From Deltaproteobacteria bacterium (GTDB lineage Bacteria > UBA10199 > SPLOWO2-01-44-7): 64,000 nt of DNA. The translations under genes were made by a program, and so were the position numbers. The stretch spans positions 24,537-88,536 of the forward strand of contig JAUSII010000122.1 in assembly GCA_030648035.1 (NCBI GenBank), read 5' to 3'. This document shows, one piece after another, positions 1 to 64,000 of this stretch. How positions within the stretch are numbered: the first letter of the stretch is position 1; every line of letters begins with the position of its first letter. Under the pieces are notes generated by a model. It saw only the letters and a program-made list of their open reading frames with translations. It was not told where the DNA came from and did no database searches.

Positions 1-204
1 TGGTTCAAAGAGGCACTCCCCAAACAGGGTTGGACCATCAGCGGCGAGGAGCAGGCGACGCCCGAGCTGGGCCAGATCTATTTTGGCAACGACCAATACA
101 GCGGCGCCGTCACCTTCGCCAAAGACAAACAGAGCGGTTTGACCATGATCACCCTCTCCGCCATGACCGCCGAAGAGGCCCAGAAAATTGGGCAGGCCCA
201 GTAA
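1..204 (+). CDS. 3' end of a hypothetical protein (frame 1 is open from the window edge; ...TAEEAQKIGQAQ*)
   Basis: Frame-1 translation is open from nt 1 to TAA at 202-204 with bacterial-like codon usage. The listed 30..242 ORF is in a different frame and looks like a GC-rich shadow. Confidence 0.4.
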   Translation, partial: WFKEALPKQGWTISGEEQATPELGQIYFGNDQYSGAVTFAKDKQSGLTMITLSAMTAEEAQKIGQAQ

Positions 205-567
205 TAACAGCCATCACATTAACCCCGAAGGGGCCCCTTTGAGGCAAAGTGAAGGATCTCGTGAAAATACACAAAAAATTGGGATTCTTCGCTTCACTCA
301 GAATGACACGCCGAAATTTTCATGGATTTTGAGAGGCGCCGCAAAATAAATCTTGACAGCAATTGCATTCATGTACTAGTTCATGAATACACATGAAAAC
401 AGAACCTTTCAAAAATTCTATAAACGCCTTCAGAACCGCTAGATCCGCTGCGCCCTACTCACTTTCTCGTTTTGCCCTAGAAATACAATGGTGGGCTTAA
501 AGCCCATTTCAACCCTGTCTTGATAAATATTTTTTGCCTTTTTTAACCATTTACAACAGGAGGAATT

Positions 568-918
568 ATGTCTCAATACGATTATACATGTTCAAAAAAA
601 ATACACACTTATGGCCCGCCCTGTTTCATGGGTGACAACAATGAACCACAATGCACGTACAAAACAACGGAATGTACAATATTCAAAGTTTTGCCTAGCG
701 ATACGATATTCGATAAATTTTTTTCGATGCACTGTTCTTCATTTTCACTTTTCATTGAAAATGCTCGAACCGCAATCAAAGGAGTTCTTACGGAACATAA
801 AAAATCAACCCTGGCCAATACAGGAGTTGAACGACCCTGTTCTGAAATAAGTCTTTTTGACGGCTGTGGAAGCCGTGATGAAGCACCCATTTGCAAAAAA
901 TGCAGTGGCTCCTTTTAA
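568..918 (+). CDS. small Cys-rich hypothetical protein (116 aa)
   Basis: AGGAGG RBS sits 6 nt upstream of the ATG. The protein has 10 Cys and no recognisable family. Confidence 0.45.
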   Translation: MSQYDYTCSKKIHTYGPPCFMGDNNEPQCTYKTTECTIFKVLPSDTIFDKFFSMHCSSFSLFIENARTAIKGVLTEHKKSTLANTGVERPCSEISLFDGCGSRDEAPICKKCSGSF

Positions 919-991
919 CCAATGGGGGTTGTTTGGTCAAAAGTGGAGAATAGAAAATAGAAAATGGAGGAACCCCGCCTTGCGGCGGGGT

Positions 992-1082
992 TGGTGCCCG
1001 GGGCCGGACTTGAACCGGCAAGGACTGTATTAGAGTCCGAGGGATTTTAAATCCCTTGAGGTTACCATTTCTCCACCCGGGC
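992..1082 (-). tRNA. tRNA-Leu(UAA), CCA encoded
   Basis: Manual cloverleaf: 7-bp acceptor GCCCGGG/CCCGGGC, discriminator A, anticodon stem AGGGA/UCCCU with loop UUUAAAA, long variable arm, CCA encoded. Confidence 0.85.
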
Positions 1083-1725
1083 ATTTTAAATTCTCAAGAC
1101 ACTGTAATGCCTTTAAACGTTTGCGGCCCAATGTTATGCAATTATTTTTATAACATGCAGATAAAACATTAGTTACTGCAGACTTGTTGCTAAATTTTAG
1201 AATATATCCGGTACTGGAATGATATTTTTCAAAATGGATCGTTCCTTTGGCTGCAAGAATCATTTGTGCTCTTTTTTGCAACCAAGTTAAAAAAGTTTTT
1301 GAGCCCGAATTAACCTTACAATACCACATTACTCGTCCTTTGGGCCTCACCCAATTTCTAATGCACCCATCTCCATCCAATACTCCTCTAAAAAAATGGG
1401 TGAATTGTTTTCTTGGGACATTCAAAGCGCCGAGTGTTTTACTTTTATTCGGAGTTAACCCTTGAATTTTCAGAAAATTGTAAAAGGATTTGGAACTGAT
1501 GACAACTCGATGACAAAGTTGTTTATTACCATTCCATTTCCTGCAGACATTACCACTCAACTTCATTTCCACTTTTATCAATTCTAAAAAATCTTTTTCC
1601 TTGGAACTGATATCCACATGCCTTCCATCCGAACTCAAACATCCATCACTTGTAATTAATCCGACTAAATACCAAAGATTCTCCGGAGAAAGGTTTTCCC
1701 AAAAAAATGTCCTTTTTGCTCCCAT
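1030..1725 (-). CDS. LAGLIDADG-family homing endonuclease, double-motif type
   Basis: Two LAGLIDADG-like motifs (LVGLITSDGCLSSDG and FFRGVLDGDGCI). Start taken at the Met just after tRNA-Cys. The 3' 53 nt of the ORF overlap the 5' half of tRNA-Leu. The region is AT-rich relative to its flanks. Confidence 0.75.
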   Translation of the reverse strand: MGAKRTFFWENLSPENLWYLVGLITSDGCLSSDGRHVDISSKEKDFLELIKVEMKLSGNVCRKWNGNKQLCHRVVISSKSFYNFLKIQGLTPNKSKTLGALNVPRKQFTHFFRGVLDGDGCIRNWVRPKGRVMWYCKVNSGSKTFLTWLQKRAQMILAAKGTIHFEKYHSSTGYILKFSNKSAVTNVLSACYKNNCITLGRKRLKALQCLENLKCPGGEMVTSRDLKSLGL

Positions 1726-1727
1726 TG

Positions 1728-1800
1728 AGGCGCGGGGCGGAGTCGAACCGCCGCATGACAGTTTTGCAAACTGCTCCCTTAACCACTTGGGTACCGCGCC
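1728..1800 (-). tRNA. tRNA-Cys(GCA)
   Basis: Manual fold: acceptor GGCGCGG/CCGCGCC, discriminator U, 3-bp D-stem (typical for Cys), anticodon loop UUGCAAA, T-loop UUCGACU. CCA is not encoded. Confidence 0.85.
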
Positions 1801-1930
1801 AAAATTTGTGCAACAAATTTCACGACTTGTTATTCGCAATACGGTTCACACGTCTTAAACAACCCCATCCATGCCGTCAACAAACAAAAAAGGTTTCGCG
1901 AATTACTCCCAACACTGATAGGGTCCGCGC

Positions 1931-2245
1931 ATGAGAAAACTTCTTTTTATACTGGTTTTGATGTCCTTTACCTCTCTTTGCATGGCAGAAGATAATGTGG
2001 AGATCGCCCCACAAACCGGAAGTGGTGGCGGCGGCCAAAAAGCCGTTCGCGGCACTCCCCAGGTAAAGAGCGGAAAACAGATGATGGTGCGGGGTCGGCA
2101 GTGCGTCACCTATTGTCCGGGCGGCGTTCCCACCTGCGCAAAAGAAGAATTGCGTTGCAAAAACCCTCTTCCGGAACAATTTCCGGAGTCGGCAGCAGAC
2201 CGCTTTCCCAATTTGGATGCCACAGATCGGGCGATGCAAAATTAA
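1931..2245 (+). CDS. small secreted Cys-containing hypothetical protein
   Basis: N-terminal signal peptide MRKLLFILVLMSFTSLCMA followed by a Gly-rich linker. Confidence 0.5.
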   Translation: MRKLLFILVLMSFTSLCMAEDNVEIAPQTGSGGGGQKAVRGTPQVKSGKQMMVRGRQCVTYCPGGVPTCAKEELRCKNPLPEQFPESAADRFPNLDATDRAMQN

Positions 2246-2296
2246 TTTACTCTCTTTGCCCTTGCCGACGAAGAACGCCCCTGCTAAGCAGGGCCA

Positions 2297-2965
2297 ATGC
2301 ATCGCCCCTTTTTTTCCATCCCCTGTTTTGCAATATTGTTGTTTGTCTCCCACACCCTTTTTGCCTCTGACACCACCGCTCCCTGGGAACCGCTCAAAAT
2401 AATTGTCATCAAAGCCGATCTTGCTCCAAATAAAAAAGAAAAAGGCCCGCTGGTAAAACAGGCTCTGAAACTCGCAGGGGAATGCGTGGCACAATATCCG
2501 CATGAGGCCGGATGTTATTATTATCGCGGTCAGGCCATCGGCCTCCACACAGAGTCGCTTCTCTTTGGCTGGCAAAAGGAGGTCCGCTTGATGATCGCCG
2601 ACTGGCAAAAGGCCCTCTCACTCGATCCCAAATTTGATCACGGGGGACCTGACCGCATGTTGGGCGAACTTTTCACATCCCTTCCAAAATATTTCGGCAC
2701 CAAAGAAGTGAGACAGGATATTCCCAAAGCGGCATCCCATCTCAAGACATCCATCCAAATCGCCCCCGACTACCCGACCCAGCAACTCGACATGGCGGAG
2801 CTTCTTGTGGACCAAAAAAAATGGGAAGAGGCCAATCTCTATTTGAAAAAAGCAGAACTTCTTTTTCCACAATGTCAAAACGATCCCTATTATCCCGGCT
2901 GGCAGGCGACATTTAAAACTTTAAACAAACAAATCTTGAAAGGAGATTCCCATGGCAAGCGTTAA
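2297..2965 (+). CDS. secreted hypothetical protein (helical, TPR-like)
   Basis: Signal peptide present; no catalytic motifs. Overlaps the ssb start by 14 nt. Confidence 0.5.
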
Positions 2966-3413
2966 CAAAGTAATTCTGATCGGCAACCTTGGCGCCGATC
3001 CGGAAAAGAAAGTGACCGGCGGTGGACTGACCATGTGCAATCTGCGCATCGCCACCACCGACAAGTGGACCGACAAGCAGGGACAAAAGCAGGAAAAAAC
3101 GGAATGGCACCGCGTGGTGGTGTTCGGACCGCAAGCCGACAATTGCGTGAAGTATCTCGCCAAAGGGCGTCAGGCTTATATCGAGGGGAGAATTCAGACC
3201 CGCTCGTGGGACGACCAGCAGGGTGTGAAGAAATATATGACCGAGATTGTTGCAGATCGCGTGCAATTTCTGGGTGGCAGTCCCGGCCAGGGCACCGGCA
3301 CCAGCACCGGCGGCTACAAGAAACCGACCGAAGAGGCCGAACCGTTTCCCGCTGAATTTGGCGGCGGCGCAGACAACCAGGCCAGTGGCGGCGATGACGA
3401 CGTGCCGTTTTAG
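2952..3413 (+). CDS. ssb: single-stranded DNA-binding protein
   Basis: OB-fold N-terminus ([12 protein letters not shown]...WHRVVVFG), Gly-rich tail and the acidic C-terminal tip DDDVPF. Confidence 0.95.
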
Positions 3414-4414
3414 TGTTGTTTGGAGGCGGTGTTGAAGCGGATGCCGACGGAGAAGAGAACCGAAAAATCGACAGAGGGGCCGTCGGCCAGAATATCTTCC
3501 GAGAATCCGACCTGCCAGAAAAAGGGTTTGGCAAATCGGCCAAAACAGTTGTCACCGCGAACACCGATAACGAAATCCATCGGAATTCCATCCCACGTTT
3601 GCAAACCTGTCCCCTTCAGGCGCGGCGTTCCGCCGGTGAGTTGCACAATCGCGGCGGTATGTTCTGAAAAACTATATTCACCCGCCAGGGTATAATCAAA
3701 AAACGGCGTCTCCATCAGATTCAGAAATGCGTTATTGCCGCCGTCGACGAGATAATTGGTGTTGAGATATCCGTGCAGGCGCCGATACGATTTCTCCATC
3801 GCCACGCCAAAACCAAAACCGGCATTCCCCGACCCCAGCCCCCCTTCGGAATCACCGCTCGGAATTTTAAATCCAAACCGCCACGACAATCCCGGCACAA
3901 GTTCCCCTTCATGCAATAATTGATGTTTTGAAAACAGGGTGATGTCACCCAGATTTATTTTTTGGGAACCGGCATTATAGAGCAGACCTCCCCCGCGCGT
4001 GACGCGATAATTATAAACGTCATCGGCCACCTGATCTCTGCCGCCGTTGGGGAATCCGAAAAAATCGTGATAATTCTGGATAAAAGAGTCGAGAAAACCG
4101 CCGTCAAAATGAAGCAGAGGCACTTCGATCCCCACTTCCATATTCGGCAAAACGCCGTAGGTCGCCACCCAGCCGAGGCGCCAGAGTTCCATGTCGAGAT
4201 TTTCTCCAAAGGCGGGGGTCGATTCTTTTTCAAAAATATTGGAATAGGCCGAATCGACGCGCAATTCCAAAACTCCTTTGGGCAACACCTCCGCACGCGC
4301 GGGCAAAAGTGTGATGGTCTGCAGATAAACCGGATTCTGTGTGCGCAACGTGAGCGGACCTTGAGGTGTATAGAAATTGGCGTGGGCCACGGCGGGCAGA
4401 AGCAGTATTGTCAT
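3410..4414 (-). CDS. outer-membrane beta-barrel-like hypothetical protein (DUF3187-like)
   Basis: Signal peptide [12 protein letters not shown], with alternating amphipathic strands rich in G/Y/F. The start codon lies inside the GTCATTGCGAG repeat. Confidence 0.55.
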
Positions 4415-4480
4415 TGCGAGGCCCCAAAGGGGCCGTGGCAATCCCGCTGTTCCACTGGATTGCTTCGTCGCTGACGCTCC
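4410..4480. repeat. GTCATTGCGAGG...CCTCGCAATGAC nested-palindrome element, copy 1 of 5
   Basis: Terminal inverted repeats GTCATTGCGAG with internal GGCAATCCCG/CGGGATTGC palindromes. Confidence 0.8.
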
Positions 4481-4493
4481 TCGCAATGACACT

Positions 4494-5426
4494 TTAAGAT
4501 GCATGGTGTGTGAGAAATCGTTCTGCATCTATTGCGGCGGCGCAACCGGTGCCGGCGGCGGTCACAGCCTGACGATAAATGGAATCTTGCACATCGCCGC
4601 AGGCAAACACGCCGGGGATATCGGTGGCCATGGAGGGTTGCTTCTTTGTGACAATGTAACCTTTGGCATCAAGCTCCAGCTGGCCCTTGAAAAGTGCGGT
4701 GTTCGGTTTGTGGCCGATGGCAATGAACAACCCATCGCAAGCCAGATCGCTTTTTTGGCCGGTCTTCAGATTTTTCAATTTTACACCGGTCACCTTGCCT
4801 TGGGCGAGATCCATCACCTCTTCTATCGCGCTGTCCAAAACGAATTTGATTTTGGGATCATCCATGGCCCGCTTCTGCATGATTTTGGAGGCTCTAAAGG
4901 TGTCGCGCCGGTGAATAATAGTGACCTTGCTTGCAAATTTGGCCAGAAACGTGGCCTCTTCCATGGCGGTGTCGCCACCACCGACCACCACCACATGCTG
5001 ATTCTTGAAAAAGAAAGCGTCACAGGTAGCACAGGCCGAAACCCCTTTGCCCCAGAGTTTTTTCTCCGACTCCAGCCCCAACCACATGGCCGAAGCGCCG
5101 GTAGAAATAATCAGAGTTTCGCCCTCATACACCTGATCGCCCACCCAGATTTTAAAAGGTCTCTTGGAAAGATCGACTTTTGTCACATCACCTTGCAACA
5201 CTTCGGTGCCAAAACGAACCGCCTGCTCTTTCATCAGCACCATCAACTCCGGCCCCAGAATCCCCTTGGGAAAGCCGGGATAATTTTCGACATCAGAAGT
5301 AATCGTAAGCTGACCGCCGGGCTGTGTCCCCTCGATCAAAAGCGGTTGCAAATTCGCGCGCGCCGCATAGACCGCCGCCGTACAACCGGCACAACCCGAA
5401 CCCAAGATTATTACTTTATGAGACAT
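4494..5426 (-). CDS. trxB: thioredoxin-disulfide reductase
   Basis: FAD-binding GSGCAGCTAA, redox-active CATCD and NADPH-binding GGGDTA motifs; 310 aa. Confidence 0.95.
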   Translation of the reverse strand: MSHKVIILGSGCAGCTAAVYAARANLQPLLIEGTQPGGQLTITSDVENYPGFPKGILGPELMVLMKEQAVRFGTEVLQGDVTKVDLSKRPFKIWVGDQVYEGETLIISTGASAMWLGLESEKKLWGKGVSACATCDAFFFKNQHVVVVGGGDTAMEEATFLAKFASKVTIIHRRDTFRASKIMQKRAMDDPKIKFVLDSAIEEVMDLAQGKVTGVKLKNLKTGQKSDLACDGLFIAIGHKPNTALFKGQLELDAKGYIVTKKQPSMATDIPGVFACGDVQDSIYRQAVTAAGTGCAAAIDAERFLTHHAS

Positions 5427-5518
5427 AACGGTTGCGGAAAGTAGCCGCTACCTTTTGCAACGTCAAGAAGGGAATCTGTCATCTCGACTTTTACAAAAAA
5501 ATTGTTTAGAAAAACTTT

Positions 5519-6259
5519 ATGTCCTCTGTTCTCATTGCCGAGAAACTGACCCGTTGCTTCAACAATCTCTGTGCGGTCGATCATATCGATTTTGCGGTGC
5601 AGAAGGGGCATTGCTTCGGTTTTTTGGGACCCAACGGCGCCGGAAAAACGACGACGATCAAAATGATTTATGGCGCACTCACTCCCACATCGGGGAGCAT
5701 CACCCTTTTTGGCCTCCCCACAATGAAAAACTGGCGCGAGGTCAAAAAAAGATTGGGCGTCGTCACGCAAAAAGACATTCTGGAAGAGACGGTCTCCTGT
5801 TGGGACAATCTTCGAATGCAGGGGCGCCATTACGGGTTTGATGAAAAATTTATTCGAGAGCGCGGTGAATATCTTCTGAATCTTTTACAACTCTCCTCCC
5901 GCGCCAACGACCCGGTCTATCAATTTTCCGGCGGCATGAAGCGACGATTGAGCATCGCCAAAGGGTTGCTCAACGAGCCGGAACTTCTGCTTCTGGACGA
6001 ACCGACCACCGGCCTCGACCCGCAGGCGAGATTGCTGATGTGGAAAACATTGGAAGACATAAAATCGAAGGGAACCTCCATCCTGCTCACCACCCATTAC
6101 ATGCACGAAGCCGAAACGCTCTGCGACGATCTGGTCATCATCGACCACGGCAAAATCATCGCGCGCGGGGCGCCAAAATTGCTGATTGAAAAACAGGGGC
6201 GCAAAAATCTGGAAGAAGTTTTTCTGGAACTGACGGGAAGGGATTTGCGAAATGAATAA
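5519..6259 (+). CDS. ABC transporter ATP-binding protein (ABC-2 exporter type)
   Basis: Walker A GPNGAGKTT, signature LSGGMKRRL, Walker B LLLDEPTTGLD. Confidence 0.9.
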   Translation: MSSVLIAEKLTRCFNNLCAVDHIDFAVQKGHCFGFLGPNGAGKTTTIKMIYGALTPTSGSITLFGLPTMKNWREVKKRLGVVTQKDILEETVSCWDNLRMQGRHYGFDEKFIRERGEYLLNLLQLSSRANDPVYQFSGGMKRRLSIAKGLLNEPELLLLDEPTTGLDPQARLLMWKTLEDIKSKGTSILLTTHYMHEAETLCDDLVIIDHGKIIARGAPKLLIEKQGRKNLEEVFLELTGRDLRNE

Positions 6260-7034
6260 AAGAATCTGGTGGAAGGGAGTGTTGAGCGTCTGGTGGCGGA
6301 ATGCGCTGATGTATTCCAAAACCTGGAAACTGAACCTTCTCCCCAATTTTTTCGAGCCGGTTTTTTTTCTGATCGGTTTGGGATTGGGCGTCGGCTTCTA
6401 CATCCAGCAAATCAATGGCGTGCCATATCCTGTTTTTCTCGCACCCGGTCTGATCGCCATCGCCGCAATGAACGGTGCCAGCTTTGAATCAACCTACAAC
6501 GTCTATGTGCGGATGAATTACAATCGCACCTACGACGGCATCCTGGCGACACCGGTCAACGAAAACGAAATTGTGCTGGGAGAAATGTTCTGGTCAATCA
6601 CACGGGCCTGGATTTATGGCGGCGCATTTTATCTGATCACCTGCATGTTCGGATTGATTCCCTCGTGGTGGTCGGTCGGTGTTTTGGGAGTGCTGGTGCT
6701 GACCGGTTATCTTTTTGCCGGTATCGGCATGACCTTTTCGTTTGTCATCCCCGCGATCGATCTTTTCAGCGTCTACTTCACACTCTTTCTCACGCCATTG
6801 TATATTTTCAGCGACACTTTTTTTCCCCTGCAAGAAAGATTGGGAAGCCAATGGATGTGGATTGCAGAGCTCAATCCCCTCTTCCATTGTGTCCGCCTCA
6901 CAAGGGCCTTCACCATGGGGGAGTTTTCGTCGATACTGATTTGGGATCTGATTTATATCATTGCAGTCGGCGGCCTCTTCCATACACTGGCCCTGCGACA
7001 ATTTAAAAAGCGGATTCATCAACCGGCACGATGA
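6252..7034 (+). CDS. ABC-2 family transporter permease
   Basis: Six predicted TM segments; overlaps the ATPase gene by 8 nt, suggesting translational coupling. Confidence 0.85.
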   Translation: MNKRIWWKGVLSVWWRNALMYSKTWKLNLLPNFFEPVFFLIGLGLGVGFYIQQINGVPYPVFLAPGLIAIAAMNGASFESTYNVYVRMNYNRTYDGILATPVNENEIVLGEMFWSITRAWIYGGAFYLITCMFGLIPSWWSVGVLGVLVLTGYLFAGIGMTFSFVIPAIDLFSVYFTLFLTPLYIFSDTFFPLQERLGSQWMWIAELNPLFHCVRLTRAFTMGEFSSILIWDLIYIIAVGGLFHTLALRQFKKRIHQPAR

Positions 7035-8275
7035 CAAATTCAAAAACAGCTCTTGTATTATCGGGTGGGGGCGCACGCGGCGCTTATGAAGCTGGAGTGC
7101 TTTATCATCTTCGCGAGAAGGTCGCCCCCGATCGGCACGGCTTTGCCATTCACTGCGGCACCAGCGCCGGCAGTCTCAACAGCTGTTTTCTGGCCGCTAC
7201 CGCGCACGACCCCACGACGCAGGGAAAAAAATTGCGCCTGCTGTGGGAGAATCTTCGATCCTCCGATGTCTATCGCGGCGATTTTGGCGCCCTGACCCAA
7301 CTTCTCGCCCGTTCAGCCGCCTACACCACCACCCATCTTTTCGGGCTGTCGGGCCTGATAAAAAAATGGGCCGGAGATGTCAAACCATTCCAGGGCATTC
7401 TGGATACCAGCCCCTTCATCCCCTTTCTCAAAAAAGCGGTCCCCTTTTCGCAGATTCGCACCAACATCAAAAAAGGACTCCTCGATGCCATTGCCATCGC
7501 CACCACCAACCTCGGCAACGGAAAGCTGGAGCTCTTCATCGACAAACAAGACTCGGTCGCCTACACCGGCGCCTATCGCATCAAGATCGAACCGATCGAC
7601 TGGGTGCACGCCATGGCCTCCGCCGCGGTGCCCATCATCTTCCCTCCCATTCGCATCGGCCGATATTTTTATGTCGATGGAAGCATCCGCCAGAATACAC
7701 CGATGAGCCCCGCGGTCCAGTTGGGGGCCGACAAAATCATGATTATCGGCGTAAAATATAAACCCAATCTCGAAAACTCGGGGAGTTTTCCGGCGAATGA
7801 AGAGAGCCCCTACCCCAGCTTCACACATATGGCGGGCAAACTGCTCGATGCCCTTTTTCTGGATCACATCGACTATGATCTGGAACAGATGACCCGCATC
7901 AATCGCGTGATCGAATGGAGCGAACAGTTGTATGGGCCCACTTATCTGGAAGACATAAACACCATGTTGCGAAATAAAAAAATCAAAGGCGACATTGCCA
8001 ACCGGGGATTGAAAAAAATAGAGGCCTTCTCGTTTTTTCCGAGCGAAGATATCGGCAAAATTGCCTGTGAGCGGCTGATGAAGTTGAGCCGCAATAAGGC
8101 AAAACTCTCGCAGGTGGAGCGTTTCCTCCTCAAATTTATGGAGGTCGATCCCAAGGCCGACATGGATCTGTTGAGCTATCTTCTATTTGAAAAAGAATAT
8201 ATCGGCTCCCTGATCGACATCGGTATCAAGGATTGCAAGGCGAGAGAGAAAGAGTTGGCCCGGTTCCTGACATAG
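7031..8275 (+). CDS. patatin-like phospholipase
   Basis: Oxyanion-hole GGGARG, nucleophile GTSAG (GxSxG) and the DGS/DGG catalytic Asp motif. Confidence 0.85.
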   Translation: MTNSKTALVLSGGGARGAYEAGVLYHLREKVAPDRHGFAIHCGTSAGSLNSCFLAATAHDPTTQGKKLRLLWENLRSSDVYRGDFGALTQLLARSAAYTTTHLFGLSGLIKKWAGDVKPFQGILDTSPFIPFLKKAVPFSQIRTNIKKGLLDAIAIATTNLGNGKLELFIDKQDSVAYTGAYRIKIEPIDWVHAMASAAVPIIFPPIRIGRYFYVDGSIRQNTPMSPAVQLGADKIMIIGVKYKPNLENSGSFPANEESPYPSFTHMAGKLLDALFLDHIDYDLEQMTRINRVIEWSEQLYGPTYLEDINTMLRNKKIKGDIANRGLKKIEAFSFFPSEDIGKIACERLMKLSRNKAKLSQVERFLLKFMEVDPKADMDLLSYLLFEKEYIGSLIDIGIKDCKAREKELARFLT

Positions 8276-8409
8276 CCCCCATGTTTTAAATCCAAAACAG
8301 CTTGTCTCAAAACAGGACAATAAAAAGTTTCCTGCAAAAATCACGCGGGTCTGGGGTGGCATGTCCTTTGCATTGGTCCTGCACAAACAACCAAGAAAGG
8401 AACCATTTT

Positions 8410-9438
8410 ATGTCTCAAACCATTTCCGCAAGCCAACTCTACAACACGGCAGGAAAGATCTACGGCCAGAGAGCCCAAGCACCTCTGGCGAAAATTTTAA
8501 CCGAATACGGTTTTGGAGAAACCGTGGATGTTTTTCAGGAGAATCCGGGGGATGGAGCCGTCTCCATTCCATACGAAATATTTCAGGACAAGACTCCCAT
8601 TCGGGGGGTTCTCCGTTTTGCATCAGACGGTTCCATTTATGACGGTCTCCAAAAATTAAATACAAGACTGGGAACCGGTGTCGGATCTTTGCTCGTGGCC
8701 TCTGCATTTGGTGAAGCGGAACTTGGAAGAAAACCGGCCGGCCTTGATACGCAACTTTTAAAAAGTGCCTTGAATCTGTATGCGTGTCTCGGTTCTAATG
8801 CTGATTCCCAATCAACCTGTTTGGGCAAAACGGATGGCAAGTTGGCCTCTCTAAAACGCACCCGCACAGAAAAACCGAAAAAACTGGAGGTCCAAAACGG
8901 ACAAAAGGCAAATGAGAATAATAATATAAGAGACGCATTCAACCAAAAAACGGAAACCCTTTTGAACTTTGCAAATCAGGTGAAAGACATTTCCATTCGC
9001 GACCATACCCCCTGGATCATCCCGTGGGGCAAGAACAAGGACAAGGTCACCGAAATATTGGCGGAAGAACTCCCGATGATTTCTGCAACACGCTCGGACA
9101 CTCTCGAAGGTTCGAGAGATCGTATCACACGGACAATGCAAATGATCAACCGCTTGATGGAAATTTCTGAAGGAAAAGAGTCCTGCGAAGACATTTCCGG
9201 TTGTAGCGTTGAGAAGGGTTCGGAGCCCTCTTGCAGTGCCGATTATGACGGCTACCCCCCGGTCACCTATTCCTATCAGGGGATGACACTCCGTTCCACC
9301 TCGGGCGGTTGCTCCAAAAAACAGGAGCCGATAAAACATGACAATCCCTGTGCCGGCGGCATGTGCCGAAATGAATCTCCAAGTGCCAATAACAAGCCAG
9401 ATCCAAGGGACAGACAGCACTTCGGAAAATGGTGGTGA
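8410..9438 (+). CDS. hypothetical protein (342 aa)
   Basis: Internal start with AAGGAA RBS; no recognisable motifs. Confidence 0.45.
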   Translation: MSQTISASQLYNTAGKIYGQRAQAPLAKILTEYGFGETVDVFQENPGDGAVSIPYEIFQDKTPIRGVLRFASDGSIYDGLQKLNTRLGTGVGSLLVASAFGEAELGRKPAGLDTQLLKSALNLYACLGSNADSQSTCLGKTDGKLASLKRTRTEKPKKLEVQNGQKANENNNIRDAFNQKTETLLNFANQVKDISIRDHTPWIIPWGKNKDKVTEILAEELPMISATRSDTLEGSRDRITRTMQMINRLMEISEGKESCEDISGCSVEKGSEPSCSADYDGYPPVTYSYQGMTLRSTSGGCSKKQEPIKHDNPCAGGMCRNESPSANNKPDPRDRQHFGKWW

Positions 9439-9452
9439 CCGAAGATCACTGA

Positions 9453-10980
<1,528 letters not shown>

Positions 10981-11092
10981 TGTCCATTTTTTTACGAATG
11001 ACGAGAATCCCCTCCCGTTTTCTTTTTAAAAATCAATCTCCCCTCTTTGGCACGCGTTTCGCATTCAGCAAACCCAACAAGGGGGTTTAACC

Positions 11093-12358
11093 ATGACACA
11101 TCTTATTTTCATGCGGGACAAAGAGGCTGTTCTCAAACGGCCGATCGAGGGCAACCGAATCACCATCGGGCGCGACACCACCTGCGACATCCAGTTCACC
11201 GAGCCCGAAATTTCCAGACTCCATTGCATTCTTGAAAGACAAAACGGTTTCTACCGGCTGACCGACCAGAGCCGCAACGGAACCTTCGTCAACCAGAAGC
11301 GCTCCAGCGAAGTCTCGCTTCGTCCGGGCGACACCATCGGCATCGGGCCGTGGTCGCTCGAAATTATTTCCGACCCGACTCCCGCGACGGAGGAGACCTT
11401 CGTCCATGAAAAACAGAAAAAGGGGATATCGCTCTGTTCCATGCTGGGGGTTTCCAAGGCGATGCGAAATGCGTTTCAACTCATTCGCAAGGCGGCGGCG
11501 AGCCATGCCACCGTCTGTCTGGTCGGAGAATCTGGAACCGGCAAAGAATTGGCGGCCCGCTCCATTCACGATCTGGGAGAGCGCCGCGACAAACCGTTTG
11601 TCGCCGTCAATTGCGGCGCCATCCCGCAAAATTTGATTGAGAGTTTGCTCTTTGGACATGAGCGGGGCTCTTTCACCGGCGCGACCGATCGACACAGCGG
11701 TGTTTTTGAAGAGGCGAATGGCGGAACACTTTTTCTGGACGAGATTGGAGAGATGCCGGTCGATTTGCAGACGCGTCTCTTGAGAGTTTTGGAGACGCAA
11801 ACCTTGAGACGCGTGGGAGGCAAGAGCGATATCAAGGTGAATGTCCGGCTGATCGCCGCCACCAATCGCAATCTGGACGAGATGGTTGCCGACGGAAGTT
11901 TTCGGCGCGATTTGTTTTATCGTCTCTATATTTTTCCGATCACACTCGCTCCCTTGCGCGAACGACGAGACGATATCCAACTCCTCGCAAAACATTTTTT
12001 GCAGATGCTTTCACCAACGGGGGAACAATGTTCCCTTTCGAATGAGGCCATCACCAAAATGGAAAGCCACGACTGGCGCGGCAATGTGCGCGAACTCAAA
12101 AATGTGATCCAGCGCGCCATACTCCTTTCAAAAAATAAAAACATTTCCGCGAAAGAGATTGAATGTTCCCCGCCAATACAAACCGCCGTTGAAATGGGAG
12201 AGTTGAATCTGGAGGATCAGGAAAAATGGTCGATCATCGATGCGTTGAAAAAAACGAGGGGGAACCAAGCCAAAGCCGCCCGCCATCTGGGGATTGCCCG
12301 CACCACGCTCGCGTCCAAACTAAGACGCCACAAACTGGATACGAAGAATTGGCGCTAG
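11093..12358 (+). CDS. sigma-54-dependent transcriptional activator with N-terminal FHA domain
   Basis: FHA domain ([13 protein letters not shown]...SRLHC...NGTFVN), AAA+ sigma54 module ([14 protein letters not shown]-like), C-terminal Fis-type HTH. Confidence 0.9.
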
Positions 12359-12431
12359 TGTCATTGCGAGGAGCGAAGCGACGTGGCAATCCCGATGATT
12401 ACCGGGATTGCGCAGCAATGCTCGCAATGAC
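12359..12431. repeat. GTCATTGCGAG nested-palindrome element, copy 2
   Basis: Same terminal inverted repeats and internal GGCAATCCCG/CGGGATTGC palindrome. Confidence 0.8.
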
Positions 12432-12432
12432 A

Positions 12433-12864
12433 TCACTTGTGCGCATTGATATAAACTTCCCGCGCCCTGTCGAAGGCGAGCTGTTGAATTTGCTGGGGGG
12501 CCACTTCAAACAGATCAAAAACCTGATCGATCGGAAAAGTCAAGAGCGTCACCTCGGTGATGGGCCCGCCTTGCTGGGCGCGGTTGGAACGACGACCCGC
12601 CAGCGCATTTTCAAAATCTTCCCAGACATGAAAAATTTTCATCAAGACCTGGTCGTTGCGGTTGGCAAGAAAATTTCGAAGGTTGTAGCTCTTTTCCAGA
12701 TAAACAATATCTGCATTGGAGGGTTGCCATTGAATCCGCCCCTCGTCATCGACCTTGTTGGGAATCCCCAACTCGGTCATCCAGGGCAAGTCATCCCCCA
12801 CTTTCAGATCGAAATCGAGAAGGGTTGCCGTTTTCTGCTTTTCAATGGGTGTCTCAATCGCCAT
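12433..12864 (-). CDS. hypothetical protein (143 aa)
   Basis: ORF with no family-level motifs. Confidence 0.45.
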   Translation of the reverse strand: MAIETPIEKQKTATLLDFDLKVGDDLPWMTELGIPNKVDDEGRIQWQPSNADIVYLEKSYNLRNFLANRNDQVLMKIFHVWEDFENALAGRRSNRAQQGGPITEVTLLTFPIDQVFDLFEVAPQQIQQLAFDRAREVYINAHK

Positions 12865-12920
12865 AAAATAGACCTCTCTCTCCTTATTATTATCGGCAGG
12901 CGGGAGGGCAAAAGTTGCGC

Positions 12921-14813
12921 CTAGCTGCCCATTAACTTTAAGAACTCTTTTTCGCTTAAAATTCGTATGGTTACACCTGATTGTTGAAGCTTTTCTACCT
13001 TCTTTAATTTCGACCCCGCCCCGCCTCCATCCCCCACCACCAGAAAGTCGAGTTGCGAAGAGACCCCACTCGCGGCGGTTCCCCCCTTCGATTCCACCAG
13101 CTCTGTCGCTTTGGAGCGCTCCATCGACACCATCGACCCGGTGAAAAGGAACGATTTTCCGGCCATTGGCCCCGTCATTTTTCTGGCCGAGGGTTTTTCG
13201 AGTGTGACGAATTTTAAAAGGCGTTCGATCTGCGGTTTCTTCTCTTTTAACCCCTCCACGACCATCGTCGCAATTTTTTCCGCCAGAGTGTGAATTTCCG
13301 ACAACTCCTCTATTGAAACTTTGAAGAGGGCATCGAGTGTATGATATTTTTCCGCCAGAATTTTGGAGACATGTTTTCCGAGTTCTGAAATTCCAAAAGA
13401 TCGCAAAAAAACTTCGAGCGGCAGTTTTTTTCTCGACTCAATATTGGCGATGAGTTTGGCGGCGAGCTTCTCCCCCATTCTTTCCAGAGCGATAAGGTCT
13501 TCTGTTTTCAATTTATAAAAATCGGCCGGCTCCTGCACCAAGCCCTCTTCATAGAGTTGCTCAAGATGTTTTCTGCCGAAGCCGTCGATGCCGACCACCT
13601 TCACAAAATGATTCAGCTCCCCCACTTTGCTCACCGAACATTTTTGCGGATTGGTGCAATAGAGAAAATCGTCTTTCAGTTCGACCGGAGCGCCGCACGA
13701 GGGACATTTTCTGGGAGCATGCAGACTTTTTCCACCGCCGTGAATCACCTTTTCGATATTGGGGATCACCCCGCCACGCCGGACCATCAAGACTTTGCAC
13801 GGGATCGTGATCAGAAGTTTTTTGGCGAGACCAAAATTATGCAGACTCACGCGCGTGACGGTTGCGCCCGAGAGAATCACCGGATCAACCAACCCCACCG
13901 GCGTAATCGTCCCCGTGCGCGAGACGCTCCACAAAACATCTTTGAGTGTCGTCTCTCCGGAGTCACCCTGAAATTTGTAGGCGATGGCAAAACGGGGATG
14001 ATGCGCGGTGACTCCCAGCTCGTCTTGCTCCGATATTTTATTTACACGAAAGACAACGCCATCGGTTTCATAATCTTTAAGCAGGCGATCTTTAAAAAAA
14101 GTTTCGTAGGCCTCCTGCATCTTCGCTTTTGGAACAAGCTCTCCTTCTGCCACTTTAAATTTATTTTTCTCCAGCAGTCGGCGCTTCTCCACTTCTGTTT
14201 TGCAACCGGCATGGAGAAGATCATACGCGAAAAAAGAGAGCCGATAGCCTCCGGTTTTTTCGGGGTCCTTCTGTTTGATCGCGCCCGCCGCAAGATTGCG
14301 CGGGTTGGCAAAAGTCTCGCTGAATTTTTTGAAAACGGAGAGCGGCATATAGACCTCGCCGCGCACCTCCACATTTTTCAAACCTGTTTTTTGCGGAATC
14401 GAAGAAATAAATTTGACATTGGGCGTGATGACCTCTCCCTCTGTTCCCGAACCGCGCGTCAATGCAACCGACATCGCACCATCCGAACCATAGAGCAGAG
14501 CCACCGCACAGCCGTCAATCTTGGGCATCGCCACCACATCGTCATCAAACTTGTCGGCCCAGCGCAAAAGATCTTCCTCGTTGTAACATTTGTCGAGCGA
14601 GAGCATCGGCGTCTGATGCGGCATTGTCTTGGCGGCGACAGGAACATCGGACCCGATCTCTTCCAGCGCCGGAGAATCGGGCTTGAGCTTTCTTAAACTT
14701 TCAACGAGACGATCAAACTCTTCATCCGAAATGACGGGCTTGTGCGCCACAAAATAGAGCCGGTTATGCTTTCGCACCTCTTTTTCAAGTTGGGGAATCG
14801 ATATTTTTTTCAT
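12921..14813 (-). CDS. ligA: NAD-dependent DNA ligase
   Basis: Adenylation motif KIDG, Zn-finger CPSCG...C, HhH repeats and a C-terminal BRCT domain; 630 aa. Confidence 0.95.
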   Translation of the reverse strand: MKKISIPQLEKEVRKHNRLYFVAHKPVISDEEFDRLVESLRKLKPDSPALEEIGSDVPVAAKTMPHQTPMLSLDKCYNEEDLLRWADKFDDDVVAMPKIDGCAVALLYGSDGAMSVALTRGSGTEGEVITPNVKFISSIPQKTGLKNVEVRGEVYMPLSVFKKFSETFANPRNLAAGAIKQKDPEKTGGYRLSFFAYDLLHAGCKTEVEKRRLLEKNKFKVAEGELVPKAKMQEAYETFFKDRLLKDYETDGVVFRVNKISEQDELGVTAHHPRFAIAYKFQGDSGETTLKDVLWSVSRTGTITPVGLVDPVILSGATVTRVSLHNFGLAKKLLITIPCKVLMVRRGGVIPNIEKVIHGGGKSLHAPRKCPSCGAPVELKDDFLYCTNPQKCSVSKVGELNHFVKVVGIDGFGRKHLEQLYEEGLVQEPADFYKLKTEDLIALERMGEKLAAKLIANIESRKKLPLEVFLRSFGISELGKHVSKILAEKYHTLDALFKVSIEELSEIHTLAEKIATMVVEGLKEKKPQIERLLKFVTLEKPSARKMTGPMAGKSFLFTGSMVSMERSKATELVESKGGTAASGVSSQLDFLVVGDGGGAGSKLKKVEKLQQSGVTIRILSEKEFLKLMGS

Positions 14814-14821
14814 ATTAATTT

Positions 14822-14893
14822 GTCATTGCGAGGCCCGAAGGGCCGTGGCAATCCCGTAGACGCCGGGATTGCTTCGCTTTGCTCGCAATGACA
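14822..14893. repeat. GTCATTGCGAG nested-palindrome element, copy 3
   Basis: Same architecture; sits between ligA and the phosphatase gene. Confidence 0.8.
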
Positions 14894-14906
14894 ATACGGT
14901 AATTTA

Positions 14907-15533
14907 TCACGATAAAATTTTATCCGCTTCCGAAAAATAGTTGAGCGCCACCAGACGATCACCCCACTCTGTGCCGAAACGATAGATGCTTAAAGAACCG
15001 TTATCACAACCGAGCGCCTGAAGATGATCGAGCGGCATGTCGAGATAGTGGAGCAGAATCATCTTGATGACATCGGCGTGCGAAACAACAACCACCCTCT
15101 GACCCTTGTGCGTCGCGCGCATTCGCTCAACCGCATCCACCGCACGCTTCTGCGCCGTCTTCACCGACTCACCACCGGGAATTTGCACGCCGGAGGCATT
15201 GGAATGATAATCGCTAAAAATTTTGCCATGCTGCTTTCGAACTTCCTCAAAAGTGAGCCCAACCCAGTCTCCGTAGTGGACCTCCGCAACCCCGGGCTCT
15301 TCGATAACGGAGAGGCCCTTTCGATCCGCGACCAAAATCTGTGCCGTCTCTTTGGCGCGCAACATGGGGCTCGAATAAACGGCATCGATCTCCATTTTGC
15401 AAAGCCAGTTTTTGAGATCCCCCGCCTGTTTTTTGCCAACATCGTTCAACGCGATCGGATTGTGGCCCATCACACGACGAATGACGTTCCAATCGGTCTG
15501 ACCATGGCGAACAAGAAGAAGATCGAGTGACAT
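14907..15533 (-). CDS. histidine phosphatase family protein (phosphoglycerate-mutase-like)
   Basis: Catalytic RHG motif LLLVRHGQTDWN. The longer ORF would run through tRNA-His, so the internal Met was used as start. Confidence 0.8.
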   Translation of the reverse strand: MSLDLLLVRHGQTDWNVIRRVMGHNPIALNDVGKKQAGDLKNWLCKMEIDAVYSSPMLRAKETAQILVADRKGLSVIEEPGVAEVHYGDWVGLTFEEVRKQHGKIFSDYHSNASGVQIPGGESVKTAQKRAVDAVERMRATHKGQRVVVVSHADVIKMILLHYLDMPLDHLQALGCDNGSLSIYRFGTEWGDRLVALNYFSEADKILS

Positions 15534-15665
15534 AGGGATATTTTTATCGGCAAAAGCGCCAAAAAAGTAAAGAGTTGAAACTTGCCACCATTTTGGTAAA
15601 GGAGGTCGGCTTGAAAATCCCCCGCTCATGCTGAGCTTGTCGAAGCATCGAAGGGTGTAACTAAT

Positions 15666-15741
15666 GGTGGCTATAGTGTAAGGGTTAGCACAAGAGATTG
15701 TGGATCTCTTTGTACGGGTTCGAATCCCGTTAGCCACCCCA
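15666..15741 (+). tRNA. tRNA-His(GUG) with encoded G-1 and CCA
   Basis: Extra 5' G, acceptor GUGGCUA/UAGCCAC, discriminator C, anticodon loop UUGUGGA, T-loop UUCGAAU. Confidence 0.9.
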
Positions 15742-15776
15742 AAAGTGAAAAGTCAAGACTTGGACTTCACCCCTTT
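15742..15776 (+). repeat. 35-bp element AAAAGTGAAAAGTCAAGACTTGGACTTCACCCCTT (left IR of the tRNA-His cassette)
   Basis: Imperfect inverted copy at 18675-18706; related copies at 23608, 56866 and 58978. Confidence 0.7.
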
Positions 15777-16379
15777 ATGTGTGACTCCGATCTAATAAAA
15801 ATAGTTGTGACATCGTCGCTCACACTTTTTGCGACACTTTTTGTTGCATACTGTTCTCAACAATGGACTCTCAATGGTCAGAAGGAGCTAAAAGATAAAG
15901 AGGCGAGACAGCTCGCGTTTAGCGAGTTAATGGGTCTCAAGCTCATACGTCAACAGTTGTTCCTGAGTCGTTTTGAAGCTGTCGCCTATTCTGACTATCA
16001 CGAACAAAGATGGCAACTTCAAGGCGCCCAAAAGGATTCTCTGGATTTTTCAGAAGCAACCCGATGGCAACACAAGGCAGAAGATTTTGTCCAAGACATC
16101 TCAAGTAACACTGAAAAGCTCTTCAACGTTCTCGGCAGAATAACCATTCTCTTTCCAGCAACTCCAGAGATAGATCAATTGATTGAGAAACTCTATAGAT
16201 TTAAGACCCCAAAATTTAATGTAGAGGCAAAATCGATACAGGATTTGAAAAATCTAGAAGGCTGGAAGCTGGCTGTGACACTAGACCTGCAAAAGATAGT
16301 GGAGACCGAATACGGAAAGCCATTTGATGATTTGGTGACATACCTAAAACCCCAACTTCTTCAAAAGAACTGTAGATGA
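15777..16379 (+). CDS. hypothetical protein, N-terminal TM anchor (cassette gene 1)
   Basis: ORF begins immediately after the IR in low-GC DNA. Confidence 0.5.
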   Translation: MCDSDLIKIVVTSSLTLFATLFVAYCSQQWTLNGQKELKDKEARQLAFSELMGLKLIRQQLFLSRFEAVAYSDYHEQRWQLQGAQKDSLDFSEATRWQHKAEDFVQDISSNTEKLFNVLGRITILFPATPEIDQLIEKLYRFKTPKFNVEAKSIQDLKNLEGWKLAVTLDLQKIVETEYGKPFDDLVTYLKPQLLQKNCR

Positions 16380-16558
16380 GCGTTTTCGTAAAAAAACCAC
16401 CTCTAATGATAGAGTTCCAACTTATAACCCTCTTGATTATTCACAAAAGCAAGGCGGAACTTGTCAGTTCTCTACTGATTGCGGTATAGGGCAGAAATGC
16501 CTTAAGGAAAGTGGGCAGATATATGGTACATGCATATGAGGCCAACCATGAACGTGCG

Positions 16559-17926
16559 ATGTTTATCGTTAAGTTGACGATTCTTGTTTTCCTCATTATT
16601 CAATGCGTGCTTGCGTTTGGATGTGCTGGCAAACAGGTAGATTTAGTAACCGCTAAGTATACCAGCAATGACTATCCTCTTGAATATGACATAGGATTGG
16701 GAACGCTAATTTTAGAGAGGCAAAAGATTTTGAGTGGGGATAAAATTGATTCCAAAAGAAACCAGAAAAATTTAGCAGTACTTCAAGAAATAACCCAACG
16801 TCTTGCAAAGGTAAGTCATTATCCACAATTTCCGTATGAAGTTCATTTAGTTGATGCTGATGTTAATAATGCGTTCTGCGCTCCGTGCGGAAAAATTATA
16901 GTTTATGAAGGTCTATGGAATCCTTCGACTGGGTTAGTAGAACAAGGGAATAAGGCCCAACTCGCCGCTGTTTTGGCCCATGAAATTGCACATGCAAATG
17001 CACGACACGGCACAGAAGGTTTGACGCGTCATGATTGGATAAACGTATGGGTTTCTGGTTTGACAGGTGGCATTGCTGGAGCAACTGCTGGTACAAGTTA
17101 CGCAAGCTGGGGGCAATTACTCAACAGTGCTATTTCCGTTACTGGCGAAGCAATAATTCCAACTTATTCACGAAAAGATGAGCTTGAGGCGGATCAAATT
17201 GGCCTGATGTATATGGCACGGGCTGGTTATGACCCAAATGAAGCAGTTAAGTTGTGGGAAAAAGCAACAAGTGCAATGCATAATGATAAAAAAAGTGTTT
17301 TTGCTACGCATCCCACAGATGGCACACGTGCTTCAAAGCTCAAAGAACAAATGCCGTCAGCAATGTTGTACTACAATGATTCCAAAAAAGGAACGACGCC
17401 CGCAACCTATAAACTATTGGCCAACATCAATCCTGATATATACGATGTAAAACATGACTCCTGCAGTTTTAGATATAAGCAAATTGCATTGGTCGATAAC
17501 AAAAGCTACATTGCCACTCTCATGGATCATCTAAAGAGAAAAAAGAGTCAAACAAACGATCCTATTATGAAAAAAGAATTGCAAAATAGAATCGCCAATC
17601 TACAGAAGCACGGCCGCATAACTTTCTACCAAATCAATCCCAATTCCATTGGCGATGGGAAAAATGAATTTTATCAATATCCCGCTGATGACATTGAAAA
17701 TCCAATGTATGTTGAGATTCAGCCATCTGGAGAGGTGTTCTTATCGAGCGCCGCGGTGAGACCTCGCCATGTATGTAGAGGAATGCTGCCTAAACAATTT
17801 AATAGTCAGACAGAAAAGTTTCTTTGCACTTGGGACATTGACGGCAGAACTCCTATAAAATCCTTAAAGAGGTGTGAATTCTCTGTGCTTAGACGAGCAG
17901 CAATTGATAACAATGCAAAAAAATAA
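16559..17926 (+). CDS. M48-family Zn metallopeptidase (BepA/YcaL-like) lipoprotein with C-terminal extension
   Basis: HEIAH zinc site and downstream EADQIG motif; lipobox LAFGC. Start uncertain (16511 or 16559). Confidence 0.7.
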   Translation: MFIVKLTILVFLIIQCVLAFGCAGKQVDLVTAKYTSNDYPLEYDIGLGTLILERQKILSGDKIDSKRNQKNLAVLQEITQRLAKVSHYPQFPYEVHLVDADVNNAFCAPCGKIIVYEGLWNPSTGLVEQGNKAQLAAVLAHEIAHANARHGTEGLTRHDWINVWVSGLTGGIAGATAGTSYASWGQLLNSAISVTGEAIIPTYSRKDELEADQIGLMYMARAGYDPNEAVKLWEKATSAMHNDKKSVFATHPTDGTRASKLKEQMPSAMLYYNDSKKGTTPATYKLLANINPDIYDVKHDSCSFRYKQIALVDNKSYIATLMDHLKRKKSQTNDPIMKKELQNRIANLQKHGRITFYQINPNSIGDGKNEFYQYPADDIENPMYVEIQPSGEVFLSSAAVRPRHVCRGMLPKQFNSQTEKFLCTWDIDGRTPIKSLKRCEFSVLRRAAIDNNAKK

Positions 17927-18096
17927 AGAAAAAAGAGATCCACGGAGAAAGATAGGCCATCATTAAAACGACCATTTCACTACACCTTTCGTCCAAAATC
18001 CGTCGCTCATTTTTATAAAACCCCGTCACCACTCAATATAATCCATTTCACGGTTGGCATGCGGATTGCTTAGTCAACAGGCGGGAGGAAATTATT

Positions 18097-18603
18097 ATGA
18101 CAGATATTATTCCTGTGGAGCGTATTGAACAGACGATTCTTCTTGTTAGGGGACAGAAGGTCATTATGGATGTGGATTTGGCCATTCTCTACGGAGTTTC
18201 TACCAAACGACTTAATGAGCAGGTCAAACGCAATTTGGAACGTTTTCCCCACGATTTTATGTTTCAATTGAATTCGAGAGAAATGGATGAACTGGTCGCA
18301 AAATGCGACCGGTTCAAAAACCTGAAACATTCTACTGTATTGGCACATGTTTTTACCGAACATGGAGCGCTCATGTTGGCAAATCTCTTAAAAAGTCCGA
18401 TAGCGGTTCAAGCCAGCATTCATGTCGTTAGAACTTTCATTAAGCTACGAGAAATATTAGCCACCCACAAAGATCTTGCCCGCAAATTGGCCCAATTAGA
18501 AAAAACATATAATCATCAATTCAAGATGGTTTTTGAAGCGATTCGTCAATTAATGGAAACACCAACACCAAAGCCCAAGAATCCGATCGGATTTAGAAAG
18601 TGA
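18097..18603 (+). CDS. ORF6N-domain protein (phage antirepressor-like)
   Basis: N-terminal ...VRGQKVIMDVDLAILYGVSTKRLNEQVKRNLERFPHDFMFQL matches the ORF6N signature. Confidence 0.7.
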   Translation: MTDIIPVERIEQTILLVRGQKVIMDVDLAILYGVSTKRLNEQVKRNLERFPHDFMFQLNSREMDELVAKCDRFKNLKHSTVLAHVFTEHGALMLANLLKSPIAVQASIHVVRTFIKLREILATHKDLARKLAQLEKTYNHQFKMVFEAIRQLMETPTPKPKNPIGFRK

Positions 18604-18674
18604 ATCGCTATCTCTTCCGGGACAAGACCGGTTCTTGACAAGCCTGATTCGCTTATTTAGATTTCAGATGAAAG

Positions 18675-18706
18675 AAAAAGGGGTCAAGTTGGACTTTTCA
18701 CTTTTG
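18675..18706 (-). repeat. right IR of the tRNA-His cassette (inverted copy of the 35-bp element)
   Basis: Its reverse complement CAAAAGTGAAAAGTCCAACTTGACCCCTTTT matches 15742-15776. Confidence 0.65.
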
Positions 18707-18772
18707 AAATTCATCAGCTATGGACAGGAAAAAATTTAAAATTATTTTACGATGATGCCGGTTTTGTCCCCC

Positions 18773-18818
18773 TAAGGGATGCCCCCAGTCAAAAATCAGC
18801 AATGCCCTGATGGTCTCT
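18773..18818 (+). promoter_or_regulatory. regulon motif copy P8, degenerate (GCCCCCAGTCAAAAATC...TGCCCTGATGGT)
   Basis: Same orientation and spacing as the other copies; about 70 bp upstream of csbD-like 18887. Confidence 0.55.
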
Positions 18819-18886
18819 CGCTCGGTTTGTGTTATTTTTTAAAAATAAGTTCGTGCAAACCATTCAGTATTAACCAGGGAGGCATT

Positions 18887-19051
18887 ATGGCAGGAGAATT
18901 CGATAAAGCCAAAGGGCGCATTAAAAAAGCGGTCGGGGAGTTGATAGGGAATGACAAGTTGAAGCGCGAAGGTTCGATCGACAAGTTGTCGGGCAACATA
19001 AAATCAGGAGTGGATAAGGTCAAAAAAGTTTTGGAAGGAAAGAAAGTCTAA
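18887..19051 (+). CDS. CsbD-family general stress protein (54 aa)
   Basis: KAKGRIKKAVGELIGNDKLKREG...VDKVKKVL is a CsbD-like bipartite helical repeat. GGGAGG RBS present. Confidence 0.75.
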   Translation: MAGEFDKAKGRIKKAVGELIGNDKLKREGSIDKLSGNIKSGVDKVKKVLEGKKV

Positions 19052-19081
19052 TCAAGAGAATTGGTTTTTGTGTCGGCATGC

Positions 19082-19654
19082 TTAATGTTTACAGGTTATG
19101 TCTGGCTTGAAAACGTTTCCGCTCATGTGGATTTTGGTATGCAGGTCTTTGCCGTTTTTTGCCAAGAAATTAGCGAGGCCTTCTTCAAGATTGAGAAATG
19201 TTTTTTTTGCTTTTACCACCTTGCCGTCAAATAGCACTACGTCAACATCAACATCGATCTGGGTCGTCTGCACCCAACCTTTTGCCTGAATATTGGCCAT
19301 TCCCTCTATGGCAGTATACCCGCATATGAGGCTGATTTTCGGATTGAGCTCTGCCGCTGGAACACGGCTGATCTGAATTTTCTGAAAATCAAAGCGCAAT
19401 GGCAACAGCTGAAAAGTCCCTTTTGCCTCAAGAGGAGCACTTTTAGAGGAACCCTCAATGATGAACGAGATTTTTGCGAAGCCTGTGAGTTCTGTCTCCA
19501 CTTTTGTCAAATGAACGGAATAGGGGAAAAGAAAAAAATTCCCTCCCCACTTGATAAAAAAATTCCGAAATAAAAAAATAGAAAACAGGAGCAGACTGAC
19601 AACAGAAAAAACAGCAATGTAGGTTTTCATTTTCATTTTCATTTTCATTTTCAA
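19082..19654 (-). CDS. membrane-anchored hypothetical protein (possible LEA_2/WHy-like)
   Basis: N-terminal TM anchor. The 5' end is built from an (AAAATG)5 hexamer repeat encoding (MK)5. Confidence 0.5.
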   Translation of the reverse strand: MKMKMKMKMKTYIAVFSVVSLLLFSIFLFRNFFIKWGGNFFLFPYSVHLTKVETELTGFAKISFIIEGSSKSAPLEAKGTFQLLPLRFDFQKIQISRVPAAELNPKISLICGYTAIEGMANIQAKGWVQTTQIDVDVDVVLFDGKVVKAKKTFLNLEEGLANFLAKNGKDLHTKIHMSGNVFKPDITCKH

Positions 19655-19706
19655 ATTTTAAAGCTTCCAAAATCAAAGCCCACGTTAACCCCTTTGCCCG
19701 ATCCTG

Positions 19707-21551
19707 TTAAGGCCAAAGAACACTGACCCCTTTGGCTCTCAGGGCATCGATTTGGGAGGAGGGAATTTGGGGGTTACCTTCAAGACCTACAAGATCATCA
19801 CCGTGATCCAATCCACTATTGCTAATAAGAGGATTGATATCTGAAATTTGATTTTCAGTCAGGAGAAGTATGTGTAAATTAATAAGCGACGAGAGGGGAT
19901 TTAAATCTGATATTTGGTTCCCATTAAGAACAAGCGAATACATATTAGTAAGCGCTGAAAGAGGTGCCAAGTCTGATATCAGGTTTTCATGAAGGGTGAC
20001 TCCGGACAAATTAACGAGTGATGCGAGAGGAGACAGGTCTGATATTTGATTATTGTGAAGCACTAGCCCGCCCAAATGTGTGAGCGGCGAAAGAGGGCTG
20101 AGATCTGCAATCTGGTTGTGATCCATATCAATGTTGATCAAATGAATAAGCGATGAAAGGGGGGATATGTCCTGTATCAGATTGTAAGAAAGATAAAGCT
20201 CGGTAAAACTGGCACTGGTAAGCGACGCAAGTGGGCTTAAATCCGATATTTGATTTCTCATAAGACTAAGCCGACGCAAATGAACCAGTGGCAGAAATGA
20301 AAGTGGGGACAAATCTGATATTTGGTTTTCATCAAGGCTCAATTCATAGAGAAGATTAGCAAAACATTCCAAGCCTGACAAATCCTGGATGTGTTTCCCA
20401 TGTAAGCCAATCCACAAGCCTGCGCTTGTTCTGTTTAATGTATCTTGCAATGTGAGATCATCAGTCGGGCCTTTTTCTAAACCTTGTCTTATTGCATTCA
20501 AAAGATTGGAATCTGCAAATGCATCGGTGATAATACCATCTCCATCCGGATCACAGTGTGTTCTGATATTTTGAGGAACAGTACAAACAAACCCCTCGTC
20601 TATTGAGACATTACAGTTATCATCAATATCATTACAATCCTCAACAGCCCCCGGATTTATGTTACCGGCATTATCGTTGCAATCTCCCTCTACGTCGGTC
20701 CAGCCCGACGGATACTTCGAACTCGACAGGCTTGAGCAAACTTCAATGGAATCATTTAAACTTCCATAACCATCATTGTCTACGTCGTGATAAAGGCTCT
20801 TGAAATTGGTGCATTCCGGAGGACCTGCATCTTGATGCCCAGCGTCTGAATGCAAAACCGTTGCGCCAGCATCACGCGCCCCACCGTCCAAATGATCTTT
20901 CCCGCCATGCCATCCATCGACATCCATCTCATTATCGTTTTGACCATTCTGGGAAGGATATCCACAACCAAAAACAGCCATTGCTGAGGCCATTGCAACA
21001 TCACGCACACTCACTCCATTTTGATTCTCTGCCGTATACTTTCCTTTTGGTATCGTCCCTTCACCAAATTTGTAGAAATAGACGCCCGTAACACGGTGAA
21101 TATAATCTCTAAAACCTTCGTCCGATTTCCATCCAATGGATTGCGCAAACCATCCACTTTTTTGTGTTTTGGAATTTGTTATAGCTGGCTCTAAACTGTA
21201 AACATCATTTTTTGAGAATGATGCCAAAGCTCTGTGTTGATTATGGTCTACGGAGGACTTATTTTCCGGAGAACAAACACCTTTAATTGACCAGCCCATA
21301 TTATTAACCTTTCTCTTTCGCCACTCCGTGTAACCCCATACAGTAAGGGTTATCGTCGGTATAGCAAAAAAAGTTGCGTAAAGAGGACCATTAAAGTAGA
21401 GGGGTCCAACTTGGCCCCTTTTTCCGGTGCTTTTCACTCTCGTATCGGTGGCACTCACCGCTATTTTTCTGTATTCGCTATCTTGCTTATTTGGTAGTCT
21501 CCGTCTGATGTTTTTTATTTTCTCCAGGTTGTCTCTTCTTTTTTTGCTCAT
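19707..21551 (-). CDS. leucine-rich-repeat protein (internalin-like LRRs), signal-anchored
   Basis: At least 8 tandem 22-aa LRRs (LxxLxLxxNQISDLSPL) and an Asp-rich middle region. Confidence 0.8.
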   Translation of the reverse strand: MSKKRRDNLEKIKNIRRRLPNKQDSEYRKIAVSATDTRVKSTGKRGQVGPLYFNGPLYATFFAIPTITLTVWGYTEWRKRKVNNMGWSIKGVCSPENKSSVDHNQHRALASFSKNDVYSLEPAITNSKTQKSGWFAQSIGWKSDEGFRDYIHRVTGVYFYKFGEGTIPKGKYTAENQNGVSVRDVAMASAMAVFGCGYPSQNGQNDNEMDVDGWHGGKDHLDGGARDAGATVLHSDAGHQDAGPPECTNFKSLYHDVDNDGYGSLNDSIEVCSSLSSSKYPSGWTDVEGDCNDNAGNINPGAVEDCNDIDDNCNVSIDEGFVCTVPQNIRTHCDPDGDGIITDAFADSNLLNAIRQGLEKGPTDDLTLQDTLNRTSAGLWIGLHGKHIQDLSGLECFANLLYELSLDENQISDLSPLSFLPLVHLRRLSLMRNQISDLSPLASLTSASFTELYLSYNLIQDISPLSSLIHLINIDMDHNQIADLSPLSPLTHLGGLVLHNNQISDLSPLASLVNLSGVTLHENLISDLAPLSALTNMYSLVLNGNQISDLNPLSSLINLHILLLTENQISDINPLISNSGLDHGDDLVGLEGNPQIPSSQIDALRAKGVSVLWP

Positions 21552-23604
21552 CAGCCCGTTTCTTTTTTCGCCCGCCTCTTTAGCCCAAACGGATATGAGT
21601 CATTATTATGACGACACACAGAAACAGATGCAAAAGTCGGCCGAGGTCATCAACAAAATGGCGCAACAGCAGCAGCAAATGATGCAGAAATTGATGAACA
21701 CACCTCAAATGAAAAAAATGTCACAGAAAATGATGAAAGAGGGGGAAAAATATCATAACAATATGTTGGATGAATGGGATGTCGTGGTGCGTATGAACCT
21801 GCGATATTATCTGGAGCGCCACGACAGCGTCCAGTCAGATGGAAAAACGACACGCACCGACAGCCATGTTCTGTTGGAGGCCCAGCGTGACTTTAACGGA
21901 AAATTAATCAAGGCCTACACCCTCAACAAAAAGCATCCCGAAAAATATGAGTATGAGATAAATGGGCTCACCAGCGAAAAAGCCGATGTGAAAAAAGTGG
22001 CGTATGATTTGGCGATGCGCACTTCACCCAATGGGGGCCAGTCTCATTGTCACGGTGAAGCATGGAGCCAAGATCCCGGCTCAATTAGCGCAAAGCCTCT
22101 TGCAACAACAGAAAGCGCGGACAAAAGATATCACATCCATCTGGACGCCGGCATCACCATGGAAAGCCAAGACTGTTTTGCCTATCCGGTCCCTTATTTT
22201 AAAGCGGATCTTCTCCTCTCTAAAGACGATTTAGATGCCTTGATAAAAAAAGGATATTGGGAAAAAACATTTGATCAAAAATATCTTGCCGATGTGAACG
22301 CTGTGATCGGCGGTGCAGGTTGGCCCGGCGCGCCGCTTTACAGTCTGGTTTTGCTCGATCCGCAAAAATCCGGAAATTATCGGGACACACAGGTTCATAT
22401 CGAAATATTATTATCGCCGCGCATCAAGGGCCCGCATTTTGCCGCTTTCCCCAAGCAGACCCTCCACTTGCTCGATAATTATGTGACTCTCAAGGCGGAG
22501 TCGGTGCCGGGTTGGCAGGTGAGCGATATTAAACCAAAGGAAGGTTGGGCGGTCGCTTCAAAATATGTGAGAAAAGTTCCGGGGGCCAGCTCTTCCGGTT
22601 CCACTCTTCAATTAGCGCCATTAGCGCCGGGCAAAATTCATTTCGAAGTTGACTGGACAAGCCCCACCGGAAAAAAGGGAAAGAGTGATCCATTTGAATT
22701 TACGGTCGTGCAGCTCGAATTCAAAAAAGAGGGAAATTGCAACGGCTTTGATGATGTGGAATCGGATCCGGTGCCGACAGCCTCCATTTGCGTGGGTAAA
22801 GACAAAAATGTTTTACTGGAGGCCCTGCCAAGGGGTGTGCAAGTCGAGACCCGATTAGAAGCCGCTGATAGAAACGCCTTTCAGATAACGCCGCAAACGG
22901 TTCCCGGTTTTTCAGCTGAGCCGCAAAAAATCACGCTTCAGGGAATCAGCCCCAAACAAGATTCTACACTGACGGCCAAAATCAAAATCGGTGACGATGA
23001 TGAAGAATATCAGGTGGCTGCACAAATTATCACCGACACCCTCAAAATGCGTGATATCAAAGTGCTCCCATTTTTTCTCGATTCCGACCCACTGTCTTTG
23101 GTGCCACCCAGAATCAACGATATGTTCAATCAGGCTAAAACAGATTTGAAGCAGGCTTGTGTGACGCTCGATGTTCTACCAACCGAAACCCTCAAACCAA
23201 AAGAGGTTCCCAGTTATTTAGGCGGCGCCTCGATCCGTTATGATTTGGAAAACTGGAAACCTCTGGTCGATTATTCCCGCAAACTGGCAAATCACAAAGA
23301 TCAGGAGCTGACTGTTTTTATTGTCCCTCTCATTGTGACGCAAAAAGTGGATGCAAAAGGAAATATGACTCAAGACATAAATCCATTGGGTTTTCAAAAT
23401 GCCGACTATGTTTTTGTTTCGGAAGCGAGTTTTCCCCAACATATTCACGTTCTGGGGCACGAAATCGGCCACTATATTTTTAAAGATATGTATGTCTCAC
23501 TGGAGGGGTCAACCCACACCGATTTTTCCGATATGCTGATGTATCATACCAGCTCTAAAAAGTGTGAAATCCACCATGAGGAATGGCGCAATATTTCCCG
23601 TTAA
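21508..23604 (+). CDS. secreted hypothetical protein with C-terminal HExxH motif (putative Zn-metalloprotease)
   Basis: Signal peptide ...SPASLA|QTD; HVLGHEIGHYIF near the C-terminus. Start uncertain; divergent overlap with the LRR gene. Confidence 0.55.
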   Translation: MFFIFSRLSLLFLLISPFLFSPASLAQTDMSHYYDDTQKQMQKSAEVINKMAQQQQQMMQKLMNTPQMKKMSQKMMKEGEKYHNNMLDEWDVVVRMNLRYYLERHDSVQSDGKTTRTDSHVLLEAQRDFNGKLIKAYTLNKKHPEKYEYEINGLTSEKADVKKVAYDLAMRTSPNGGQSHCHGEAWSQDPGSISAKPLATTESADKRYHIHLDAGITMESQDCFAYPVPYFKADLLLSKDDLDALIKKGYWEKTFDQKYLADVNAVIGGAGWPGAPLYSLVLLDPQKSGNYRDTQVHIEILLSPRIKGPHFAAFPKQTLHLLDNYVTLKAESVPGWQVSDIKPKEGWAVASKYVRKVPGASSSGSTLQLAPLAPGKIHFEVDWTSPTGKKGKSDPFEFTVVQLEFKKEGNCNGFDDVESDPVPTASICVGKDKNVLLEALPRGVQVETRLEAADRNAFQITPQTVPGFSAEPQKITLQGISPKQDSTLTAKIKIGDDDEEYQVAAQIITDTLKMRDIKVLPFFLDSDPLSLVPPRINDMFNQAKTDLKQACVTLDVLPTETLKPKEVPSYLGGASIRYDLENWKPLVDYSRKLANHKDQELTVFIVPLIVTQKVDAKGNMTQDINPLGFQNADYVFVSEASFPQHIHVLGHEIGHYIFKDMYVSLEGSTHTDFSDMLMYHTSSKKCEIHHEEWRNISR

Positions 23605-23607
23605 GAT

Positions 23608-23632
23608 CAGGGGCCAAGTCTTGACTTTTCTT
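23608..23632 (-). repeat. solitary copy of the 35-bp element (CCAAGTCTTGACTTTTC)
   Basis: Exact reverse complement of GAAAAGTCAAGACTTGG from 15749-15765. Confidence 0.6.
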
Positions 23633-24080
23633 ATGGAAGGCGCGACATCATTTTCTGGCCAATCCGGATTATTTTTTCGTCACTGCAGGGTATCAGCATA
23701 CAGCTGACATTCACGCAAACGGGACCTTTAATCAAAAATAGAGACCCTTTGTCAGGCACAAGAAAGGAACCCTTGCCAAGACTGGGAACCATTTTGAAGT
23801 CTTGATAAGGACTCGGCTTACAAGATTCTGCGGGATCAAACAAAATGGTCAAAGCCCCTTTTTTATCGACAGTGCCAAGGGTGTATTCACAACCAATGGT
23901 CTGTATTTCCCATTGGCCGCCAAAATCGGCTACAGCATCTTGTTTCGTATACGGCAGTCCTCCGGAAGCGGTTCTGTATGGAGCGCAAGAATTACTCTCC
24001 GCCCCCCGAGCTTCCTGGAATTGTGAATACATCACACAGCAGACGATGAACAATAACGATACAACAATTTTTTGAACCAT
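23631..24080 (-). CDS. secreted hypothetical protein (149 aa)
   Basis: Signal peptide and 7 Cys. Confidence 0.5.
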   Translation of the reverse strand: MVQKIVVSLLFIVCCVMYSQFQEARGAESNSCAPYRTASGGLPYTKQDAVADFGGQWEIQTIGCEYTLGTVDKKGALTILFDPAESCKPSPYQDFKMVPSLGKGSFLVPDKGSLFLIKGPVCVNVSCMLIPCSDEKIIRIGQKMMSRLP

Positions 24081-24105
24081 GGGACACCTCCTTGGTATTG
24101 GTGAA

Positions 24106-25443
24106 TCACATTTTAAATTTCTTTTTCAAAGCATCCAGATCCTCCTGCCTTGCGCGCACACAGAGACAGGTGCCTTTGTCATCGTAGGATTCAGAGATCA
24201 CGCGCATCCGATTGCGAATCTCTCCGATCACTCCGGGGGTGGTGTACGGGATGAAGAGTTCGCTCTCAATCATGTCTGTTTCAAAAAAACCGATGATGGC
24301 ATCTCTTAAATACCGGATATTCTCTTTGTCAAAAGTCGAAATAAAAAATGCTTTTGGAAATTCTTTTTTTAACTGCAAAATTTCCGGCTCTTTCAGCAGA
24401 TCGCATTTGTTGAGCACCAACCAACTTGGGTTTTCGCCGGCACCGACTTCGCTTAAAACATTTTGCGTCACTTTCAGTTGACTGCGAAACGTCGGATCAG
24501 AGGCATCCACCAGATAGAGCAACAACGACGCATTCAATGCCTCATCCAAAGTTGATTTAAAGGAGGCGATAAGATCGTGGGGCAATTTTTTGATGAACCC
24601 GACGGTATCCGACAAAAGTATTCTGGGATGCGTCTCGGGATAGAGGGGCCTGATCGTGGTGTCGAGAGTTGCAAAAAGTTTGTCGGCCACCAGAACGTCG
24701 ATGCCGGTCATGACTTTCATCAGCGAAGATTTGCCGGCGTTGGTGTAACCGACAAGCGCCACCGCATTTTCCCGGTCTCGCCTTGCCCGCCGCACCTCAT
24801 GTTCATTGGCAATAGAGGCGAGTTCACTTTTTAATTCTTTGATGCGGTCCCGAATCTTGCGGCGATCCAGCTCCAGTTTGGTCTCACCGGCACCGACGCC
24901 ACCACCGCCAACCTGTTTGTCGTTGCCGGTTTCGCGAAGTCGCGGCGCCAGATAAGTGAGCCTTGCAATCTCCACCTGCAGACGGGCCGATCGCGTGCGC
25001 GCATGACGGCCGAAAATTTCGATGATCACACCGGTGCGATCGAGCACCGTCACACCGGTCGCACTTTCCATGTTGCGGAGTTGCGAAGGCGACAGCTCAC
25101 AATCGACCACGACAAGGTCGGCCTTCTCCTTGGGCAATTCAGTGTCGCCACCCTCTTCTTCTTCATCCACTGTTTTTGTTTTTGAAAATTGCAAGGCGGC
25201 TTTATGAATTTTTCGTTTCACAAGAGATTGAACAACACCGGTGCCCCCCGTCCACTGGGCCAGAATTTCCAGTTTGCCCTCCCCAAGAAAGAGGGGCGTT
25301 TTCAAAGAAGATTTTTTTTGGGAAACCTCGCCCACGACTTGGTGACCCAGAGTTTTGACCAGACGGCCAAGCTCTTTCATCGAAGCTTTGTGTTCTTCTG
25401 AAGTCGTTTTGGGAAGTTGAATTCCAACCAGAATAGTTTTCAT
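24106..25443 (-). CDS. hflX: GTPase HflX
   Basis: HflX N-domain plus G-domain (G1 GYTNAGKSS, DTVGF, NKCD). Confidence 0.9.
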   Translation of the reverse strand: MKTILVGIQLPKTTSEEHKASMKELGRLVKTLGHQVVGEVSQKKSSLKTPLFLGEGKLEILAQWTGGTGVVQSLVKRKIHKAALQFSKTKTVDEEEEGGDTELPKEKADLVVVDCELSPSQLRNMESATGVTVLDRTGVIIEIFGRHARTRSARLQVEIARLTYLAPRLRETGNDKQVGGGGVGAGETKLELDRRKIRDRIKELKSELASIANEHEVRRARRDRENAVALVGYTNAGKSSLMKVMTGIDVLVADKLFATLDTTIRPLYPETHPRILLSDTVGFIKKLPHDLIASFKSTLDEALNASLLLYLVDASDPTFRSQLKVTQNVLSEVGAGENPSWLVLNKCDLLKEPEILQLKKEFPKAFFISTFDKENIRYLRDAIIGFFETDMIESELFIPYTTPGVIGEIRNRMRVISESYDDKGTCLCVRARQEDLDALKKKFKM

Positions 25444-26435
25444 AATTTGAATCGCACTTTCAGTTCTGCCAAGGTTAACCGCTCTTCTTTCTGCAGTCGA
25501 CGAATTTCTTCAATCTGCAGAATCGCCTCTGGTGCATACAAATGATAACCCCCCTGGGAAAGTCTGTTTTCACGCAACAATCCTTCTTTGGTCCAATGAC
25601 GAATCGTGGCCGTGGTTTCACCGGTGGCCATGGCCAAGGCTCCGATTTTGAGAAGTTTATCCAGCGCGGGACTGGCAGGTGGCGCTTCTCCCTCCAACAT
25701 CTGTAACATCTCATCCAATGATCGAATGATGGCTGTGTAAATCACATGATAATATTTTTCTGCGCCTCGCCCCAACTGTGCACTCTCAATGCTTTTGATA
25801 TACTCCAACCGGTCTTCTTTGCGAATAAGCGCTGGTGGCAATTTCGTTTGCATCAGCAATAGATCCATCAGCAATCGCCCCGCACGGCCATTACCATCCA
25901 CAAACGGATGAATGCTTACAAAATTGAGATGGGCATCGGCGGCAATGGTGGCAGGATGCAGAGTGAGATTGCCATGCAACCATTGCATCAACTCCTGCAT
26001 AAGCGCAGAAATTTTCAACGGATTCGGCATGACAACGGTTGACCCCGAAATACGCACCGGAACTCTGCGATAGACACCGGCATTGTTATCATCAATGCCG
26101 TGGAGAATGATCGCGTGAATATCGAGCAGGGTTTTTTCGGCAATCTCATTGCGGGAGTGATCACAGAGCGTTGCAATAAAATCAAAAGCGCGGGCATGGT
26201 TGACCGCCTCGAGCTGTTCCACCAGCGTCTTGCCCGCAACAGTCAGGCCCTTCTCCACCACCAACGCAGTTTCCTGGCGCGTGAGAGTGTTACCCTCGAT
26301 GGCGTTAGAGGTGTAGGTCAGCTCAATTCGAAACCAAGCTTCGATATTCTTGAAAAATTCGGGTGTAAATGGCCGATGGTCGTCCAGTGCCTTGCACTTC
26401 TGGTCTATTATAAGGAGAAGGTCTTTCAAGACCAT
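25440..26435 (-). CDS. Fic family protein with C-terminal MerR-like HTH
   Basis: Fic motif HPFVDGNGRAGR; N-terminal inhibitory-type SNAIEGN ([ST]xxxE[GN]). The 4-nt overlap with hflX suggests an operon. Confidence 0.85.
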   Translation of the reverse strand: MVLKDLLLIIDQKCKALDDHRPFTPEFFKNIEAWFRIELTYTSNAIEGNTLTRQETALVVEKGLTVAGKTLVEQLEAVNHARAFDFIATLCDHSRNEIAEKTLLDIHAIILHGIDDNNAGVYRRVPVRISGSTVVMPNPLKISALMQELMQWLHGNLTLHPATIAADAHLNFVSIHPFVDGNGRAGRLLMDLLLMQTKLPPALIRKEDRLEYIKSIESAQLGRGAEKYYHVIYTAIIRSLDEMLQMLEGEAPPASPALDKLLKIGALAMATGETTATIRHWTKEGLLRENRLSQGGYHLYAPEAILQIEEIRRLQKEERLTLAELKVRFKL

Positions 26436-26650
26436 AGAGTATAACGTTACACTTTATGGTTTGTCAACCGTGCAGAAGGAAGCGGCTACCTTCTGCAACG
26501 AGATCGGCGCCAAATGGATTGAGGTGCTTATAATGACATTTCCATGGCACTTCGTTGCAGAAGGTAGCCGCTTCCTTCTGCAGTCAGTCAAAGAAATAGG
26601 CCGACATCTCTTGACACACAGCACTGAAATCGACTAAGTGCTCACAACTT

Positions 26651-28066
26651 ATGAAAAATTTTACCGAACTGGATTTAAACCCTGCATTGAAGCGCGCCAT
26701 TGCGGATCTGAAGTATGAAATACCGACGCCCATTCAGGCCCAGGCCTTGCCAATTTTGCTGGGCAAGCCGACCGACTTTATCGGATTGGCCGCCACGGGC
26801 ACGGGCAAGACAGCCGCATTTTCGATTCCCCTGCTCGAACGCATCGATCCTTCCCTGCGCAAACTTCAGGGTCTGGTGCTCTGCCCCACTCGCGAGTTGG
26901 CGATGCAGGTCTCCGGTCAGATCACTCTTATGGGCAAGCACCTGGGCATTCGGGCCCTTCCCATTTATGGTGGCTCTGAATATGGCAACCAGATCAGCGG
27001 CCTTAAAGCCGGTATCAGCGTGGTGGTTGGCACTCCGGGGCGACTGGTCGATCATATCAACCGGGGCACACTGAAGCTCGGCGATCTCAAAGCCCTTATT
27101 CTGGATGAGGCCGACGAAATGATTTCGATGGGTTTTAAAGACGATCTCGAAGCCATCTTGAAAGCCGCGCCTCACAAAGAAAATAATATCTGGCTTTTTT
27201 CTGCAACGATGAGCCGGGACGTGCGGAGAGTCGCCGATACTTATCTGAAAAATCCGGTGACAGTGCAGGTGAACAAAAAAGAGATGCTCTCAAACACCGT
27301 CGAGCAGATTTATTATTCCACCAACGAATCCAACAAACCGGAAGTGCTCTGCAAGCTGATCGATATTGCCGAAGATTTTTACGGCCTCGTTTTTTGCCAG
27401 ACCAAATCGCTGGTTATCGATCTCACCAGCTTCCTCAACGAGCGCGGTTACAAGGTCGATTGTCTGCACGGCGACAAAGATCAAAAATCGCGCGAGCGCA
27501 CCATGCAATCATATCGTGATCGCCGCGTGAGCATTTTGATTTGCACCGACGTGGCTTCGCGCGGGCTGGATGTGAAAGATGTCACCCACGTCATCAACTA
27601 TTCCCTGCCCCGCGAACTCGACAGCTATGTCCACCGCATCGGCCGCACCGCCCGCAGTGGCAAGCCCGGTTTTGCCATGAGCCTTGTAGCCCCCATGAAT
27701 CGTCATCTCATTCCACGCATTGAAAAGATGACCAACAGCCGCATGCGCGAGGGAAAGATACCTTCCGGCAAAGACATTTTCAAAAAGAAAATCAAAAAAA
27801 TTCTCTCCGAATTTAACAACCAGAAAACTTTCACCCGCGCCATGGAAATGATGGAAGACACCTGGAAAACGGAAACGGAACACATGACCAAAGAAGAGAT
27901 CATCGGCCGATTTCTGGTGATGGGATTTCCGGCCATGTTTGAAGGTGCCAAAGAAGCCCCTCCCCAGCAACGCACTCCCCCTCGCCGTGATTTTAAACAT
28001 GACACCCGCCCAAGCCACAAACATGCTTCAGGCGGCGGTCATCGTCACCACAAACGCAGAGGCTGA
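26651..28066 (+). CDS. DEAD-box ATP-dependent RNA helicase
   Basis: Q-motif, AxTGTGKT, DEAD, SAT and HRIGRTAR motifs, with a basic C-terminal tail. Confidence 0.9.
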   Translation: MKNFTELDLNPALKRAIADLKYEIPTPIQAQALPILLGKPTDFIGLAATGTGKTAAFSIPLLERIDPSLRKLQGLVLCPTRELAMQVSGQITLMGKHLGIRALPIYGGSEYGNQISGLKAGISVVVGTPGRLVDHINRGTLKLGDLKALILDEADEMISMGFKDDLEAILKAAPHKENNIWLFSATMSRDVRRVADTYLKNPVTVQVNKKEMLSNTVEQIYYSTNESNKPEVLCKLIDIAEDFYGLVFCQTKSLVIDLTSFLNERGYKVDCLHGDKDQKSRERTMQSYRDRRVSILICTDVASRGLDVKDVTHVINYSLPRELDSYVHRIGRTARSGKPGFAMSLVAPMNRHLIPRIEKMTNSRMREGKIPSGKDIFKKKIKKILSEFNNQKTFTRAMEMMEDTWKTETEHMTKEEIIGRFLVMGFPAMFEGAKEAPPQQRTPPRRDFKHDTRPSHKHASGGGHRHHKRRG

Positions 28067-28161
28067 AAAACCAAAGCGGGATTCAATTTCACATTGAAAG
28101 CACTCACAAGTCCCTTTTAATTGACGCCCAAATAAATAACTGTTAGGGACGGGAATCTCTT

Positions 28162-31100
28162 ATGGCATATGATTTTAAAAATGATGTTCGCCCGAAACCA
28201 TTTTCAAACGGGCTTTTAAGGTCATATCAAACAGGTGCCGAAAGCCATCCCAACCAAAACCATGATGTCTTGCAAACAGCCGCAAGCGGATATCAACACA
28301 AAACACCTGCTCTTTGGGAACGTATATTATTATCCCAGCCGGGGCTGGTGCTTGGATTCGCACTGTTTGCAGTTCTGACCGGATGCACGAGCGACACATC
28401 ACCCGGAAGTCCGGCATCACCCTCACCCACAACAACGCCCACACCGCAACCGGTAGATGCCGGAGTTTCAGAGGAGCCTTGCACGCCGAGCCAGGAATTT
28501 TGCGACGGACAAGACAACGATTGCGATGGTGAAACCGACGAGGATTATGCGGAGCGAACCCAAACCTGCGGCAAGGGAGCCTGTGCCAATACACAACCAG
28601 TTTGCGCCAACGGAAAAGCCCAACCCTGCTATGCGTTTGACGAAAATAGTTCTCCAGAAATTTGCGATGCCATTGACAATGACTGCGACGGTTACACCGA
28701 TGAACAATTTGATCTGGGGACAAAAATGGTGGGTGAAGGAGAATGCCGCCGACGAGTTGATAATTGCCGGGATGGACAAACCAATAATCCCGACCCGCTT
28801 CAGGGGGCTATATCGGAATCATGCGACCGACTTGACAATGATTGCGACGGCGCAACGGATGAAGAGCTTGGAGAAACCTCCTGCGGTTTGGGTGAATGTG
28901 AACATTCCATTTCAAATTGTCTGCATGGCGCCCTTCAATATTGCGACCCTCTTCAACACCGGCAGGAAGAGCGTTGCGACGGACTCGACAATGATTGCGA
29001 CGGTTCCACAGACGAAGAATTGTATCGCCCCTATTATAGCGGCAGACCAGGGACCATGGGGATCGGGGCCTGTCATTCTGGCATGGCCGTCTGTATCAAC
29101 GGACTGATGGATAATAATTTTCTTGTTGAAAATACAGCTCGGCCGGAAGTTTGCAACGGCGCAGATGACGATTGCAACGGACGTGTGGACGATGTGAATA
29201 TTCCCGAAATTTGCAACAGCTTGGATGATGATTGCGATGGCGATACGGATGAAAATATCCGCAATTGTCTCCGCGGTGAAATCTGCAATCCACAACCGGA
29301 AATTTGTAACGGCCGTGATGATGACTGCGATGACTTTGTTGACGAAAATCTGACCGAAAATTTTTATCCCGAATCCGACTTTCCCCTCACAGCGGGCATC
29401 GGCCCCTGTCTTGCGGGATTGAGAATGTGCATCGGAGAGAGATGGATGCCGGTTTCCTCTCCGATTACCCCCCATGCAGAAATGTGCGACGGCATCGACA
29501 ACGATTGCAATGGAGAGGTCGACAACGATCTGGGAATTTTTCCATGTGGGTTGGGAGATTGCCGACATATGATTGCCGTTTGTGAAAACAGCACACTTCA
29601 ATTTTGCACTCCCGATGAAGCTGTTCTGGGAGCGGCAGAGGAGACCTGTGATAACTCCGACAACGACTGCGATGGAACCATCGATGAAAATATTTTTCGG
29701 GAAGGCCGCTATCCGGGGCCAGAGGAAAGCCGGGATGTGGGACTTTGCCGTCCGGCCTTGGAATCCTGTATTTTTGAAGAGTGGCGTGAGGTGTCGTCCC
29801 CCATTGTGCCTGCTCTGGAATCTTGTGATTTGCAGGACAACGATTGCGATGGTTTGGCGGATGAGACAGCCGATCTCGGAACAACCACCTGCGGCTTGGG
29901 GCCGTGTGAAAACACCGTCGATAATTGTATCGGCGGAGCTTTACAGGTTTGCGCACCTCTCGATGTCGCCTTTCCCGAAGCCTGCGATACACTCGACAAC
30001 GATTGCGATGGAGCCAGCGATGAAACAGCCGATCTCGGAACAACCACCTGCGGCTTGGGGGCTTGCGAACACACGGCGGACAATTGCTTCAAAGGGGCGC
30101 TTCAGTTGTGCAATCCCATGGAAGGGGCTTCGCTGGAAGCATGCAACTCTATCGATGATGATTGCGACGCGGGCACAGATGAAGTCGAAGATCTGGGGAG
30201 ATCCACTTGCGGTGTGACCCCTTGTGAAAATACCGTCGACAACTGTGTCAACGGAGTCATCAATGCCTGCGATCCTTTTTTGGGGTCATCGGGAGAAACA
30301 TGCGACAACATTGACAACGACTGTGACAGCGAAACCGATGAAACAGCCGACTTGGGGCAAACCAGTTGCGGATTTGGGGCCTGCCAAAATACCGAGGACA
30401 ATTGTGTCGATAACCAGCCGCACGGCTGTACTCCGCTGAATAACAGCTCTCTGGAAATTTGCGCTGATGGAGTCGACAACAACTGCAACGGCCAGACCGA
30501 TGAGCTCTCTGTTGCCCCATCCCCCACGCACCCTTTGGCAGCAGGCCCCTATCCGGCCACACGCATCTATTTTTCATGGTCTCCGCTGGTGGCGGTTAAT
30601 CCACCGAGTTATGAACTCTGCTGGACTACCGGCGGTATCGCCGCGATTGATACTACAAATGAATGTCCGAACCGGACGGTGGTTTCCGGAAAGTCTTTTC
30701 ATGTTCTGGAAAATGTCACTCCCAACGCAACCCATATCTGGAAAGTAAGGGCTTTGTGCAAAGCCTCCGGTGTCGAGACAGCCCCTTACAGCGTGCCGCG
30801 AGCTTTCAGCGTCGATGACTCACTCATCGCCTGGTATAAATTCAACGCCAATGGCAACGGAATCGAAACCGATTATAGCGGTCATCTCTACAACGGCAAT
30901 TGGGTCGGCACAAACTTGGCCACACCACCACGGTTGGGCAACGGAAGTTTTTGCAACAGCATGGCGATGGGGCATGTGCTGACGGGGGCACTCTGTCTTG
31001 ATGGCGGCGATGACTATCTGGCTGTTCCCGCCCGAACCGATTTCAATCTGACTTATGAAGTTTCCGCCATGGCGTATCTCCATCCCAATGTGGCCACAAC

Positions 31101-31572
31101 CGGTGGCTCACTGGGCCGTCACATTGTTCTGGCCAAGGGGGGACAACTGGCTACCAATAACGATTCTTCTGATTATTCCATGGCGATTGATCCGCGTTCC
31201 AATCAGAATTTCAAGATGGTTTTTGGAACGCGGGGCGAAGAATGTTCCGTCACCAACAATTCTGTCGGATCGGGTGCGCCCCATTTTATCGCGGGCAGTT
31301 ACGATAACCAAACCATCAGTTGCTATCTTGACGGAGCGGCCGGCAACCCTTTCTCATTTATATTCAGCACCGACATTCCCAACAACACCCCCAGCGTGCG
31401 TATCGGAGCCGATACTTCAGCGGCCTCCACCTCCACTTATTTCAAGGGAGCATTGGACGATGTGATTCTTCGAAACGTTGTTTCTACCGAAGCGGCCATG
31501 GAACTCAACTTCTGCGCCATCAAGGGACTGACATTACAGCAGGGCGAAACCATGCCGACTTTGTGCCAGTAA
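28162..31572 (+). CDS. giant lipoprotein with >15 MopE-like Cys-rich 'CDGxDNDCDGxTDE' repeats, FN3-like region and C-terminal LamG/ConA-like domain
   Basis: Lipobox LTGC. Repeated Cx(2)CDGxDNDCDGxTDE units include two near-identical ~135-bp tandem copies at ~29850-30110. C-terminus is LamG_3-like. Confidence 0.8.
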   Translation: MAYDFKNDVRPKPFSNGLLRSYQTGAESHPNQNHDVLQTAASGYQHKTPALWERILLSQPGLVLGFALFAVLTGCTSDTSPGSPASPSPTTTPTPQPVDAGVSEEPCTPSQEFCDGQDNDCDGETDEDYAERTQTCGKGACANTQPVCANGKAQPCYAFDENSSPEICDAIDNDCDGYTDEQFDLGTKMVGEGECRRRVDNCRDGQTNNPDPLQGAISESCDRLDNDCDGATDEELGETSCGLGECEHSISNCLHGALQYCDPLQHRQEERCDGLDNDCDGSTDEELYRPYYSGRPGTMGIGACHSGMAVCINGLMDNNFLVENTARPEVCNGADDDCNGRVDDVNIPEICNSLDDDCDGDTDENIRNCLRGEICNPQPEICNGRDDDCDDFVDENLTENFYPESDFPLTAGIGPCLAGLRMCIGERWMPVSSPITPHAEMCDGIDNDCNGEVDNDLGIFPCGLGDCRHMIAVCENSTLQFCTPDEAVLGAAEETCDNSDNDCDGTIDENIFREGRYPGPEESRDVGLCRPALESCIFEEWREVSSPIVPALESCDLQDNDCDGLADETADLGTTTCGLGPCENTVDNCIGGALQVCAPLDVAFPEACDTLDNDCDGASDETADLGTTTCGLGACEHTADNCFKGALQLCNPMEGASLEACNSIDDDCDAGTDEVEDLGRSTCGVTPCENTVDNCVNGVINACDPFLGSSGETCDNIDNDCDSETDETADLGQTSCGFGACQNTEDNCVDNQPHGCTPLNNSSLEICADGVDNNCNGQTDELSVAPSPTHPLAAGPYPATRIYFSWSPLVAVNPPSYELCWTTGGIAAIDTTNECPNRTVVSGKSFHVLENVTPNATHIWKVRALCKASGVETAPYSVPRAFSVDDSLIAWYKFNANGNGIETDYSGHLYNGNWVGTNLATPPRLGNGSFCNSMAMGHVLTGALCLDGGDDYLAVPARTDFNLTYEVSAMAYLHPNVATTGGSLGRHIVLAKGGQLATNNDSSDYSMAIDPRSNQNFKMVFGTRGEECSVTNNSVGSGAPHFIAGSYDNQTISCYLDGAAGNPFSFIFSTDIPNNTPSVRIGADTSAASTSTYFKGALDDVILRNVVSTEAAMELNFCAIKGLTLQQGETMPTLCQ

Positions 31573-31573
31573 A

Positions 31574-32428
31574 TTAATTATTTCCGCCCAGAATAATCGG
31601 GAGCCCATCTTTGCCACTGCCAATCACGACCACTTTGCTGTTTTGGCTGTCGGCCAGTTTCGAAGTGGCTTCGATCCCCTTCCAACGCAAAAACAAATCG
31701 GTCAAACCGCTGGTGACGATGCGCTGAAAGTCGGCGATCCCTTGCGCTTCAACCCGTTTGCGATCGGCCTCTTGTGCCTCTTTGTTCAGCACAAACTTCA
31801 TCTGCTCTGATTGTTGTTCCGCTTCCAGTTTCTTTTCAATCGCTGTTGCCAGAATCGGCGGGAGTGTGGCGCTTCTTAACAAAACTTTTTCAACGGTGAC
31901 ACCCCGCTCCAACAACAGGGGTTGCAAATGTTCAAACATTTCGTTGGCGACCATCTCCCGTTCGGAAGTGTAAAGAGCCTTTGCTTCATAACCAGCGGTG
32001 ACACCCCGCACGATGGAACGAAGCTGGGGAATCACCACGACCCGAACATAATCGGGGCCGATGGTTCTGTAAACCTGGGCCGCTTTTTCAGGATTCAGGC
32101 TGGCCAACAGCGAAATATCCAGATGGACGTTCAACCCCTCTTTGGAAGGAACGTTGGCCTCTTCTTTCACCTCTTCCGTCCGAATCGACATTTTATGAAT
32201 TCTGACCAGTGGGTTGACAATATGAATACCGGCGGCCAACGGCTGATCTGAAACCTTTCCGAAAAAATCTTTCAACCCGACATGGCCGGCGGGGATAACG
32301 GTGATCATCTGCGGCAAAACAAAAATCCCCAAAATCACTGCAACGATCAAAATAATTTTTCCTTTTCCACCCGGGAAAAGATTTTTGAGATACCTTTGCA
32401 GATCAGCGATTTCGTTATTGCCATTCAT
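31574..32428 (-). CDS. SPFH/band-7 (prohibitin/stomatin-like) membrane protein
   Basis: N-terminal TM followed by an SPFH domain. AGGGGGG RBS before the chosen start. Confidence 0.8.
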   Translation of the reverse strand: MNGNNEIADLQRYLKNLFPGGKGKIILIVAVILGIFVLPQMITVIPAGHVGLKDFFGKVSDQPLAAGIHIVNPLVRIHKMSIRTEEVKEEANVPSKEGLNVHLDISLLASLNPEKAAQVYRTIGPDYVRVVVIPQLRSIVRGVTAGYEAKALYTSEREMVANEMFEHLQPLLLERGVTVEKVLLRSATLPPILATAIEKKLEAEQQSEQMKFVLNKEAQEADRKRVEAQGIADFQRIVTSGLTDLFLRWKGIEATSKLADSQNSKVVVIGSGKDGLPIILGGNN

Positions 32429-32542
32429 CTGGAACCCCCCTTTGCGTTTGTTTGGAACAAAACGGGGTGACGTTGGCACAAGCCGAAACAAAAGGCGACA
32501 TGGAAAATCGTGAGAAAAAAAGTATCTTTATCCGGATAAAAA

Positions 32543-32992
32543 TTGCAGAGTAGGGAAATGCAAACACTCAAGAAAAAGATATTCATCGTCGATGACCACC
32601 CGATCGTCAGGGGTGGTCTTGCCCAACTCATCAATCAGGAAGAGGATATGATGTCTGTCGGTGAAGCGGGAAATGCCACAGAAGCGATTCAGGGGATTGA
32701 AAAATTAAAACCCGATCTGGTGCTCATGGATATCTCTCTGGAAGGCTCCAACGGAATAGAACTGACCAAAGGCATTCTGGCGGAACACCCCGAAATATGC
32801 GTGTTGATCATTTCGATGTATGACGAATCTCTCTATCTGGAGTCTGCCTTGCGGGCCGGGGCAAAAGGTTATCTGACAAAGCAACTGGCGTCAGATCATG
32901 TAGTCGTCGCCATTCGCACGGTTCTGAAAGGCGATATTTACATCAGCGATAAGTGGAAAGACAAGCTCACTGACAGCAAAAAACCCCTCTAG
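32543..32992 (+). CDS. receiver-domain-only response regulator (NarL/FixJ-type REC without HTH)
   Basis: Aligns to the REC domain of the full-length LuxR regulator at 42394-43068 (IFIVDDHPIVRGGLAQLINQE...), but stops after the REC. The stop codon lies inside motif P1. Confidence 0.8.
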   Translation: MQSREMQTLKKKIFIVDDHPIVRGGLAQLINQEEDMMSVGEAGNATEAIQGIEKLKPDLVLMDISLEGSNGIELTKGILAEHPEICVLIISMYDESLYLESALRAGAKGYLTKQLASDHVVVAIRTVLKGDIYISDKWKDKLTDSKKPL

Positions 32993-33035
32993 GGTAATCC
33001 CCCAGTCAAAAACCGTGTCTCCCCCGATTGTTCAC
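32990..33035 (+). promoter_or_regulatory. regulon motif copy P1 (TAGGGTAATCCCCCAGTCAAAAACCGTGTCTCCCCCGATTGTTCACCC)
   Basis: 70 bp upstream of 33106, in sense orientation. Confidence 0.7.
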
Positions 33036-33105
33036 CCACCCCCACCCCTGTAAGCTCGTCGTATAGATCAGAGTAGCGATCAAAAAAATAAAGGGGGGTA
33101 AATTT

Positions 33106-34923
33106 ATGAGAGTCCGCAAAAAGTTATTCACGAAGTTGCTCACGAAGTTGTTGGTGTCTTTGTCTCTGTCTCTGGCCACTCTGGTAACAGGTTGTGGCGG
33201 GAGTGATGGCGGAGGAGGGGTAGCAGGAACAACCACCGCCCTGGCCAACGTCGTTGTCCCCACTGTAAGTTCCACAAACCCTGCTGATGGTGATGTCGGT
33301 GTATTCATCAACAGAAAGGTGACTGCGGTATTCAGTGAGGATATGGACCCTGCAACCATCGACGACACAGTCTTTGTTTTAAACCAGGGAAGCGTGCCTG
33401 TTTCAGGTGTTGTAACCGCATCGGGTAACGCGGCCACCTTCACGCCCACAGGCAACTTGGGGATAAGCACCGTCTATACGGCAACGATCACGACCGGAGC
33501 CACCAGCTTGGCAGGTAATGGATTGGCCGCCAGTGAAGTATGGAGTTTTACGACAGGGACGACGGCAGATTCCACCGCCCCAACGGTGAGTTCCACAAAC
33601 CCGGTCAACGCGGCCACAGGTGTGGCCATCAACAGTACAGTCGCCGCATCCTTTAGCGAAGAGATGGATCCCCTGACGCTCACGACCTCCACTTTTCAAG
33701 TTTCAGGTCCTGACTCCGTTCTTGTCGCGGGGACGGTCAGCTATGCTTTGGTAGGCAACGTCGCAACCTTTACTCCCACAAGCAGTCTTGCAGTCAACAC
33801 CCTATTTACAGCAACAATCTCTACCGGTGCCAAAGACCTCGCGGGCAATGCGTTGGATTCCAGTAATGTATGGAGCTTTACAACAGGTGCAGTGGCGGAC
33901 AGTGTCGCCCCCACCGTCAGTTCCACCAACCCTGCTGATGCCGATGTGAGTGTGGCTCTTAACAAGACAATCTCCGCCACCTTCAGTGAGTCGATGAACG
34001 CCGCAACAATCACCACGGCAAACTACACATTGGCAGGGCCCGGCGCGGTTCCCGTCACAGGAACAGTCGACTATGTTTTGGCAACCAACATTGTAACCTT
34101 TACTCCCGCAAGCAATCTCGCACCGAGCACCTTATTTACAGCAACGATCAGCACCGGTGCCAAGGATCTCGCGGGGAATGCATTGGCTTCCAATAAAGTG
34201 TGGACCTTTACATCAGGGACAGAAGCGGCTCAGACTGTCGCTCAAACAGTAGTCCCCCTTGGATCGTCTTCCACCTTCGCGATTCTGGCTTCTGCGGCAA
34301 TCACCAGTATCCCGACTTCATCCGTTATCGGAGATATCGGTCTGACCCCGGATGCCGGATCCAATCTCACCGGGTTAACATGTTCAGAAATAACAGGCAC
34401 AGTCTACGTCACCAGTGCGGGTGGCAGTACTCTCGCCTGTCAGACCATCAGCGCGAGCATTCTCGATACCGCCAAAACCGATGCGGCCACTGCGTTCACC
34501 AATGCCAGGGACGCTGTTCGCGGAACACCTGCATCCATATCGGGCAATCTGAATGGTCTCACGCTGTATCCCGGGCTGTATGAATCGGGCACCTCGCTTG
34601 AGATATCCGCTGGCGGCATCCTTTATCTGGATGCTCAAGGCGATGCGGATGCCATCTTCGTCATCCGGAGTGAAACCTCCATCACCACACTGTCCACAAG
34701 CCAGATCGTCTTGACCAAAGGCGCAAAGGCCAACAACGTCTACTGGACAGCGGGAAGTGCGGTGACTCTGGGAGCCAACTCGATCATGAAGGGAACTTTC
34801 ATCGCGGGTACTGCGCTCACACTGCAGACCGGTGCAAACCTGGAAGGAAGAGCGTTGAACCAGGGTGCATCCGCCGCGGCGATTTCACTCGACGCCAGCA
34901 CTATTACCGTGCCTTCACCGTAG
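33106..34923 (+). CDS. secreted protein: 4 bacterial Ig-like (SbsA/Big_5-type) repeats + C-terminal DUF3494 ice-binding-like domain
   Basis: Lipobox/signal VTGCGG. Repeats APTVSSTNP...FTPxxNLAxxTLFTATIxTGAKDLAGNAL. C-terminal FAILASAAIT...GNLNGLTLYPGLYESG...NVYWTAGSAVTLGANS matches the DUF3494/IBP fold signature. Confidence 0.85.
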   Translation: MRVRKKLFTKLLTKLLVSLSLSLATLVTGCGGSDGGGGVAGTTTALANVVVPTVSSTNPADGDVGVFINRKVTAVFSEDMDPATIDDTVFVLNQGSVPVSGVVTASGNAATFTPTGNLGISTVYTATITTGATSLAGNGLAASEVWSFTTGTTADSTAPTVSSTNPVNAATGVAINSTVAASFSEEMDPLTLTTSTFQVSGPDSVLVAGTVSYALVGNVATFTPTSSLAVNTLFTATISTGAKDLAGNALDSSNVWSFTTGAVADSVAPTVSSTNPADADVSVALNKTISATFSESMNAATITTANYTLAGPGAVPVTGTVDYVLATNIVTFTPASNLAPSTLFTATISTGAKDLAGNALASNKVWTFTSGTEAAQTVAQTVVPLGSSSTFAILASAAITSIPTSSVIGDIGLTPDAGSNLTGLTCSEITGTVYVTSAGGSTLACQTISASILDTAKTDAATAFTNARDAVRGTPASISGNLNGLTLYPGLYESGTSLEISAGGILYLDAQGDADAIFVIRSETSITTLSTSQIVLTKGAKANNVYWTAGSAVTLGANSIMKGTFIAGTALTLQTGANLEGRALNQGASAAAISLDASTITVPSP

Positions 34924-34952
34924 GTACCCAGTGAACGCATAAGTTTTATGAA

Positions 34953-34989
34953 AACCCCCTGCACCGAAAGGTGCAGGGGGTTTTTATTT
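34953..34989 (+). terminator. rho-independent terminator (CCCCCTGCACC-GAAA-GGTGCAGGGGG + T-run)
   Basis: 11-bp GC-rich stem, GAAA loop, then TTTTTATTT. Confidence 0.85.
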
Positions 34990-35007
34990 GTGTCTTCGCG
35001 TCATCTT

Positions 35008-35044
35008 ACTCCCCCCCCTTTGAAAAAGGGGGGTTAGGGGGGGA
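35008..35044. repeat. G/C-tract palindrome (C8TTTGAAAAAG6-type), copy R1
   Basis: CCCCCCCCTTTGAAAAAGGGGGG; related to the copies at 35236, 35679 and 37472. Confidence 0.7.
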
Positions 35045-35053
35045 TTTAATCTC

Positions 35054-35305
35054 ATGCTCGAATACGATGCCAATTTGAAAAAATACTCACGACTACTTAG
35101 AAACAAAATGACAGATAGTGAGCGCAAGCTGTGGTCTCGGCTTCGCAAAAAACAGATTTTAACCGTGTTGCGTTTTGACAATTTAAAGGTGTTGCAAGAG
35201 ATGGATGGAGTCATGAGAACGGTTGGCGGGAGAAAATCCCCCCTGCCCCCCCTTTTTCAAAGGGGGGGAATAAAATGCACACACACTACCGGTCTCTTTT
35301 TATAA
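35054..35305 (+). pseudogene. truncated DUF559 (Vsr-like endonuclease domain) gene fragment
   Basis: N-terminus LLRNKMTDSERKLWSRLRKKQ matches the DUF559 N-terminus. The frame then runs into the G/C-tract palindrome (translated PLPPLFQRGG) with no catalytic half. Confidence 0.5.
35236..35290. repeat. G/C-tract palindrome CCCCCCCTTTTTCAAAGGGGGGG + AATGCACACAC tail, copy R2
   Basis: Shares the palindrome and the AATGCACAC(A/G)C tail with R3 and R4. Confidence 0.7.
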
Positions 35306-35567
35306 TCTGAATTTTGCATTCTTCTGCAATTTGAAGCAGACAATCCCAGATTGCTTTGTTGGGTCCTATTACAGTTAGTTGGTTGTCTTGTCTCCCGGCA
35401 ATCACTGGCACTACTTCATCTCCAAAGGAGGAGCCCAGCGAGGTAACTCCTCTAAAATCAAGCTCAACAGGATATTCCAGCGTCAGATTCAACTCTTCGA
35501 TTGTTTGTTTGCCAAACCCTCTTCCTGTAAGAATCGTTCCATATTTGCTCATATCCAATATGTTCAT
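35286..35567 (-). CDS. DUF4325/STAS-like small protein (putative partner-switching component)
   Basis: 93 aa with GRGFGKQTIEEL...LDFRGVTSLGSSFGDEV, resembling the DUF4325 STAS-like family that usually sits next to HATPase proteins. Confidence 0.45.
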   Translation of the reverse strand: MNILDMSKYGTILTGRGFGKQTIEELNLTLEYPVELDFRGVTSLGSSFGDEVVPVIAGRQDNQLTVIGPNKAIWDCLLQIAEECKIQIIKRDR

Positions 35568-35678
35568 AATTCTGAAATCCTCTTTTTACAAAACTTTACA
35601 ATATATTTTATAAGTTAATGTATTTCATGTGTTTTTAAGACTGAATGTCAGGATGACTCCGTAGGGCACATTTTTGAA

Positions 35679-35725
35679 TTCCCCCCCTTTTTCAAAGGGG
35701 GGAGTAAAAAGTAAAATGCACACTC
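35679..35725. repeat. G/C-tract palindrome copy R3, flanked by a 40-bp direct repeat (35627-35672 / 35738-35783)
   Basis: CCCCCCCTTTTTCAAAGGGGGGAGTAAAAAGTAAAATGCACAC; the flanking direct repeat is TTTTTAAGA..GTCAGGATGACTCCGT.GGG.A. Confidence 0.7.
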
Positions 35726-35740
35726 ATTACTCATGCCCGG

Positions 35741-37417
35741 TTAAGGAATGTTTTTAAGAATGCAAGTCAGGATGACTCCGTGGGGTATGTTGGGTTCCAC
35801 TTGAAAAGAGGCGCCTATGATGTGGGCACGGTTTTTCATGATCTTCAAGCCGATGCCTTTTGCATTTTGAGGATCCCCTACAAATCCTGTCCCTGCATCT
35901 TTGATGGTGAGGACAATGTTGCCGTTATTTCGAATGAAGCTGACATCGATCTCTTTGGCCTTCCCATGTTTGATCGCATTGACAATCCCCTCCTGCGCGA
36001 TTTTATAAATATGCGTGGCGACATCATTCTTGCTGATGAGAATGGGCTCGGGACAATAAAACCGGCACGAAACACCCGAAAGAGTCTGGTTGGCAGTCAA
36101 CTCTTCCAGCATATACATCAGGGAATTTCCTTCCAGCTCCCCCGGATAGAGGCCCCTCGCGGTATCCCGCGCCTGACTGGCGGCCCCATTGAGCAGGTCT
36201 GAAACTTTTTTCAAATCCGCCACGTCCAGATGTTTTCCCCTTTCCTTCTTTTGGGTGAGACTTTTCATCACCATCATGATCCCCGCCAGATCCTGGCAAA
36301 GACCGTCGTGAAGTTGTGCCCCAAAACATCTCTGCTCCGTATGGGTAATCTCCAATATTTCTTTGTTACTTTTAAGCAGTTCGGCGGTTCTTTCCTGAAC
36401 GCGCATTTCCATCTCTTCAAAAATAATCTGCAACCGCTCTTCCGCTTCTTTTCTCACAATAAATTGGCCCACCTGACCGCCAATGGTATCAAAGGTCTGC
36501 AACAACTCCTTATCAAAGCTTTTGCTCTCGATGCTGAAAAACTCCATGACCCCCAACATCTTTTTGCCCAGGCAAATCGGGAAAGCGACAGCACTCTTGA
36601 GACCCGCTTTCATCGCATGAGGAATACGTGAAAAATGGGGCGACTGGGCAAGATCGATGATCCAGCGCGGCTTTCCGCTCTCCCAGACTTCACATGGCAA
36701 TTCAACACCCTGCAAAAGTAGCGGCTTCTGATTGATTGCGAAAAACTCGGGGGCTTTTACCGAAGGGGAAAACCACGTCTGGTCGCAACGAATCTGGTGG
36801 GAGTCCGTATCCAGCATCCAGAAATTGCCGACGGCCCAACCCAGATTCTCTCCGATCGACTGGAGCACTTTTGGAAGGGCCTTTGCTGTGCCGGGAGCAA
36901 CGGCCAAAATCTGGCTGATCAGAAATTCGGTTTCGCGTTTGGCACTGGACTGACTCAATTGCTCCAACATGTTGGTGATTGTTTCGAGCTGATTTTCAAG
37001 CTCCCTTTTCTGCCGGTAAATCTCAATAAAAATATTCGCCTTGCTCCGGACCATGTGGGAGTCGAGCGGCTTGAGGAGAAAATCGACCGCGCCACTTTCA
37101 TAACCCTTGAACAAGAAGCCCTGGTCCTGGTCGGTCGCGGTGACAAAGATAATCGGAATGCTCCTGGTTTTTTTCGCCCCTCGCATGAGTTCAGCCAGTT
37201 CAAAGCCACTCATGCCGGGCATTTGCACATCAATGAGCGCCAGGGCAAATTCATCGCGCATCATAAACTCCAACGCCTCGGTTCCAGATTTGGCTTTGAA
37301 AATGGCGAGATCATCGCGCTTGAGCAATCCTTCCAGGGCAAGCAGATTGTCTTGCAGATCATCAACGAGGAGGATCTTGATCTGATTGGCATTTTTTTTC
37401 TTGTTTGGGTTCATCAT
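35741..37417 (-). CDS. hybrid REC-GAF-histidine kinase (HisKA_3/NarX-type HK)
   Basis: N-terminal receiver (ILLVDDLQDN...ALIDVQMPGMSG), GAF domain, an HisKA_3-type phospho-accepting His region, and HATPase (GIGLKIM). Confidence 0.85.
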   Translation of the reverse strand: MMNPNKKKNANQIKILLVDDLQDNLLALEGLLKRDDLAIFKAKSGTEALEFMMRDEFALALIDVQMPGMSGFELAELMRGAKKTRSIPIIFVTATDQDQGFLFKGYESGAVDFLLKPLDSHMVRSKANIFIEIYRQKRELENQLETITNMLEQLSQSSAKRETEFLISQILAVAPGTAKALPKVLQSIGENLGWAVGNFWMLDTDSHQIRCDQTWFSPSVKAPEFFAINQKPLLLQGVELPCEVWESGKPRWIIDLAQSPHFSRIPHAMKAGLKSAVAFPICLGKKMLGVMEFFSIESKSFDKELLQTFDTIGGQVGQFIVRKEAEERLQIIFEEMEMRVQERTAELLKSNKEILEITHTEQRCFGAQLHDGLCQDLAGIMMVMKSLTQKKERGKHLDVADLKKVSDLLNGAASQARDTARGLYPGELEGNSLMYMLEELTANQTLSGVSCRFYCPEPILISKNDVATHIYKIAQEGIVNAIKHGKAKEIDVSFIRNNGNIVLTIKDAGTGFVGDPQNAKGIGLKIMKNRAHIIGASFQVEPNIPHGVILTCILKNIP

Positions 37418-37471
37418 TATTATTTATGGATCATCGTGGAATCGAGTCGGTAAAAATGGTGGCCCTGTGAA

Positions 37472-37522
37472 ATCCCCCCTTACCCCCCTTTTTCAAAGGG
37501 GGGAGTGAAATGCACACGCATT
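37472..37522. repeat. G/C-tract palindrome copy R4
   Basis: CCCCCCTTTTTCAAAGGGGGGAGTGAAATGCACACGC. Confidence 0.7.
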
Positions 37523-37542
37523 CTTGCCCGCTTCTATTCAGC

Positions 37543-38403
37543 TCATTTCTTTTGAAAAATACGGTCCTTTTTTACAAAAGGATCAAAATATTTTGCATAT
37601 TGTGAAAACTGAATCGTCTCCTTGGCGCCCACACCCAAAAAACCTTTCCGGCAAAGCGACTCGTGAAAAAGTCCAAAGGCCCTGTCTTGCAGTTCGCGAT
37701 CAAAATAGATAAGCACATTCCGGCACGAGATCAACTGTGTTTCCATAAACACCGCATCGGTCACGAGACTATGATCTGCGAAGGTGATTTTTTTCTTCAA
37801 AATACTTTTGAATTTCGCCAGATTATCCGTTGCCGTGTAGTAGTCCGAAAGCGACCGCTTTCCACCCGACTTCTGGTAGTTCTCGGCGAAGCTCTGGATC
37901 ATTTTCAATTTAAAAACACCCTTTTCAGCTTTTTCAAGACTTCTGGGGTTGATATCAGTTGCATACAGGGTTGTGCGCGAAAGCAACCCCTCTTCCTGCA
38001 GCAGAATCGCAAGCGAATAGACCTCTTCTCCCGTACTGCATCCGGCGACCCAGACTTTGAGGGAAGGATAGGTTTTGAGCAATGGAAATACTTTTTGCCT
38101 CAACGCCAGAAAATAAGTGGGGTCGCGAAACATCTCGCTCACAGGAATCGTGAGAGATTCAATCAGATCATGGAAAAAATCAGAATCTTGGAGGATTTTT
38201 TTTTGAAGTATCGGGAGGGTGCCGCACCCCATCCGCTCCATCGCATGCACCATCGTTCGTTTCATCGAAGCGGGCGAATAATGCCGAAAATCGTAGTCGT
38301 ATTTAAGATTGATCGCCTCAAGCATGAGCTTCAGTTCGATCTCAAATTGCGGGTTCAGAATCCGTTCCATAAGCCTTAATTGCGCCCCAAGCTTGGCGTC
38401 CAA
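37543..38403 (-). CDS. CheR-type protein-glutamate O-methyltransferase
   Basis: CheR N-terminal helical domain plus SAM-binding core VWVAGCSTGEEVYSLAILL. The 3' end overlaps the start of the giant HK by 28 nt. Confidence 0.85.
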   Translation of the reverse strand: MDAKLGAQLRLMERILNPQFEIELKLMLEAINLKYDYDFRHYSPASMKRTMVHAMERMGCGTLPILQKKILQDSDFFHDLIESLTIPVSEMFRDPTYFLALRQKVFPLLKTYPSLKVWVAGCSTGEEVYSLAILLQEEGLLSRTTLYATDINPRSLEKAEKGVFKLKMIQSFAENYQKSGGKRSLSDYYTATDNLAKFKSILKKKITFADHSLVTDAVFMETQLISCRNVLIYFDRELQDRAFGLFHESLCRKGFLGVGAKETIQFSQYAKYFDPFVKKDRIFQKK

Positions 38404-41400
38404 ACCCGGATGACCGAGAAGAGCTGATGAAGATCGATGGGCTTGGAAAGATAATCATTCGCGCCGGCCTCCATGCAAAGCACCTGATCGTTCTTCGTGG
38501 CTTTGGCTGTCACAGCGATGATGGGAAGTTTTGAAAACCGTTTTTGTTTTCTGATCTCGCGCGTCGCCTGATAGCCATCCATCTCGGGCATCATGATATC
38601 CATGAGGACAAGATCTATGAGAGGATGATCTTTCAGTTTTGCGAGAGCCTCTTTTCCGTTTCTTGCAACCTCGATGTTGGCCCCTTTTTGCTCCAGAGCC
38701 GCGGTCAGCGCAAAGATGTTTCTGACATCGTCATCGACAACGAGAATCATTCTTCCTTTGAAGACATCTTCCCGACTCCGCAAGGTTTTCAGCAATTGCC
38801 GGTTTTCGGGTGAGAGTTTGGACTCCACGCGGTGAAGAAAAAGGCCGACTTCATCGAGCAGTCTCTCCGGAGACCTGGCTCCTTTGATAATGATCGAGCG
38901 GGAATATTTTCGAAGCGTGTCTTCTTCGTCCCGGGAGAGTGAGCGCCCGGTATAAATGATGACGGGGGGAAAGGAGGCCAGCTCTTTTTGTTCCGTCATT
39001 TTCTTCAATAGCTCTTCGCCCGACATATCCGGGAGTTTCAGATCAATCACCATGCAATCATAGACGGTTTTTTTGAGAGCATCGAGTGCCTCTTCCGCCA
39101 GGGCCACAGCCGTGATCTCGATATCGGGATTGGCAATGAGTTTGACCATGCTTTCTCTTTGAAGTTTGTTGTCCTCGACAATCAGAACGCGCTTTAACTT
39201 CTGGGAGAGATTGAATTCAATCTTGGCCAAAGCGGCCTTGAGTGCTTCGCGCTTGGCGGGTTTCAGCGTGTATCCGATGGCCCCCATCTGCATGGCCTTT
39301 TCTGTGTAATCATGCGCCGACGCAATATGGACCGGAATGTGCCGGGTCTTCGGATCTTCTTTGAGCTGGTCGAGCACCGTCAATCCCGAATGATCGGGAA
39401 GCATCATATCGAGCAGAATTGCATCTGGAATAAGACTTTGAGCAAACCCAAGCCCCTCTTCAGCATCTTGCGCGACCACGCACTTGTAGTTCAGCTCATG
39501 GGCCAGATCAAAAAGAATCTGGGCAGACTGCGATTCATCTTCGATCACCAACAACACGCGTCCGGGCTTTGCCCCGCGAGATTTGAGAGTGCCCCGATCA
39601 TCTGCAAAAGGCAGAGGCTGGATTCGCTCTACGCGTGGTTTGACCTGCACTGCGACGGGTAATGACGATGAATAGGCCTTTGGAGATGCCGACACAACGT
39701 GGGACTCGTCATAGGTCTCGGGCAGGAGAAGTGTGAAGCGGCTCCCTTCACCGGGCACACTCTCGACTGCAACAGTGCCACCGAGAAGTCTCGCAAGATC
39801 TCGTGTGATGGAAAGTCCAAGACCTGTGCCACCATATTTTCGATTGGTCGTCCCATCGGCTTGACGAAACGCCTCAAAAATCACTTCTTGTTGGGCTTTT
39901 GGAACCCCGATACCGGTGTCGATCACCGCGAGCGAGAGCTTCCCTTCCGCGCTCCGGGACACATGCAGTATGACCTGTCCTTTTTCCGTGAACTTGAATG
40001 CATTGGAAAGCAGATTCTTCAGAATTTGTTCCAGTCGTTGACGATCTGTGAGCATCGTCTCTGGCACACCCGGATCGATCTTGATTTGAAATTGGAGTTT
40101 CTTTTCGCGGGCCACGGGATCAAAAGTTTTTTCAAGAGTATTAAAAACACTGGGGAGAAACACGTTCTCGGGCCTGATCTCCAGTTTTCCGGCCTCCACT
40201 TTCGAGAGATCGAGAATATCGTTGATGAGATTCAGCAGGTCATTGCCTGCAGACGAGATGGAATGTGCATACTGGACTTGCTCCACGGTCAGGTTTCCAC
40301 CTGCATTGTCCGCGAGAAGCTTCGCCAGAATCAGCGAGCTGTTGAGCGGGGTCCGAAGCTCGTGGGACATATTCGCGAGAAATTCTGACTTATACTGGCT
40401 GGCTCTTTGCACTTCGTCGGACCTCTCTTCAAGCAGTGTCTGCGCTTTGTTGAGGGCCTCATTGTTTTCGTTTAAAATGTCGCGCTGTTGTTCAAGCTTT
40501 TCGTTGGTCTGCTCCAACTCCGATTGCTGATTTTTGAGTTTCGTCTGGGACTCCTGCAATGCGCGCGATTGGTCCTCAAGTTCATCATTGGTCGCTTTCA
40601 ACTCTGCTTGCTGGGTTTGCAGTTCTTCGGTCAAATCCTGCGATCTTTCGAGAAGCTCCTGCTGTTTCTTGCGGCTGATGGAGGTGTTGATCGCAATCCC
40701 GATATTCTCGGACACATGCTCCAGAAATGTTTTTTGATGTTCGGAAAAGGATGCAAAAGAAGCCAGCTCGATCACACCATTGACCTCTCCCTCATAAAAA
40801 ACAGGGGCCAGAAGCAGAGAACTCGGGGTGGAGTCGCCTAAGTCCGAACGGATTTTTCCAAAGTAACGCGAGGGCACTTTTTCGAGAAGGATGGGTCGCT
40901 TTTCCAACGCGGCCTGACCGACCAGCCCCTCTCCAATGGCAATCGTCTTCTCTTTGTCATCCAATTTGGAATAGGCATAACCGCTCACGCGCTTGAGCAT
41001 TTTTTCTTCGGTAACGTAGTAAAAAGCGCCCATCTGGGCATTCAAAAATGGCGCAAGATGACTCAAAACGCTTTGCCCCAGGCGTGAAACATCCTGCTCG
41101 CCGCGCATTTTGTCAGAGAGAGTGATCTGGCCTTCACGAAGAAATTCAAGTTCGCGTGCCTTTTCCCGGAGTGAGGCTTCGGCGTGCTTTCTTTCCGTGA
41201 TATCGCGCTCGGTGGTGGCAATGCCGGTCAGTTTTCCTTTGTCATCTGTGAGTTTGGTATTGATCAGCCAAACATCGATGATCCTGCCGTCTTTATGCTT
41301 TCGCTTGGTCTCAAGATTGGGCAATAATTCTCCGCGTTTCAGCGAGGCAAAAAATCCACGGGCTTCTTCCTGATATTCCGTCGGAACAGTATCAACGATA

Positions 41401-42347
41401 TTTTTGCGCAGTGCTTCCGCTTCTGAATAGCCATACATGGTTTCAGCACCCCGGTTCCATGCCAGGATGTTTCCTTCCAGATCCTGAAAGGTGATGGCAT
41501 CATTCGAATCTTGAATAACCGTCGCCATACGACGAAACTTTTCCAGTGCTCCCATGCGCTCGGAAATATCGCGTTCGGTGGTGGCGATGCCGGTCAGCTT
41601 TCCCTTATCATCCGTGAGTTTGGTGTTGGTCAGCCACACATCGACGATCCGGCCATCTTTGGTTTTTCGTTTTGTTTCCAGATTGGGCACCAGCTCGCCG
41701 CGTTTCAACGAGGCCAAAAATTCACGCGCTTCAGCCTGATATTCGGTGGGCACGGTATCGACGATATTCATGCGCAATGCTTCTGCCTGCGAATAACCAT
41801 AAATTTGTTCAGCGCCATGGTTCCATGCCAGGATGTTGCCTTCCAGATCCTGAAAGGTGATGGCATCATTTGAATCTTGAATAACCGTCGCCATGCGACG
41901 AAACTTTTCCAGTGCGCCCATGCGCTCGGAAATATCGCGTTCGGTGGTGGCGATGCCGGTCAGCTTTCCCTTGTCATCCGTGAGTTTGGTGTTGGTCAGC
42001 CAGACATCAACGATTCTGCCATCTTTGGTTTTTCGTTTTGTCTCCAAGTTGGGCACCAACTCGCCGCGTTTCAGCGAGGCAAGAAATTCACGCGCTTCAG
42101 CCTGATATTCTGTGGGCACGGTATCGACGATATTCATGCGCAAGGCTTCTGCTTCTGAATAGCCATACATGGTTTCAGCACCCTGGTTCCATGCCAAGAT
42201 GTTACCTTCCAAATCCTGAAAGGTGATGGCATCATTCGAATCTTGAATAACAGTCGCCATACGGCGAAATCTTTCCAACGACCCCAATTGCTTGGCAACC
42301 GCTTTGGGGCGTTTCACTTTGCCGTGCTGTTTTAATTTTGGGGCCAT
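38376..42347 (-). CDS. multi-sensor hybrid histidine kinase: 3 tandem PAS, GAF, coiled coil, HisKA-HATPase, 3 receiver domains (1323 aa)
   Basis: Three ~122-aa PAS units (two almost identical), GAF, Q/E-rich coiled coil, H-box MSHELRTPLN, G-box GTGLGLSI, then three D-containing REC domains. Confidence 0.9.
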   Translation of the reverse strand: MAPKLKQHGKVKRPKAVAKQLGSLERFRRMATVIQDSNDAITFQDLEGNILAWNQGAETMYGYSEAEALRMNIVDTVPTEYQAEAREFLASLKRGELVPNLETKRKTKDGRIVDVWLTNTKLTDDKGKLTGIATTERDISERMGALEKFRRMATVIQDSNDAITFQDLEGNILAWNHGAEQIYGYSQAEALRMNIVDTVPTEYQAEAREFLASLKRGELVPNLETKRKTKDGRIVDVWLTNTKLTDDKGKLTGIATTERDISERMGALEKFRRMATVIQDSNDAITFQDLEGNILAWNRGAETMYGYSEAEALRKNIVDTVPTEYQEEARGFFASLKRGELLPNLETKRKHKDGRIIDVWLINTKLTDDKGKLTGIATTERDITERKHAEASLREKARELEFLREGQITLSDKMRGEQDVSRLGQSVLSHLAPFLNAQMGAFYYVTEEKMLKRVSGYAYSKLDDKEKTIAIGEGLVGQAALEKRPILLEKVPSRYFGKIRSDLGDSTPSSLLLAPVFYEGEVNGVIELASFASFSEHQKTFLEHVSENIGIAINTSISRKKQQELLERSQDLTEELQTQQAELKATNDELEDQSRALQESQTKLKNQQSELEQTNEKLEQQRDILNENNEALNKAQTLLEERSDEVQRASQYKSEFLANMSHELRTPLNSSLILAKLLADNAGGNLTVEQVQYAHSISSAGNDLLNLINDILDLSKVEAGKLEIRPENVFLPSVFNTLEKTFDPVAREKKLQFQIKIDPGVPETMLTDRQRLEQILKNLLSNAFKFTEKGQVILHVSRSAEGKLSLAVIDTGIGVPKAQQEVIFEAFRQADGTTNRKYGGTGLGLSITRDLARLLGGTVAVESVPGEGSRFTLLLPETYDESHVVSASPKAYSSSLPVAVQVKPRVERIQPLPFADDRGTLKSRGAKPGRVLLVIEDESQSAQILFDLAHELNYKCVVAQDAEEGLGFAQSLIPDAILLDMMLPDHSGLTVLDQLKEDPKTRHIPVHIASAHDYTEKAMQMGAIGYTLKPAKREALKAALAKIEFNLSQKLKRVLIVEDNKLQRESMVKLIANPDIEITAVALAEEALDALKKTVYDCMVIDLKLPDMSGEELLKKMTEQKELASFPPVIIYTGRSLSRDEEDTLRKYSRSIIIKGARSPERLLDEVGLFLHRVESKLSPENRQLLKTLRSREDVFKGRMILVVDDDVRNIFALTAALEQKGANIEVARNGKEALAKLKDHPLIDLVLMDIMMPEMDGYQATREIRKQKRFSKLPIIAVTAKATKNDQVLCMEAGANDYLSKPIDLHQLFSVIRVWTPSLGRN

Positions 42348-42393
42348 TTTTTATTCCTCGGAAAGTACGCGTGGGAATCTACTTTGTGGAAAT

Positions 42394-43068
42394 CTACTTT
42401 TCAGCGAGACACCATTTAACAGCATATTGGATGAGCTCATGAGAATTTTTCAGGTCCAGCTTGTTTTTAATATTGGCGTAATGCGATTCGATCGTCTTCA
42501 CACTCACAAAAAGTGACTCGGCAATGCGGTTGGTGGCATACCCCTGACCAATGAGTCTCAAGACCTCCAATTCGCGATCGCTTAACTTGCCCGTAGTGGC
42601 CCCGATCAGAGATTTGCCCCCTCCACTGAACTGGTGCATCAGGGTCTCTTTCATACGATCGCTCACATAAATATCACCACTGACCACTTTGCGAATAGCC
42701 GTTGTCACATAATCGGTGGCGGACTGTTTCATGAGATAACCTTTGGCCCCTGCCTTTAAAACACGTTCCACATGAAGAGACTCATCATACATTGAAAGAA
42801 TCAGGACGAGCGTTTTGGGATAATTGGCAACAAGATTTTTGGTGAGTTCGATACCGCTGGTTCCCTGCAGGGAGATATCCACGATCGCCACGTCGGGTTT
42901 GATCTTCGCAATGCTCTTCAGGGCTTCATCAGAAGTTCCGGCCTCTCCAACAGAGATCATATCGCTCTCCTGATTGATGAGCTGGGCCAGGCCCTGTCTG
43001 ACAATCGGATGATCATCAACGATAAAAACCTTCGTTTTTTCCACTTTATTTTTCAACGCGGTATTCAT
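42394..43068 (-). CDS. LuxR/NarL-family response regulator (REC + HTH)
   Basis: REC domain (VFIVDDHPIVRQGL...AIVDISL) plus LuxR-type HTH (LSDRELEVLRLIGQGYATNRIAESLFVSVKTIESH). Confidence 0.9.
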   Translation of the reverse strand: MNTALKNKVEKTKVFIVDDHPIVRQGLAQLINQESDMISVGEAGTSDEALKSIAKIKPDVAIVDISLQGTSGIELTKNLVANYPKTLVLILSMYDESLHVERVLKAGAKGYLMKQSATDYVTTAIRKVVSGDIYVSDRMKETLMHQFSGGGKSLIGATTGKLSDRELEVLRLIGQGYATNRIAESLFVSVKTIESHYANIKNKLDLKNSHELIQYAVKWCLAEK

Positions 43069-43218
43069 CTTCTTGTGTTATGCGCCTTTCATCGGAACAA
43101 TGACAAGTCTTCACTTCAGTCTACACCCTGATGGACTGACCTGTAACCCTTTTATTTTCTTATTTCCATGAGGGAAAACCGTATTTTCAAATGGGGGAAT
43201 CCCCCAGAGTTTGGGCAT

Positions 43219-43292
43219 TGTCATTGCGAGCGCAGCGAAGCAATCCCGTTGATCATCGGGATTGCCACGGCCCCTTCGGGGCCTCGCAATGA
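43219..43292. repeat. GTCATTGCGAG nested-palindrome element, copy 4 (with adjacent half-motif GGAATCCCCCAG at 43193-43215)
   Basis: Full element with terminal inverted repeats. Its 3' flank CTTTGTCAACAAACTCTTAAG + P2 is duplicated at 46770-46858. Confidence 0.8.
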
Positions 43293-43313
43293 CACTTTGT
43301 CAACAAACTCTTA

Positions 43314-43360
43314 AGAAAATCCCCCAGTCAAAAATCGTGGTTCCCCCGATTGTAACCCCT
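43314..43360 (+). promoter_or_regulatory. regulon motif copy P2 (AAAATCCCCCAGTCAAAAATCGTGGTTCCCCCGATTGTAACCCC)
   Basis: About 90 bp upstream of 43451. Confidence 0.7.
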
Positions 43361-43450
43361 CGCCAAAGGCACGTGTGGTGAGGGCTTGACTAAAACACAA
43401 GAAATGGAATACGAACTTTTAAATATTGGGCGGAAGAGAAGAAGGGGAAA

Positions 43451-46400
43451 ATGAGTATGACCGACGGAATATGTTTTAGACCGAATCAAAGCCATTCTGA
43501 AGCAGAAGATGCCAATATGTCCTGTGCGTCTTTTGAATCTTTCAGCTCATCGACCGTTCAGACAGAAGGGGCAGATTCTGGAGGACGAGAACGTTTTTTA
43601 GCGGGCAGAGATTATCTAAGAGATTTGGAAGGGCGTTCTGTTCTGCCAGATGGCTACAAGGGCAAATCCAATGGTATTCCTTTAGGGATATTCGCTGTTG
43701 CCGGCGTTACTGGAACAACAGTGGGACTTATTGCAACGCCTGCAGTTGGACTTGCCGTGGGAGGAGCTATTTTATTGTCCGGATGTTCGGATACAGACAA
43801 CCCAAAGGGAAAAACAGATTCTTCGGCAGAACCGGTATGTAATAAAAATTCTGATTGCAATCCCCCTGTCACAGTTTGTAAAGAGGGAACCTGCCAACCT
43901 CCTAAACCCTGCAATGATGATGAAGATTGCGAGGGAGAAAATGTAAATACTCAATGCGATGATGCTTTGGGAGTATGCAGAGAAAATACCACTTCAATTG
44001 AAATTTGTGACGGCTTAGATAACAACGAGGATGGTAAAATTGATATCGATCCTCAGACAGGTGAAAAAATTTCGAAACCCTGCGGTGGCCGGAGTGTTGG
44101 AATATGCCGTCCAGGGGCACAACACTGCGACGCCGAAAAGAACTCTGCTCAAGAACATTGGAGCGATTGTACAGGAGTTGTTCCGAAAAAGAATGAGCAG
44201 TGTAATGGATTAGATGATGACTGTGATGGCTTAACGGATGAAGACCTGCCCGAATGCGGCCTTCATGTTCCCGTTTTAAATCCGATTGGTGACAAAATTA
44301 TTGATGAGGGACAGCGGTTGAGGTTTGTTTTGTCAGCAGTGGATGCGGATGATAATCCGTTAACCTATTTTGCATCTCACCTTCCGGAGGGAGCTAGATT
44401 TGATCCGGTCGACCGCGTTTTTGATTGGACCCCCAGTTTTGAACAGGCGGATGTCTATTCAGACATTCACTTTGGAGTGAGTGATGGGATAACTACGACT
44501 GGTGAAGATATTACGATCACCGTTCAAAATGTGAATCGTCGGTGTGTCATGTCTCCAATTCCAGATCAGACGGTGGATGAAAATGAATCTTTGGTTGTGA
44601 CCGTAAATGCATCCGACCCGGATGTGGATGACACGTTGATTTTTAGCGGAGATAACTTACCAGCAGGTGCGACAGTAAACTCGAGCACCGGAAAATTAAA
44701 CTGGAGACCCACCCTTACGCAAGCCGGAGCATACCGAGACATCGGGATCACGGCGACAGATGGGGATATGAGCTGTAACCAGCATTTTGATGTTGCGGTT
44801 ATCAATGCCAACCGACCGCCGGTAATGGACGCCATCTCCAATCAGACCATCAATGAAAATCAATTACTCACCGTTACCCCACGGGCCTCCGATCCAGATG
44901 GTCAAACCTTAAATTTCAGTGGCAATAATTTGCCTCGTGGTGCGGTAGTCAATCCAACTACAGGAGTGTTGACTTGGACACCCGGCTTCGATCAGGCCGG
45001 CTCATATCCAAACGTGGGGATCACCGCGAGTGATGGGAGTTTAAGCGTTACACAAAGATTTAGTATAACCGTTAATAATGGAAACAGGCCGCCAGTAATG
45101 GAAGCCATCCCCAATCGGACTATCAATGAGAATCAATTACTTACCATCACCCCACGGGCCTCTGATCCAGACGGTCAAACTTTAAATTTCAGTGGCAATA
45201 ATTTACCCCGCGGTGCGGCAGTTAATTCAACTACAGGGGTGTTGACTTGGACCCCCGGCTTCGATCAAGCGGGCACATACCCAAACGTGGGGATCACCGC
45301 GAGTGATGAAAATTTAAGCGTCACACAAAGATTTAGTATCACCGTTAATAACGTAAACAGTCCTCCAATTTTAAATTCAATCGGCAATAGAACTGTCAAT
45401 GAAGGAGGATTGTTGACGTTTACCGTTTTTGCATCCGATCCAGATGGAGATGCGCTGACCTATTCCGCCTCCAATCTGCCGACGGGATCGAGTTTTAATG
45501 TTTCAACGAGAGTTTTCAGTTGGACACCAAATTGCAGGCAAGCGGGTGCATATCCGGTAAGTTTTTCTGTGACAGATCGTGGGACACCCAATTTATCAGA
45601 TAGTGAAAATGTTATGGTCACAGTTAACGAAGCCTGTTCCAATGTTGCGTGGACTAGAACATATAATGGATCGTTTAATGGTAGGGATATCGGCCATGGC
45701 ATCGCCGTGGATAATAATGGGAATGTGTATGTGACGGGTTCTGAGGAGGCTACTGAACTAAATTATAATATTTGGGTCAGGAAGTATGATGCCAATGGCA
45801 ACACTTTATGGACAAGGACCTATAATGGCTCTGCTAATAGTACTGATGAAGGCCGAGGCATCGCCGTAGATAATAATGGAAATGTGTATGTGACTGGGTC
45901 TGAAATTGTTGCCGGGCAACGTAGTAATGTTTGGGTTAGAAAATATGATACCAATGGCAATGCTTTATGGACCGAAACCTATAATAATCCTGCTAACAGT
46001 TCGGATGAAGGTCACGGCATCGCTGTAGATAATAATGGGAATGTGTATGTAGCGGGAGATGAGAATGTTGCTGTACAATATGCTAATATCTGGGTCAGAA
46101 AATATGATGCCAATGGCAATGCCTTATGGACCAAGACCTATAATAATCCTGCTAATGGTCCTGATATGGGCCAAGGCATTGCCGTAGACAATGTTGGAAA
46201 TGTGTATGTGACGGGTTTTGAGGATGCTGATGAGGAATCTTTTAATATCTGGATCAGGAAGTATGATGCCAATGGCAATACTTTATGGACAAGGACCCAT
46301 AATGCCAATTGGGGAGATTTCGGCAACGGTATTGCCGTAGACGGAAATGGAAATGTGTATGTGACGGGTTCTGAGACTGTTGTTGCGGGAAATGATAATA

Positions 46401-46714
46401 TATGGATCAGGAAATATGATACCAATGGCAATACTTTATGGACGGAAACCCATAATGGATCTGCTAATAATCTGGATAGTGGCAATGGCATTACCATAGA
46501 TAGAAATGGAAATGTGTATGTGACGGGTTTTGAAGCTGTTGCTGGAGGAGGTGGAAATGTCTGGGTCAGAAAATATGATACCGATGGTAACACTCTATGG
46601 ACGGAGACCCATAATGGTGGTGTCGGCCAAGGTATCGCCGTAGATATTAATGGGAATGTGTATGTGACGGGGCAGGAGAACGGAGATATCTGGGTCAGAA
46701 AGTATGTGCCGTAG
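43451..46714 (+). CDS. giant surface protein: Cys-rich MopE-like N-region, >=5 cadherin-like/He_PIG Ig repeats, C-terminal 8-bladed SBBP beta-propeller
   Basis: TM/lipobox around LLSGCSD. ~92-aa repeats PPVMxAIxNxTINENQLL...FSITVNN include two near-identical tandem copies. Eight NIWVRKYDxNGNxLWTxTYNG...GIAVDNNGNVYVTG units match the SBBP repeat. Confidence 0.8.
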   Translation: MSMTDGICFRPNQSHSEAEDANMSCASFESFSSSTVQTEGADSGGRERFLAGRDYLRDLEGRSVLPDGYKGKSNGIPLGIFAVAGVTGTTVGLIATPAVGLAVGGAILLSGCSDTDNPKGKTDSSAEPVCNKNSDCNPPVTVCKEGTCQPPKPCNDDEDCEGENVNTQCDDALGVCRENTTSIEICDGLDNNEDGKIDIDPQTGEKISKPCGGRSVGICRPGAQHCDAEKNSAQEHWSDCTGVVPKKNEQCNGLDDDCDGLTDEDLPECGLHVPVLNPIGDKIIDEGQRLRFVLSAVDADDNPLTYFASHLPEGARFDPVDRVFDWTPSFEQADVYSDIHFGVSDGITTTGEDITITVQNVNRRCVMSPIPDQTVDENESLVVTVNASDPDVDDTLIFSGDNLPAGATVNSSTGKLNWRPTLTQAGAYRDIGITATDGDMSCNQHFDVAVINANRPPVMDAISNQTINENQLLTVTPRASDPDGQTLNFSGNNLPRGAVVNPTTGVLTWTPGFDQAGSYPNVGITASDGSLSVTQRFSITVNNGNRPPVMEAIPNRTINENQLLTITPRASDPDGQTLNFSGNNLPRGAAVNSTTGVLTWTPGFDQAGTYPNVGITASDENLSVTQRFSITVNNVNSPPILNSIGNRTVNEGGLLTFTVFASDPDGDALTYSASNLPTGSSFNVSTRVFSWTPNCRQAGAYPVSFSVTDRGTPNLSDSENVMVTVNEACSNVAWTRTYNGSFNGRDIGHGIAVDNNGNVYVTGSEEATELNYNIWVRKYDANGNTLWTRTYNGSANSTDEGRGIAVDNNGNVYVTGSEIVAGQRSNVWVRKYDTNGNALWTETYNNPANSSDEGHGIAVDNNGNVYVAGDENVAVQYANIWVRKYDANGNALWTKTYNNPANGPDMGQGIAVDNVGNVYVTGFEDADEESFNIWIRKYDANGNTLWTRTHNANWGDFGNGIAVDGNGNVYVTGSETVVAGNDNIWIRKYDTNGNTLWTETHNGSANNLDSGNGITIDRNGNVYVTGFEAVAGGGGNVWVRKYDTDGNTLWTETHNGGVGQGIAVDINGNVYVTGQENGDIWVRKYVP

Positions 46715-46724
46715 AAAAAACCAT

Positions 46725-46782
46725 CCCGGGATTGCCCCCTTCGACAAGCTCAGGGTGAGCGGTGTTGAAGGGCCTCGCAATG
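46725..46782. repeat. GTCATTGCGAG element, partial copy 5 (right half only)
   Basis: CCCGGGATTGC...GGGCCTCGCAATGAC with the left terminus absent; followed by the same spacer + P3 as at copy 4. Confidence 0.7.
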
Positions 46783-46805
46783 ACACTTTGTCAACAAATC
46801 GCTTA

Positions 46806-46850
46806 GGAAAATCCCCCAGTCAAAAATCGTGGTTCCCCCGATTGTGCCAG
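46806..46850 (+). promoter_or_regulatory. regulon motif copy P3
   Basis: AAAATCCCCCAGTCAAAAATCGTGGTTCCCCCGATTGTGCC, 27 bp upstream of the 46877 ATG. Confidence 0.7.
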
Positions 46851-46876
46851 CCCTCCATACTTTGTAAGTTTGTTGC

Positions 46877-47383
46877 ATGATGAAACTAAAAAAAATGATT
46901 GGACTTGGATTGGCCTCGTTGATCTGCATCACCAGTTTATCTGCGCTGGCCAGAGGCAAAGGTTACACTTCCTACGGACCTGAAGAGATGCGTTTCGGCG
47001 CCGGACTTTATCTGGGCGAGCCGACCGGGTTCACCTTTAAAGGATATGTGACCGAAAAACTGGCCATTGATGGTATCGCCGGATGGGGTTTGAACCATAA
47101 GGTCTTTACCATGATTGGAGATGTCACCTACGATTTTCTCGATATTCCGATCGACTCCACTGTTGTGAAACTTCCCTTATACGCCGGTATTGGCACGAAG
47201 CTGGAATTCAAGGTCGGGCCCAACGACGACACCACGGTGGGCCTTCGGGCACCTATCGGTATCGCTGTGCAATGGCTCCACCATCCCTTCGAGGTCTTTG
47301 CCGAAATTGCCCCGGGAATGAAAGTCTCCCCCTCCGCAGGTTTTGACATTATGGGCGGCGTCGGCGTGCGATTCTACTTCTAA
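46877..47383 (+). CDS. small 8-strand-type outer-membrane beta-barrel protein (OmpW/OmpX-like), C-terminal F
   Basis: Signal peptide, alternating aromatic beta-strands, terminal ...GVGVRFYF. Confidence 0.8.
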   Translation: MMKLKKMIGLGLASLICITSLSALARGKGYTSYGPEEMRFGAGLYLGEPTGFTFKGYVTEKLAIDGIAGWGLNHKVFTMIGDVTYDFLDIPIDSTVVKLPLYAGIGTKLEFKVGPNDDTTVGLRAPIGIAVQWLHHPFEVFAEIAPGMKVSPSAGFDIMGGVGVRFYF

Positions 47384-47430
47384 GGTAATCCCCCAGTCAA
47401 AAATCCGGCATCCCCCGATTGTCATCCCAT
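47381..47430 (+). promoter_or_regulatory. regulon motif copy P4
   Basis: TAAGGTAATCCCCCAGTCAAAAATCCGGCATCCCCCGATTGTCATCCC; starts at the stop codon of the OMP gene. Confidence 0.7.
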
Positions 47431-47521
47431 TTCACCTCTTATATATTTCATCCACGATATATCGTGAAGTTATTTTGGGAAGTTAAACAGGAGTCGATCT
47501 ACCAACAAAGGAGAAGCCATT

Positions 47522-47809
47522 ATGTCCAACAACGACGGTACCATGAATCAGCACGCTTCAGATTTTCGCAAGAAGGCATCCACTCTGGGTCGTGATGTTG
47601 AAGACCTCGGTTCCATCACCAAAGAGTTGGCTGGTGCTGCAGTTGACAAGTTGCAGGAGAATGCGGGCGAGTATTATGATCAGGGAATGAAAAAGGCCAA
47701 GCTTTTTGAAAGAGGTCTTGAGAAAAAGATCAGCTCAAATCCGCTGATGTCTCTTCTGATCGCCGCAGGTGTCGGCCTGGTCGCAGGGGCCCTTTTTAAT
47801 CGCCGATAA
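47522..47809 (+). CDS. ElaB/YqjD/DUF883-family stress-induced membrane-anchored protein
   Basis: Helical N-region plus a C-terminal anchor NPLMSLLIAAGVGLVAGALFNRR, typical of DUF883. Confidence 0.7.
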   Translation: MSNNDGTMNQHASDFRKKASTLGRDVEDLGSITKELAGAAVDKLQENAGEYYDQGMKKAKLFERGLEKKISSNPLMSLLIAAGVGLVAGALFNRR

Positions 47810-47810
47810 A

Positions 47811-48233
47811 ATGCGCCAACTTTTATCAAATATGAGTCTGGGAATCCTGGCCGTCGCTGTGGCGGCCGGGATTCTTTTGATTTCTGTTTTCTTTCTGATG
47901 TATGGGGCCGCAACTGGCCTGGGAACAGTCTTTGTGGACAAGCCCTGGTTGGGTTGGGTCATCACAGGCGGGGTCTTTCTTTCAGGCCCGATTCTGTTTT
48001 TCACAATTCATTTTTCAAAACCAAAAAAGAAGCCGGCAGATTTTTCAAAAACAAGCGAGGCCCTTCTGCAACAAATTCTGGATGCCACAAGAAAGCATCC
48101 TTTGCAATCCACCGGTGCCGCGGCGGCCGCAGGCTTCATGGTTGGTGGAAAAGAGCCCTCCGAGATCACGCATGCCTTGAAAGAAGCCCTGATCCCGATT
48201 CTGGTGGAATACATCCAATCCAGACAAAAATAA
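47811..48233 (+). CDS. YqjE-like small inner-membrane protein (2 TM)
   Basis: Starts 1 nt after the ElaB-like stop; two hydrophobic helices. Order mirrors E. coli yqjD-yqjE. Confidence 0.45.
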   Translation: MRQLLSNMSLGILAVAVAAGILLISVFFLMYGAATGLGTVFVDKPWLGWVITGGVFLSGPILFFTIHFSKPKKKPADFSKTSEALLQQILDATRKHPLQSTGAAAAAGFMVGGKEPSEITHALKEALIPILVEYIQSRQK

Positions 48234-48235
48234 GG

Positions 48236-48285
48236 CTAAGGAAATCCCCCAGTCAAAAACCGTGTCTCCCCCGATTGTTCATCCC
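48236..48285 (+). promoter_or_regulatory. regulon motif copy P5
   Basis: GGAAATCCCCCAGTCAAAAACCGTGTCTCCCCCGATTGTTCATCCC, near-identical to P1. Confidence 0.7.
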
Positions 48286-48350
48286 TGCCTTCTTCTGTAG
48301 CCTCCGCGTCAGTCAGAAGTAAACAAACCAGGATTCACAAGGAGGAAAGT

Positions 48351-49913
48351 ATGATGAGAAATTATAAGATGTTGTTCACGGCTTTATTTCTGGCCGCTTT
48401 CATAGCTGGATGCGGAGGTGGTAACGGGGAAGAGGTGGCAGAAACACCCGCCGCCACTACTACTACCACCACGACCACCAGCACGACGACAGACGCCACC
48501 GATACAACGGCGGGCATCACCGGCACGGCGACAGGCACCACCAGTGCAGCGGTCGACACCACTGCACCCACGGTGAGTTCCACAGACCCCGTCAATGCGG
48601 CCACAGATGTGGCGATTGACAAAAAAATCTCTGCAACCTTCGACGAAGAGATGGATTCCCTGACAGTCACAACCACAAATTTTCTGGTCACAGGACCCGG
48701 AACAACTTCCGTCTCCGGAACTCTCGCTTTGGTGGGCAACATCGCAACCTTTACTCCTGGAAGCAATCTCGCGGCCAACACCTTATTTACGGTAACGGTC
48801 ACCACCGGTGCCAAGGATATTGCAGGCAATGCATTGGCCAGTGATAACGTATCGACCTTTACCACCGGTGCAACGGCAGACTTGACCGCCCCCACCGTGA
48901 GTTCCACCAATCCTGCCAACGCTGATGGGAGCGTGGCCATTAACAAAAAAGTCACCGCCACCTTTAGTGAGTCGATGGATTCTGCAACAATCATCACGGC
49001 AAACTATACAGTGACGGGACCTGGAGCAACCCCCGTCGCAGGAACTCTGGCGTTGGTTGGCAACGTTGCAACATTTACCTCTGACAGCAATTTCGCACCC
49101 AGCACACTGTTTACAGCAACGATCACCACCGGGGCCAAAGACGCCGCTGGCAATGCGTTGGCCTCCGATAAAGTGTGGACCTTTACAACAGGAACAGAGG
49201 CGGCTCAAAGCGTCGCTCAAGCAACAGTGCCCCTTGGATCATCCTCAAATTTTGCAATTCTGGCTTCTGCCGCAATCACCAACGTCGCGACTTCCGTGAT
49301 TAATGGAGATGTCGGTTTGACTCCGGATGCCGGATCCAACATCAGCGGGTTCAGCGCTCCAGACACATGCCCGGAAGTGACAGGCAAGATATACGCCGTG
49401 GATGCAACAGGTCCTGCGTGCATTATACCTGCGCAACAAAATCCGACGCTTCTTTCGGATGCCAAAACCGATGCTGGAATTGCATTCACCAATGCCAGAA
49501 ACGCTGTTCGCGGAACGCCTGCATCCATCTCGGGCAATCTGAATGGGCTGACACTGTATCCCGGCTTATATGAATCCGGAACTTCGCTTGAAATATCTGC
49601 AGGTGGCTTTCTTTATCTGGATGCTCAAGGCGATGCGAATGCCGTCTTCGTTATTCGGAGTGAAACCTCTATCACCACGCTGTCCACCAGTGAAGTTGTT
49701 TTGACCAAGGGCGCAAAAGCGGCCAACGTCTACTGGATAGCGGGGAGTTCGGTAACTCTTGGAGCGAACTCGATCATGAAGGGAACCTTTGTAGCAGGAA
49801 CATCCATTGCGCTACAGACCGGTGCAAACCTGGAAGGAAGAGCATTGAATCAGGGTGCGTCGGCTGAAGCGGTTACACTGGATTCCAGCACCATCACCGT
49901 GCCTTCTCTGTAA
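48351..49913 (+). CDS. secreted paralog: Thr-rich linker + 2-3 Ig-like repeats + DUF3494 ice-binding-like domain
   Basis: Lipobox FIAGCGG and poly-Thr linker. Its Ig repeats and C-terminal DUF3494 region are closely similar to 33106-34923 and almost co-linear over the last 250 aa. Confidence 0.85.
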   Translation: MMRNYKMLFTALFLAAFIAGCGGGNGEEVAETPAATTTTTTTTSTTTDATDTTAGITGTATGTTSAAVDTTAPTVSSTDPVNAATDVAIDKKISATFDEEMDSLTVTTTNFLVTGPGTTSVSGTLALVGNIATFTPGSNLAANTLFTVTVTTGAKDIAGNALASDNVSTFTTGATADLTAPTVSSTNPANADGSVAINKKVTATFSESMDSATIITANYTVTGPGATPVAGTLALVGNVATFTSDSNFAPSTLFTATITTGAKDAAGNALASDKVWTFTTGTEAAQSVAQATVPLGSSSNFAILASAAITNVATSVINGDVGLTPDAGSNISGFSAPDTCPEVTGKIYAVDATGPACIIPAQQNPTLLSDAKTDAGIAFTNARNAVRGTPASISGNLNGLTLYPGLYESGTSLEISAGGFLYLDAQGDANAVFVIRSETSITTLSTSEVVLTKGAKAANVYWIAGSSVTLGANSIMKGTFVAGTSIALQTGANLEGRALNQGASAEAVTLDSSTITVPSL

Positions 49914-49938
49914 GGTGCCTTGATGAAGGAAAGTTTGA

Positions 49939-49976
49939 AAGCCCCCTGTGCCGAAAGGTGCAGGGGGTTTTTATTT
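49939..49976 (+). terminator. rho-independent terminator (same hairpin as at 34953)
   Basis: GCCCCCTGTGCC-GAAA-GGTGCAGGGGG followed by TTTTTATTT. Confidence 0.85.
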
Positions 49977-49977
49977 C

Positions 49978-50030
49978 TGTAGGGTAATCCCCCAGTCAAA
50001 AATCAGGCCTCCCCCGATTGTCCTTATTTC
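49978..50030 (+). promoter_or_regulatory. regulon motif copy P6
   Basis: TAGGGTAATCCCCCAGTCAAAAATCAGGCCTCCCCCGATTGTCCTTATTTCACCCCT. Confidence 0.7.
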
Positions 50031-50101
50031 ACCCCTCGAATAGCTTCTCTGCATCAGTAAAACTAAGGAGATGCTGTTTATCTTCACGGGGGGCTTAATT
50101 C

Positions 50102-51154
50102 ATGTCTGACACATCAAGATCTTTGGCGATAGCAGGTGTAGCTTGCGGAGCAGGTGCCGCGATAGGGGCGGGAGCTGGGAGTATTGTCCCGTTAGCGGGA
50201 ACCGCTTCGGGGGCCGCTTTGGGCTGTGCCATAGCTGTTGCGGCCGTTATTTCCAGTGGATGCGAAGGGCGCCCGTGGACGGGCAGTGAATCCGACACCG
50301 ATGTTAATCCCGAAGGTGTTAATCCCGAAAATAATATCTCCGGTACCGTGGACACATCCGATGTATACGCTGCAGGTGATAGAGTTATTCATGCAGGTGC
50401 AGGGAGAGATGGTTATGTTGTTAGTGGCGGTGGTGTTGTCTACGTAGGTGCAGAGGGAGATTTTTATGATGCGGGCAATAGCGTTGCGGATGCCTCTATG
50501 CCGGGATTCGACGCGGGTGATGGTGTTATCGATGCGGGTGATGGCGTCGTCGCCGATGCGGGCGATGGTGTTATTGACGCTGGCGATGGTGACGTTGATG
50601 CAGGGGATCGTTTCGTCGATGCAGGTGTGCGGTATGATGGGGGTTCTGGTGCTGTTGATGCGGGCGTAGTTGATGCAGATGCCGGTACAGTGTTGACATG
50701 TAACGATCTGCAAATTTTGTTGGATGAATCTTCCTGCGTTACAGATCCACAAACGGCTTCCATTTTCAGCAGTGAACTGCCCCGCAGTATTAAAGTGATT
50801 GGATTTACATACGGGGATTCGGATGTTGTTGGCTGTCCCTCCCGCAGTGTCATGTTACACGCGGCTAATCAGTCTCTCTTTATTACTCTTATGGCAGATA
50901 GGGGTTCCATACCGAGACTTCAAACGGATCCCGACGCCACTTTAAGTCCTTTCGCCGAAGATTTTATAAATACAATTAATGGTGAACACACTCTTATTCC
51001 GGCGGACGGTTTTGTCGAGGGGGCCATCGGCGTATGGTGCGATCCAAATCCCGACAACCAATCCTTTATTTTTGACTCGGCGATAGACAGTTTAAATTTG
51101 ATTTACAACGTACCGGGATACTCCTGCAACTATCAGGTGAGTAGCCCGTGGTAG
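50102..51154 (+). CDS. hypothetical protein: Gly/Ala-rich N-terminal hydrophobic region, (DAGDGV)n repeats, Cys-containing C-domain
   Basis: AGVACGAGAAIGAGAGS...; DAGDGVIDAGDGVVADAGDGVIDAGDGDVDAGDR repeats. Confidence 0.5.
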   Translation: MSDTSRSLAIAGVACGAGAAIGAGAGSIVPLAGTASGAALGCAIAVAAVISSGCEGRPWTGSESDTDVNPEGVNPENNISGTVDTSDVYAAGDRVIHAGAGRDGYVVSGGGVVYVGAEGDFYDAGNSVADASMPGFDAGDGVIDAGDGVVADAGDGVIDAGDGDVDAGDRFVDAGVRYDGGSGAVDAGVVDADAGTVLTCNDLQILLDESSCVTDPQTASIFSSELPRSIKVIGFTYGDSDVVGCPSRSVMLHAANQSLFITLMADRGSIPRLQTDPDATLSPFAEDFINTINGEHTLIPADGFVEGAIGVWCDPNPDNQSFIFDSAIDSLNLIYNVPGYSCNYQVSSPW

Positions 51155-51177
51155 TTAAATCCGTGAGAGGAAAAATT

Positions 51178-53352
51178 ATGAATAAAAAAATAGTCAGCAC
51201 CGTGTTGTCCCTCTTCGTAACAGTCCTCACAAGTTTTTTTTCGGGGACAGCCGGGGCACAGACCTGTACCGCGGTGAACGGAGTCTGTACCGTGACACAG
51301 GCGAGCGGCACCGGAAACGAAAGCCTCGAGGCCTGCATCAACACGGCGACCTGTTCAAAGATCATCTTCGGTGTTCCGGAAGTGACCATTGACAAGACGA
51401 TCCCTTTTGGTCGCAGTAATATATTGATCGATGGTGAGGGCATCACGACACTGAACGGCAATCTGCCGATGTTCTTCGAAATCACAAAGTCCAATATTGT
51501 TATTCAGCGCCTTGCCGTCGAAAATGCTGGGGGCATCGCGTTCAGATTGGTCGGCAGTTCCAACACCGTTTCCAATTGTTCCTTTGCGGGCGGCGACTAC
51601 GGTATCGGTGTCTATTCGGGAATAAAAAATCTGCTTTCGATGAATACGTTTTCTGGCGTAGGCAGTGCCGCCATCGCTCTTTTTAATGGAGGGAATGCAA
51701 ACCTCGCTTCTCCAGTGTTGTCTGATGCCTCTCTTGTGAGTGCAGACAAATGGGAGCTTAAAGGGAGAGTCTCTTCGAGAGTGGTGCGGGTGGAGTTGTA
51801 TGAAGCCGATGCGGGGAACGTGCCTCAAGGGATGTCCTATCTGTTTACAATAAGCAATGATCCGGCGAGTGGCATCCGGTCCGACGGCACCTTCGTGGTT
51901 CCGATGGACATCTCGCGATATCATCCGGCCAAGCGCTATGTTGCGTTATCTTTTGACGCGGACAACAATACCTCCGCCTTCTCGAATGTTTTTATCCCGA
52001 CCTCCGACAGCATCGATTTTTTCGGTCCCGATTTTTCCGCCTGCAGTCGCGCTCTGTGGTTTATGAATACGCTTGCGAGCGTGTGGGGTGGCGATTTTGA
52101 CGGTGACAACCTGTCCAATGGTTTTGAAGACAGAAATAAAAATTGTGTGCCTGATTCCGGTGAGACCGATCCCTCTCTTGTGGATACCGATGGCGACGGG
52201 GTTCCGGATGGCGAGGACAATTGCAGTAGTGTTCCCAATCCTCTTCAGGAAGATTTAAATAACAACGGGCGCGGAGATGTATGCGATGGCGATATGGACG
52301 GCGATCGCATACCCGATGCTCAAGACAATTGCCTCACCATTCCCAACGTCGATCAGATGGATACCGATGCGGATGGTCTGGGTGACGCCTGTGATGCCGA
52401 TATCGATGGCGATGGATATAATAATTCGCGCGACAACTGTATTTATATCTCCAATGCGGATCAGAAAGATTTGGATGGTAATGGCGTTGGCGATGTCTGC
52501 GAGAAAGATGATGACCGGGATGGTGTAACAAATTCGAATGACAACTGTCCTTTTGTGCCGAATCCGCTTCAGTCGGACAATGACGGCGATGGTGTCGGGG
52601 ATGTGTGCGATTTTGATATTGATGGAGAAGTAATTTTGAACCCTTCTGACAACTGTCCGCTGGCTCCAAACGCGACTCAAACCGATTCCAATGGCAACAC
52701 GGTTGGTGATGTTTGTGAATTGGATCTCGATGGCGATGGTATCTCTGATTTGAGAGATAATTGCGTGGCCATTCCAAATCCGAATCAAAACGATCTCGAT
52801 TTGGACGGTGTGGGTGATGTCTGTGACATCGATGTGGATGGAGACAAGGTCGACAACAGTGTCGATAATTGTCCCCTGCTCGCCAATGTCGATCAGCTTG
52901 ATACCGACCTCGATGGGAAAGGTGACGTCTGCGATTCGGACGTCGACAATGATGGCGTTCTGAACAATGCAGACAATTGCCCGATCATTGCCAATGCAAA
53001 CCAGAAGGATTCGGTTGGAGACGGTGTTGGAGATGTCTGCGACACAGGTGGCGATAGTGACGGAGATGGCATAGCCGATTTTCAGGACAATTGCCCGTTC
53101 GTTGCCAATGCAGATCAGGCCGATACCGATCATGACGGTGTCGGTGATGCCTGTTTTCAAACGGTCACACTAAAACTAAATGTCGATCAGAATATCGATC
53201 AGCCTCCCCCCACACCGGACCAATACAACATCGGCGGTGGGTCAGGTTGTAGTTTGATCCCCCAAAATACTTTTGATGCAAGTTCCATCGCGGCCCTGGC
53301 TCTGTTGCTGGCGAGCCTTCTTATATTGAGGAGAGAAAAATGCAAAAAATAA
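51178..53352 (+). CDS. secreted right-handed beta-helix-like protein with ~14 thrombospondin type-3 Ca-binding repeats and MYXO-CTERM-like tail
   Basis: Signal peptide ...GTAGA|QT. Repeated DxDxDGxxDxxDNCPxxxNxxQxD units. Ends GGGSGCSLIP...AALALLLASLLILRREKCKK. Confidence 0.8.
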   Translation: MNKKIVSTVLSLFVTVLTSFFSGTAGAQTCTAVNGVCTVTQASGTGNESLEACINTATCSKIIFGVPEVTIDKTIPFGRSNILIDGEGITTLNGNLPMFFEITKSNIVIQRLAVENAGGIAFRLVGSSNTVSNCSFAGGDYGIGVYSGIKNLLSMNTFSGVGSAAIALFNGGNANLASPVLSDASLVSADKWELKGRVSSRVVRVELYEADAGNVPQGMSYLFTISNDPASGIRSDGTFVVPMDISRYHPAKRYVALSFDADNNTSAFSNVFIPTSDSIDFFGPDFSACSRALWFMNTLASVWGGDFDGDNLSNGFEDRNKNCVPDSGETDPSLVDTDGDGVPDGEDNCSSVPNPLQEDLNNNGRGDVCDGDMDGDRIPDAQDNCLTIPNVDQMDTDADGLGDACDADIDGDGYNNSRDNCIYISNADQKDLDGNGVGDVCEKDDDRDGVTNSNDNCPFVPNPLQSDNDGDGVGDVCDFDIDGEVILNPSDNCPLAPNATQTDSNGNTVGDVCELDLDGDGISDLRDNCVAIPNPNQNDLDLDGVGDVCDIDVDGDKVDNSVDNCPLLANVDQLDTDLDGKGDVCDSDVDNDGVLNNADNCPIIANANQKDSVGDGVGDVCDTGGDSDGDGIADFQDNCPFVANADQADTDHDGVGDACFQTVTLKLNVDQNIDQPPPTPDQYNIGGGSGCSLIPQNTFDASSIAALALLLASLLILRREKCKK

Positions 53353-54650
53353 AACGCGTCGCAGTCTTATTCATAACCGTCTTTGTCTGTGTCGCCTCCT
53401 CCGAGGTGCGGGCGTTGAACATACAGTCGTCTCATCCAAACCCGGGGCAGACCGGAACCTTCAATGTCTTCGGCTCCAGAACCGAGCCCGCCCGGGGTTT
53501 TGGTTTTAGCGCGACAACACAATATGAAAAAGATCCCCTTGAGTTTCGCAATTTCACCACAGGCGCACAGGTGCGATACATTATGGACTGGATGGAAACC
53601 ACCGACGTATTGGCCGAGTATGGTTTTACAAATTGGGCGACGGTGGGGGTCGATATTCCGTTCAGTTTTGTTCGCTATGCCCTTCCCACAAACATGAATA
53701 TCCGTGAGAGTCATACCTCTCTTGGCGACATCACGGCCTACGGAAAATTCGCCATTTTACATCCGGACAAATACCCCATCGGGTTTTCGATCATGCCCTT
53801 TGTTGCTGCGCCCACGGGTTCTACCACCCATTTTACCGGAGATCATGGCACAGGCTGGGGTGCGAAACTTCTTGCCGACAAGGAATTTGACGGCGGATAT
53901 TTCGGCGTCAATCTGGGTTACAAGGCCCGCACAAGAAGCGATACCGTTCAGGCTGTGGGGAGCACACAAAGTCTCACGGTAGACGACGAGTTTGTATACG
54001 GAGTGGGCGGTGGGATGGATATTGTAAAAAAGAAATTGAGAGTTTTTACGGAATTGATCGGGTCTACTGCGGCGGCAGATTTTGCAAAGCATTCACAGAC
54101 GAGCCCGATGGAAGTGAACGGAGGGTTTGAGATCGGTGCCATGAAGAACGCCATGAAGGTCACCCTGGGCGCCGGCAGTGGGTTGAATGGCGGCTACAGC
54201 GCACCGAGATTTAGAGTTTTTGGAGGCCTGACATATCACTGGCAAATAAAACCGGCCGCAAAAAGGATCGAACTGGCAAAAGCCGAACCGGCACAAGAAG
54301 AAGTGATTGATACGATCATTCTGGATGGAATCCATTTTTCCTACGACAAATATACAATCCTTCCGGATTCCAAACACATCCTGGATGAAAACTTTTTGAA
54401 GCTTCAAAAATATCCAAAAGAACACTTTCGTGTGATTGGCCACACCGATAGTCGTGGGAGCCATCAATACAATCAAGTGCTCTCGGAAAATCGGGCGAAG
54501 TCGGTCGTGGATTACTTTATTAAAAAAGGAATCGCGCCGAATCGTCTGCAGTGGGAAGGACGCGGCAAGAGAGAGCCCGTTGCGCCCAATAATTCAGAAA
54601 GTAATATGTGGCTCAACAGACGGGCCGTTGAAGTGCAAGTGTTGAGATAA
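53340..54650 (+). CDS. OmpA-domain outer-membrane protein (N-terminal barrel-like domain + C-terminal OmpA_C)
   Basis: Signal peptide; C-terminus ...VIGHTDSRGSHQYNQVLSENRAKSVVDYF...NRRAVEVQV. Confidence 0.8.
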   Translation: MQKIKRVAVLFITVFVCVASSEVRALNIQSSHPNPGQTGTFNVFGSRTEPARGFGFSATTQYEKDPLEFRNFTTGAQVRYIMDWMETTDVLAEYGFTNWATVGVDIPFSFVRYALPTNMNIRESHTSLGDITAYGKFAILHPDKYPIGFSIMPFVAAPTGSTTHFTGDHGTGWGAKLLADKEFDGGYFGVNLGYKARTRSDTVQAVGSTQSLTVDDEFVYGVGGGMDIVKKKLRVFTELIGSTAAADFAKHSQTSPMEVNGGFEIGAMKNAMKVTLGAGSGLNGGYSAPRFRVFGGLTYHWQIKPAAKRIELAKAEPAQEEVIDTIILDGIHFSYDKYTILPDSKHILDENFLKLQKYPKEHFRVIGHTDSRGSHQYNQVLSENRAKSVVDYFIKKGIAPNRLQWEGRGKREPVAPNNSESNMWLNRRAVEVQVLR

Positions 54651-54674
54651 AAAAAAAGAAAAGGAAAAAAATAT

Positions 54675-55778
54675 ATGAGCACAGAAATATTTGGACTTGA
54701 TACTCCGTCATTAGCAGGTTCTCTCGAGTTGCTTGGTATTGATTCCGAGAAGTGGCGTGTCAGGAAATCAGGCGTGAAAGATTCCCCGGCGATGCTGGAA
54801 AGGGACGTTTACTTTAGCGGCGGGAAACCTTTTTCTTGGTCGTGTTCCGACCCGGGTGAGCCTGCCGAAGTGGCGGCGTTGCGCGATAATTATATCCATC
54901 TTTGGAGTCGGGATGCGGTTTACTATCTGGCGGCATTTAATCCGTTGCTTGGCGAACTCAATGATGTCGAAAAGTCTGACAAGTTTTTCACTGAAGCTCA
55001 AAAATATCGTGGCCGCGTTGCCGATTTTTTTAAAGGCCGTTACCAAAAAATGCACAGTTCGGCATCCTATGACAAAAAATATGCCACTCCACTGGAAGAT
55101 GGCGTTGGGGTTCTGCTGGAGGGCTTTGCACTCGGTGGGGAGGCATCAAAAGAAAGTGATGTGACCCGCTCGATCGAAATTTTTGTGAAGAGGCGTCCCG
55201 GACAGAGATCCTTCGCGCGACTCCTCGAAGCCAATAAAAACTACTGGAAGGCAACACGGGCTAATCCCGATAAAGCTCCAACAATTCTTGCGAAGGCCTT
55301 TGAGAATCTGGGTATCAGTGCAGAGGATGCAAACACTTGCGTGGGGTTGAACATGCTGGAGGCGATTGCCGCAAGATCAGATCAGATATGTGCGTCCGGT
55401 GAATATAATACCTCTTTTGATATTGCCATGATCCATATGTTCAAAGAATTGGATGATCGTCAGGATGTGCTTTTGAAATGGTTGGTGCCGCATATGTTTG
55501 CATTGCAGAAGGAAACGTATCAGCCAACCGCCGCACCAGAGGTTGTTGCCTTCGTTCCCAAAGAATCCAAACCACCCAAAGCACGCAGAGTTATCAAAGT
55601 TATCAAACAAGAGTTTGAAGCAAAGCCGGCAGAGGAGCCGCCGGTTATTTCATCACCTGTGTATGAGGCGCCACCTCCACCTCCGCCTCCACCGTCACCT
55701 CCACTCGCGTTTCAAAAACCGGAACAAAAATGGAAACGGCCGAAGGCTTATGGCGGTGAAGAAGTTGAAGTTAAATAA
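54675..55778 (+). CDS. hypothetical protein with Pro-rich C-terminus (PPPPPPPPSPP)
   Basis: ORF with RBS; no conserved motif. Confidence 0.5.
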   Translation: MSTEIFGLDTPSLAGSLELLGIDSEKWRVRKSGVKDSPAMLERDVYFSGGKPFSWSCSDPGEPAEVAALRDNYIHLWSRDAVYYLAAFNPLLGELNDVEKSDKFFTEAQKYRGRVADFFKGRYQKMHSSASYDKKYATPLEDGVGVLLEGFALGGEASKESDVTRSIEIFVKRRPGQRSFARLLEANKNYWKATRANPDKAPTILAKAFENLGISAEDANTCVGLNMLEAIAARSDQICASGEYNTSFDIAMIHMFKELDDRQDVLLKWLVPHMFALQKETYQPTAAPEVVAFVPKESKPPKARRVIKVIKQEFEAKPAEEPPVISSPVYEAPPPPPPPPSPPLAFQKPEQKWKRPKAYGGEEVEVK

Positions 55779-55806
55779 CATAAACAAATAACACAAGGAG
55801 ACGAAT

Positions 55807-56724
55807 ATGATAAGCGGCGGAAACGAAGAGGGCATTAAACGAGCAGCGGTACAAGTCTGGTGCAGTGGATTTCTTGCGGATTACAACAGCGACAAAGATG
55901 AGACGGGTTGTCCGGCGTCTGTTGAGAGAGAACTCACATGGGCCTACACACAAATCAAAGACCCTCTGCAACGGGACAAACTCGATGCATTTCTCAAAAT
56001 CTGGATAGGACAGCCGATGGAAAATTGCGGAAGTGAATCGGGCGCGGAGGAGAGCGGCTACAATGACACGACAGCTCCTGCCGCCACCAAATGTATGGAT
56101 GAATACAGATTGGGCACGCGGAGGAGAATTCAACTCAAAAATTTAAGTTTGCCAGGGATGCCCACCAAAGTGAAAGCCTTTGGGGAGAATGGATATGTAC
56201 CGTGGGCGGTGAAGATGGTGCAGATGGGATATATTCCGAAAGAGCCATGTCCTCTTGTGGAGCTTGCCGATAATCGGGTGAAGCGCGCCATGGCCCGACT
56301 GGGAGCGGCCGCCAGCATGAAGTTCAATGGACCACACATCCCCGCAGTTATTTACGGGCTTCAGGTAGAGGCGCCACAACTTTTCTGGCAGTCTAGTGAT
56401 GCCGGATGGGCGGCGGGGGGTCGTTTGATGGCAGGAGGTATAAGTCGATTGCAGGATCACGCCGAAAATGACCAGACAACCGGGTTTGTCAAAGCCGGAG
56501 TGGGTCCTGAATATGCAATTTTCAGGGACGACAATGTGAGCATCAGCACAGCCCTTGCAAGCGTCATGACCTTCAATGGGAGTGAAGACCTGGGAGGCGG
56601 TGGAGAATTGGGTTTGCGAGTCGACACCAATAAGCGGGCGGGCGTAGGCTTGGACTTCATCCTCGAATATATACAGGGAGAGTTGCTTCCCATGGGTGGC
56701 GCCTATCTTTATTGGGGGTTTTAA
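55807..56724 (+). CDS. hypothetical protein ending ...GGAYLYWGF (possible outer-membrane-targeting C-terminus)
   Basis: ORF with GGAG RBS; terminal aromatic-F. The last 75 bp are duplicated at 58998-59072. Confidence 0.5.
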   Translation: MISGGNEEGIKRAAVQVWCSGFLADYNSDKDETGCPASVERELTWAYTQIKDPLQRDKLDAFLKIWIGQPMENCGSESGAEESGYNDTTAPAATKCMDEYRLGTRRRIQLKNLSLPGMPTKVKAFGENGYVPWAVKMVQMGYIPKEPCPLVELADNRVKRAMARLGAAASMKFNGPHIPAVIYGLQVEAPQLFWQSSDAGWAAGGRLMAGGISRLQDHAENDQTTGFVKAGVGPEYAIFRDDNVSISTALASVMTFNGSEDLGGGGELGLRVDTNKRAGVGLDFILEYIQGELLPMGGAYLYWGF

Positions 56725-56744
56725 CATAAGAAAAAGGGGGCATT

Positions 56745-56852
56745 ATGAATCTAAAATCAGAAGAAGGAAAAATAGGGTATGTTCTTGCATGGCTTATCGG
56801 TATTCCTATTCCGATATTGATTATCGTCTTCCTCTTGCGCGGATGTAGTTAA
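56745..56852 (+). CDS. possible 35-aa small hydrophobic membrane peptide (MNLKSEEGKIGYVLAWLIGIPIPILIIVFLLRGCS)
   Basis: GGGGG RBS 7 nt upstream and a single TM. Below the ORF-track length cut-off, so speculative. Confidence 0.3.
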   Translation: MNLKSEEGKIGYVLAWLIGIPIPILIIVFLLRGCS

Positions 56853-56865
56853 TTTTTTTTAGAGT

Positions 56866-56893
56866 CTTCAAAAGTGAAAAATCAAGACTTGAG
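56866..56893 (+). repeat. 35-bp element copy D (AAAAGTGAAAAATCAAGACTTGAGC), left boundary of the second cassette
   Basis: Same family as the copy at 15742; inverted partner at 58978-59006. Confidence 0.6.
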
Positions 56894-57084
56894 CAAATTA
56901 ATTATTTTATGGGGATGCGGGATAGTGGTTTTACCGGGTTCATCTGTATGGGCTTGCCCGTTATGTTATTCGGATACAGGCAAACAAGTGCGCGCGGGAA
57001 TCTTTAATGGCGATTTTTTATTTAACCTTGCCATGACGCTTTTTCCCTTTATCGTTTTCACGTTCATAGGCTTGGTGCTTTATT

Positions 57085-57579
57085 ATGATGAATCTAAAAA
57101 CAAAAAATAATTTTAAACCTTTAATCACGGCTGGTACGATCTTAGGCTTGGGGATGGGTGGTTTTGTCGATGGCATTCTTTTTCATCAGATTCTTCAGCT
57201 TCATAGCATGCTTTCCAATCGTCTTTTTCCAGATACGCTGATTAATGTTGAGATCAACATGTTTTGGGATGGGCTTTTTCATGCCTTTACTTGGATCATG
57301 ACATTGATCGGACTTGCTTTGCTCTGGAAAGCAGTCAGACGTGTTGACGTGCCTAAATCAACAAAAATTCTCGTCGGTTCCATGCTTTTTGGATGGGGCC
57401 TGTTCAATTTAGTCGAAGGCATTATTGATCATCAGCTTCTCCAAGTGCACCATGTGGTGCAACGGGCCGCTCAGCCCGCGCAACTGTATTGGGATTTATT
57501 ATTCTTGGCCGCAGGCATTGTGCTGATCGTACTAGGGCGTGTGTTAATTCAATCTGGCAGAAAAGCGGCGCCTCTGTAG
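57085..57579 (+). CDS. DUF2243-family integral membrane protein
   Basis: GGFVDGILFHQILQLH motif and 4 TM helices. Confidence 0.65.
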   Translation: MMNLKTKNNFKPLITAGTILGLGMGGFVDGILFHQILQLHSMLSNRLFPDTLINVEINMFWDGLFHAFTWIMTLIGLALLWKAVRRVDVPKSTKILVGSMLFGWGLFNLVEGIIDHQLLQVHHVVQRAAQPAQLYWDLLFLAAGIVLIVLGRVLIQSGRKAAPL

Positions 57580-57597
57580 CCTTCTAAAGGGGTCATC

Positions 57598-58962
57598 ATG
57601 TCTATTTGGTTTCGAATCCGTTGGTTGCTTGTTGTATTGCTCGCCGTAGCGCTTGTTGGTTTTGCGCTGACGGTGAAAAGTGCCAATGAAGATTTTCCTG
57701 CGCTGACAAAACGCCTGCAAGCGGAGAAACCGAAGTTCGCCAAGCGCCAACAGACTTTGCTCACAGAGCGCTACGATCTTACTGACCGGCCAGCTAAGGA
57801 AATGGTCATGTCGCGCGGTAAACCGGTGCAAGAGGGAGTGCGCGTTAAGTTGCCCGAGGGGATGACGTGGGAGAAACTAGCCGCGTTGTCACCGGAACTA
57901 ATCAAAGAAAAACAACTCTGGCCGGCTGGCTTTCTTCCGTTGCCGCATCCCCACCACGAAGTGGGCGGAATGATCTTTCCTAAATTTCTCATCGAAGTAA
58001 CGAAGCAACAAACCGATCGGGATCTGACTCGTTTCGATCTCGACTTCGATTTGCCGGATTATTTATTGCCCGAGTTTCCGGCACCGATCTATCTGACGAC
58101 GCGGCTCGATCTGGGTGACGTCTCGCAAGGGAAATTGGTGACGCTCAACAACTTCAATGAATTATTCAAAGACATCCTCAATCCTAAGCAACTCGAAGGC
58201 CTGCGGTTGCTGGTCACGCCGTTTCCCCAGCAACAGTTCAATGCCACAGAAGATCGTCGCAGTTTGAAAGCCCATCAGGGTGTTGCTTGTTTCGATTGTC
58301 ACGCCAATGGCCATACGAACGCCTCTACCCACACAGTCGGAGATATTCGGCCAAACGAACTTCGTCATCGGATTGATACGCCATCACTACGGGGTGTGAA
58401 CATTCAACGCTTGTTTGGTTCGCAACGGGCACTCAAGTCGGTGGAGGACTTCACCGAGTTCGAACAACGAGGTGCCTATTTCGATGGCATCCCGGCCGAT
58501 GCAACGCGCAAAGGGACCAATGTCCTTGAACGCGGCAGTCAGGTGCATTTTATGGCAGAGTTTCAGGCTTTGCTCGATTTTCCGCCTGCGCCGAAGCTCA
58601 ACGTCTTGGGCAAACTCAATCCCAGCAAAGCCAGCGTGATCGAGTTGCGCGGCCAGGACATTTTTTTTGGAAAGGGTCAGTGCGCGGCCTGTCACACTCC
58701 GCCGTACTACACCGACAATTTGATGCACAACTTGCAGGTGGAGCGATTCTTCCCGGAGGTCACGATGAATGGTCGTAAGGCTTCGGTCGACGGCCCGATC
58801 AAGACTTTCCCATTGCGTGGCATCAAAGATTCGCCGCCATATTTGCACGACGACCGTTTGCTGACGCTGGAGGATACGGTGGAGTTTTTCAACCTCATTC
58901 TAGAATTAAAATTGAGTGTTCAAGAGAAGAAAGATTTGCTCGTCTTTCTCTGGGCACTTTAG
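57598..58962 (+). CDS. di-haem cytochrome c peroxidase/MauG-like protein
   Basis: Signal-anchor N-terminus and two CxxCH haem sites (CFDCH, CAACH) about 140 aa apart. Confidence 0.55.
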   Translation: MSIWFRIRWLLVVLLAVALVGFALTVKSANEDFPALTKRLQAEKPKFAKRQQTLLTERYDLTDRPAKEMVMSRGKPVQEGVRVKLPEGMTWEKLAALSPELIKEKQLWPAGFLPLPHPHHEVGGMIFPKFLIEVTKQQTDRDLTRFDLDFDLPDYLLPEFPAPIYLTTRLDLGDVSQGKLVTLNNFNELFKDILNPKQLEGLRLLVTPFPQQQFNATEDRRSLKAHQGVACFDCHANGHTNASTHTVGDIRPNELRHRIDTPSLRGVNIQRLFGSQRALKSVEDFTEFEQRGAYFDGIPADATRKGTNVLERGSQVHFMAEFQALLDFPPAPKLNVLGKLNPSKASVIELRGQDIFFGKGQCAACHTPPYYTDNLMHNLQVERFFPEVTMNGRKASVDGPIKTFPLRGIKDSPPYLHDDRLLTLEDTVEFFNLILELKLSVQEKKDLLVFLWAL

Positions 58963-58977
58963 TGCATTAGTGAAAAT

Positions 58978-59006
58978 TAAAAAGAAAAGGGGTCAAGTTG
59001 GACTTC
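58978..59006 (-). repeat. 35-bp element copy E (inverted), right boundary of the second cassette, fused to a 75-bp duplicate of 56650-56724
   Basis: AAAAGGGGTCAAGTTGGACTTCATCC; the downstream 58998-59072 is 74/75 identical to the 3' end of gene 55807-56724. Confidence 0.65.
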
Positions 59007-59093
59007 ATCCTCGAATATATACAGGGAGAGATGCTTCCCATGGGTGGCGCCTATCTTTATTGGGGGTTTTAAAACATTTTGTTCACCTGCTCT

Positions 59094-59477
59094 TTATTTT
59101 TTCTTACCTTCCAGAAGTGCTTTTATTTTAGAGAGAAGAGAATAAATTTCGTAGGGCTTGGTAATATACTCATCTGCCCCGCATTCTTTTCCCCAGGTTT
59201 TGTCGCTCTCCTGTGTTTTTGCGGTCAATAGAATCACCGGGATCGATTTTGTTTTGGGATCATTTTTCAAGTCGTGGCAAACTTGGTAGCCATTCATTTT
59301 GGGCATGATGACATCGAGCAAAATAAGATCGGGTTTTTCCTGCATGGCCCTTTCTATTCCTTTTGGGCCGTTATAAGCGACCAGAACGGAATATCCGGAG
59401 GCTTTCAATCGGATGCCCAATTCTTCCGACAGATCTTTTTCATCATCAACCAATAATATTGTTTTTTTCTGATTCAT
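59094..59477 (-). CDS. single-domain CheY-like response regulator
   Basis: ILLVDDEKD...LILLDVIMPKMNG...LLTAK; 127 aa. Its start overlaps the HK stop by 32 nt. Confidence 0.8.
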   Translation of the reverse strand: MNQKKTILLVDDEKDLSEELGIRLKASGYSVLVAYNGPKGIERAMQEKPDLILLDVIMPKMNGYQVCHDLKNDPKTKSIPVILLTAKTQESDKTWGKECGADEYITKPYEIYSLLSKIKALLEGKKK

Positions 59478-60660
59478 TTTTTCTCCTTTTCCCCGCAATG
59501 GGGAGTGTAAAACGAAATGTAACACCTGTTTTTTCAGGACTCTCCACCCATATTTTCCCCCGGTGGCGTTCAATAATTTCTTTGCAGATGGCCAACCCCA
59601 ATCCTGTTCCTTTGTAGGGCCCCGTCCGTTTTTCCCGATCGAGCTGGATAAATTTTTTGAACAGGTCATCCATTTTTTGACGGGGAATGCCGGGACCGTC
59701 ATTGGCAATGCTGATTTCAATGAATTGGGGAGAGCCACTCTCCGGCTTGGCGATAGTTGTTGCAACCACGATTTCTTTTTTGGCATAGAGAATGGCGTTG
59801 CTGAACAGGTTTGTCAAAGCCTGCGCCACCATATCCGAATCAGCTTCAACGGTAGGCAGGTCTTTTTTGTGTTTTTCTTTTATTTTGAGGTTCCTTCCCC
59901 TTTTCCCGCCCTGATAGCTTTGAACGATTTCATGAATAAGCGGGGTAAGATGAATCTCCTTTTGCTGAATTTTTGTCCTTCCTGATTCCAGACGGGAGAG
60001 ATCGAGCAAATTTTCAATCAGTTTGGACAATCGTCTGACATTTCTCTGCCCCCGGTCCAAAGCCTCGGCCTGTGCTTCAGAAATGGGGCCCAGGATTCCC
60101 GATTTAAGATTGTCTATTCCAAGTGCAATCACCGTGAGCGGCGTGCGCAGTTCATGGGAAACCATGCTCAAGAATTCATCTTTCATCTTTTCGAGCTTTT
60201 TTCGCTCGGTGATATCTTCAATGGCCAGGAGGATTGTCTTCTTCTTGTCCGTTTTTCTGTAAATGCGTCTGGCGTTCAAAAGCATTGTTTTCAACCCAAT
60301 GGTTTTGAAGTTGTGCTCCACTTCGTAATCCTCAAAAGTGGTATGCTTGGGAAGAATTTCTTCCAGGAGCTGTCGCAGTTTGGGGATATTCCACTGCCGG
60401 TTGCCCAGATGATAAAGAAACTTTCCCTCGGTCTCATGTGGCTTGACTTTAAAAGTCTTATAGAAGGAGCGATTGGCGGAGATGATCTTCAGGTTGGTAT
60501 TGAGCACGATCAAGGGTTCCCGCACCGTCTCCACAATATTTTCGGCATATTCACGGGCGGCCCTGATAATTTCCTGAACTTTTTTTTGCTTGGTTATTTC
60601 CCGTTTGGTCGACTTTGCTGAATGACTCATAAGGTGATTCTCCCATATAGAAATTCTCAC
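59446..60660 (-). CDS. PAS-domain sensor histidine kinase
   Basis: PAS domain, H-box MVSHELRTPL, N-box and G-box GTGLGLAICK. Confidence 0.85.
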   Translation of the reverse strand: MRISIWENHLMSHSAKSTKREITKQKKVQEIIRAAREYAENIVETVREPLIVLNTNLKIISANRSFYKTFKVKPHETEGKFLYHLGNRQWNIPKLRQLLEEILPKHTTFEDYEVEHNFKTIGLKTMLLNARRIYRKTDKKKTILLAIEDITERKKLEKMKDEFLSMVSHELRTPLTVIALGIDNLKSGILGPISEAQAEALDRGQRNVRRLSKLIENLLDLSRLESGRTKIQQKEIHLTPLIHEIVQSYQGGKRGRNLKIKEKHKKDLPTVEADSDMVAQALTNLFSNAILYAKKEIVVATTIAKPESGSPQFIEISIANDGPGIPRQKMDDLFKKFIQLDREKRTGPYKGTGLGLAICKEIIERHRGKIWVESPEKTGVTFRFTLPIAGKRRKNESEKNNIIG

Positions 60661-60678
60661 ACATTAGCGTTGAATACT

Positions 60679-60725
60679 ATAGGGGAATCCCCCATTCAAA
60701 ATTCATGCCTTCCCTGATTGTTCTC
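60679..60725 (+). promoter_or_regulatory. regulon motif copy P7, degenerate (GGAATCCCCCATTCAAAATTCATGCCTTCCCTGATTGT)
   Basis: 85 bp upstream of csbD-like 60810. Confidence 0.55.
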
Positions 60726-60809
60726 TCCCCCGCCCCATCGTAAACTTTACTTAATCAATAACTGAAAAATCGAAGGGAGCAACCCTTCGAACCACAACGG
60801 GAGGATCAT

Positions 60810-61037
60810 ATGAATTGGGAACAGATAGAAGGGAACTGGAAACAGTTTAAAGGTGATGTAAGAGAAAAGTGGGGCAAGCTGACAAATGATGAGCTGGATG
60901 TCATCGCAGGCAGAAAAGACAGACTCGCCGGAAAACTTCAGGAAAAATACGGCATTGCAAAGGAAGAAGTGGAAAAGCAACTTCATGATTTTTTAAAATC
61001 TTCCCAGGAAATGAAAAAGAAGGGGGCAAACGTATGA
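60810..61037 (+). CDS. CsbD-family general stress protein (75 aa)
   Basis: KQFKGDVREKWGKLTNDELDVIAGRKDRLAGKLQEKYG matches the CsbD signature. Confidence 0.8.
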   Translation: MNWEQIEGNWKQFKGDVREKWGKLTNDELDVIAGRKDRLAGKLQEKYGIAKEEVEKQLHDFLKSSQEMKKKGANV

Positions 61038-61483
61038 ACAAGCGCTCCATTATTTCAAAAACGATCTTGCTCGCCAGTTTTGCCGTTTTTTTTCTCGGCA
61101 GTGCTGCGGCAAGGGCGTCCGAAACGCAATGCAAAATGAATTTCACGATGAAAAGCTGGTCGGTCTTTTATAAATCGGGCAAAGGCCAGGGGAACATTAC
61201 CTGCGATAACGGTCAGAAGGCCAAAGTGCGTCTGCGGGCACACGGTGGGGGCCTGACTTTTGGAAAAGACAAGATTCTGGATGGTCACGGAACCTTTTCC
61301 AAAACTGCGGATATCAAAGATTTGTTTGGATCTTATGCGACAGCTGAAACCCATGGCGGCGCTGGAGACTCTGGAGCCTCCCAGGCTATGACAAAAGGAG
61401 ATGTATCTCTTGCCTTAACAGGTTCTGGAAAAGGTGTTAGTGTGGGTATCGATTTTGGAAGTTTCAAAATCTCAAAGATTTAA
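61034..61483 (+). CDS. secreted hypothetical protein (149 aa)
   Basis: Signal peptide; ATGA overlap with csbD-like, suggesting an operon. Confidence 0.5.
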   Translation: MNKRSIISKTILLASFAVFFLGSAAARASETQCKMNFTMKSWSVFYKSGKGQGNITCDNGQKAKVRLRAHGGGLTFGKDKILDGHGTFSKTADIKDLFGSYATAETHGGAGDSGASQAMTKGDVSLALTGSGKGVSVGIDFGSFKISKI

Positions 61484-61527
61484 ATATCATGGTGATATTT
61501 AAGTATAACCAAAGGGAGGGATATTTT

Positions 61528-62148
61528 ATGTTAAGCAAAAAAATTAGTTGTCTATTTTTAGCCACCCTGTTTTGTCTGGGTGTGAGCGGCAAAGTCAATG
61601 CCGACGAAGTTCCGCAAGCGCAGAACCCGGATGCCTGCCACGGCGGCTTTCAGGGAACCACGCCTTGCAGTCGCTGGTATGAACTGACCGAGCTGTCAAA
61701 TCCGGACGCCTGGCAATATGCCGAGAGAAACCGGGAATCCAAGTTCCGCTGGTATGGCGTGCAAAAGCAGGCCAAAGCAATCGTCTATAAAAAAATTATT
61801 TATCGCGGCATCAAGTTTGATTTCGACAAATCAAACATCAAGGCCGAATCGCTTCCGATTCTGGAAAAAGACGTCGATAACCTGAAAAAGGAATCGCAAA
61901 TGAACAAAACAATTCGTATTGTCGGTCATACCGATTCGAAGGGCAGCGATGAATATAATCAAAAACTCTCTGAAAGACGCGCCAATGCGGTCAGAGAATA
62001 TTTCATCAGCCAGGGAATCAATGGCGATCGCCTCGTTGCCGAAGGCAAAGGGGAATCGGAACCGGTGGCTCCAAACACTGTTGACGGCAAAGATAATCCC
62101 GAGGGGAGAGCCGAGAACAGACGCATCGAACTTCTGATTCCGCAGTAA
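61528..62148 (+). CDS. OmpA-family lipoprotein/peptidoglycan-associated protein
   Basis: Signal peptide and OmpA_C domain (IVGHTDSKGSDEYNQKLSERRANAVREYF...NRRIEL). Confidence 0.8.
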   Translation: MLSKKISCLFLATLFCLGVSGKVNADEVPQAQNPDACHGGFQGTTPCSRWYELTELSNPDAWQYAERNRESKFRWYGVQKQAKAIVYKKIIYRGIKFDFDKSNIKAESLPILEKDVDNLKKESQMNKTIRIVGHTDSKGSDEYNQKLSERRANAVREYFISQGINGDRLVAEGKGESEPVAPNTVDGKDNPEGRAENRRIELLIPQ

Positions 62149-62175
62149 ACAAAGGAATCAAAGTGACTTAAAAAA

Positions 62176-62206
62176 AGAGGGGGCCGAAAAGGCCCTCTTT
62201 TTTTTT
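62176..62206 (+). terminator. rho-independent terminator GAGGGGGCC-GAAAA-GGCCCTC + T9
   Basis: Perfect hairpin followed by TTTTTTTTT. Confidence 0.85.
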
Positions 62207-62244
62207 GGTTGTTTATAAGTTTCAAAAAGGGCAAAGATTTTTTT

Positions 62245-63384
62245 ATGCATTTCACAAAACCGATATTACTCTATGACGGCGCGTGCGGGATGTGTCGCGG
62301 GGGTGTGGGTTGGTTGCAGAAAAAAGTCCCCTCTGGTGCGGTCGATTTTCTCTCGACTGCAGAGGAGCAAGTTTCTACCCGTTTTCCCGATCTCACGACA
62401 GGCAACAATTCCAGGCAGATGTATTTTATAAATCCCGACGGCCAGATATTCGGCGGCGCCAGAGCCATTGCGCAGATGCTTCTCTTGAGCCCCACATTTA
62501 AAGTCTTCGGATTATTTCTCGACTTTCCGCTGGTGCGTCCCTTTGCCGCCGTCGGTTATCGCATTCTCGCTTTTGTGCGACAGAGAAAATCCAGGTCTTG
62601 CAACCTCCATTCTCTTTTTCTGCTTTGTTTTATTTTTCTTTTCAGCTCTCCCCTTTTTGCACAGGAAGATTCCGTCACCGTGGCAGAGGAACAGCACAAG
62701 GTTGCTCCCGTCTCCTTCCAACTCGAATCCGATATTTTTTCGCGCTATGTCTGGTATGGGCTGGCCTCCAGCGACGGTCCGGTCTGGCAACCCTCCGCCA
62801 GTCTCTCTGGCTACAACTTTAACTTTACGGCGTGGGGAAATTTTGTTCTGGATAACGAACCGAACCAGGGAACCTTCAACGAAGTTGATCTCATTCTGGG
62901 ATATCAAAACCATTTTCAAAAATGGGGTTACGCGCTTTCCGTCGAAGGTGATTTATTTCCCAATGGCACTCCCAAATCGCTCGACTTCAGCACAGCCACA
63001 CTCAAAACCAATATTCGTGTGACTCACCCGGCGGGTCCAGTGCTTCTCTTCGCCGATTTTGTCGGATTGTTCGTCTCGGTGGCGGGAGGTTTTTATGGTG
63101 ATGTTGGTGTGGAGTGGCAACCGAAACTCGTCAAAAATCTCTCTTTGGACACCTATCTTCTCTTCGGCGGGGGAGATGAAAAATTCAACCGGACTCATCT
63201 GGCAGACGAAGGGACGCGTCCAAACCTGATTGAATATGCCCTCTCACTCCCCTGGACCCCCAATGAAAAATGGACCTTCACCCCCACCTTTCATCTGACC
63301 CATCTTTTGCTGGAGCCAGTACAAGCGGCAAGACCAAGACAGACACAAGTTTGGGGCGGACTCAAAACAATCTACATTTTTTGA
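62245..63384 (+). CDS. DCC1-like thiol-disulfide oxidoreductase (DUF393) fused in-frame to a ~250-aa domain preceded by a signal-peptide-like segment
   Basis: N-terminus ILLYDGACGMCRGGV matches the DUF393 CxxC motif. An internal hydrophobic LFLLCFIFLFSSPLFAQED has no in-frame ATG/GTG. The C-terminal part is Trp/Tyr-rich and beta-like. Confidence 0.55.
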   Translation: MHFTKPILLYDGACGMCRGGVGWLQKKVPSGAVDFLSTAEEQVSTRFPDLTTGNNSRQMYFINPDGQIFGGARAIAQMLLLSPTFKVFGLFLDFPLVRPFAAVGYRILAFVRQRKSRSCNLHSLFLLCFIFLFSSPLFAQEDSVTVAEEQHKVAPVSFQLESDIFSRYVWYGLASSDGPVWQPSASLSGYNFNFTAWGNFVLDNEPNQGTFNEVDLILGYQNHFQKWGYALSVEGDLFPNGTPKSLDFSTATLKTNIRVTHPAGPVLLFADFVGLFVSVAGGFYGDVGVEWQPKLVKNLSLDTYLLFGGGDEKFNRTHLADEGTRPNLIEYALSLPWTPNEKWTFTPTFHLTHLLLEPVQAARPRQTQVWGGLKTIYIF

Positions 63385-63401
63385 CAGAGCCGTGTAGAAT
63401 A

Positions 63402-64000
63402 AATCGATGTACAAAACATTTTTAATAATGCTCCCCCTTGGACTGGGAGTTTTTTTGAGCCCGGAAATATGGATGCCGGGACTTCTTCTGGCCGCCTCAA
63501 AAGAAAAGGCGGGGTGGAAAGCCTGGTTTTTCTGTCTGGGGGGTGCGGGGGGCATTGGTCTGCTGATCACGATCGGATTTTTTTTAAATGCGACAACGCC
63601 GGAAGGACCTTCATGGACCCGATTTTTCATCCGCGCCGGCTTGGGAACGCTCCTTTTCTTTGCAGGAATACACATCCTCTTTAAGGGAGAAAAAGGCCCT
63701 TCCAAAAAAAATCTCTCCCATCTTGCAGAAAAAGCCGGATTAAAAACAGCGGTCCTGTTGGGTTTTGCGGTCACCGGACTTAATTTGAAAGTGGCTTCCC
63801 TGACAATCGCGGCAGGACATCAACTCTCTCTTTTTTCAAATGCAATGACACCCCGTCTTGAAGGCTTGCTCCTCTTTCTTGGGTTGAGCCTCCTGCCGGT
63901 GACCCTTCCGGCCATCGTGGAAACAGTGAAACCGGGGTTGGTGCGCACCCTTATAGAACCGTGCAACCGTTTCATGGCGCTTTATGGTCGGTGGATTGTG
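63402..64000 (+). CDS. integral membrane protein, 5' partial (open to window end)
   Basis: Open frame from the ATG at 63402 with no stop to the window edge; several TM helices. Not in the ORF track because it lacks a stop. Confidence 0.45.

Follow-up and report, generated by a model that had tools for sequence, protein, structure and literature searches.

A CheR-type methyltransferase encoded next to a PAS-GAF hybrid histidine kinase in a deltaproteobacterium: a probable RsbK/RsbM-type module with a LuxR-type output

We identified a four-gene two-component cluster in the window, the 64-kb stretch of DNA of an uncultured deltaproteobacterium that was analysed as a whole, with a LuxR-type regulator, a PAS-GAF hybrid kinase, a CheR-type methyltransferase and a REC-GAF-HisKA_3 kinase following one another on the minus strand. 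We consider it likely that this locus is an RsbK/RsbM-type module, in which the CheR enzyme methylates glutamates of the kinase's own signalling helix (S-helix) and thereby gates a cascade running from the hybrid kinase through the REC-HisKA_3 kinase to the LuxR regulator. The direct observations are of homology, synteny, conserved motifs and the absence of che genes. The first-pass annotation had already suggested that the CheR acts on the coiled coil of the adjacent kinase instead of on chemoreceptors, an interpretation that is largely right and not new, since reports on RsbK/RsbM had presented it in 2012 and 2015, the idea of kinase methylation in this pair reportedly going back to Chen et al. 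2012. CheR-type methylation of a sensor-kinase signalling helix was demonstrated more than a decade ago and no new mechanism is presented here; what is new is a member of the known RsbK/RsbM-type module with a variant sensor and a variant output. The genes of the cluster are the following.

42394..43068, minus strand: NarL/LuxR-family response regulator (REC plus GerE HTH; Pfam Response_reg 1.5e-25, GerE 7.2e-17)
38376..42347, minus strand: soluble hybrid histidine kinase of 1323 aa, RsbK/CfcA homologue (Pfam and BLASTP)
37543..38370, minus strand: CheR-type SAM-dependent protein-glutamate methyltransferase of 275 aa, RsbM/CfcB kinase-linked subfamily (Pfam CheR 1.5e-37)
35741..37417, minus strand: second kinase of 558 aa, REC-GAF-HisKA_3-HATPase_c (Pfam)

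The gene for the LuxR regulator comes first in the cluster, with 46 nt between it and the kinase start, and its product is probably the terminal output, in line with the transcriptional (LuxR) end of the pathway that had been expected from the sequence. The second kinase, encoded 125 nt downstream of the CheR gene by a putative member of the operon, is probably the intermediate between the hybrid kinase and the regulator. HisKA_3-type kinases and NarL/LuxR-type regulators are an established pairing, and the second kinase and the LuxR regulator of the window form such a coherent output pair, which recurs in a related locus (L165) with the regulator placed as in the window. Promoter and terminator scans of the cluster gave matches at or below the shuffled expectation.

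Both the 1323-aa ORF (38376..42347) and the CheR-like ORF (37543..38403 at its longest) are real and carry the corresponding Pfam domains, but their geometry is the reverse of that first described, in which the cheR stop was placed 28 nt inside the start of the kinase gene. As both genes are on the minus strand, the kinase gene is the upstream one, and its stop codon TAA (38378-38376) is separated by 5 nt from an ATG at 38370. The longest CheR ORF starts from a TTG at 38403, so that the kinase stop falls inside it, and only with this start would the two genes overlap by 28 nt. Judging from the alignment, however, the true start is almost certainly the ATG at 38370: all 13 aligned relatives begin at the Met that it encodes, and the database protein 100% identical to the window CheR has 275 aa, as have nearly all close homologues. 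With CheR starting past the kinase stop, the two genes are therefore tightly juxtaposed without overlap. Of the earlier proposal, the translational coupling probably holds, whereas the overlap depends on the TTG start. A gap of 0-16 nt between kinase and CheR gene is found in the window, in its clade, in Pseudomonas putida and in Bacillus.

Concerning the methyltransferase itself, the Pfam CheR catalytic domain scores 129 bits and the residues of the SAM-binding motif are invariant across the aligned subfamily, so that the enzyme looks active as far as its sequence can tell. It is 64.5% identical to P. putida CfcB (the protein in L001), and 42.8% identical to the RsbM-like protein of Bacillus (E 1e-82) versus 34.5% to the chemotaxis CheR of B. 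subtilis, while the latter two share 28% with each other. By these comparisons the window CheR belongs to the RsbM lineage and not to the chemotaxis CheR lineage. An exact-sequence lookup of the protein gave no match.

Considering its bona fide CheR catalytic domain and its database name, 'protein-glutamate O-methyltransferase CheR', the enzyme could also be a normal chemotaxis CheR, with chemoreceptors from another part of the genome as substrates and an incidental position beside the kinase, all the more as the view spans 64 kb of the genome and MCPs may exist outside it. We regard this as highly improbable. The protein reaches 80 bits against the cut-off of 435 for the NCBIfam CheR equivalog PRK10611, and the receptor-contacting N-terminal domain (CheR_N) stays below the Pfam cut-off with 17 versus 27 bits. 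Besides its greater closeness to RsbM, identities to plasmid-borne CheR-like genes are bimodal, reaching 51% or more inside the subfamily and no more than 35% outside it. In agreement with the first-pass annotation, a Pfam search of all ORFs of at least 149 aa in the 64-kb window found no MCPsignal, CheW, CheA-type or CheB_methylest domain. Furthermore, in a survey of 168 related CheR loci, 109 of which had complete flanks, a GAF hybrid kinase was encoded directly upstream of the CheR gene in 100 of these 109 across many phyla, CheW occurred in none of the 168 and MCP-like ORFs in only two. The CheR subfamily is thus almost always kinase-linked.

The window belongs to a clade with PAS-type kinases, represented by five loci (L003, L004, L165, L166 and L167) with CheR proteins 73-79% identical to that of the window. 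The neighbours of this clade were collected one by one, and a metagenome scan recovered the clade only as one short contig. The module in its trans form (RsbK, CfcA and window type) was counted in at least 591 species-representative genomes.

The hybrid kinase has the PAS-GAF architecture initially assigned to it, and Pfam together with the translation gives the order three PAS, GAF, S-helix, HisKA (H662), HATPase_c and three REC, with the features listed here.

41200..42277, minus strand: tandem array coding three near-identical PAS domains (Tandem Repeats Finder: period 366 bp, equal to 122 aa, 2.9 copies, 87% matches; Pfam: three PAS stretches)
40689..41096, minus strand: GAF domain, residues 418-553 (Pfam GAF_2 7.4e-18)
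40398..40682, minus strand: S-helix, residues 556-650, proposed methyl-accepting segment (translation, heptad layout and homology to the RsbK S-helix)
40623-40625, 40602-40604 and 40581-40583, minus strand: codons of the candidate acceptor glutamates E575, E582 and E589, each directly preceding the heptad Leu, in heptads one to three
40188..40391, minus strand: HisKA/DHp domain with the phospho-accepting His662 (codon 40362-40364) in SHELRTPLN (Pfam HisKA 7e-18)
39717..40046, minus strand: HATPase_c catalytic domain (Pfam 8.3e-29)
38409..39635, minus strand: three receiver (REC) domains (Pfam Response_reg, three stretches, 4e-66)

In each of the three receivers the acidic pocket, the phospho-acceptor Asp, the Thr/Ser and the Lys are kept, as read from the translation. 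The Q/E-rich coiled coil between GAF and HisKA noticed in the first reading spans residues of about 556-650 and consists of 11 unbroken heptads, one core position being Leu in ten heptads and Val in one, the other Q, N or S (with one R). E575, E582 and E589 align in the same heptad phase with E432, E439 and E446 of RsbK, of which E439 and E446 are reportedly the methylation sites mapped by Chen et al. 2012. Across the family, the heptads keep a constant register to the His, with the same phase for 349 of 374 EEL Leu residues, and differences in helix length are mostly whole heptads; column identity is 0.55 in the S-helix versus 0.36 in the GAF domain. Compared with the family consensus, the window helix is degenerate, in that the first Glu is missing from two of its three 'EE' pairs (QAEL, NDEL).

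The expected acceptor motif of the first-pass annotation, an MCP-like methylation consensus, was not borne out: it gave no match, against about 0.1-0.3 expected by chance. The hybrid kinase and the second kinase were both searched, with [ASTG]2-x2-[EQ]2-x2-[ASTG]2, with the [AS]xxEExx[AST] of that annotation and with a relaxed form, and gave zero matches, a weak negative given a chance expectation below two. The putative acceptor motif suggested by the alignments is instead a '[Q/N]-x-E-L' heptad, different from the MCP-type pentad. Two further patterns were considered and dropped. An MCP-style alternation of E and Q tied to the presence of CheB was rejected, because the EE columns are 80-99% Glu across the family with essentially no Gln, and no relation to CheB presence was apparent to the eye. 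Loss of EE pairs as a general companion of CheB loss failed as well, being confined to the window clade, while the CheB-less loci L021, L040, L049, L050 and L060 keep their pairs.

The experimental basis for a kinase substrate comes from Bacillus cereus, in which RsbM methylates RsbK in a 14C-SAM assay, the methylation having been reported on the signalling helix from earlier work of the same group (PMC4574943). Since the mapped substrate is known only in Bacillus, and since a REC-kinase gene lies downstream of CheR, directly or past a CheB gene, in most related loci and is nearly as conserved as the upstream kinase, the window CheR might act on another component of the module, that is, on the downstream REC-kinase or a response regulator. 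This reading is, however, very unlikely. RsbK/RsbM of Bacillus works without a second kinase, and yet RsbM has its substrate in RsbK (PMC4574943), and of all partners only the GAF-S-helix hybrid kinase is shared by the versions of Bacillus, Pseudomonas and the window. In addition, the two-heptad xEEL motif was present in 62 of 67 CheR-adjacent kinases versus four of 79 other kinases of the same loci, and all four exceptions are upstream kinases of the module itself that are split or displaced, so that the downstream kinases are without the motif; the second kinase of the window has no match to it either. According to these counts, the S-helix is a feature specific to CheR-adjacent kinases, which favours the hybrid kinase as the predicted substrate.

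Methylation-based adaptation, as the first-pass annotation had phrased it, is the part of the earlier interpretation that did not hold up. Adaptation requires a methylesterase, and because no esterase is linked to the cluster, methylation would serve as a gate or set-point and not as chemotaxis-style feedback adaptation. A true reversible loop, in which the window CheR methylates the S-helix and a CheB-type esterase from another part of the genome removes the methyl groups, is nevertheless worth weighing: a small CheB without REC follows the CheR gene directly in 97 of the 109 loci with complete flanks, which makes reversible methylation the probable ancestral or majority state of the module. 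For the window we still consider it unlikely, as the 64 kb contain no CheB_methylest domain and CheB is absent from all five loci of the window clade. The CheB proteins of the module also have no receiver domain, so that classical phospho-feedback is not apparent even in loci that have CheB. The RsbM enzyme of B. cereus is an orphan without a partner esterase, deletion of that species' only CheB leaves the pathway unaffected, and loss of RsbM renders the pathway constitutive, meaning that RsbM holds the kinase off (PMC4574943).

By analogy with these systems, methylation of the window kinase, its specific sites, the order of the phosphorelay and the regulation of target genes may be envisaged as follows. 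The methyltransferase would be co-translated with the kinase and, using SAM, would form methyl-esters on Glu residues at the exposed face of the S-helix, the polar-core coiled coil that links the GAF domain to the phospho-accepting His, with E575, E582 and E589 as the likeliest acceptors. The resulting neutralisation of charge could shift the coiled coil and alter its interaction with the C-terminal receivers, thereby setting how easily PAS and GAF input switches the kinase on. From the hybrid kinase, phosphoryl groups would be handed to the HisKA_3 kinase, at its receiver, and then to the LuxR regulator, which would then change transcription.

For the window organism, this preferred reading would mean that a gene annotated as 'chemotaxis CheR' is a dedicated modifier of a two-component kinase and not a chemotaxis gene. 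Moreover, the B. cereus RsbK/RsbM pair, the P. putida Cfc system and hundreds of unnamed loci, the first two and such loci being treated separately in the literature that we found, could be joined in one family with a recognisable acceptor helix, which would provide a practical rule for re-annotating such CheR and CheB genes as well as specific Glu residues for mutation. More speculatively, and with considerable doubt on our side, the '[Q/N]-E-E-L' polar-core helix might represent a second widespread methyl-accepting class apart from the MCP regions, served by a dedicated CheR, usually together with a REC-less CheB, in trans and, in at least one examined case, in cis; the window clade would then have lost the esterase and trimmed two EE pairs, leaving a one-way mark. 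If so, the mark in this clade would be erased only by protein turnover and act as a slow molecular memory on a transcriptional pathway, being neither a gate nor an adaptation loop.

Compared with the MCP-CheR/CheB system of chemotaxis, the fold and chemistry of the enzyme are the same, namely SAM-dependent methyl-esterification of Glu, and the substrate proposed for the window is likewise a coiled coil rich in Glu through which a histidine kinase is controlled. In contrast, the window locus shows no MCP, CheA, CheW or CheY logic, the proposed substrate helix lies inside the kinase itself, and the proposed acceptor context consists of [Q/N]-x-E-L heptads in place of the EE/QE pentads flanked by small residues in MCPs. 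The locus also has no esterase, hence presumably no feedback adaptation, and its probable output is transcriptional. The CheB-CheR-PAS-kinase fusions of Azospirillum, Nostoc and Sinorhizobium, annotated as 'chemotaxis protein CheB', resemble the window in having non-chemotaxis CheR domains tied to kinases, and the one example examined, from Azospirillum (L168), has an N-E-E-L heptad coil directly after its CheR domain. They differ in carrying the enzyme domains in cis with the kinase, and the CheR domains of the fusions are only about 31% identical to the window CheR.

Closer to the window is the cfcABCDE system of P. putida, comprising the hybrid kinase CfcA, CfcB (CheR3), CfcC (CheB), CfcD and CfcE, whose published architecture is found in L001. 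Both systems have a GAF-S-helix hybrid kinase encoded directly upstream of CheR and a REC-kinase downstream, and neither is a chemotaxis system, CfcB/CheR3 having been reported without a chemotaxis function (PMC4951495). In the Cfc system the sensor is of CHASE3 type, a CheB without REC is encoded between CheR and the second kinase, and a single-domain REC is also present, whereas the window has PAS sensors, a HisKA_3 kinase and a LuxR regulator, and no CheB. The known Cfc output is the diguanylate cyclase CfcR, and the outputs of the module therefore vary. In the literature on Cfc, we found no role or substrate reported for CfcB or CfcC.

As the Bacillus reference, we used the pair on the L170 chromosome, in which a kinase gene and a CheR-like gene lie beside sigB and a REC-PP2C gene; a Lysinibacillus plasmid with sigB was discarded as a reference, since it carries a B. 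subtilis-type RsbU operon and no RsbK. The L170 kinase (896 aa, CHASE3-HAMP-GAF-HisKA-HATPase-REC) carries H505 and D827 exactly as the published RsbK and is followed by the 285-aa CheR-like gene after a gap of 16 nt. In both systems, the CheR-type gene directly follows the hybrid kinase gene in the same orientation, no methylesterase is linked, the methyltransferases are 43% identical, and homology of the kinases extends over GAF, S-helix, HisKA, HATPase and the C-terminal REC, with 34% identity over 687 aa (GAF to REC, E 3e-114, BLASTP) and 57% between the RsbK REC and the last REC of the window kinase. The xEEL Leu-heptad signalling helix, which ends in S(K/Q)YKSEFLANMSHELRTP, is likewise shared by the two kinases. 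RsbK differs as a membrane protein with CHASE3-HAMP, one REC and nine heptads, whereas the soluble window kinase combines three tandem PAS with three RECs and 11 heptads and has two of the three leading EE pairs cut to a single Glu. The output of RsbK is the REC-PP2C phosphatase RsbY with sigma-B partner switching. In the 64-kb window, where genes of SpoIIE/PP2C, RsbV/W or sigma-B-like type are absent, the probable output is a REC-GAF-HisKA_3 kinase together with a LuxR regulator. The RsbY/sigma-B output is what defines the B. cereus pathway, and not what defines the kinase-methyltransferase pair.

The cluster comprises four genes, all co-oriented on the minus strand of the window and identified from ORFs and Pfam matches:

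43068..42394, minus, NarL/LuxR-type response regulator
42347..38376, minus, hybrid histidine kinase, 1323 aa
38370 (ATG) to 37543 (end), minus, CheR-type methyltransferase
37417..35741, minus, REC-GAF-HisKA_3-HATPase kinase, 558 aa

The kinase stop codon (TAA, 38378-38376) lies inside the longest possible CheR ORF (TTG start at 38403). The ATG at 38370, 5 nt past that stop, is the start used by a 100%-identical database protein, and close CheR relatives are nearly all 275 aa long, with the 13 aligned with the window protein starting at the same Met. Because CheR starts at this ATG, the two genes are juxtaposed without overlap and are plausibly translationally coupled. The first-pass annotation had described an overlap with cheR as the upstream gene; the stop and ATG positions reverse this order and remove the overlap, and geometry apart the observed pairing is real.

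The Pfam scan of every window ORF of at least 149 aa found no MCPsignal, CheW, CheA-type or CheB_methylest domain, in agreement with the earlier statement that the window lacks MCP, CheB, CheA and CheW. The window CheR carries the full CheR SAM-binding domain (Pfam), and the SAM-binding-type motifs AGCSTGEEVYS, TDIN and CRNVLIYF are almost wholly invariant across its relatives. With the CheR equivalog model it reaches only 80 bits, where the cut-off is 435, and its N-terminal domain, in chemotaxis CheR the receptor-contacting part, falls under the Pfam cut-off. At least 591 species-representative genomes encode a relative with 45-65% identity, from taxa including Pseudomonas, Burkholderiales, Sphingomonadales, Caulobacterales, Planctomycetota, Verrucomicrobiota, Acidobacteriota, Bdellovibrionota, Desulfobacterota, Bacteroidota and Nostoc, and the identity of plasmid CheRs to the window CheR is bimodal (at least 51% within the subfamily, at most 35% for all others).

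To survey the neighbourhood, ORFs were called in 168 related loci and annotated by profiles seeded from the window proteins, with gene-order counts taken on the 109 loci with complete flanks. A GAF-containing hybrid kinase lies directly upstream of CheR in 100 of these 109 (CHASE3+GAF in 79, PAS+GAF in 4), a small receiver-less CheB (~195 aa) directly downstream in 97, and a REC-kinase next after CheB in most; across all 168 loci, profile annotation found no CheW, and MCP-like ORFs in only two. Given these recurrent neighbours and the near absence of chemotaxis partners, the kinase-CheR adjacency is a conserved module and not chance. The module CheBs (loci L001-L167) consist of a catalytic domain of about 190-200 aa and lack the receiver by which chemotaxis CheB is controlled. 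In the window's own clade, comprising five further loci with PAS-type kinases (L003, L004, L165, L166, L167) whose CheRs are 73-79% identical to that of the window, the order is consistently PAS-GAF kinase, CheR, REC-kinase, and CheB is absent from all five modules; the upstream LuxR regulator and the HisKA_3 second kinase also occur in L165.

Most neighbours of the window cluster encode secreted or surface proteins (Big_5 with Ice_binding-like, twice; He_PIG/SBBP; TSP_3; OmpA); an isolated receiver and genes of ordinary housekeeping function are also present. In the window, as in two of four clade relatives (L165, L166), the module has Big_5/Ice_binding-like proteins as flanking neighbours; these may be targets of its regulation, or belong to a surface-protein island inherited along with it.

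Window 33106-34923, plus, Big_5 Ig-like repeat and Ice_binding-like secreted protein (domain scan)
Window 48351-49913, plus, Big_5 Ig-like repeat and Ice_binding-like secreted protein (domain scan)
L165 11457-12695, Big_5 and Ice_binding-like secreted protein
L166 2125-3627 and 11724-13037, Big_5 and Ice_binding-like secreted proteins
Window 992-1082, minus, tRNA-Leu (taa)
Window 1727-1800, minus, tRNA-Cys (gca)
Window 15667-15741, plus, tRNA-His (gtg)

A 269-aa ORF (1030-1839) with a weak LAGLIDADG match overlaps tRNA-Leu and tRNA-Cys and is probably spurious. Directly after tRNA-His starts a low-GC stretch (16000-22000; 0.41-0.43 versus ~0.50 elsewhere), ~1.8 kb of which (19654-21427) is without any ORF of 90 aa or more, and which may be an integrated island. 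One 331-aa ORF (25440-26435, minus) joins a Fic/DOC domain to a C-terminal MerR-type HTH.

The window kinase runs from three PAS domains through GAF, a long coiled coil and HisKA (His662) to HATPase_c and three complete receiver domains (Pfam, translation). The Pfam scan and translation of the 1323-aa ORF revealed neither an HPt domain nor a hydrophobic N-terminus, and from the latter we take the kinase to be soluble. The PAS triplet is a tandem DNA repeat (41200-42277, minus; period 366 bp, 2.9 copies, 87% matches), which implies that domains of the sensor region were amplified recently; for the clade relatives, one or two PAS domains are listed.

The GAF-to-HisKA coiled coil, or signalling helix (S-helix), spans residues 556-650 in 11 uninterrupted heptads, with one core position Leu in ten and Val in one, and the other Q, N or S (one R). 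It begins LQTQQAE LKATNDE LEDQSRA LQESQTK LKNQQSE LEQTNEK, ends LEQQRDI LNENNEA LNKAQTL LEERSDE VQRASQY and continues into KSEFLANMSH662ELRTPLN. The family consensus is LLEETQRQSEELQxQQEELRVxNEELEEQ...QQAELEQTNxQLEEQ...S(R/Q)YKSEFLANMSHELRTP. Of the kinases adjacent to a CheR gene, 62 of 67 carry a two-heptad xEEL motif; among the remaining kinases of these loci it occurs in four of 79, all four being split or displaced versions of the module's upstream kinase. In 349 of 374 cases the Leu residues keep one fixed phase to the phospho-His, length differences are mostly whole heptads (RsbK 9, window 11, CfcA 12), and the helix is more conserved than GAF (column identity 0.55 versus 0.36), features which together suggest an S-helix specific to CheR-linked kinases. 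The helix of RsbK, the Bacillus cereus kinase paired with the methyltransferase RsbM (T430EELQVQ SEE439LQTQ AEE446LQMQ), aligns with T573EELQTQ QAE582LKAT NDE589LEDQ of the window kinase, in which E582 and E589 are kept as Glu and the preceding Glu of each pair is replaced (A, D). Chen and colleagues reportedly mapped RsbM methylation in 2012 to E439 and E446, which each immediately precede a heptad Leu; if this is correct, E582 and E589 would be their equivalents. The MCP-type acceptor motif expected earlier in this coil did not materialize, its consensus being absent from the window kinase in a motif search. An Azospirillum sp. TSH58 plasmid (L168, CDS 4278-8921) encodes a 1548-aa CheB-CheR-kinase fusion annotated 'chemotaxis protein CheB', whose heptad coil ...ASNEALRVANEEILSINEELQSSNEEMETSKEELQSLNEEL... 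just after the CheR domain is of the same NEEL helix kind as in CheR-linked kinases, which suggests a methyl acceptor in cis.

The Pseudomonas putida member (65% identical) has a CHASE3-GAF hybrid kinase, CheR, CheB, REC-kinase and REC in the order of the published cfcABCDE cluster, in which CfcA is the kinase activating the diguanylate cyclase CfcR, and CfcB and CfcC are a CheR/CheB pair. B. cereus RsbK is a CHASE3-HAMP-GAF-S-helix-HK-CA-REC hybrid kinase, methylated in a 14C-SAM assay by RsbM, which is encoded just downstream in the same operon (PMC4574943; precedent also in PMC12848376, PMC9912610); this methylation is reported to lie on the signalling helix. Without RsbM the sigma-B pathway is constitutively active, no esterase partners RsbM, deletion of the sole B. 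cereus CheB leaves the pathway unaffected, and RsbK-like kinases are reported in 10 phyla (PMC4574943). As Bacillus reference pair we used NZ_CP093325.1 (L170), the region being found with SigB as landmark: an 896-aa kinase, with His505 and Asp827 in exact published RsbK numbering, lies beside sigB and a REC-PP2C gene, and a 285-aa CheR-like gene follows 16 nt past it. Although PLSDB lists this 5.52 Mb record as 'plasmid p1' of Bacillus sp. N5-665, it is evidently chromosomal; it carries sigB, an RsbK/RsbM/RsbY-like gene set and a second CheR-like match, and has almost no gene table.

Pairwise comparisons of methyltransferases and kinases
Window CheR vs RsbM-like (L170): 42.8% identity, E 1e-82
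P. putida CfcB vs RsbM-like (L170): 48% identity
Window CheR vs B. subtilis chemotaxis CheR: 34.5% identity
RsbM-like (L170) vs B. subtilis chemotaxis CheR: 28% identity
Window kinase 377-1041 vs RsbK (L170) 232-891: 34% identity, E 3e-114

RsbM, CfcB and the window CheR therefore form one kinase-linked lineage, and the window kinase and RsbK are homologous from GAF to REC. This homology, the conserved kinase linkage and the S-helix support the core idea of the first-pass annotation, a CheR acting on the kinase coiled coil, and CheR methylation of the S-helix is the most likely mechanism. CheR, made together with the hybrid kinase, would methyl-esterify Glu residues exposed on the S-helix of that same kinase. 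This would alter how the coiled coil packs and, in line with the proposal for RsbK, how the C-terminal receiver domain(s) dock on DHp/S-helix, and so set the threshold for activation by PAS/GAF inputs. HisKA_3 kinases pair with NarL/LuxR regulators; given this pairing, the lack of HPt and the conserved REC-kinase, phosphoryl groups would pass from the hybrid kinase through the REC of the HisKA_3 kinase to the LuxR regulator. The adaptation proposed earlier finds no support, as the clade is without CheB and resembles the orphan RsbM of B. cereus; provided that no other part of the genome encodes an esterase, a gate or set-point describes the methylation better than feedback adaptation does. The system is thus of the already known RsbK/RsbM-Cfc kind, from which the window variant differs in its soluble PAS sensor, three receivers and HisKA_3/LuxR output.

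Follow-up and report, generated by a model that had tools for sequence, protein, structure and literature searches.

In a 64-kb stretch of DNA from an uncultured deltaproteobacterial lineage (hereafter the window), a segment of about 95 bp at 43270-43358 recurs almost identically at 46768-46852, upstream of two unrelated genes, one for a surface-type He_PIG/SBBP protein and the other for an OMP-like protein. The segment joins one arm of a palindromic element (PAL) to the promoter motif of a regulon, and a sequence-only reading had suggested that in some cases the promoter has been spread by recombination or transposition of the repeat element. The question raised by the locus is thus whether the element disseminates the promoter or whether the two were copied together once.

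Two copies of a composite block

The repeat is genuine, although its limits shift slightly from those first proposed: alignment of 43279-43353 with 46770-46845 gives 72 identical columns out of 76, with three mismatches and one one-base indel. The copies, 3.49 kb apart, are near-identical direct repeats in the same orientation at both ends of the intervening segment, and each is composed of the right half of the REPIN-like PAL, a 23/24-nt linker and the upstream half of the regulon promoter (Table 1). As the earlier reading held, the duplication took in both the motif and the right part of the palindromic element. Two perfect tracts, the arm plus ACTTTGTCAACAAA (29 nt) and GAAAATCCCCCAG...GATTGT (39 nt), flank the 8 nt, within the linker and left half-site, that contain all the differences. 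Both copies end sharply, the flanks past GATTGT and to the left of GGGCCTCGC being unrelated; leftward, a weaker similarity interrupted by indels reaches CGGGATTGCC (43256 / 46728), so that the block measures 76 bp within its sharp ends and ~98 bp with the interrupted part included.

The recurrence is not a matter of chance. The window holds eight matches to the motif core against 0.05 expected and nine matches to the PAL arm against 1.3 expected, and the 14-nt linker ACTTTGTCAACAAA occurs in it twice, both times in the block. The spacer GTGGT and the left half-site GAAAATCC are common to both copies and are found in none of the 26 other unique motif copies.

Table 1. Features of the locus and other motif copies in the window
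Feature	Coordinates	Strand	Details
REC/GAF/HisKA_3 kinase	35741-37417	-	regulator operon
CheR-like	37543-38403	-	regulator operon
Hybrid histidine kinase	38376-42347	-	regulator operon
Response regulator gene	42394..43068	-	REC + GerE/LuxR HTH (Pfam); first gene of operon
Degenerate motif copy facing regulator operon	43163..43207	-	PWM 24.3; best of 20 shuffles 0.9
Junction sequence	43208..43219	.	AGTTTGGGCATT, 12 nt, between ancestral operator and PAL; L015 orthology breaks here
Complete PAL	43220..43293	.	11-nt terminal inverted repeats GTCATTGCGAG / CTCGCAATGAC; inner hairpins GCAATCCCG..CGGGATTGC and GGCCCCTTCGGGGCC
Block copy A	43279..43353	+	PAL right arm, linker ACTTTGTCAACAAACTCTTAAGAA, motif through GATTGT; aligned with copy B
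Motif copy before SBBP gene	43311..43355	+	PWM 60.4; no TAnnnT -10 hexamer at conserved 17-nt spacing
SBBP gene, inserted	43451..46714	+	1087 aa, surface-type; Cys-rich MopE-like region, 4 He_PIG, 7 SBBP repeats (Pfam)
Truncated PAL	46721..46784	.	no left arm or loop; nested 23-nt module TTCGACAAGCTCAGGGTGAGCGG in hairpin 1
Block copy B	46770..46845	+	PAL right arm, linker ACTTTGTCAACAAATCGCTTAGGAA, then motif; aligned with copy A
Motif copy before OMP gene	46803..46870	+	PWM 64.0; -35 TTGTGC 46842-46847, 17-nt spacer, -10 TAAGTT 46865-46870
OMP-like gene	46877..47383	+	168 aa, signal-peptide-like N-terminus, no Pfam match
Motif copy before DUF883-like gene	47380..47424	+	PWM scan
Other motif copies	starts 18772, 32989, 48236, 49979, 60679	+	each upstream of a plus-strand gene

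The regulon motif and its predicted promoter

The motif, a conserved 45-nt module of promoter-upstream sequence, is present in nine copies in the window according to a PWM scan (scores of 43-75 for those on the plus strand) and in about 24 further non-redundant copies in 116 kb from relatives; a motif-pattern search returned one locus in genome contigs and three in metagenome contigs, all from other organisms. All 28 unique copies face a downstream gene, and their consensus is TAgGGnAATCCCCcAGTcAAAAAtC..G.cTCCCCcGATTGTtc, 17 nt, then TAnnnT. The column counts read TTGTtc, 17 nt, T(23)A(21)nnnT(21), with genes beginning 30-110 nt downstream, while a strict promoter-consensus scan of the window matches only at the 47419 copy. 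Comparison of the copies suggests the following upstream half, counted from the putative -10: a 17-bp palindrome, TAGGGnAATCCCCYAG, with its centre at about -66 would serve as operator, and it would be followed by an A-tract (roughly -55 to -51), a second TCCCCCGA box (roughly -43 to -36) and the -35 hexamer TTGTnn. A dimeric activator would bind the operator and recruit sigma-70-type polymerase to the weak -35/-10 pair. Copy A may be inactive as a promoter, since no -10 can be recognised in it at the conserved distance.

Other readings of the motif were considered and rejected. Compared by eye with the consensus sequences for sigma-54 and sigma-28/ECF promoters, the motif has no GG-N10-GC, and its spacing misfits TAAA-N15-GCCGATAA; TTGTtc-17-TAnnnT appears to fit a sigma-70-type core better than either. 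Given that TAnnnT lies downstream at a fixed distance, most of the motif would be upstream of the likely transcription start, which argues against an RNA leader. An Rfam search of the window at gathering thresholds reported three tRNAs only, neither PAL nor the motif being a described RNA family.

The motif defines a general-stress-like regulon, comprising CsbD, DUF883, DUF1328, Dps, transaldolase and OMPs, that is tied to a NarL-type two-component system. In content it resembles the general stress regulons of the RpoS/SigB type, which are normally controlled by sigma factors. To judge from sequence, the activator is probably the adjacent NarL/LuxR-type response regulator. As in autoregulated NarL/FixJ regulons, the regulator gene (REC + GerE, with a HisKA_3 kinase in the cluster) is a neighbour of regulon genes and is preceded by a predicted operator copy of its own, at 43207(-) in the window, at 1796(+) in L008 (score 33.2) and at 890(-) in L015 (22.2); the same gene cluster is present in L008/L009. 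However, the operator TAGGGGAATCCCCTA corresponds to no described NarL or LuxR box. The palindromic operator upstream of a weak -35/-10 pair recalls class I-like activator-dependent sigma-70 promoters, from which the locus differs in the unusual length (45 nt) of the conserved module.

The regulator-side copy clarifies the separate half-motif that had been placed against the left PAL arm at 43193. The sequence is real and contains the 17-bp palindrome ATGGGGGAATCCCCCAG at 43191-43207, but it lies 12 nt away from the arm and is not a separate half, being the core of a complete, degenerate minus-strand copy that faces the response-regulator gene. Orthologous minus-strand copies exist in L015 and in L018 (position 54, score 21.4), and 43163-43207 aligns with the intergenic sequence of L015, L016 and L018 through CCCC(C/T)AG and diverges beyond.

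The palindromic element

PAL is a hairpin-forming inverted doublet of ~30-nt units with a variable loop, each unit containing the small palindrome ATTGC..GCAAT. The terminal inverted repeats are perfect in all four complete copies of the window, and the element folds with z = -5.1 to -6.6, the copy at 43220..43293 reaching -44.1 kcal/mol (z = -6.6); the truncated copy, which begins 7 nt past the stop codon of the SBBP gene, folds no better than shuffled sequences (z = -1.7). Copies are dispersed and extragenic, lie mostly just after stop codons or at gene ends, and are very widespread: unrelated contigs totalling 1.12 Mb yielded 134 unique copies.

The dispersed extragenic location, the doublet architecture with a variable loop and the preference for positions just after stop codons liken PAL to REP/REPIN elements, which are reportedly mobilised by RAYT transposases. 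Classical REP families are usually species-specific. In contrast, identical 11-nt PAL arms occur in contigs of 36-73% GC, and no RAYT gene was seen near the copies examined. PAL is termed REPIN-like here as a candidate relative of these elements. No consistent target-site duplication surrounds the four complete window copies, and the ORFs beside window copies encode unrelated domains and no transposase domains. Clustering of the ORFs within 1.5 kb of 140 PAL copies in IMG/VR loci likewise revealed no recurrent transposase, the clusters being what we take, from our own reading of the sequences, to be phage or GTA structural proteins. A literature search with the PAL arm and inner-repeat sequences returned unrelated primer matches or nothing, and no description of the element was found. 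A similarity between 14782-14799 and 43182-43200, each to the left of a PAL copy, was judged to be chance because the first of these stretches is part of the ligA coding sequence.

Origin of the duplication

Relatives preserve the orthologous empty site. There the OMP gene is the divergent neighbour of the regulator gene; in L015/L016 the two (80% and 68% identical to the window regulator and OMP, respectively) stand 210 bp apart, and a shared palindromic operator serves a plus-strand motif copy (57.4) and a minus-strand copy (22.2). L018 has the same conserved regulator-side box beside the OMP gene. Relative to this arrangement, the window promoter is split directly after the operator (CCCCCAG) by ~3.6 kb, which hold, in order, PAL, the linker, the motif, the SBBP gene, the truncated PAL, and the linker plus motif. 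Right of 46845, past GATTGT, the OMP leader is orthologous to those of L017 and L015, while the SBBP leader does not align. A homologue search found no orthologue for the N-terminal 300 aa of the SBBP protein (only ~40% identity over ~30% of the query), and GC content differs modestly, 42-49% in the SBBP gene against ~50% in its neighbours. We consider it probable that a single local direct duplication brackets a lineage-specific SBBP/He_PIG gene lying inside a promoter once shared, in both directions, by the regulator operon and the OMP gene. The block would thus occur twice because this gene sits inside an older two-way promoter, and its duplication would place a second gene under the same regulator.

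The proposal that a MITE transposes the regulon promoter to new genes, be it PAL itself or a longer element with linker and motif, draws on the perfect terminal inverted repeats and dispersal of PAL and on the position of the block before two unrelated genes. Moreover, AATCCCCCAG at 43198-43207 and 43318-43327 brackets PAL plus linker and is readable as a 10-bp target-site duplication, yet it is part of the motif itself. Promoter-bearing MITEs are documented, among them the Neisseria Correia elements, MITEAba12 and QMITE1 (PMC10969869), and they share with this locus a short terminal-inverted-repeat element directly upstream of genes and next to promoter sequence. In those cases, however, the promoter is internal to the element and all copies of a given subtype carry it, whereas here the motif starts 17 nt outside the PAL arm, most elements have no motif and most motifs have no element. 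Three of the four complete window copies are without motif and linker, as are all 134 unique copies in the other contigs (best PWM score -2.6), and the linker is confined to its two occurrences. Conversely, a PAL arm adjoins just two of the nine window motif copies, both derived from one duplication event, and none of those at 47380, 18772, 32989, 48236, 49979 and 60679; an overlap of two or more is expected by chance with P = 0.24 in a rough intergenic-region test. No PAL arm was found beside the ~24 motif copies of relatives, where the same regulon genes, including the OMP homologues in L015, L017, L006, L019 and L020, hold the motif at the same positions. The second copy is, furthermore, a truncated element that has neither a left arm nor a target-site duplication. 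Across the window, the relatives and the other contigs, motif and palindrome are therefore not associated beyond chance. The MITE proposal is thus highly improbable, and of the earlier suggestion recombination stands as the likely cause, while the element as a vehicle of the promoter does not.

Two further explanations concern the block itself. PAL may have inserted twice, independently, by two motif copies through a preference for the hairpin-forming operator or its neighbourhood, with gene conversion, for which the PAL arm and the motif served as anchors, subsequently equalising the linker. This would suit an identical tract that ends exactly at the outer limits of arm and motif, differences clustered in its middle, internal modules that differ between the two PAL copies, and the usual location of PAL just after stop codons, as seen for the truncated copy after SBBP. 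It would, however, take two insertions that happened to fall equally far from a motif copy, any targeting must be weak given the seven other window copies and the ~24 in relatives that have no PAL, and the split of the ancestral bidirectional promoter is left unexplained by itself; we regard it as unlikely. An assembly artefact, namely a mis-join or collapse at the 39-nt perfect repeat, which would mean that the regulator is really next to the OMP gene and that the SBBP unit belongs to some other place, a tandem array or a different strain, deserves attention because the source is a short-read metagenome-assembled genome, the motif is a nine-copy repeat in 64 kb, and swapping the two downstream paths at the repeat restores the L015 arrangement. 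Nevertheless, unique sequence connects copy A with PAL and the operator remnant (43191-43293), and the four differences between the perfect tracts mark the two block copies as distinct, each of them attached in the contig to a flank of its own. An independent Logan unitig (1.3 kb, SRR13727527) begins with the first 31-mer that only the OMP copy contains, which is the graph branching expected of a true two-copy repeat; branching exactly at the shared 30-mer end means that both right-hand extensions exist in the sample. An artefact is accordingly very unlikely.

On balance, we favour a scenario in which a new gene came under the control of the regulon through one local duplication or recombination event. 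The PAL arm would then have been carried along or, at most, have offered homology for the recombination. For the pathway we infer two candidate routes, Campbell-type integration of a circle bearing one block copy and illegitimate insertion with in-situ duplication. Near-identical direct repeats around 3.4 kb of sequence missing at the orthologous position in relatives recall a segment integrated by single-crossover (Campbell-type) recombination, or else a segmental duplication, although here the repeat is only 76 bp and is built of two pre-existing repeat families. A counterpoint is that both ends of the identical tract fall at the ends of the PAL arm and the motif, each of which is repeated independently, a pattern that also fits homology-anchored gene conversion; in addition, the two PAL copies differ in the hairpin-1 module, and a nested insertion or deletion must have followed if the duplication took place in one simple step. 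It is conceivable, albeit doubtful, that PAL elements have a preference for inserting next to, or recombining at, the hairpin-forming operator of this stress regulon, and that PAL-operator junctions act as portable homology patches recruiting new genes. If so, a repeat element would help to rewire a regulon without carrying a promoter, the recruit here being an orphan surface protein.

On this reading, the duplication is a one-off local rearrangement and not the work of a mobile element spreading promoters. The motif itself is ancient, has been passed on vertically and at other loci has multiplied along with its genes; in the sequence covered, the tempting generalisation that a MITE spreads the regulon promoter proves wrong. 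Two by-products may prove more broadly useful than the duplication itself, namely the 45-nt module of a general-stress-like regulon in an uncultured deltaproteobacterial lineage and the recognition of PAL as a very widespread family, for which the sequence-based literature search and Rfam yielded no description. The locus itself offers a dated, sequence-level example of a new gene attached to an existing regulon: the upstream activating half of a promoter was duplicated, the bidirectional promoter was split, and the empty site can still be seen in relatives.

The duplicated block and the divided promoter

The block upstream of the gene for the surface-type He_PIG/SBBP protein (SBBP; copy A, 43279-43353) and that upstream of the gene for the 168-aa OMP-like protein (OMP; copy B, 46770-46845) are identical in 72 of 76 aligned columns; the differences, three substitutions and a one-base indel, are all confined to 8 nt of the linker and the left half-site. 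The block has sharp ends, its flanks being unrelated to the left of GGGCCTCGC and to the right of GATTGT, and comprises the right terminal repeat (CTCGCAATGAC) of PAL, a palindromic element with terminal inverted repeats; a linker starting ACTTTGTCAACAAA, found within the window at these two sites only; and a full copy of the 45-nt promoter-upstream motif, whose core AATCCCCCAGTCAAAAATC has eight matches in the window against 0.05 expected. Looser similarity, broken by indels, extends left to CGGGATTGCC (43256 and 46728). Given the alignment, the restricted linker and the enrichment of the core, the repeat described in the sequence-only reading is real and far beyond chance, although the limits proposed for it were a few bases too wide. 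The window comes from a short-read MAG, and an independent Logan unitig (SRR13727527) starts at 46816, its first 31-mer being the first to include a base unique to the OMP copy, as expected of a genuine two-copy repeat when the graph is built with k = 31; this is evidence that the sample contains both copies, but no proof of their chromosomal order.

Orthologous loci show the arrangement in a relative (L015/L016) whose regulator and OMP are 80% and 68% identical, respectively, to those of the window. In that relative, the two genes are adjacent and divergently oriented, with 210 bp between them, and one palindrome is shared by the motif copy of the OMP gene on the plus strand and that of the regulator gene on the minus strand. 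At another locus, L018, which begins with the same conserved box of the regulator side (CCATGAGGGAA..CC.TATT), the OMP gene follows immediately. Positions 43130-43207 of the window align with this region of L015/L016/L018 through CCCC(C/T)AG and then diverge. On the other side, beyond 46845, the window matches the OMP leaders of L015 and a further locus, L017, at an equal distance to the start codon; the SBBP leader shows no such match. Because the left and right sides align in this way, an ancestral bidirectional promoter has been split by ~3.6 kb, the contents of which are listed in order in the table.

Features of the window, with the order of elements in the split promoter
Feature	Position	Strand	Basis
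tRNA gene	995-1082	-	found in window
tRNA gene	1728-1800	-	found in window
tRNA gene	15667-15738	+	found in window
Complete PAL	4410-4490		sequence scan
Complete PAL	12360-12431		sequence scan
Complete PAL	14822-14892		sequence scan
Complete PAL	43220-43293		sequence scan
Truncated PAL	46721-46784		sequence scan
Motif copies	18772, 32989, 43311, 46803, 47380, 48236, 49979, 60679	+	motif scan
Ninth motif copy	43207 down to 43163	-	45-nt PWM, score 24.3
Regulator gene	42394-43068	-	
SBBP gene	43451-46714		
OMP gene	46877-47383		
Split, 1: junction AGTTTGGGCATT	after operator		alignment break
Split, 2: complete PAL	then linker and motif		sequence reading
Split, 3: SBBP leader, then gene	after copy A motif		sequence reading
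Split, 4: truncated PAL	starts 7 nt after SBBP stop codon		sequence reading
Split, 5: linker and left part of motif	ends split		sequence reading

The motif, its regulon and the candidate regulator

All eight plus-strand motif copies in the window sit ahead of plus-strand genes. Searching with the motif pattern also found copies in a Deltaproteobacteria MAG and metagenome contigs, and many more were obtained from contigs encoding OMP homologues. The consensus of 28 unique copies is TAgGGnAATCCCCcAGTcAAAAAtC..G.cTCCCCcGATTGTtc, followed by a pyrimidine-rich 17-nt spacer and TAnnnT (T in 23, A in 21 and T in 21 of the 28). The core may be read as a sigma-70-type promoter, with the -35 hexamer TTGTtc, 17 nt and the -10 hexamer TAnnnT. 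Upstream of it, counting from this putative -10, a conserved activating region would comprise a palindrome of 17 bp with its centre near -66, an A-tract at about -55 to -51 and, at about -43 to -36, a second TCCCCCGA box. What had been taken for a half-motif near 43193 is indeed present in the sequence, but it is the palindrome core ATGGGGGAATCCCCCAG (43191-43207) of the ninth copy, which faces the regulator gene and scores 24.3 with a 45-nt position weight matrix derived from these 28, compared with a maximum of 0.9 in 20 shuffles. Orthologous minus-strand copies in L015 (22.2) and L018 (21.4) have the same degenerate form and end in TCCCTCATGG/TAG. The OMP promoter of L018 (1-92) is shortened, its palindrome being fused directly to TTCCCCGAT and the -35 (ATAGGGGTTTCCCCGATAGCATTGTTCC), and it looks as if the stretch separating the two C-runs has been deleted.

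The genes served by the motif include those for two CsbD-like proteins, DUF883-like and DUF1328 proteins, Dps/ferritin, transaldolase, OMP, OmpA-family and DUF1207 proteins, and two Big_5/Ice-binding-like paralogues, a list similar to the RpoS and SigB general-stress regulons. The motif defines this general-stress-like regulon and is conserved in several uncultured relatives. A NarL/LuxR-type regulator (REC + GerE) adjoins regulon genes in the window, L008/L009 and L015/L016, where its operon is preceded by a motif copy of its own; in the window and L008/L009, it is accompanied by a hybrid kinase, a CheR-like protein and a REC/GAF/HisKA_3 kinase. Most economically, the palindrome (candidate operator TAGGGGAATCCCCTA) would be bound by a two-component activator that also regulates its own operon. 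The motif copies at 32989-33033 and 48236-48280, which have the spacer GTGTC in common, precede the Big_5/Ice-binding-like paralogues at 33106-34923 and 48351-49913, respectively; at these two genes, the promoter appears to have been duplicated along with the gene.

The palindromic element and its relation to the motif

The PAL copies in the window are located at gene ends, and the complete ones fold into strong branched hairpins (z of -5.1 to -6.6 against shuffles), whereas the truncated copy folds no better than shuffles (z = -1.7). Scanning IMG/VR for both arms (GTCATTGCGAG and CTCGCAATGAC) 40-65 nt apart returned at least 120 loci; those listed hold at least 134 unique copies on contigs of 36-73% GC, and PAL is a very widespread family. 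Among the copies listed, the base pair directly outside the arms co-varies (C..G in 82, T..A in 34). Because each half is typically GTCATTGCGAG-CGnAGCGaAGCAATCC, PAL resembles two REP-like units joined in inverted orientation and can be called REP/REPIN-like, a resemblance that does not establish family membership. There was no matching family in Rfam and no match in the literature searched by sequence, and no transposase recurs beside the copies in the window or, among the matches listed, beside those in IMG/VR. Judged from sequence alone, many of the IMG/VR host loci resemble phage or GTA structural gene clusters.

A second small repeat module, TTCGACAAGCTCAG(G/C)(G/A)TGAGCGG, occurs at 15622-15644 (-), adjoining a tRNA gene, and at 46740-46762 (+), where its 23 nt are nested in the hairpin 1 loop of the truncated PAL. 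The tRNA gene at 15667-15738 overlaps the listed minus-strand ORF 14907-15737, the start of which is therefore probably placed too far upstream. TTTTCAAGTTGGGGAATC (14782-14799), 22 nt left of PAL 14822 and inside the ligA coding start, resembles TTTTCAAATGGGGGAATC (43182-43200) left of PAL 43220, probably by chance.

Of the nine motif copies in the window, the two that lie next to a PAL arm are those of the duplicated block, each a copy of the other; the motif is missing from three of the four complete PAL copies. By a rough test over 33 intergenic gaps, the probability of at least two overlaps is 0.24 and that of at least one is 0.69. None of ~24 non-redundant motif copies in 116.6 kb from relatives has a PAL arm alongside, the only arm-like matches there falling in other contigs, and two further motif copies, in L019 and L020, are likewise without PAL. 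Among the matches listed, 1.12 Mb around 140 PAL copies of other organisms yielded a best motif score of -2.6, compared with 43-75 for plus-strand copies, and the linker adjoins none of the 140. In the sequence covered, the motif and PAL are not associated beyond this single locus; thus, the motif is a long-standing signal of the regulon, passed on vertically, and PAL a widespread repeat unrelated to it. Elsewhere, the motif appears to have multiplied together with its gene, as with the GTGTC copies (32996 and 48243) of the Big_5/Ice-binding paralogues. MITE-borne promoters are well documented, including Correia elements, MITEAba12 and QMITE1 (PMC10969869). In these, the promoter lies inside the element and is present in its copies; in contrast, this defining feature was looked for in PAL and not found. 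The earlier interpretation is partly supported, for recombination but not for dissemination of the promoter by a MITE.

Origin and function of the duplicate

No orthologue of the SBBP N-terminal region turned up in the database searched, the hits being to MopE-like Cys-rich domains at only ~40% identity, and the gene is slightly lower in GC than its neighbours. The start of the ORF (43451-43780) encodes a ~100-aa N-terminal extension ahead of a lipoprotein-like signal (..AILLSGC); translation may in fact start downstream of the listed position, or newly assembled sequence may make up the 5' region. At 44400-46710, the gene contains internal units repeated in tandem, seven of ~159 nt (SBBP repeats) and others of 273 nt (He_PIG domains), at 60-88% identity.

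The two motif copies of the block have a spacer in common that no other copy contains, so at least the 76-bp block was duplicated at this locus. Exactly two direct repeats around the gene would result if a circular intermediate with SBBP and one block copy had integrated by a single crossover at the chromosomal block. Alternatively, illegitimate insertion with local duplication may have taken the place of circle integration, or the likeness may stem from later gene conversion anchored on the PAL arm and motif. The two PAL copies are unlike in hairpin 1, copy B having the nested 23-nt module, which implies either later further change or independent PAL elements. The event is best described as a local duplication or recombination recruiting a new gene to the regulon, with PAL as a bystander or homology patch.

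Copy B retains both the ancestral leader and the ancestral -10, TAAGTT (46865-46870), which follows TTGTGC after 17 nt. In copy A, the operator, A-tract and -35 are present, with GTGTGG or TGTGGT instead of TAnnnT at the conserved spacing; the duplication would thus supply the SBBP gene with the putative regulator-binding half of the promoter, from which the gene may be expressed. The event is of an ordinary kind, documented unusually clearly; of more interest than the duplication itself are two by-products, the promoter module of the regulon and PAL as a widespread family.

Follow-up and report, generated by a model that had tools for sequence, protein, structure and literature searches.

The duplicated end of gene305 and the block behind it

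The locus lies in the window, that is, the whole 64-kb stretch of DNA that was analysed, and runs from an intact gene for a protein of 305 residues (gene305) to a response-regulator gene and a histidine kinase gene on the opposite strand. Its features are listed below in window positions.

55807-56724, + strand: gene305, putative target gene, intact, 305 aa (ORF; NCBI MAG locus Q7T03_10335, hypothetical protein)
56650-56724, + strand: 75-nt repeat, copy 1, in use as the final 24 codons and stop of gene305
56746-56850, + strand: ORF of 34 codons for a small hydrophobic protein, part of the inserted DNA, preceded by AAAAAGGGGG (read from the sequence)
56869-56891, + strand: half element D, outer half and centre, CAAAAGTGAAAAATCAAGACTTG (profile, alignment)
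56889-57110, + strand: ORF78, small membrane protein with signal peptide and CPLC motif, 73-78 aa (translation)
57085-57579, + strand: DUF2243 membrane protein (Pfam PF10002, E = 1.4e-50)
57598-58962, + strand: di-haem cytochrome c peroxidase/MauG-like protein, 454 aa (two CxxCH motifs; weak MauG/MbnH-type matches)
58978-59005, - strand: half element E, inner half and centre, AAAAGAAAAGGGGTCAAG on the + strand (profile, pattern)
58998-59072, + strand: 75-nt repeat, copy 2, an orphaned gene end that lacks an upstream reading frame (in-frame TGA at 58971)
59094-59477, - strand: response-regulator gene, convergent with copy 2, the two stops lying 21 nt apart
59446-60660, - strand: histidine kinase

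The last 75 nt of gene305 (56650-56724) were found again as a direct repeat at 58998-59072. The copies agree at 74/75 positions and stand 2273 bp apart; an earlier note on this DNA had reported this recurrence with one mismatch, and alignment and BLAST agreed with it. The borders are sharp, identity opening at TTGGAC and stopping at the TAA stop of ORF 55807-56724. When the repeat was searched against the window by BLAST, it gave E = 1e-36, and the next best match was 12 nt long. The sole mismatch (T at 56683, A at 59031) affects a codon that reads TTG (Leu) in copy 1 and in both gene305 homologues and ATG (Met) in copy 2; by this comparison the Met codon of the orphan copy is apparently the derived residue.

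Three database relatives of gene305 were identified, itself included. Conservation of the protein is highest in the C-terminal 24 residues (18 invariant columns), which explains why the gene end must be preserved. L001 and L002, the two homologous loci, retain the synteny ahead of gene305, have different genes downstream and lack the insert; these homologues are 65-66 % identical at the protein level, and the collections searched held no genome close enough to display an empty 56724|59073 junction. The response-regulator and histidine kinase genes are probably the original neighbours of gene305.

Between the copies lie the genes that the earlier note had named, a Cys-containing membrane ORF (CPLC), a DUF2243 gene and a di-haem peroxidase-like gene, together with the 34-codon ORF, which it had not listed. 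The four ORFs are separated by gaps of only 21, 38 and 18 nt, and ORF78 and DUF2243 overlap. The 34-codon ORF sits between copy 1 and the left half element D in a 141-bp stretch (56725-56865) with a GC content of 0.355; family searches with it gave no match. ORF78 has ∼80 % nucleotide identity to its relatives in L130 and L131, where the gene starts with ATG AGC AAA. The closest relatives of the DUF2243 protein are 84 % and 80 % identical, both in different genomic contexts. In L131, a relative, the ORF78-DUF2243 pair, ∼80 % identical, stands upstream of homologues of window genes 47522-48233 and is free of elements; the 35-bp elements were likewise absent from the other DUF2243 contexts (L130-L133). 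The di-haem peroxidase-like gene has more than 8000 homologues, with 82-88 % identity in many phyla, and no DUF2243 gene was present ahead of it in the three other contigs examined. Judged from these comparisons, the cargo is a mosaic, foreign or relocated. Elsewhere the peroxidase-like gene occurs within a long run of small unrelated genes on the same strand, and its product is named 'cytochrome B6' at NCBI.

Integrase, resolvase and transposase families were not found in ORFs of at least 90 aa across the 64 kb, nor was an integrase remnant in the 2.3-kb insert or a cognate IS, intI, xerC or xerD in the window. The remark that no recombinase is retained was thus borne out for the insert and for these ORFs.

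The 35-bp element family and its two half copies

The 35-bp elements first described at 56866-56900 and 58978-59012 proved to belong to a real family, which was recovered by exact patterns and by an nhmmer profile; the latter gave six copies in the window, with no further hit rising above the noise. Profile scores were 13-31 bits, against less than 10 bits for the best hit in 0.9 Mb of unrelated DNA. AAAAGTGAAAAGTCAAGACTTG matched at 15741 and 56870 and AAAGGGGTCAAGTTGGACTT exactly at 18677 and 58986 (expected in shuffles, 0.00 for each). Four of the copies lie away from the locus:

15741-15778, + strand: element A, directly after tRNA-His (15667-15741), contains TTGGACTTCACCC
18669-18705, - strand: element B, the most complete copy (profile, 30.7 bits)
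21393-21429, + strand: element F (profile)
23599-23635, - strand: element C (profile)

The six elements flank three blocks of genes, one of which follows tRNA-His immediately, and their orientation along the window alternates strictly (+ - + - + -; chance of strict alternation 1/32). Four of the six are located in a low-GC stretch adjoining tRNA-His, which also holds an ORF6N gene. Elements A and B have 15/15 nt of the outer half in common, inverted; D/E and F/C are likewise inverted. The length of the centre varies (CAAGTTGGAC versus CAAGTCTTGAC). Outside this MAG contig the element is known from one place, the 1.3-kb JGI contig L128, to which E shows 28-nt identity. No flanking direct repeat, target-site duplications included, rose above the shuffled background at A..B or F..C; comparison with known site families gave no match, and the AT-rich 18-nt outer-half pattern gave chance matches only in genome contigs. 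Folding energies of the elements (-1.1 to -6.5 kcal/mol, z -1.4 to +0.9) were no different from those of shuffles.

The description of the block as a cassette with a matched pair of elements had to be abandoned: D and E are two different halves, each fused to unrelated DNA, so the block is not a simple cassette with intact ends. In the alignment of D, identity to the element extends to ...GACT, after which native ORF78 sequence sets in at (A)TGAGCAAATT, matching L130 and L131. D is thus fused to codons 1-2 of ORF78, its last TTG being the start codon, and only TG is shared at the joint. E is joined to copy 2 through the common TTGGACTT, an overlap with copy 2 of 8 nt. The joints of both D and E fall in the central ∼6 nt of the element. 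That both internal joints are cut mid-element points to a recombination-site family that may move gene modules lacking a recombinase of their own.

Since D and E are mutually inverted, they are not two products of one simple integration, and at least two events are needed. A single inversion that made both halves was rejected, as it requires a reverse-complement repeat directly upstream of ORF78, and this is absent in L130 and L131.

Over its first 13 nt the repeat agrees with a stretch of element A at 12 of 13 positions (3 matches versus 0.13 expected). Past the first 8-13 nt the likeness to the element outer half is weak, and a kinship of the first 16 nt of the repeat with the element outer halves was rejected as weak (p ∼0.05 for the best of six comparisons).

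Proposed insertion at the gene end and competing explanations

Our tentative reading, to which we grant a little less than an even chance, is a single-crossover (Campbell-type) insertion of a module with its own copy of the gene end, the break falling at an element centre on which a recombinase from elsewhere would act; the second copy would be the displaced orphan end, as in e14 with icd and icdC. The 2.27-kb block (34-codon ORF, ORF78, DUF2243 gene and di-haem peroxidase-like gene) would have entered at the 3' end of gene305, bringing along a copy of the final 75 nt of its own. gene305 would then read through one copy and remain intact, and the other would be stranded at the far side of the insert, beside the convergent response-regulator gene. 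The joint that would have made the orphan lies at the dyad centre of a ∼35-bp element. A site-specific recombinase, its gene lying outside the window, would act on these elements; it would cut and rejoin within the central (A/C)CTTG and would sometimes take look-alike secondary sites, here the ORF78 start codon and, within gene305, TTGGACTTCATCC; TTGGACTTCATCCTCGAA is the candidate recombination site of gene305. From this arrangement we infer insertion rather than deletion, a circular intermediate, the involvement of a recombinase and which of the two copies is the original.

In favour of insertion we count the intact gene305, the frame-less orphan with its putatively derived Met, the joints at the element centres and the moved cargo. 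Against it we count the lack of a recombinase in the window, of a second genome with the empty site or a circular form, and of a duplication at the other two blocks; moreover, the element copies all come from one MAG contig save that in L128, form no stable hairpins and fit no known site family. The inverse arrangement of D and E and the weak likeness of the repeat to the element outer half also count against it. The earlier note had proposed site-specific integration at the 3' end of the gene, with the 75 bp as an att-like duplication. The anatomy of a single crossover, the foreign or relocated cargo and the presence of the same elements near tRNA-His support this proposal in part. The status of att core could not be upheld for the whole 75 nt, of which only the first 8-13 nt resemble the element.

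A wider proposal, which we regard as speculative and improbable, is that the elements are sites of an undescribed chromosomal module-shuffling system. An outside recombinase would exchange half sites at CAAG(N0-2)CTTG, keep the orientation alternating as in pdif, and capture genes by means of look-alikes at a start codon or a gene 3' end. A single capture of this kind would have left the 75-nt duplication as its scar.

Homology-facilitated illegitimate recombination, without any site-specific recombinase, is an unlikely source of the repeat. DNA of a sister strain with gene305 and the block would have been anchored by homologous pairing and its far end joined by a chance TTGGACTT microhomology, so that everything from the joint to the end of the shared homology would be duplicated and the elements would be bystanders. 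A footprint of anchor gene, duplicated segment and microhomology is familiar from work on Acinetobacter and pneumococcal transformation. The same footprint (anchor gene, duplicated segment up to the divergence point, 8-nt microhomology) arises without any att site; TTGGACTT is present 10 times in the window, and the window is without a recombinase. However, gene305 and the insert have 37 other 8-mers and six 9-mers in common, and with so many equally long or longer words on offer the joint lies at the exact element centre, which microhomology alone leaves unexplained. D is also broken at the centre, with only 2 nt in common, and the mechanism would call for a donor in which the block begins immediately behind the stop codon, a strain that was not observed.

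The insert might instead be what is left of a classical integrative element that has lost its own integrase, had an attP with the gene 3' end (as e14 and phage 21 at icd) and was deleted down to 2.3 kb; the 35-bp elements would then be arm-type or core-type sites of the lost integrase. We consider this rather unlikely. An intact gene running into the insert, with the orphan end opposite, is indeed the icd/e14/icdC layout, and identity stops at the stop codon, as expected if selection acts on the coding part only. Yet there is no integrase remnant, and the gaps between the ORFs are just the short ones given above; four further copies of the element stand where no gene end is duplicated, and the left one at this locus is fused to the start codon of the cargo rather than lying in an arm region.

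Very doubtful is the remnant of a segmental duplication, in which gene305 would once have stood on both sides of the block and a deletion between an element centre and TTGGACTT would have left the last 75 nt of the second copy. Deletions between short direct repeats are common, and the single derived change in the orphan copy fits a decaying pseudogene. This course of events nevertheless requires the boundary of the duplication to coincide with the stop codon and a deletion to follow, both events very recent in view of the 74/75 identity, and BLAST and profile searches of the window detected no further trace of a second gene305 beyond these 75 nt.

An assembly artefact that fused two strains at the repeat is highly improbable even for a metagenome-assembled genome, as the mismatch limits the longest exact stretches of the repeat to 33 and 41 nt, the flanks of both copies are unique, and the joint of half element and copy 2 shares only 8 nt with any complete element, for which a k-mer graph would presumably need reads containing the joint.

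If the elements are recombination sites, the locus would be a dated, base-resolved case of the building and moving of gene modules in an uncultured lineage that has no resident recombinase. A protein gene would offer its 3' end as a landing site and stay intact, the two hybrid joints would locate the exchange point, and a concrete motif would be at hand for seeking the enzyme and further modules elsewhere in the genome. Were microhomology responsible instead, the locus would be an ordinary insertion scar.

Comparison with known systems

Several readings of the elements that do not involve recombination were rejected. As ECF, sigma-70 or sigma-54 promoters the six copies failed on inspection, with no consistent -10 at a fixed distance. 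For peptide-coding units (SD-like AAAGGGG plus TTG), the short ORFs downstream vary in length and sequence. REP/BIME, hairpin or terminator structures were discarded, as the folds equal those of shuffles and the scan for consensus terminators and promoters was blank at the elements; among known RNA families, three tRNAs only were detected in the window.

The ends of Tn3-type elements carry an internal GGAAAA...TAAG pattern. Tn3-type 38-bp ends starting GGGG were rejected for the elements, which lack this pattern and have an unfit orientation. With integron cassettes the locus has one border in common: on its left, copy 2 begins at G|TTGGAC, in agreement with the integron core GTTRRRY if exchange follows the G. 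An attC site was nevertheless rejected: no folded palindrome of 57-141 nt with an R''/R' pair is present, and the elements are ∼35 nt long, unstable in their folds and alternating, whereas integron cassettes all face the same way, each with attC at its 3' end. Unlike in integrons, intI is lacking, and integron insertion does not duplicate 75 nt.

Mobile insertion cassettes (MIC231, Bacillus cereus) carry passenger genes without a transposase between ∼35-bp inverted repeats. As in MICs and MITEs, terminal inverted repeats are present here (A/B, D/E, F/C); unlike in these, there is no target-site duplication (none at A..B and F..C) and no cognate IS in the window, and the ends at the locus are complementary halves.

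As outlined in PMC13141974 and PMC6449649, the dif modules of Acinetobacter plasmids span a few kb and encode no recombinase for their own transfer; pdif (XerC/XerD) sites alternate along them, so that each module stands between inverted sites. An outside recombinase moves the modules, and hybrid pdif sites stem from half-site exchange at the spacer. A dif site measures 28 bp and consists of a XerC arm, a 6-nt spacer and a XerD arm with a conserved consensus, and the host XerC and XerD carry out the exchange. The blocks in the window are similarly bounded by short asymmetric sites in alternating, inverse orientation (six copies). The element sequence, in contrast, is unrelated to dif, and a dif-like XerD arm is absent from all six elements. 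Identity with dif/Xer sites was rejected, since a dif-like pattern (at most 3 mismatches) was found only at 23110 and 62249, at chance frequency and neither time at an element. The present elements are also chromosomal, in a Deltaproteobacteria-labelled MAG, and variable in the length of the centre, and dif modules, unlike this locus, have no gene-end duplication.

The prophage e14 (15.1 kb) is excised by site-specific recombination after SOS induction (PMC13626634). According to the same source, citing Hill et al. 1989 (PMC210168), e14 and phage 21 occupy the 3' end of icd in Escherichia coli, where icd is intact and icdC is an orphan fragment. Unlike e14, the insert here is only 2.3 kb long, has no recombinase within 64 kb, and has as its inner borders the halves of a repeated element found at four other places; an integrase of its own beside an att site, as expected of an element integrating at a gene 3' end, was not found in ORFs of at least 90 aa in the 64 kb. 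The direct repeats of the gene end that flank such an element are present, and the gene is intact. As at icd, the insert lies within the 3' end of a protein gene, a near-identical replacement end is supplied and the original end is apparently orphaned on the opposite side, and a crossover from one copy to the other would excise the insert exactly.

Gene-end duplication and cargo

The sequence belongs to a 99.5-kb contig of an NCBI MAG that carries the label Deltaproteobacteria bacterium. The last 75 nt of gene305, the 305-aa target gene, were found twice, at 56650-56724 (copy 1) and 58998-59072 (copy 2), with a single mismatch (T 56683, A 59031). This recurrence, claimed in the earlier note, was borne out by alignment and by a search of copy 2 against the whole window (E = 1e-36), in which the next best match was only 12 nt long. 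The borders were sharp: identity started at TTGGAC and ran to the TAA that ends ORF 55807-56724, past which the sequences differed (CATAAG in one context, AACATT in the other). Copy 1 formed the last 24 codons of the intact 305-aa ORF; copy 2 continues no ORF, and an in-frame TGA stands 27 nt before it.

Features at the locus (window positions)
Upstream of gene305: genes for a thrombospondin-repeat protein, an OmpA-family protein and a 367-aa protein
55807-56724, + strand: gene305
56746-56850: 34-codon ORF, preceded by AAAAAGGGGG
56866-56900 (profile match 56870-56909), + strand: left element D, outer half and centre
Ending at 57110: ORF78, membrane protein of 73-78 aa with signal peptide and CPLC motif
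57085-57579: DUF2243 protein (Pfam E = 1.4e-50)
57598-58962: di-haem peroxidase/MauG-like protein, 454 aa, two CxxCH motifs
58978-59012, - strand: right element E, inner half and centre
58998-59072: copy 2, orphan gene end
From 59094, - strand: response regulator and histidine kinase, 21 nt past copy 2

Only two homologues of gene305 were found among 5.8 billion proteins (65-66% identity), and conservation was highest in the C-terminal 24 residues. Upstream synteny was the same as in the window on one contig (L001); the downstream genes differed at each of the two (L001, L002), and the insert was absent from both. These differences fit a variable spot after gene305, although neither locus is close enough to represent an empty site. 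The variable position of the repeat was Leu in copy 1 and in both homologues, and Met in the orphan; this single substitution, with the derived residue in the orphan, is compatible with either copy as the original.

Translations and the Pfam match confirmed the cargo as first described (a small Cys-containing membrane ORF, DUF2243 and a di-haem peroxidase-like protein). Its homologues mark this cargo as foreign in origin and mosaic in make-up. The ORF78-DUF2243 pair (56930-57549) was ∼80% identical at the DNA level to contigs L130 and L131. The latter, from a relative of the source organism, has a 49-nt upstream motif in common with the window, along with homologues of genes at 47.5-50.0 kb. 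The pair is found there immediately before the counterparts of window genes 47522-48233, at a locus with neither the peroxidase-like gene nor the elements. The peroxidase-like protein had >8000 homologues, the best 120 being 81-89% identical, with many phyla among the source-named homologues of these 120; identity between phyla was 82-88%. In three other contigs examined, the neighbours of its gene were unrelated small genes, with no DUF2243 before it.

Several side observations were made on these genes. On L003 (1-17365) the peroxidase-like gene ("cytochrome B6", window 57598-58962) lies within a run of >25 unrelated small genes, almost all of them on a single strand, that resembles an integron cassette array; on L006 it is followed by a GTTAGGC-ended palindrome. 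The starts of the 34-codon ORF (56742-56762, ATGAATCTAAAATCAGAA) and of the DUF2243 gene (57085-57105, ATGAATCTAAAAACAAAA) match at 18 of 21 positions, which may be chance or the trace of an earlier joint. The ∼49-nt motif (...AATCCCCCAGTCAAAAATC-N8-CCCCCGATTGT) was found on the + strand at 18766, 32983, 43305, 46797, 47374, 48230, 49973 and 60673, and on L131 at ∼135, 1656, 4087 and 6337. It stands upstream of + strand genes, with the start codon 77-130 nt past the motif start at six of the eight sites; the exceptions are 18766, where motif and CsbD start overlap, and 60673, with ∼360 nt to the next + strand gene. Several genes behind it encode secreted Ig-like, ice-binding-like or repeat proteins, and it resembles a promoter or leader element belonging to the source lineage.

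Element family and broken copies

The 35-bp flanking elements of the earlier note proved to be a real family. Pattern AAAAGTGAAAAGTCAAGACTTG matched at 15741 and 56870, and AAAGGGGTCAAGTTGGACTT matched exactly at 18677 and 58986 and with three mismatches at 21402 (0.00 in shuffles for either pattern). A profile built from the element copies found six in the window at 13-31 bits, the rest of the window scoring <9 bits and 0.9 Mb of unrelated DNA <10 bits at best. Besides D and E, these were:

15741-15778, + strand: element A
18669-18705, - strand: element B
21393-21429, + strand: element F
23599-23635, - strand: element C

Orientation alternates without exception across the six copies, and the consensus (A orientation), CAAAAGTGAAAAGTC[C]AA[GA]CTTG[AG]CCCCTTTTTC, runs from an outer half through a near-palindromic centre to an inner half. 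Three blocks are bracketed by + / - pairs: A..B (200-aa ORF, M48 peptidase, ORF6N protein), F..C (725-aa secreted protein) and D..E, the block after gene305 described above. Element A directly follows tRNA-His, and GC from A to C is 0.41-0.46 versus 0.50-0.52 in housekeeping genes. The elements folded no better than shuffled sequence, matched no Rfam family and coincided with no dif-like pattern. The only sign of the family found outside the source MAG was on a 1.3-kb JGI contig (L128, Ga0182022_1188747, 792-824 / 855-885), where a copy sharing 28 consecutive nt with E is accompanied ∼30 nt away by a second, diverged copy in opposite orientation, upstream of a lipoprotein gene.

Element E retains the inner half and centre (AAAAGAAAAGGGGTCAAG) and then turns into gene305 sequence (TTGGACTTCATCC...), where element B continues TTGGACTTTTCACTTTTGAA. 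Eight nt (TTGGACTT) are common to element and gene305, and the dyad centre GTCAAG|TTGGAC is the left border of copy 2. Element D retains the outer half and centre (CAAAAGTGAAAAATCAAGACTTG). Alignment with the two ORF78 homologue loci placed the native 5' end at TG AGC AAA TT (ATG AGC AAA TTA in L131, ATG AGC AAA TTT in L130, both with upstream sequences unrelated to the window); the start codon has therefore become TTG, its A being supplanted by the element centre. Only TG is shared at this joint, and both joints fall inside the same central ∼6 nt. The new finding is that the two flanking copies, out of six alternating family members, complement each other as halves and that each is broken at its centre.

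Gene305 and the insert share other words (37 8-mers, six 9-mers), and microhomology alone would not put the joint there. At 12 of its 13 positions, the word that opens the repeat (TTGGACTTCATCC) is identical to an internal part of element A, and it has three matches in the window versus 0.13 expected. The word is native to gene305, since L002 has GACTTCATCCTCGAA at the same place; beyond it, similarity of the repeat to the outer halves is weak.

Other features were noted in the window. The low-GC stretch 15741-23635 holds four of the six elements and genes for ORF6N (KilA-N-like), an M48 peptidase, CsbD and an LRR protein, and resembles a genomic island that lacks an integrase. A separate family built on TGTCATTGCGAGG...GGGATTGC (4409-4501, 12382-12432, 14811-14895, 43217-43294) is scattered in both orientations, with arms of 23-59 nt and 84-94% complementarity. 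Palindromes of type CCCCCCCTTTTTCAAAGGGGGG (35006-35047, 35233-35271, 35678-35707, 37474-37510) surround a DUF4325 gene and a response-regulator/kinase gene. A 71-nt inverted similarity (19649-19719 versus 61406-61476, 79% complementary) probably represents the ends of paralogous small genes (19082-19654, -; 61034-61483, +).

Probable mode of insertion

The arrangement is genuine and not random. Insertion by single crossover, of DNA bringing its own gene-end copy, is well supported, because gene305 is intact, the orphan end lies beyond the insert and identity stops at the stop codon. The reading proposed in the earlier note, integration at a gene 3' end, was partly right; the flanking elements are two halves fused to different partners. 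Since D and E are also mutually inverted, at least two events shaped the block. The copy-2 joint lies at the centre of an element of the alternating family, and the second element of the locus is interrupted at that point too, where next to no sequence is shared; both observations point to a site-specific recombinase that cuts the elements and, now and then, look-alike sites. Incoming DNA with its own copy of the gene305 end would insert by single crossover, and the recombinase would break element centres, at times look-alike sites; the enzyme, a circular intermediate and the sequence of steps are what we infer.

All ORFs of at least 90 aa in the 64 kb were compared with Pfam, and partly with NCBIfam; none encoded an integrase, resolvase, invertase, transposase or HUH enzyme, in agreement with the claim that no recombinase is retained. 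Homology-facilitated illegitimate recombination, which could leave the same scar after one uptake event, would account for this absence but leaves both joints at element centres unexplained, and is considered possible though doubtful. Decay of an integrase-bearing element would fit the e14-like layout; with no remnant left and four other element copies unexplained, it is rather improbable. The remnant of a duplication and deletion is more improbable again, since two events, both recent, would be required and the duplicated segment would have to end precisely at the stop codon. A chimeric assembly is unlikely, as the element-to-copy-2 joint has just 8 nt in common with any complete element.

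Comparison with known systems

Integron cassettes, IS-derived cassettes and REP elements each differ from the locus in a defining feature. With respect to the gene-end duplication, e14 (like phage 21) at icd, where icdC is the orphan, comes nearest (PMC13626634); the defining integrase is missing here, so the locus is not classed as a member. Among modules that lack a recombinase and lie between inverted sites of alternating orientation, those of the Acinetobacter dif-module system come nearest (PMC13141974). Because the site sequence of the elements is unrelated and the enzyme putative, the element system is not counted as a member, but it may work like the dif modules.
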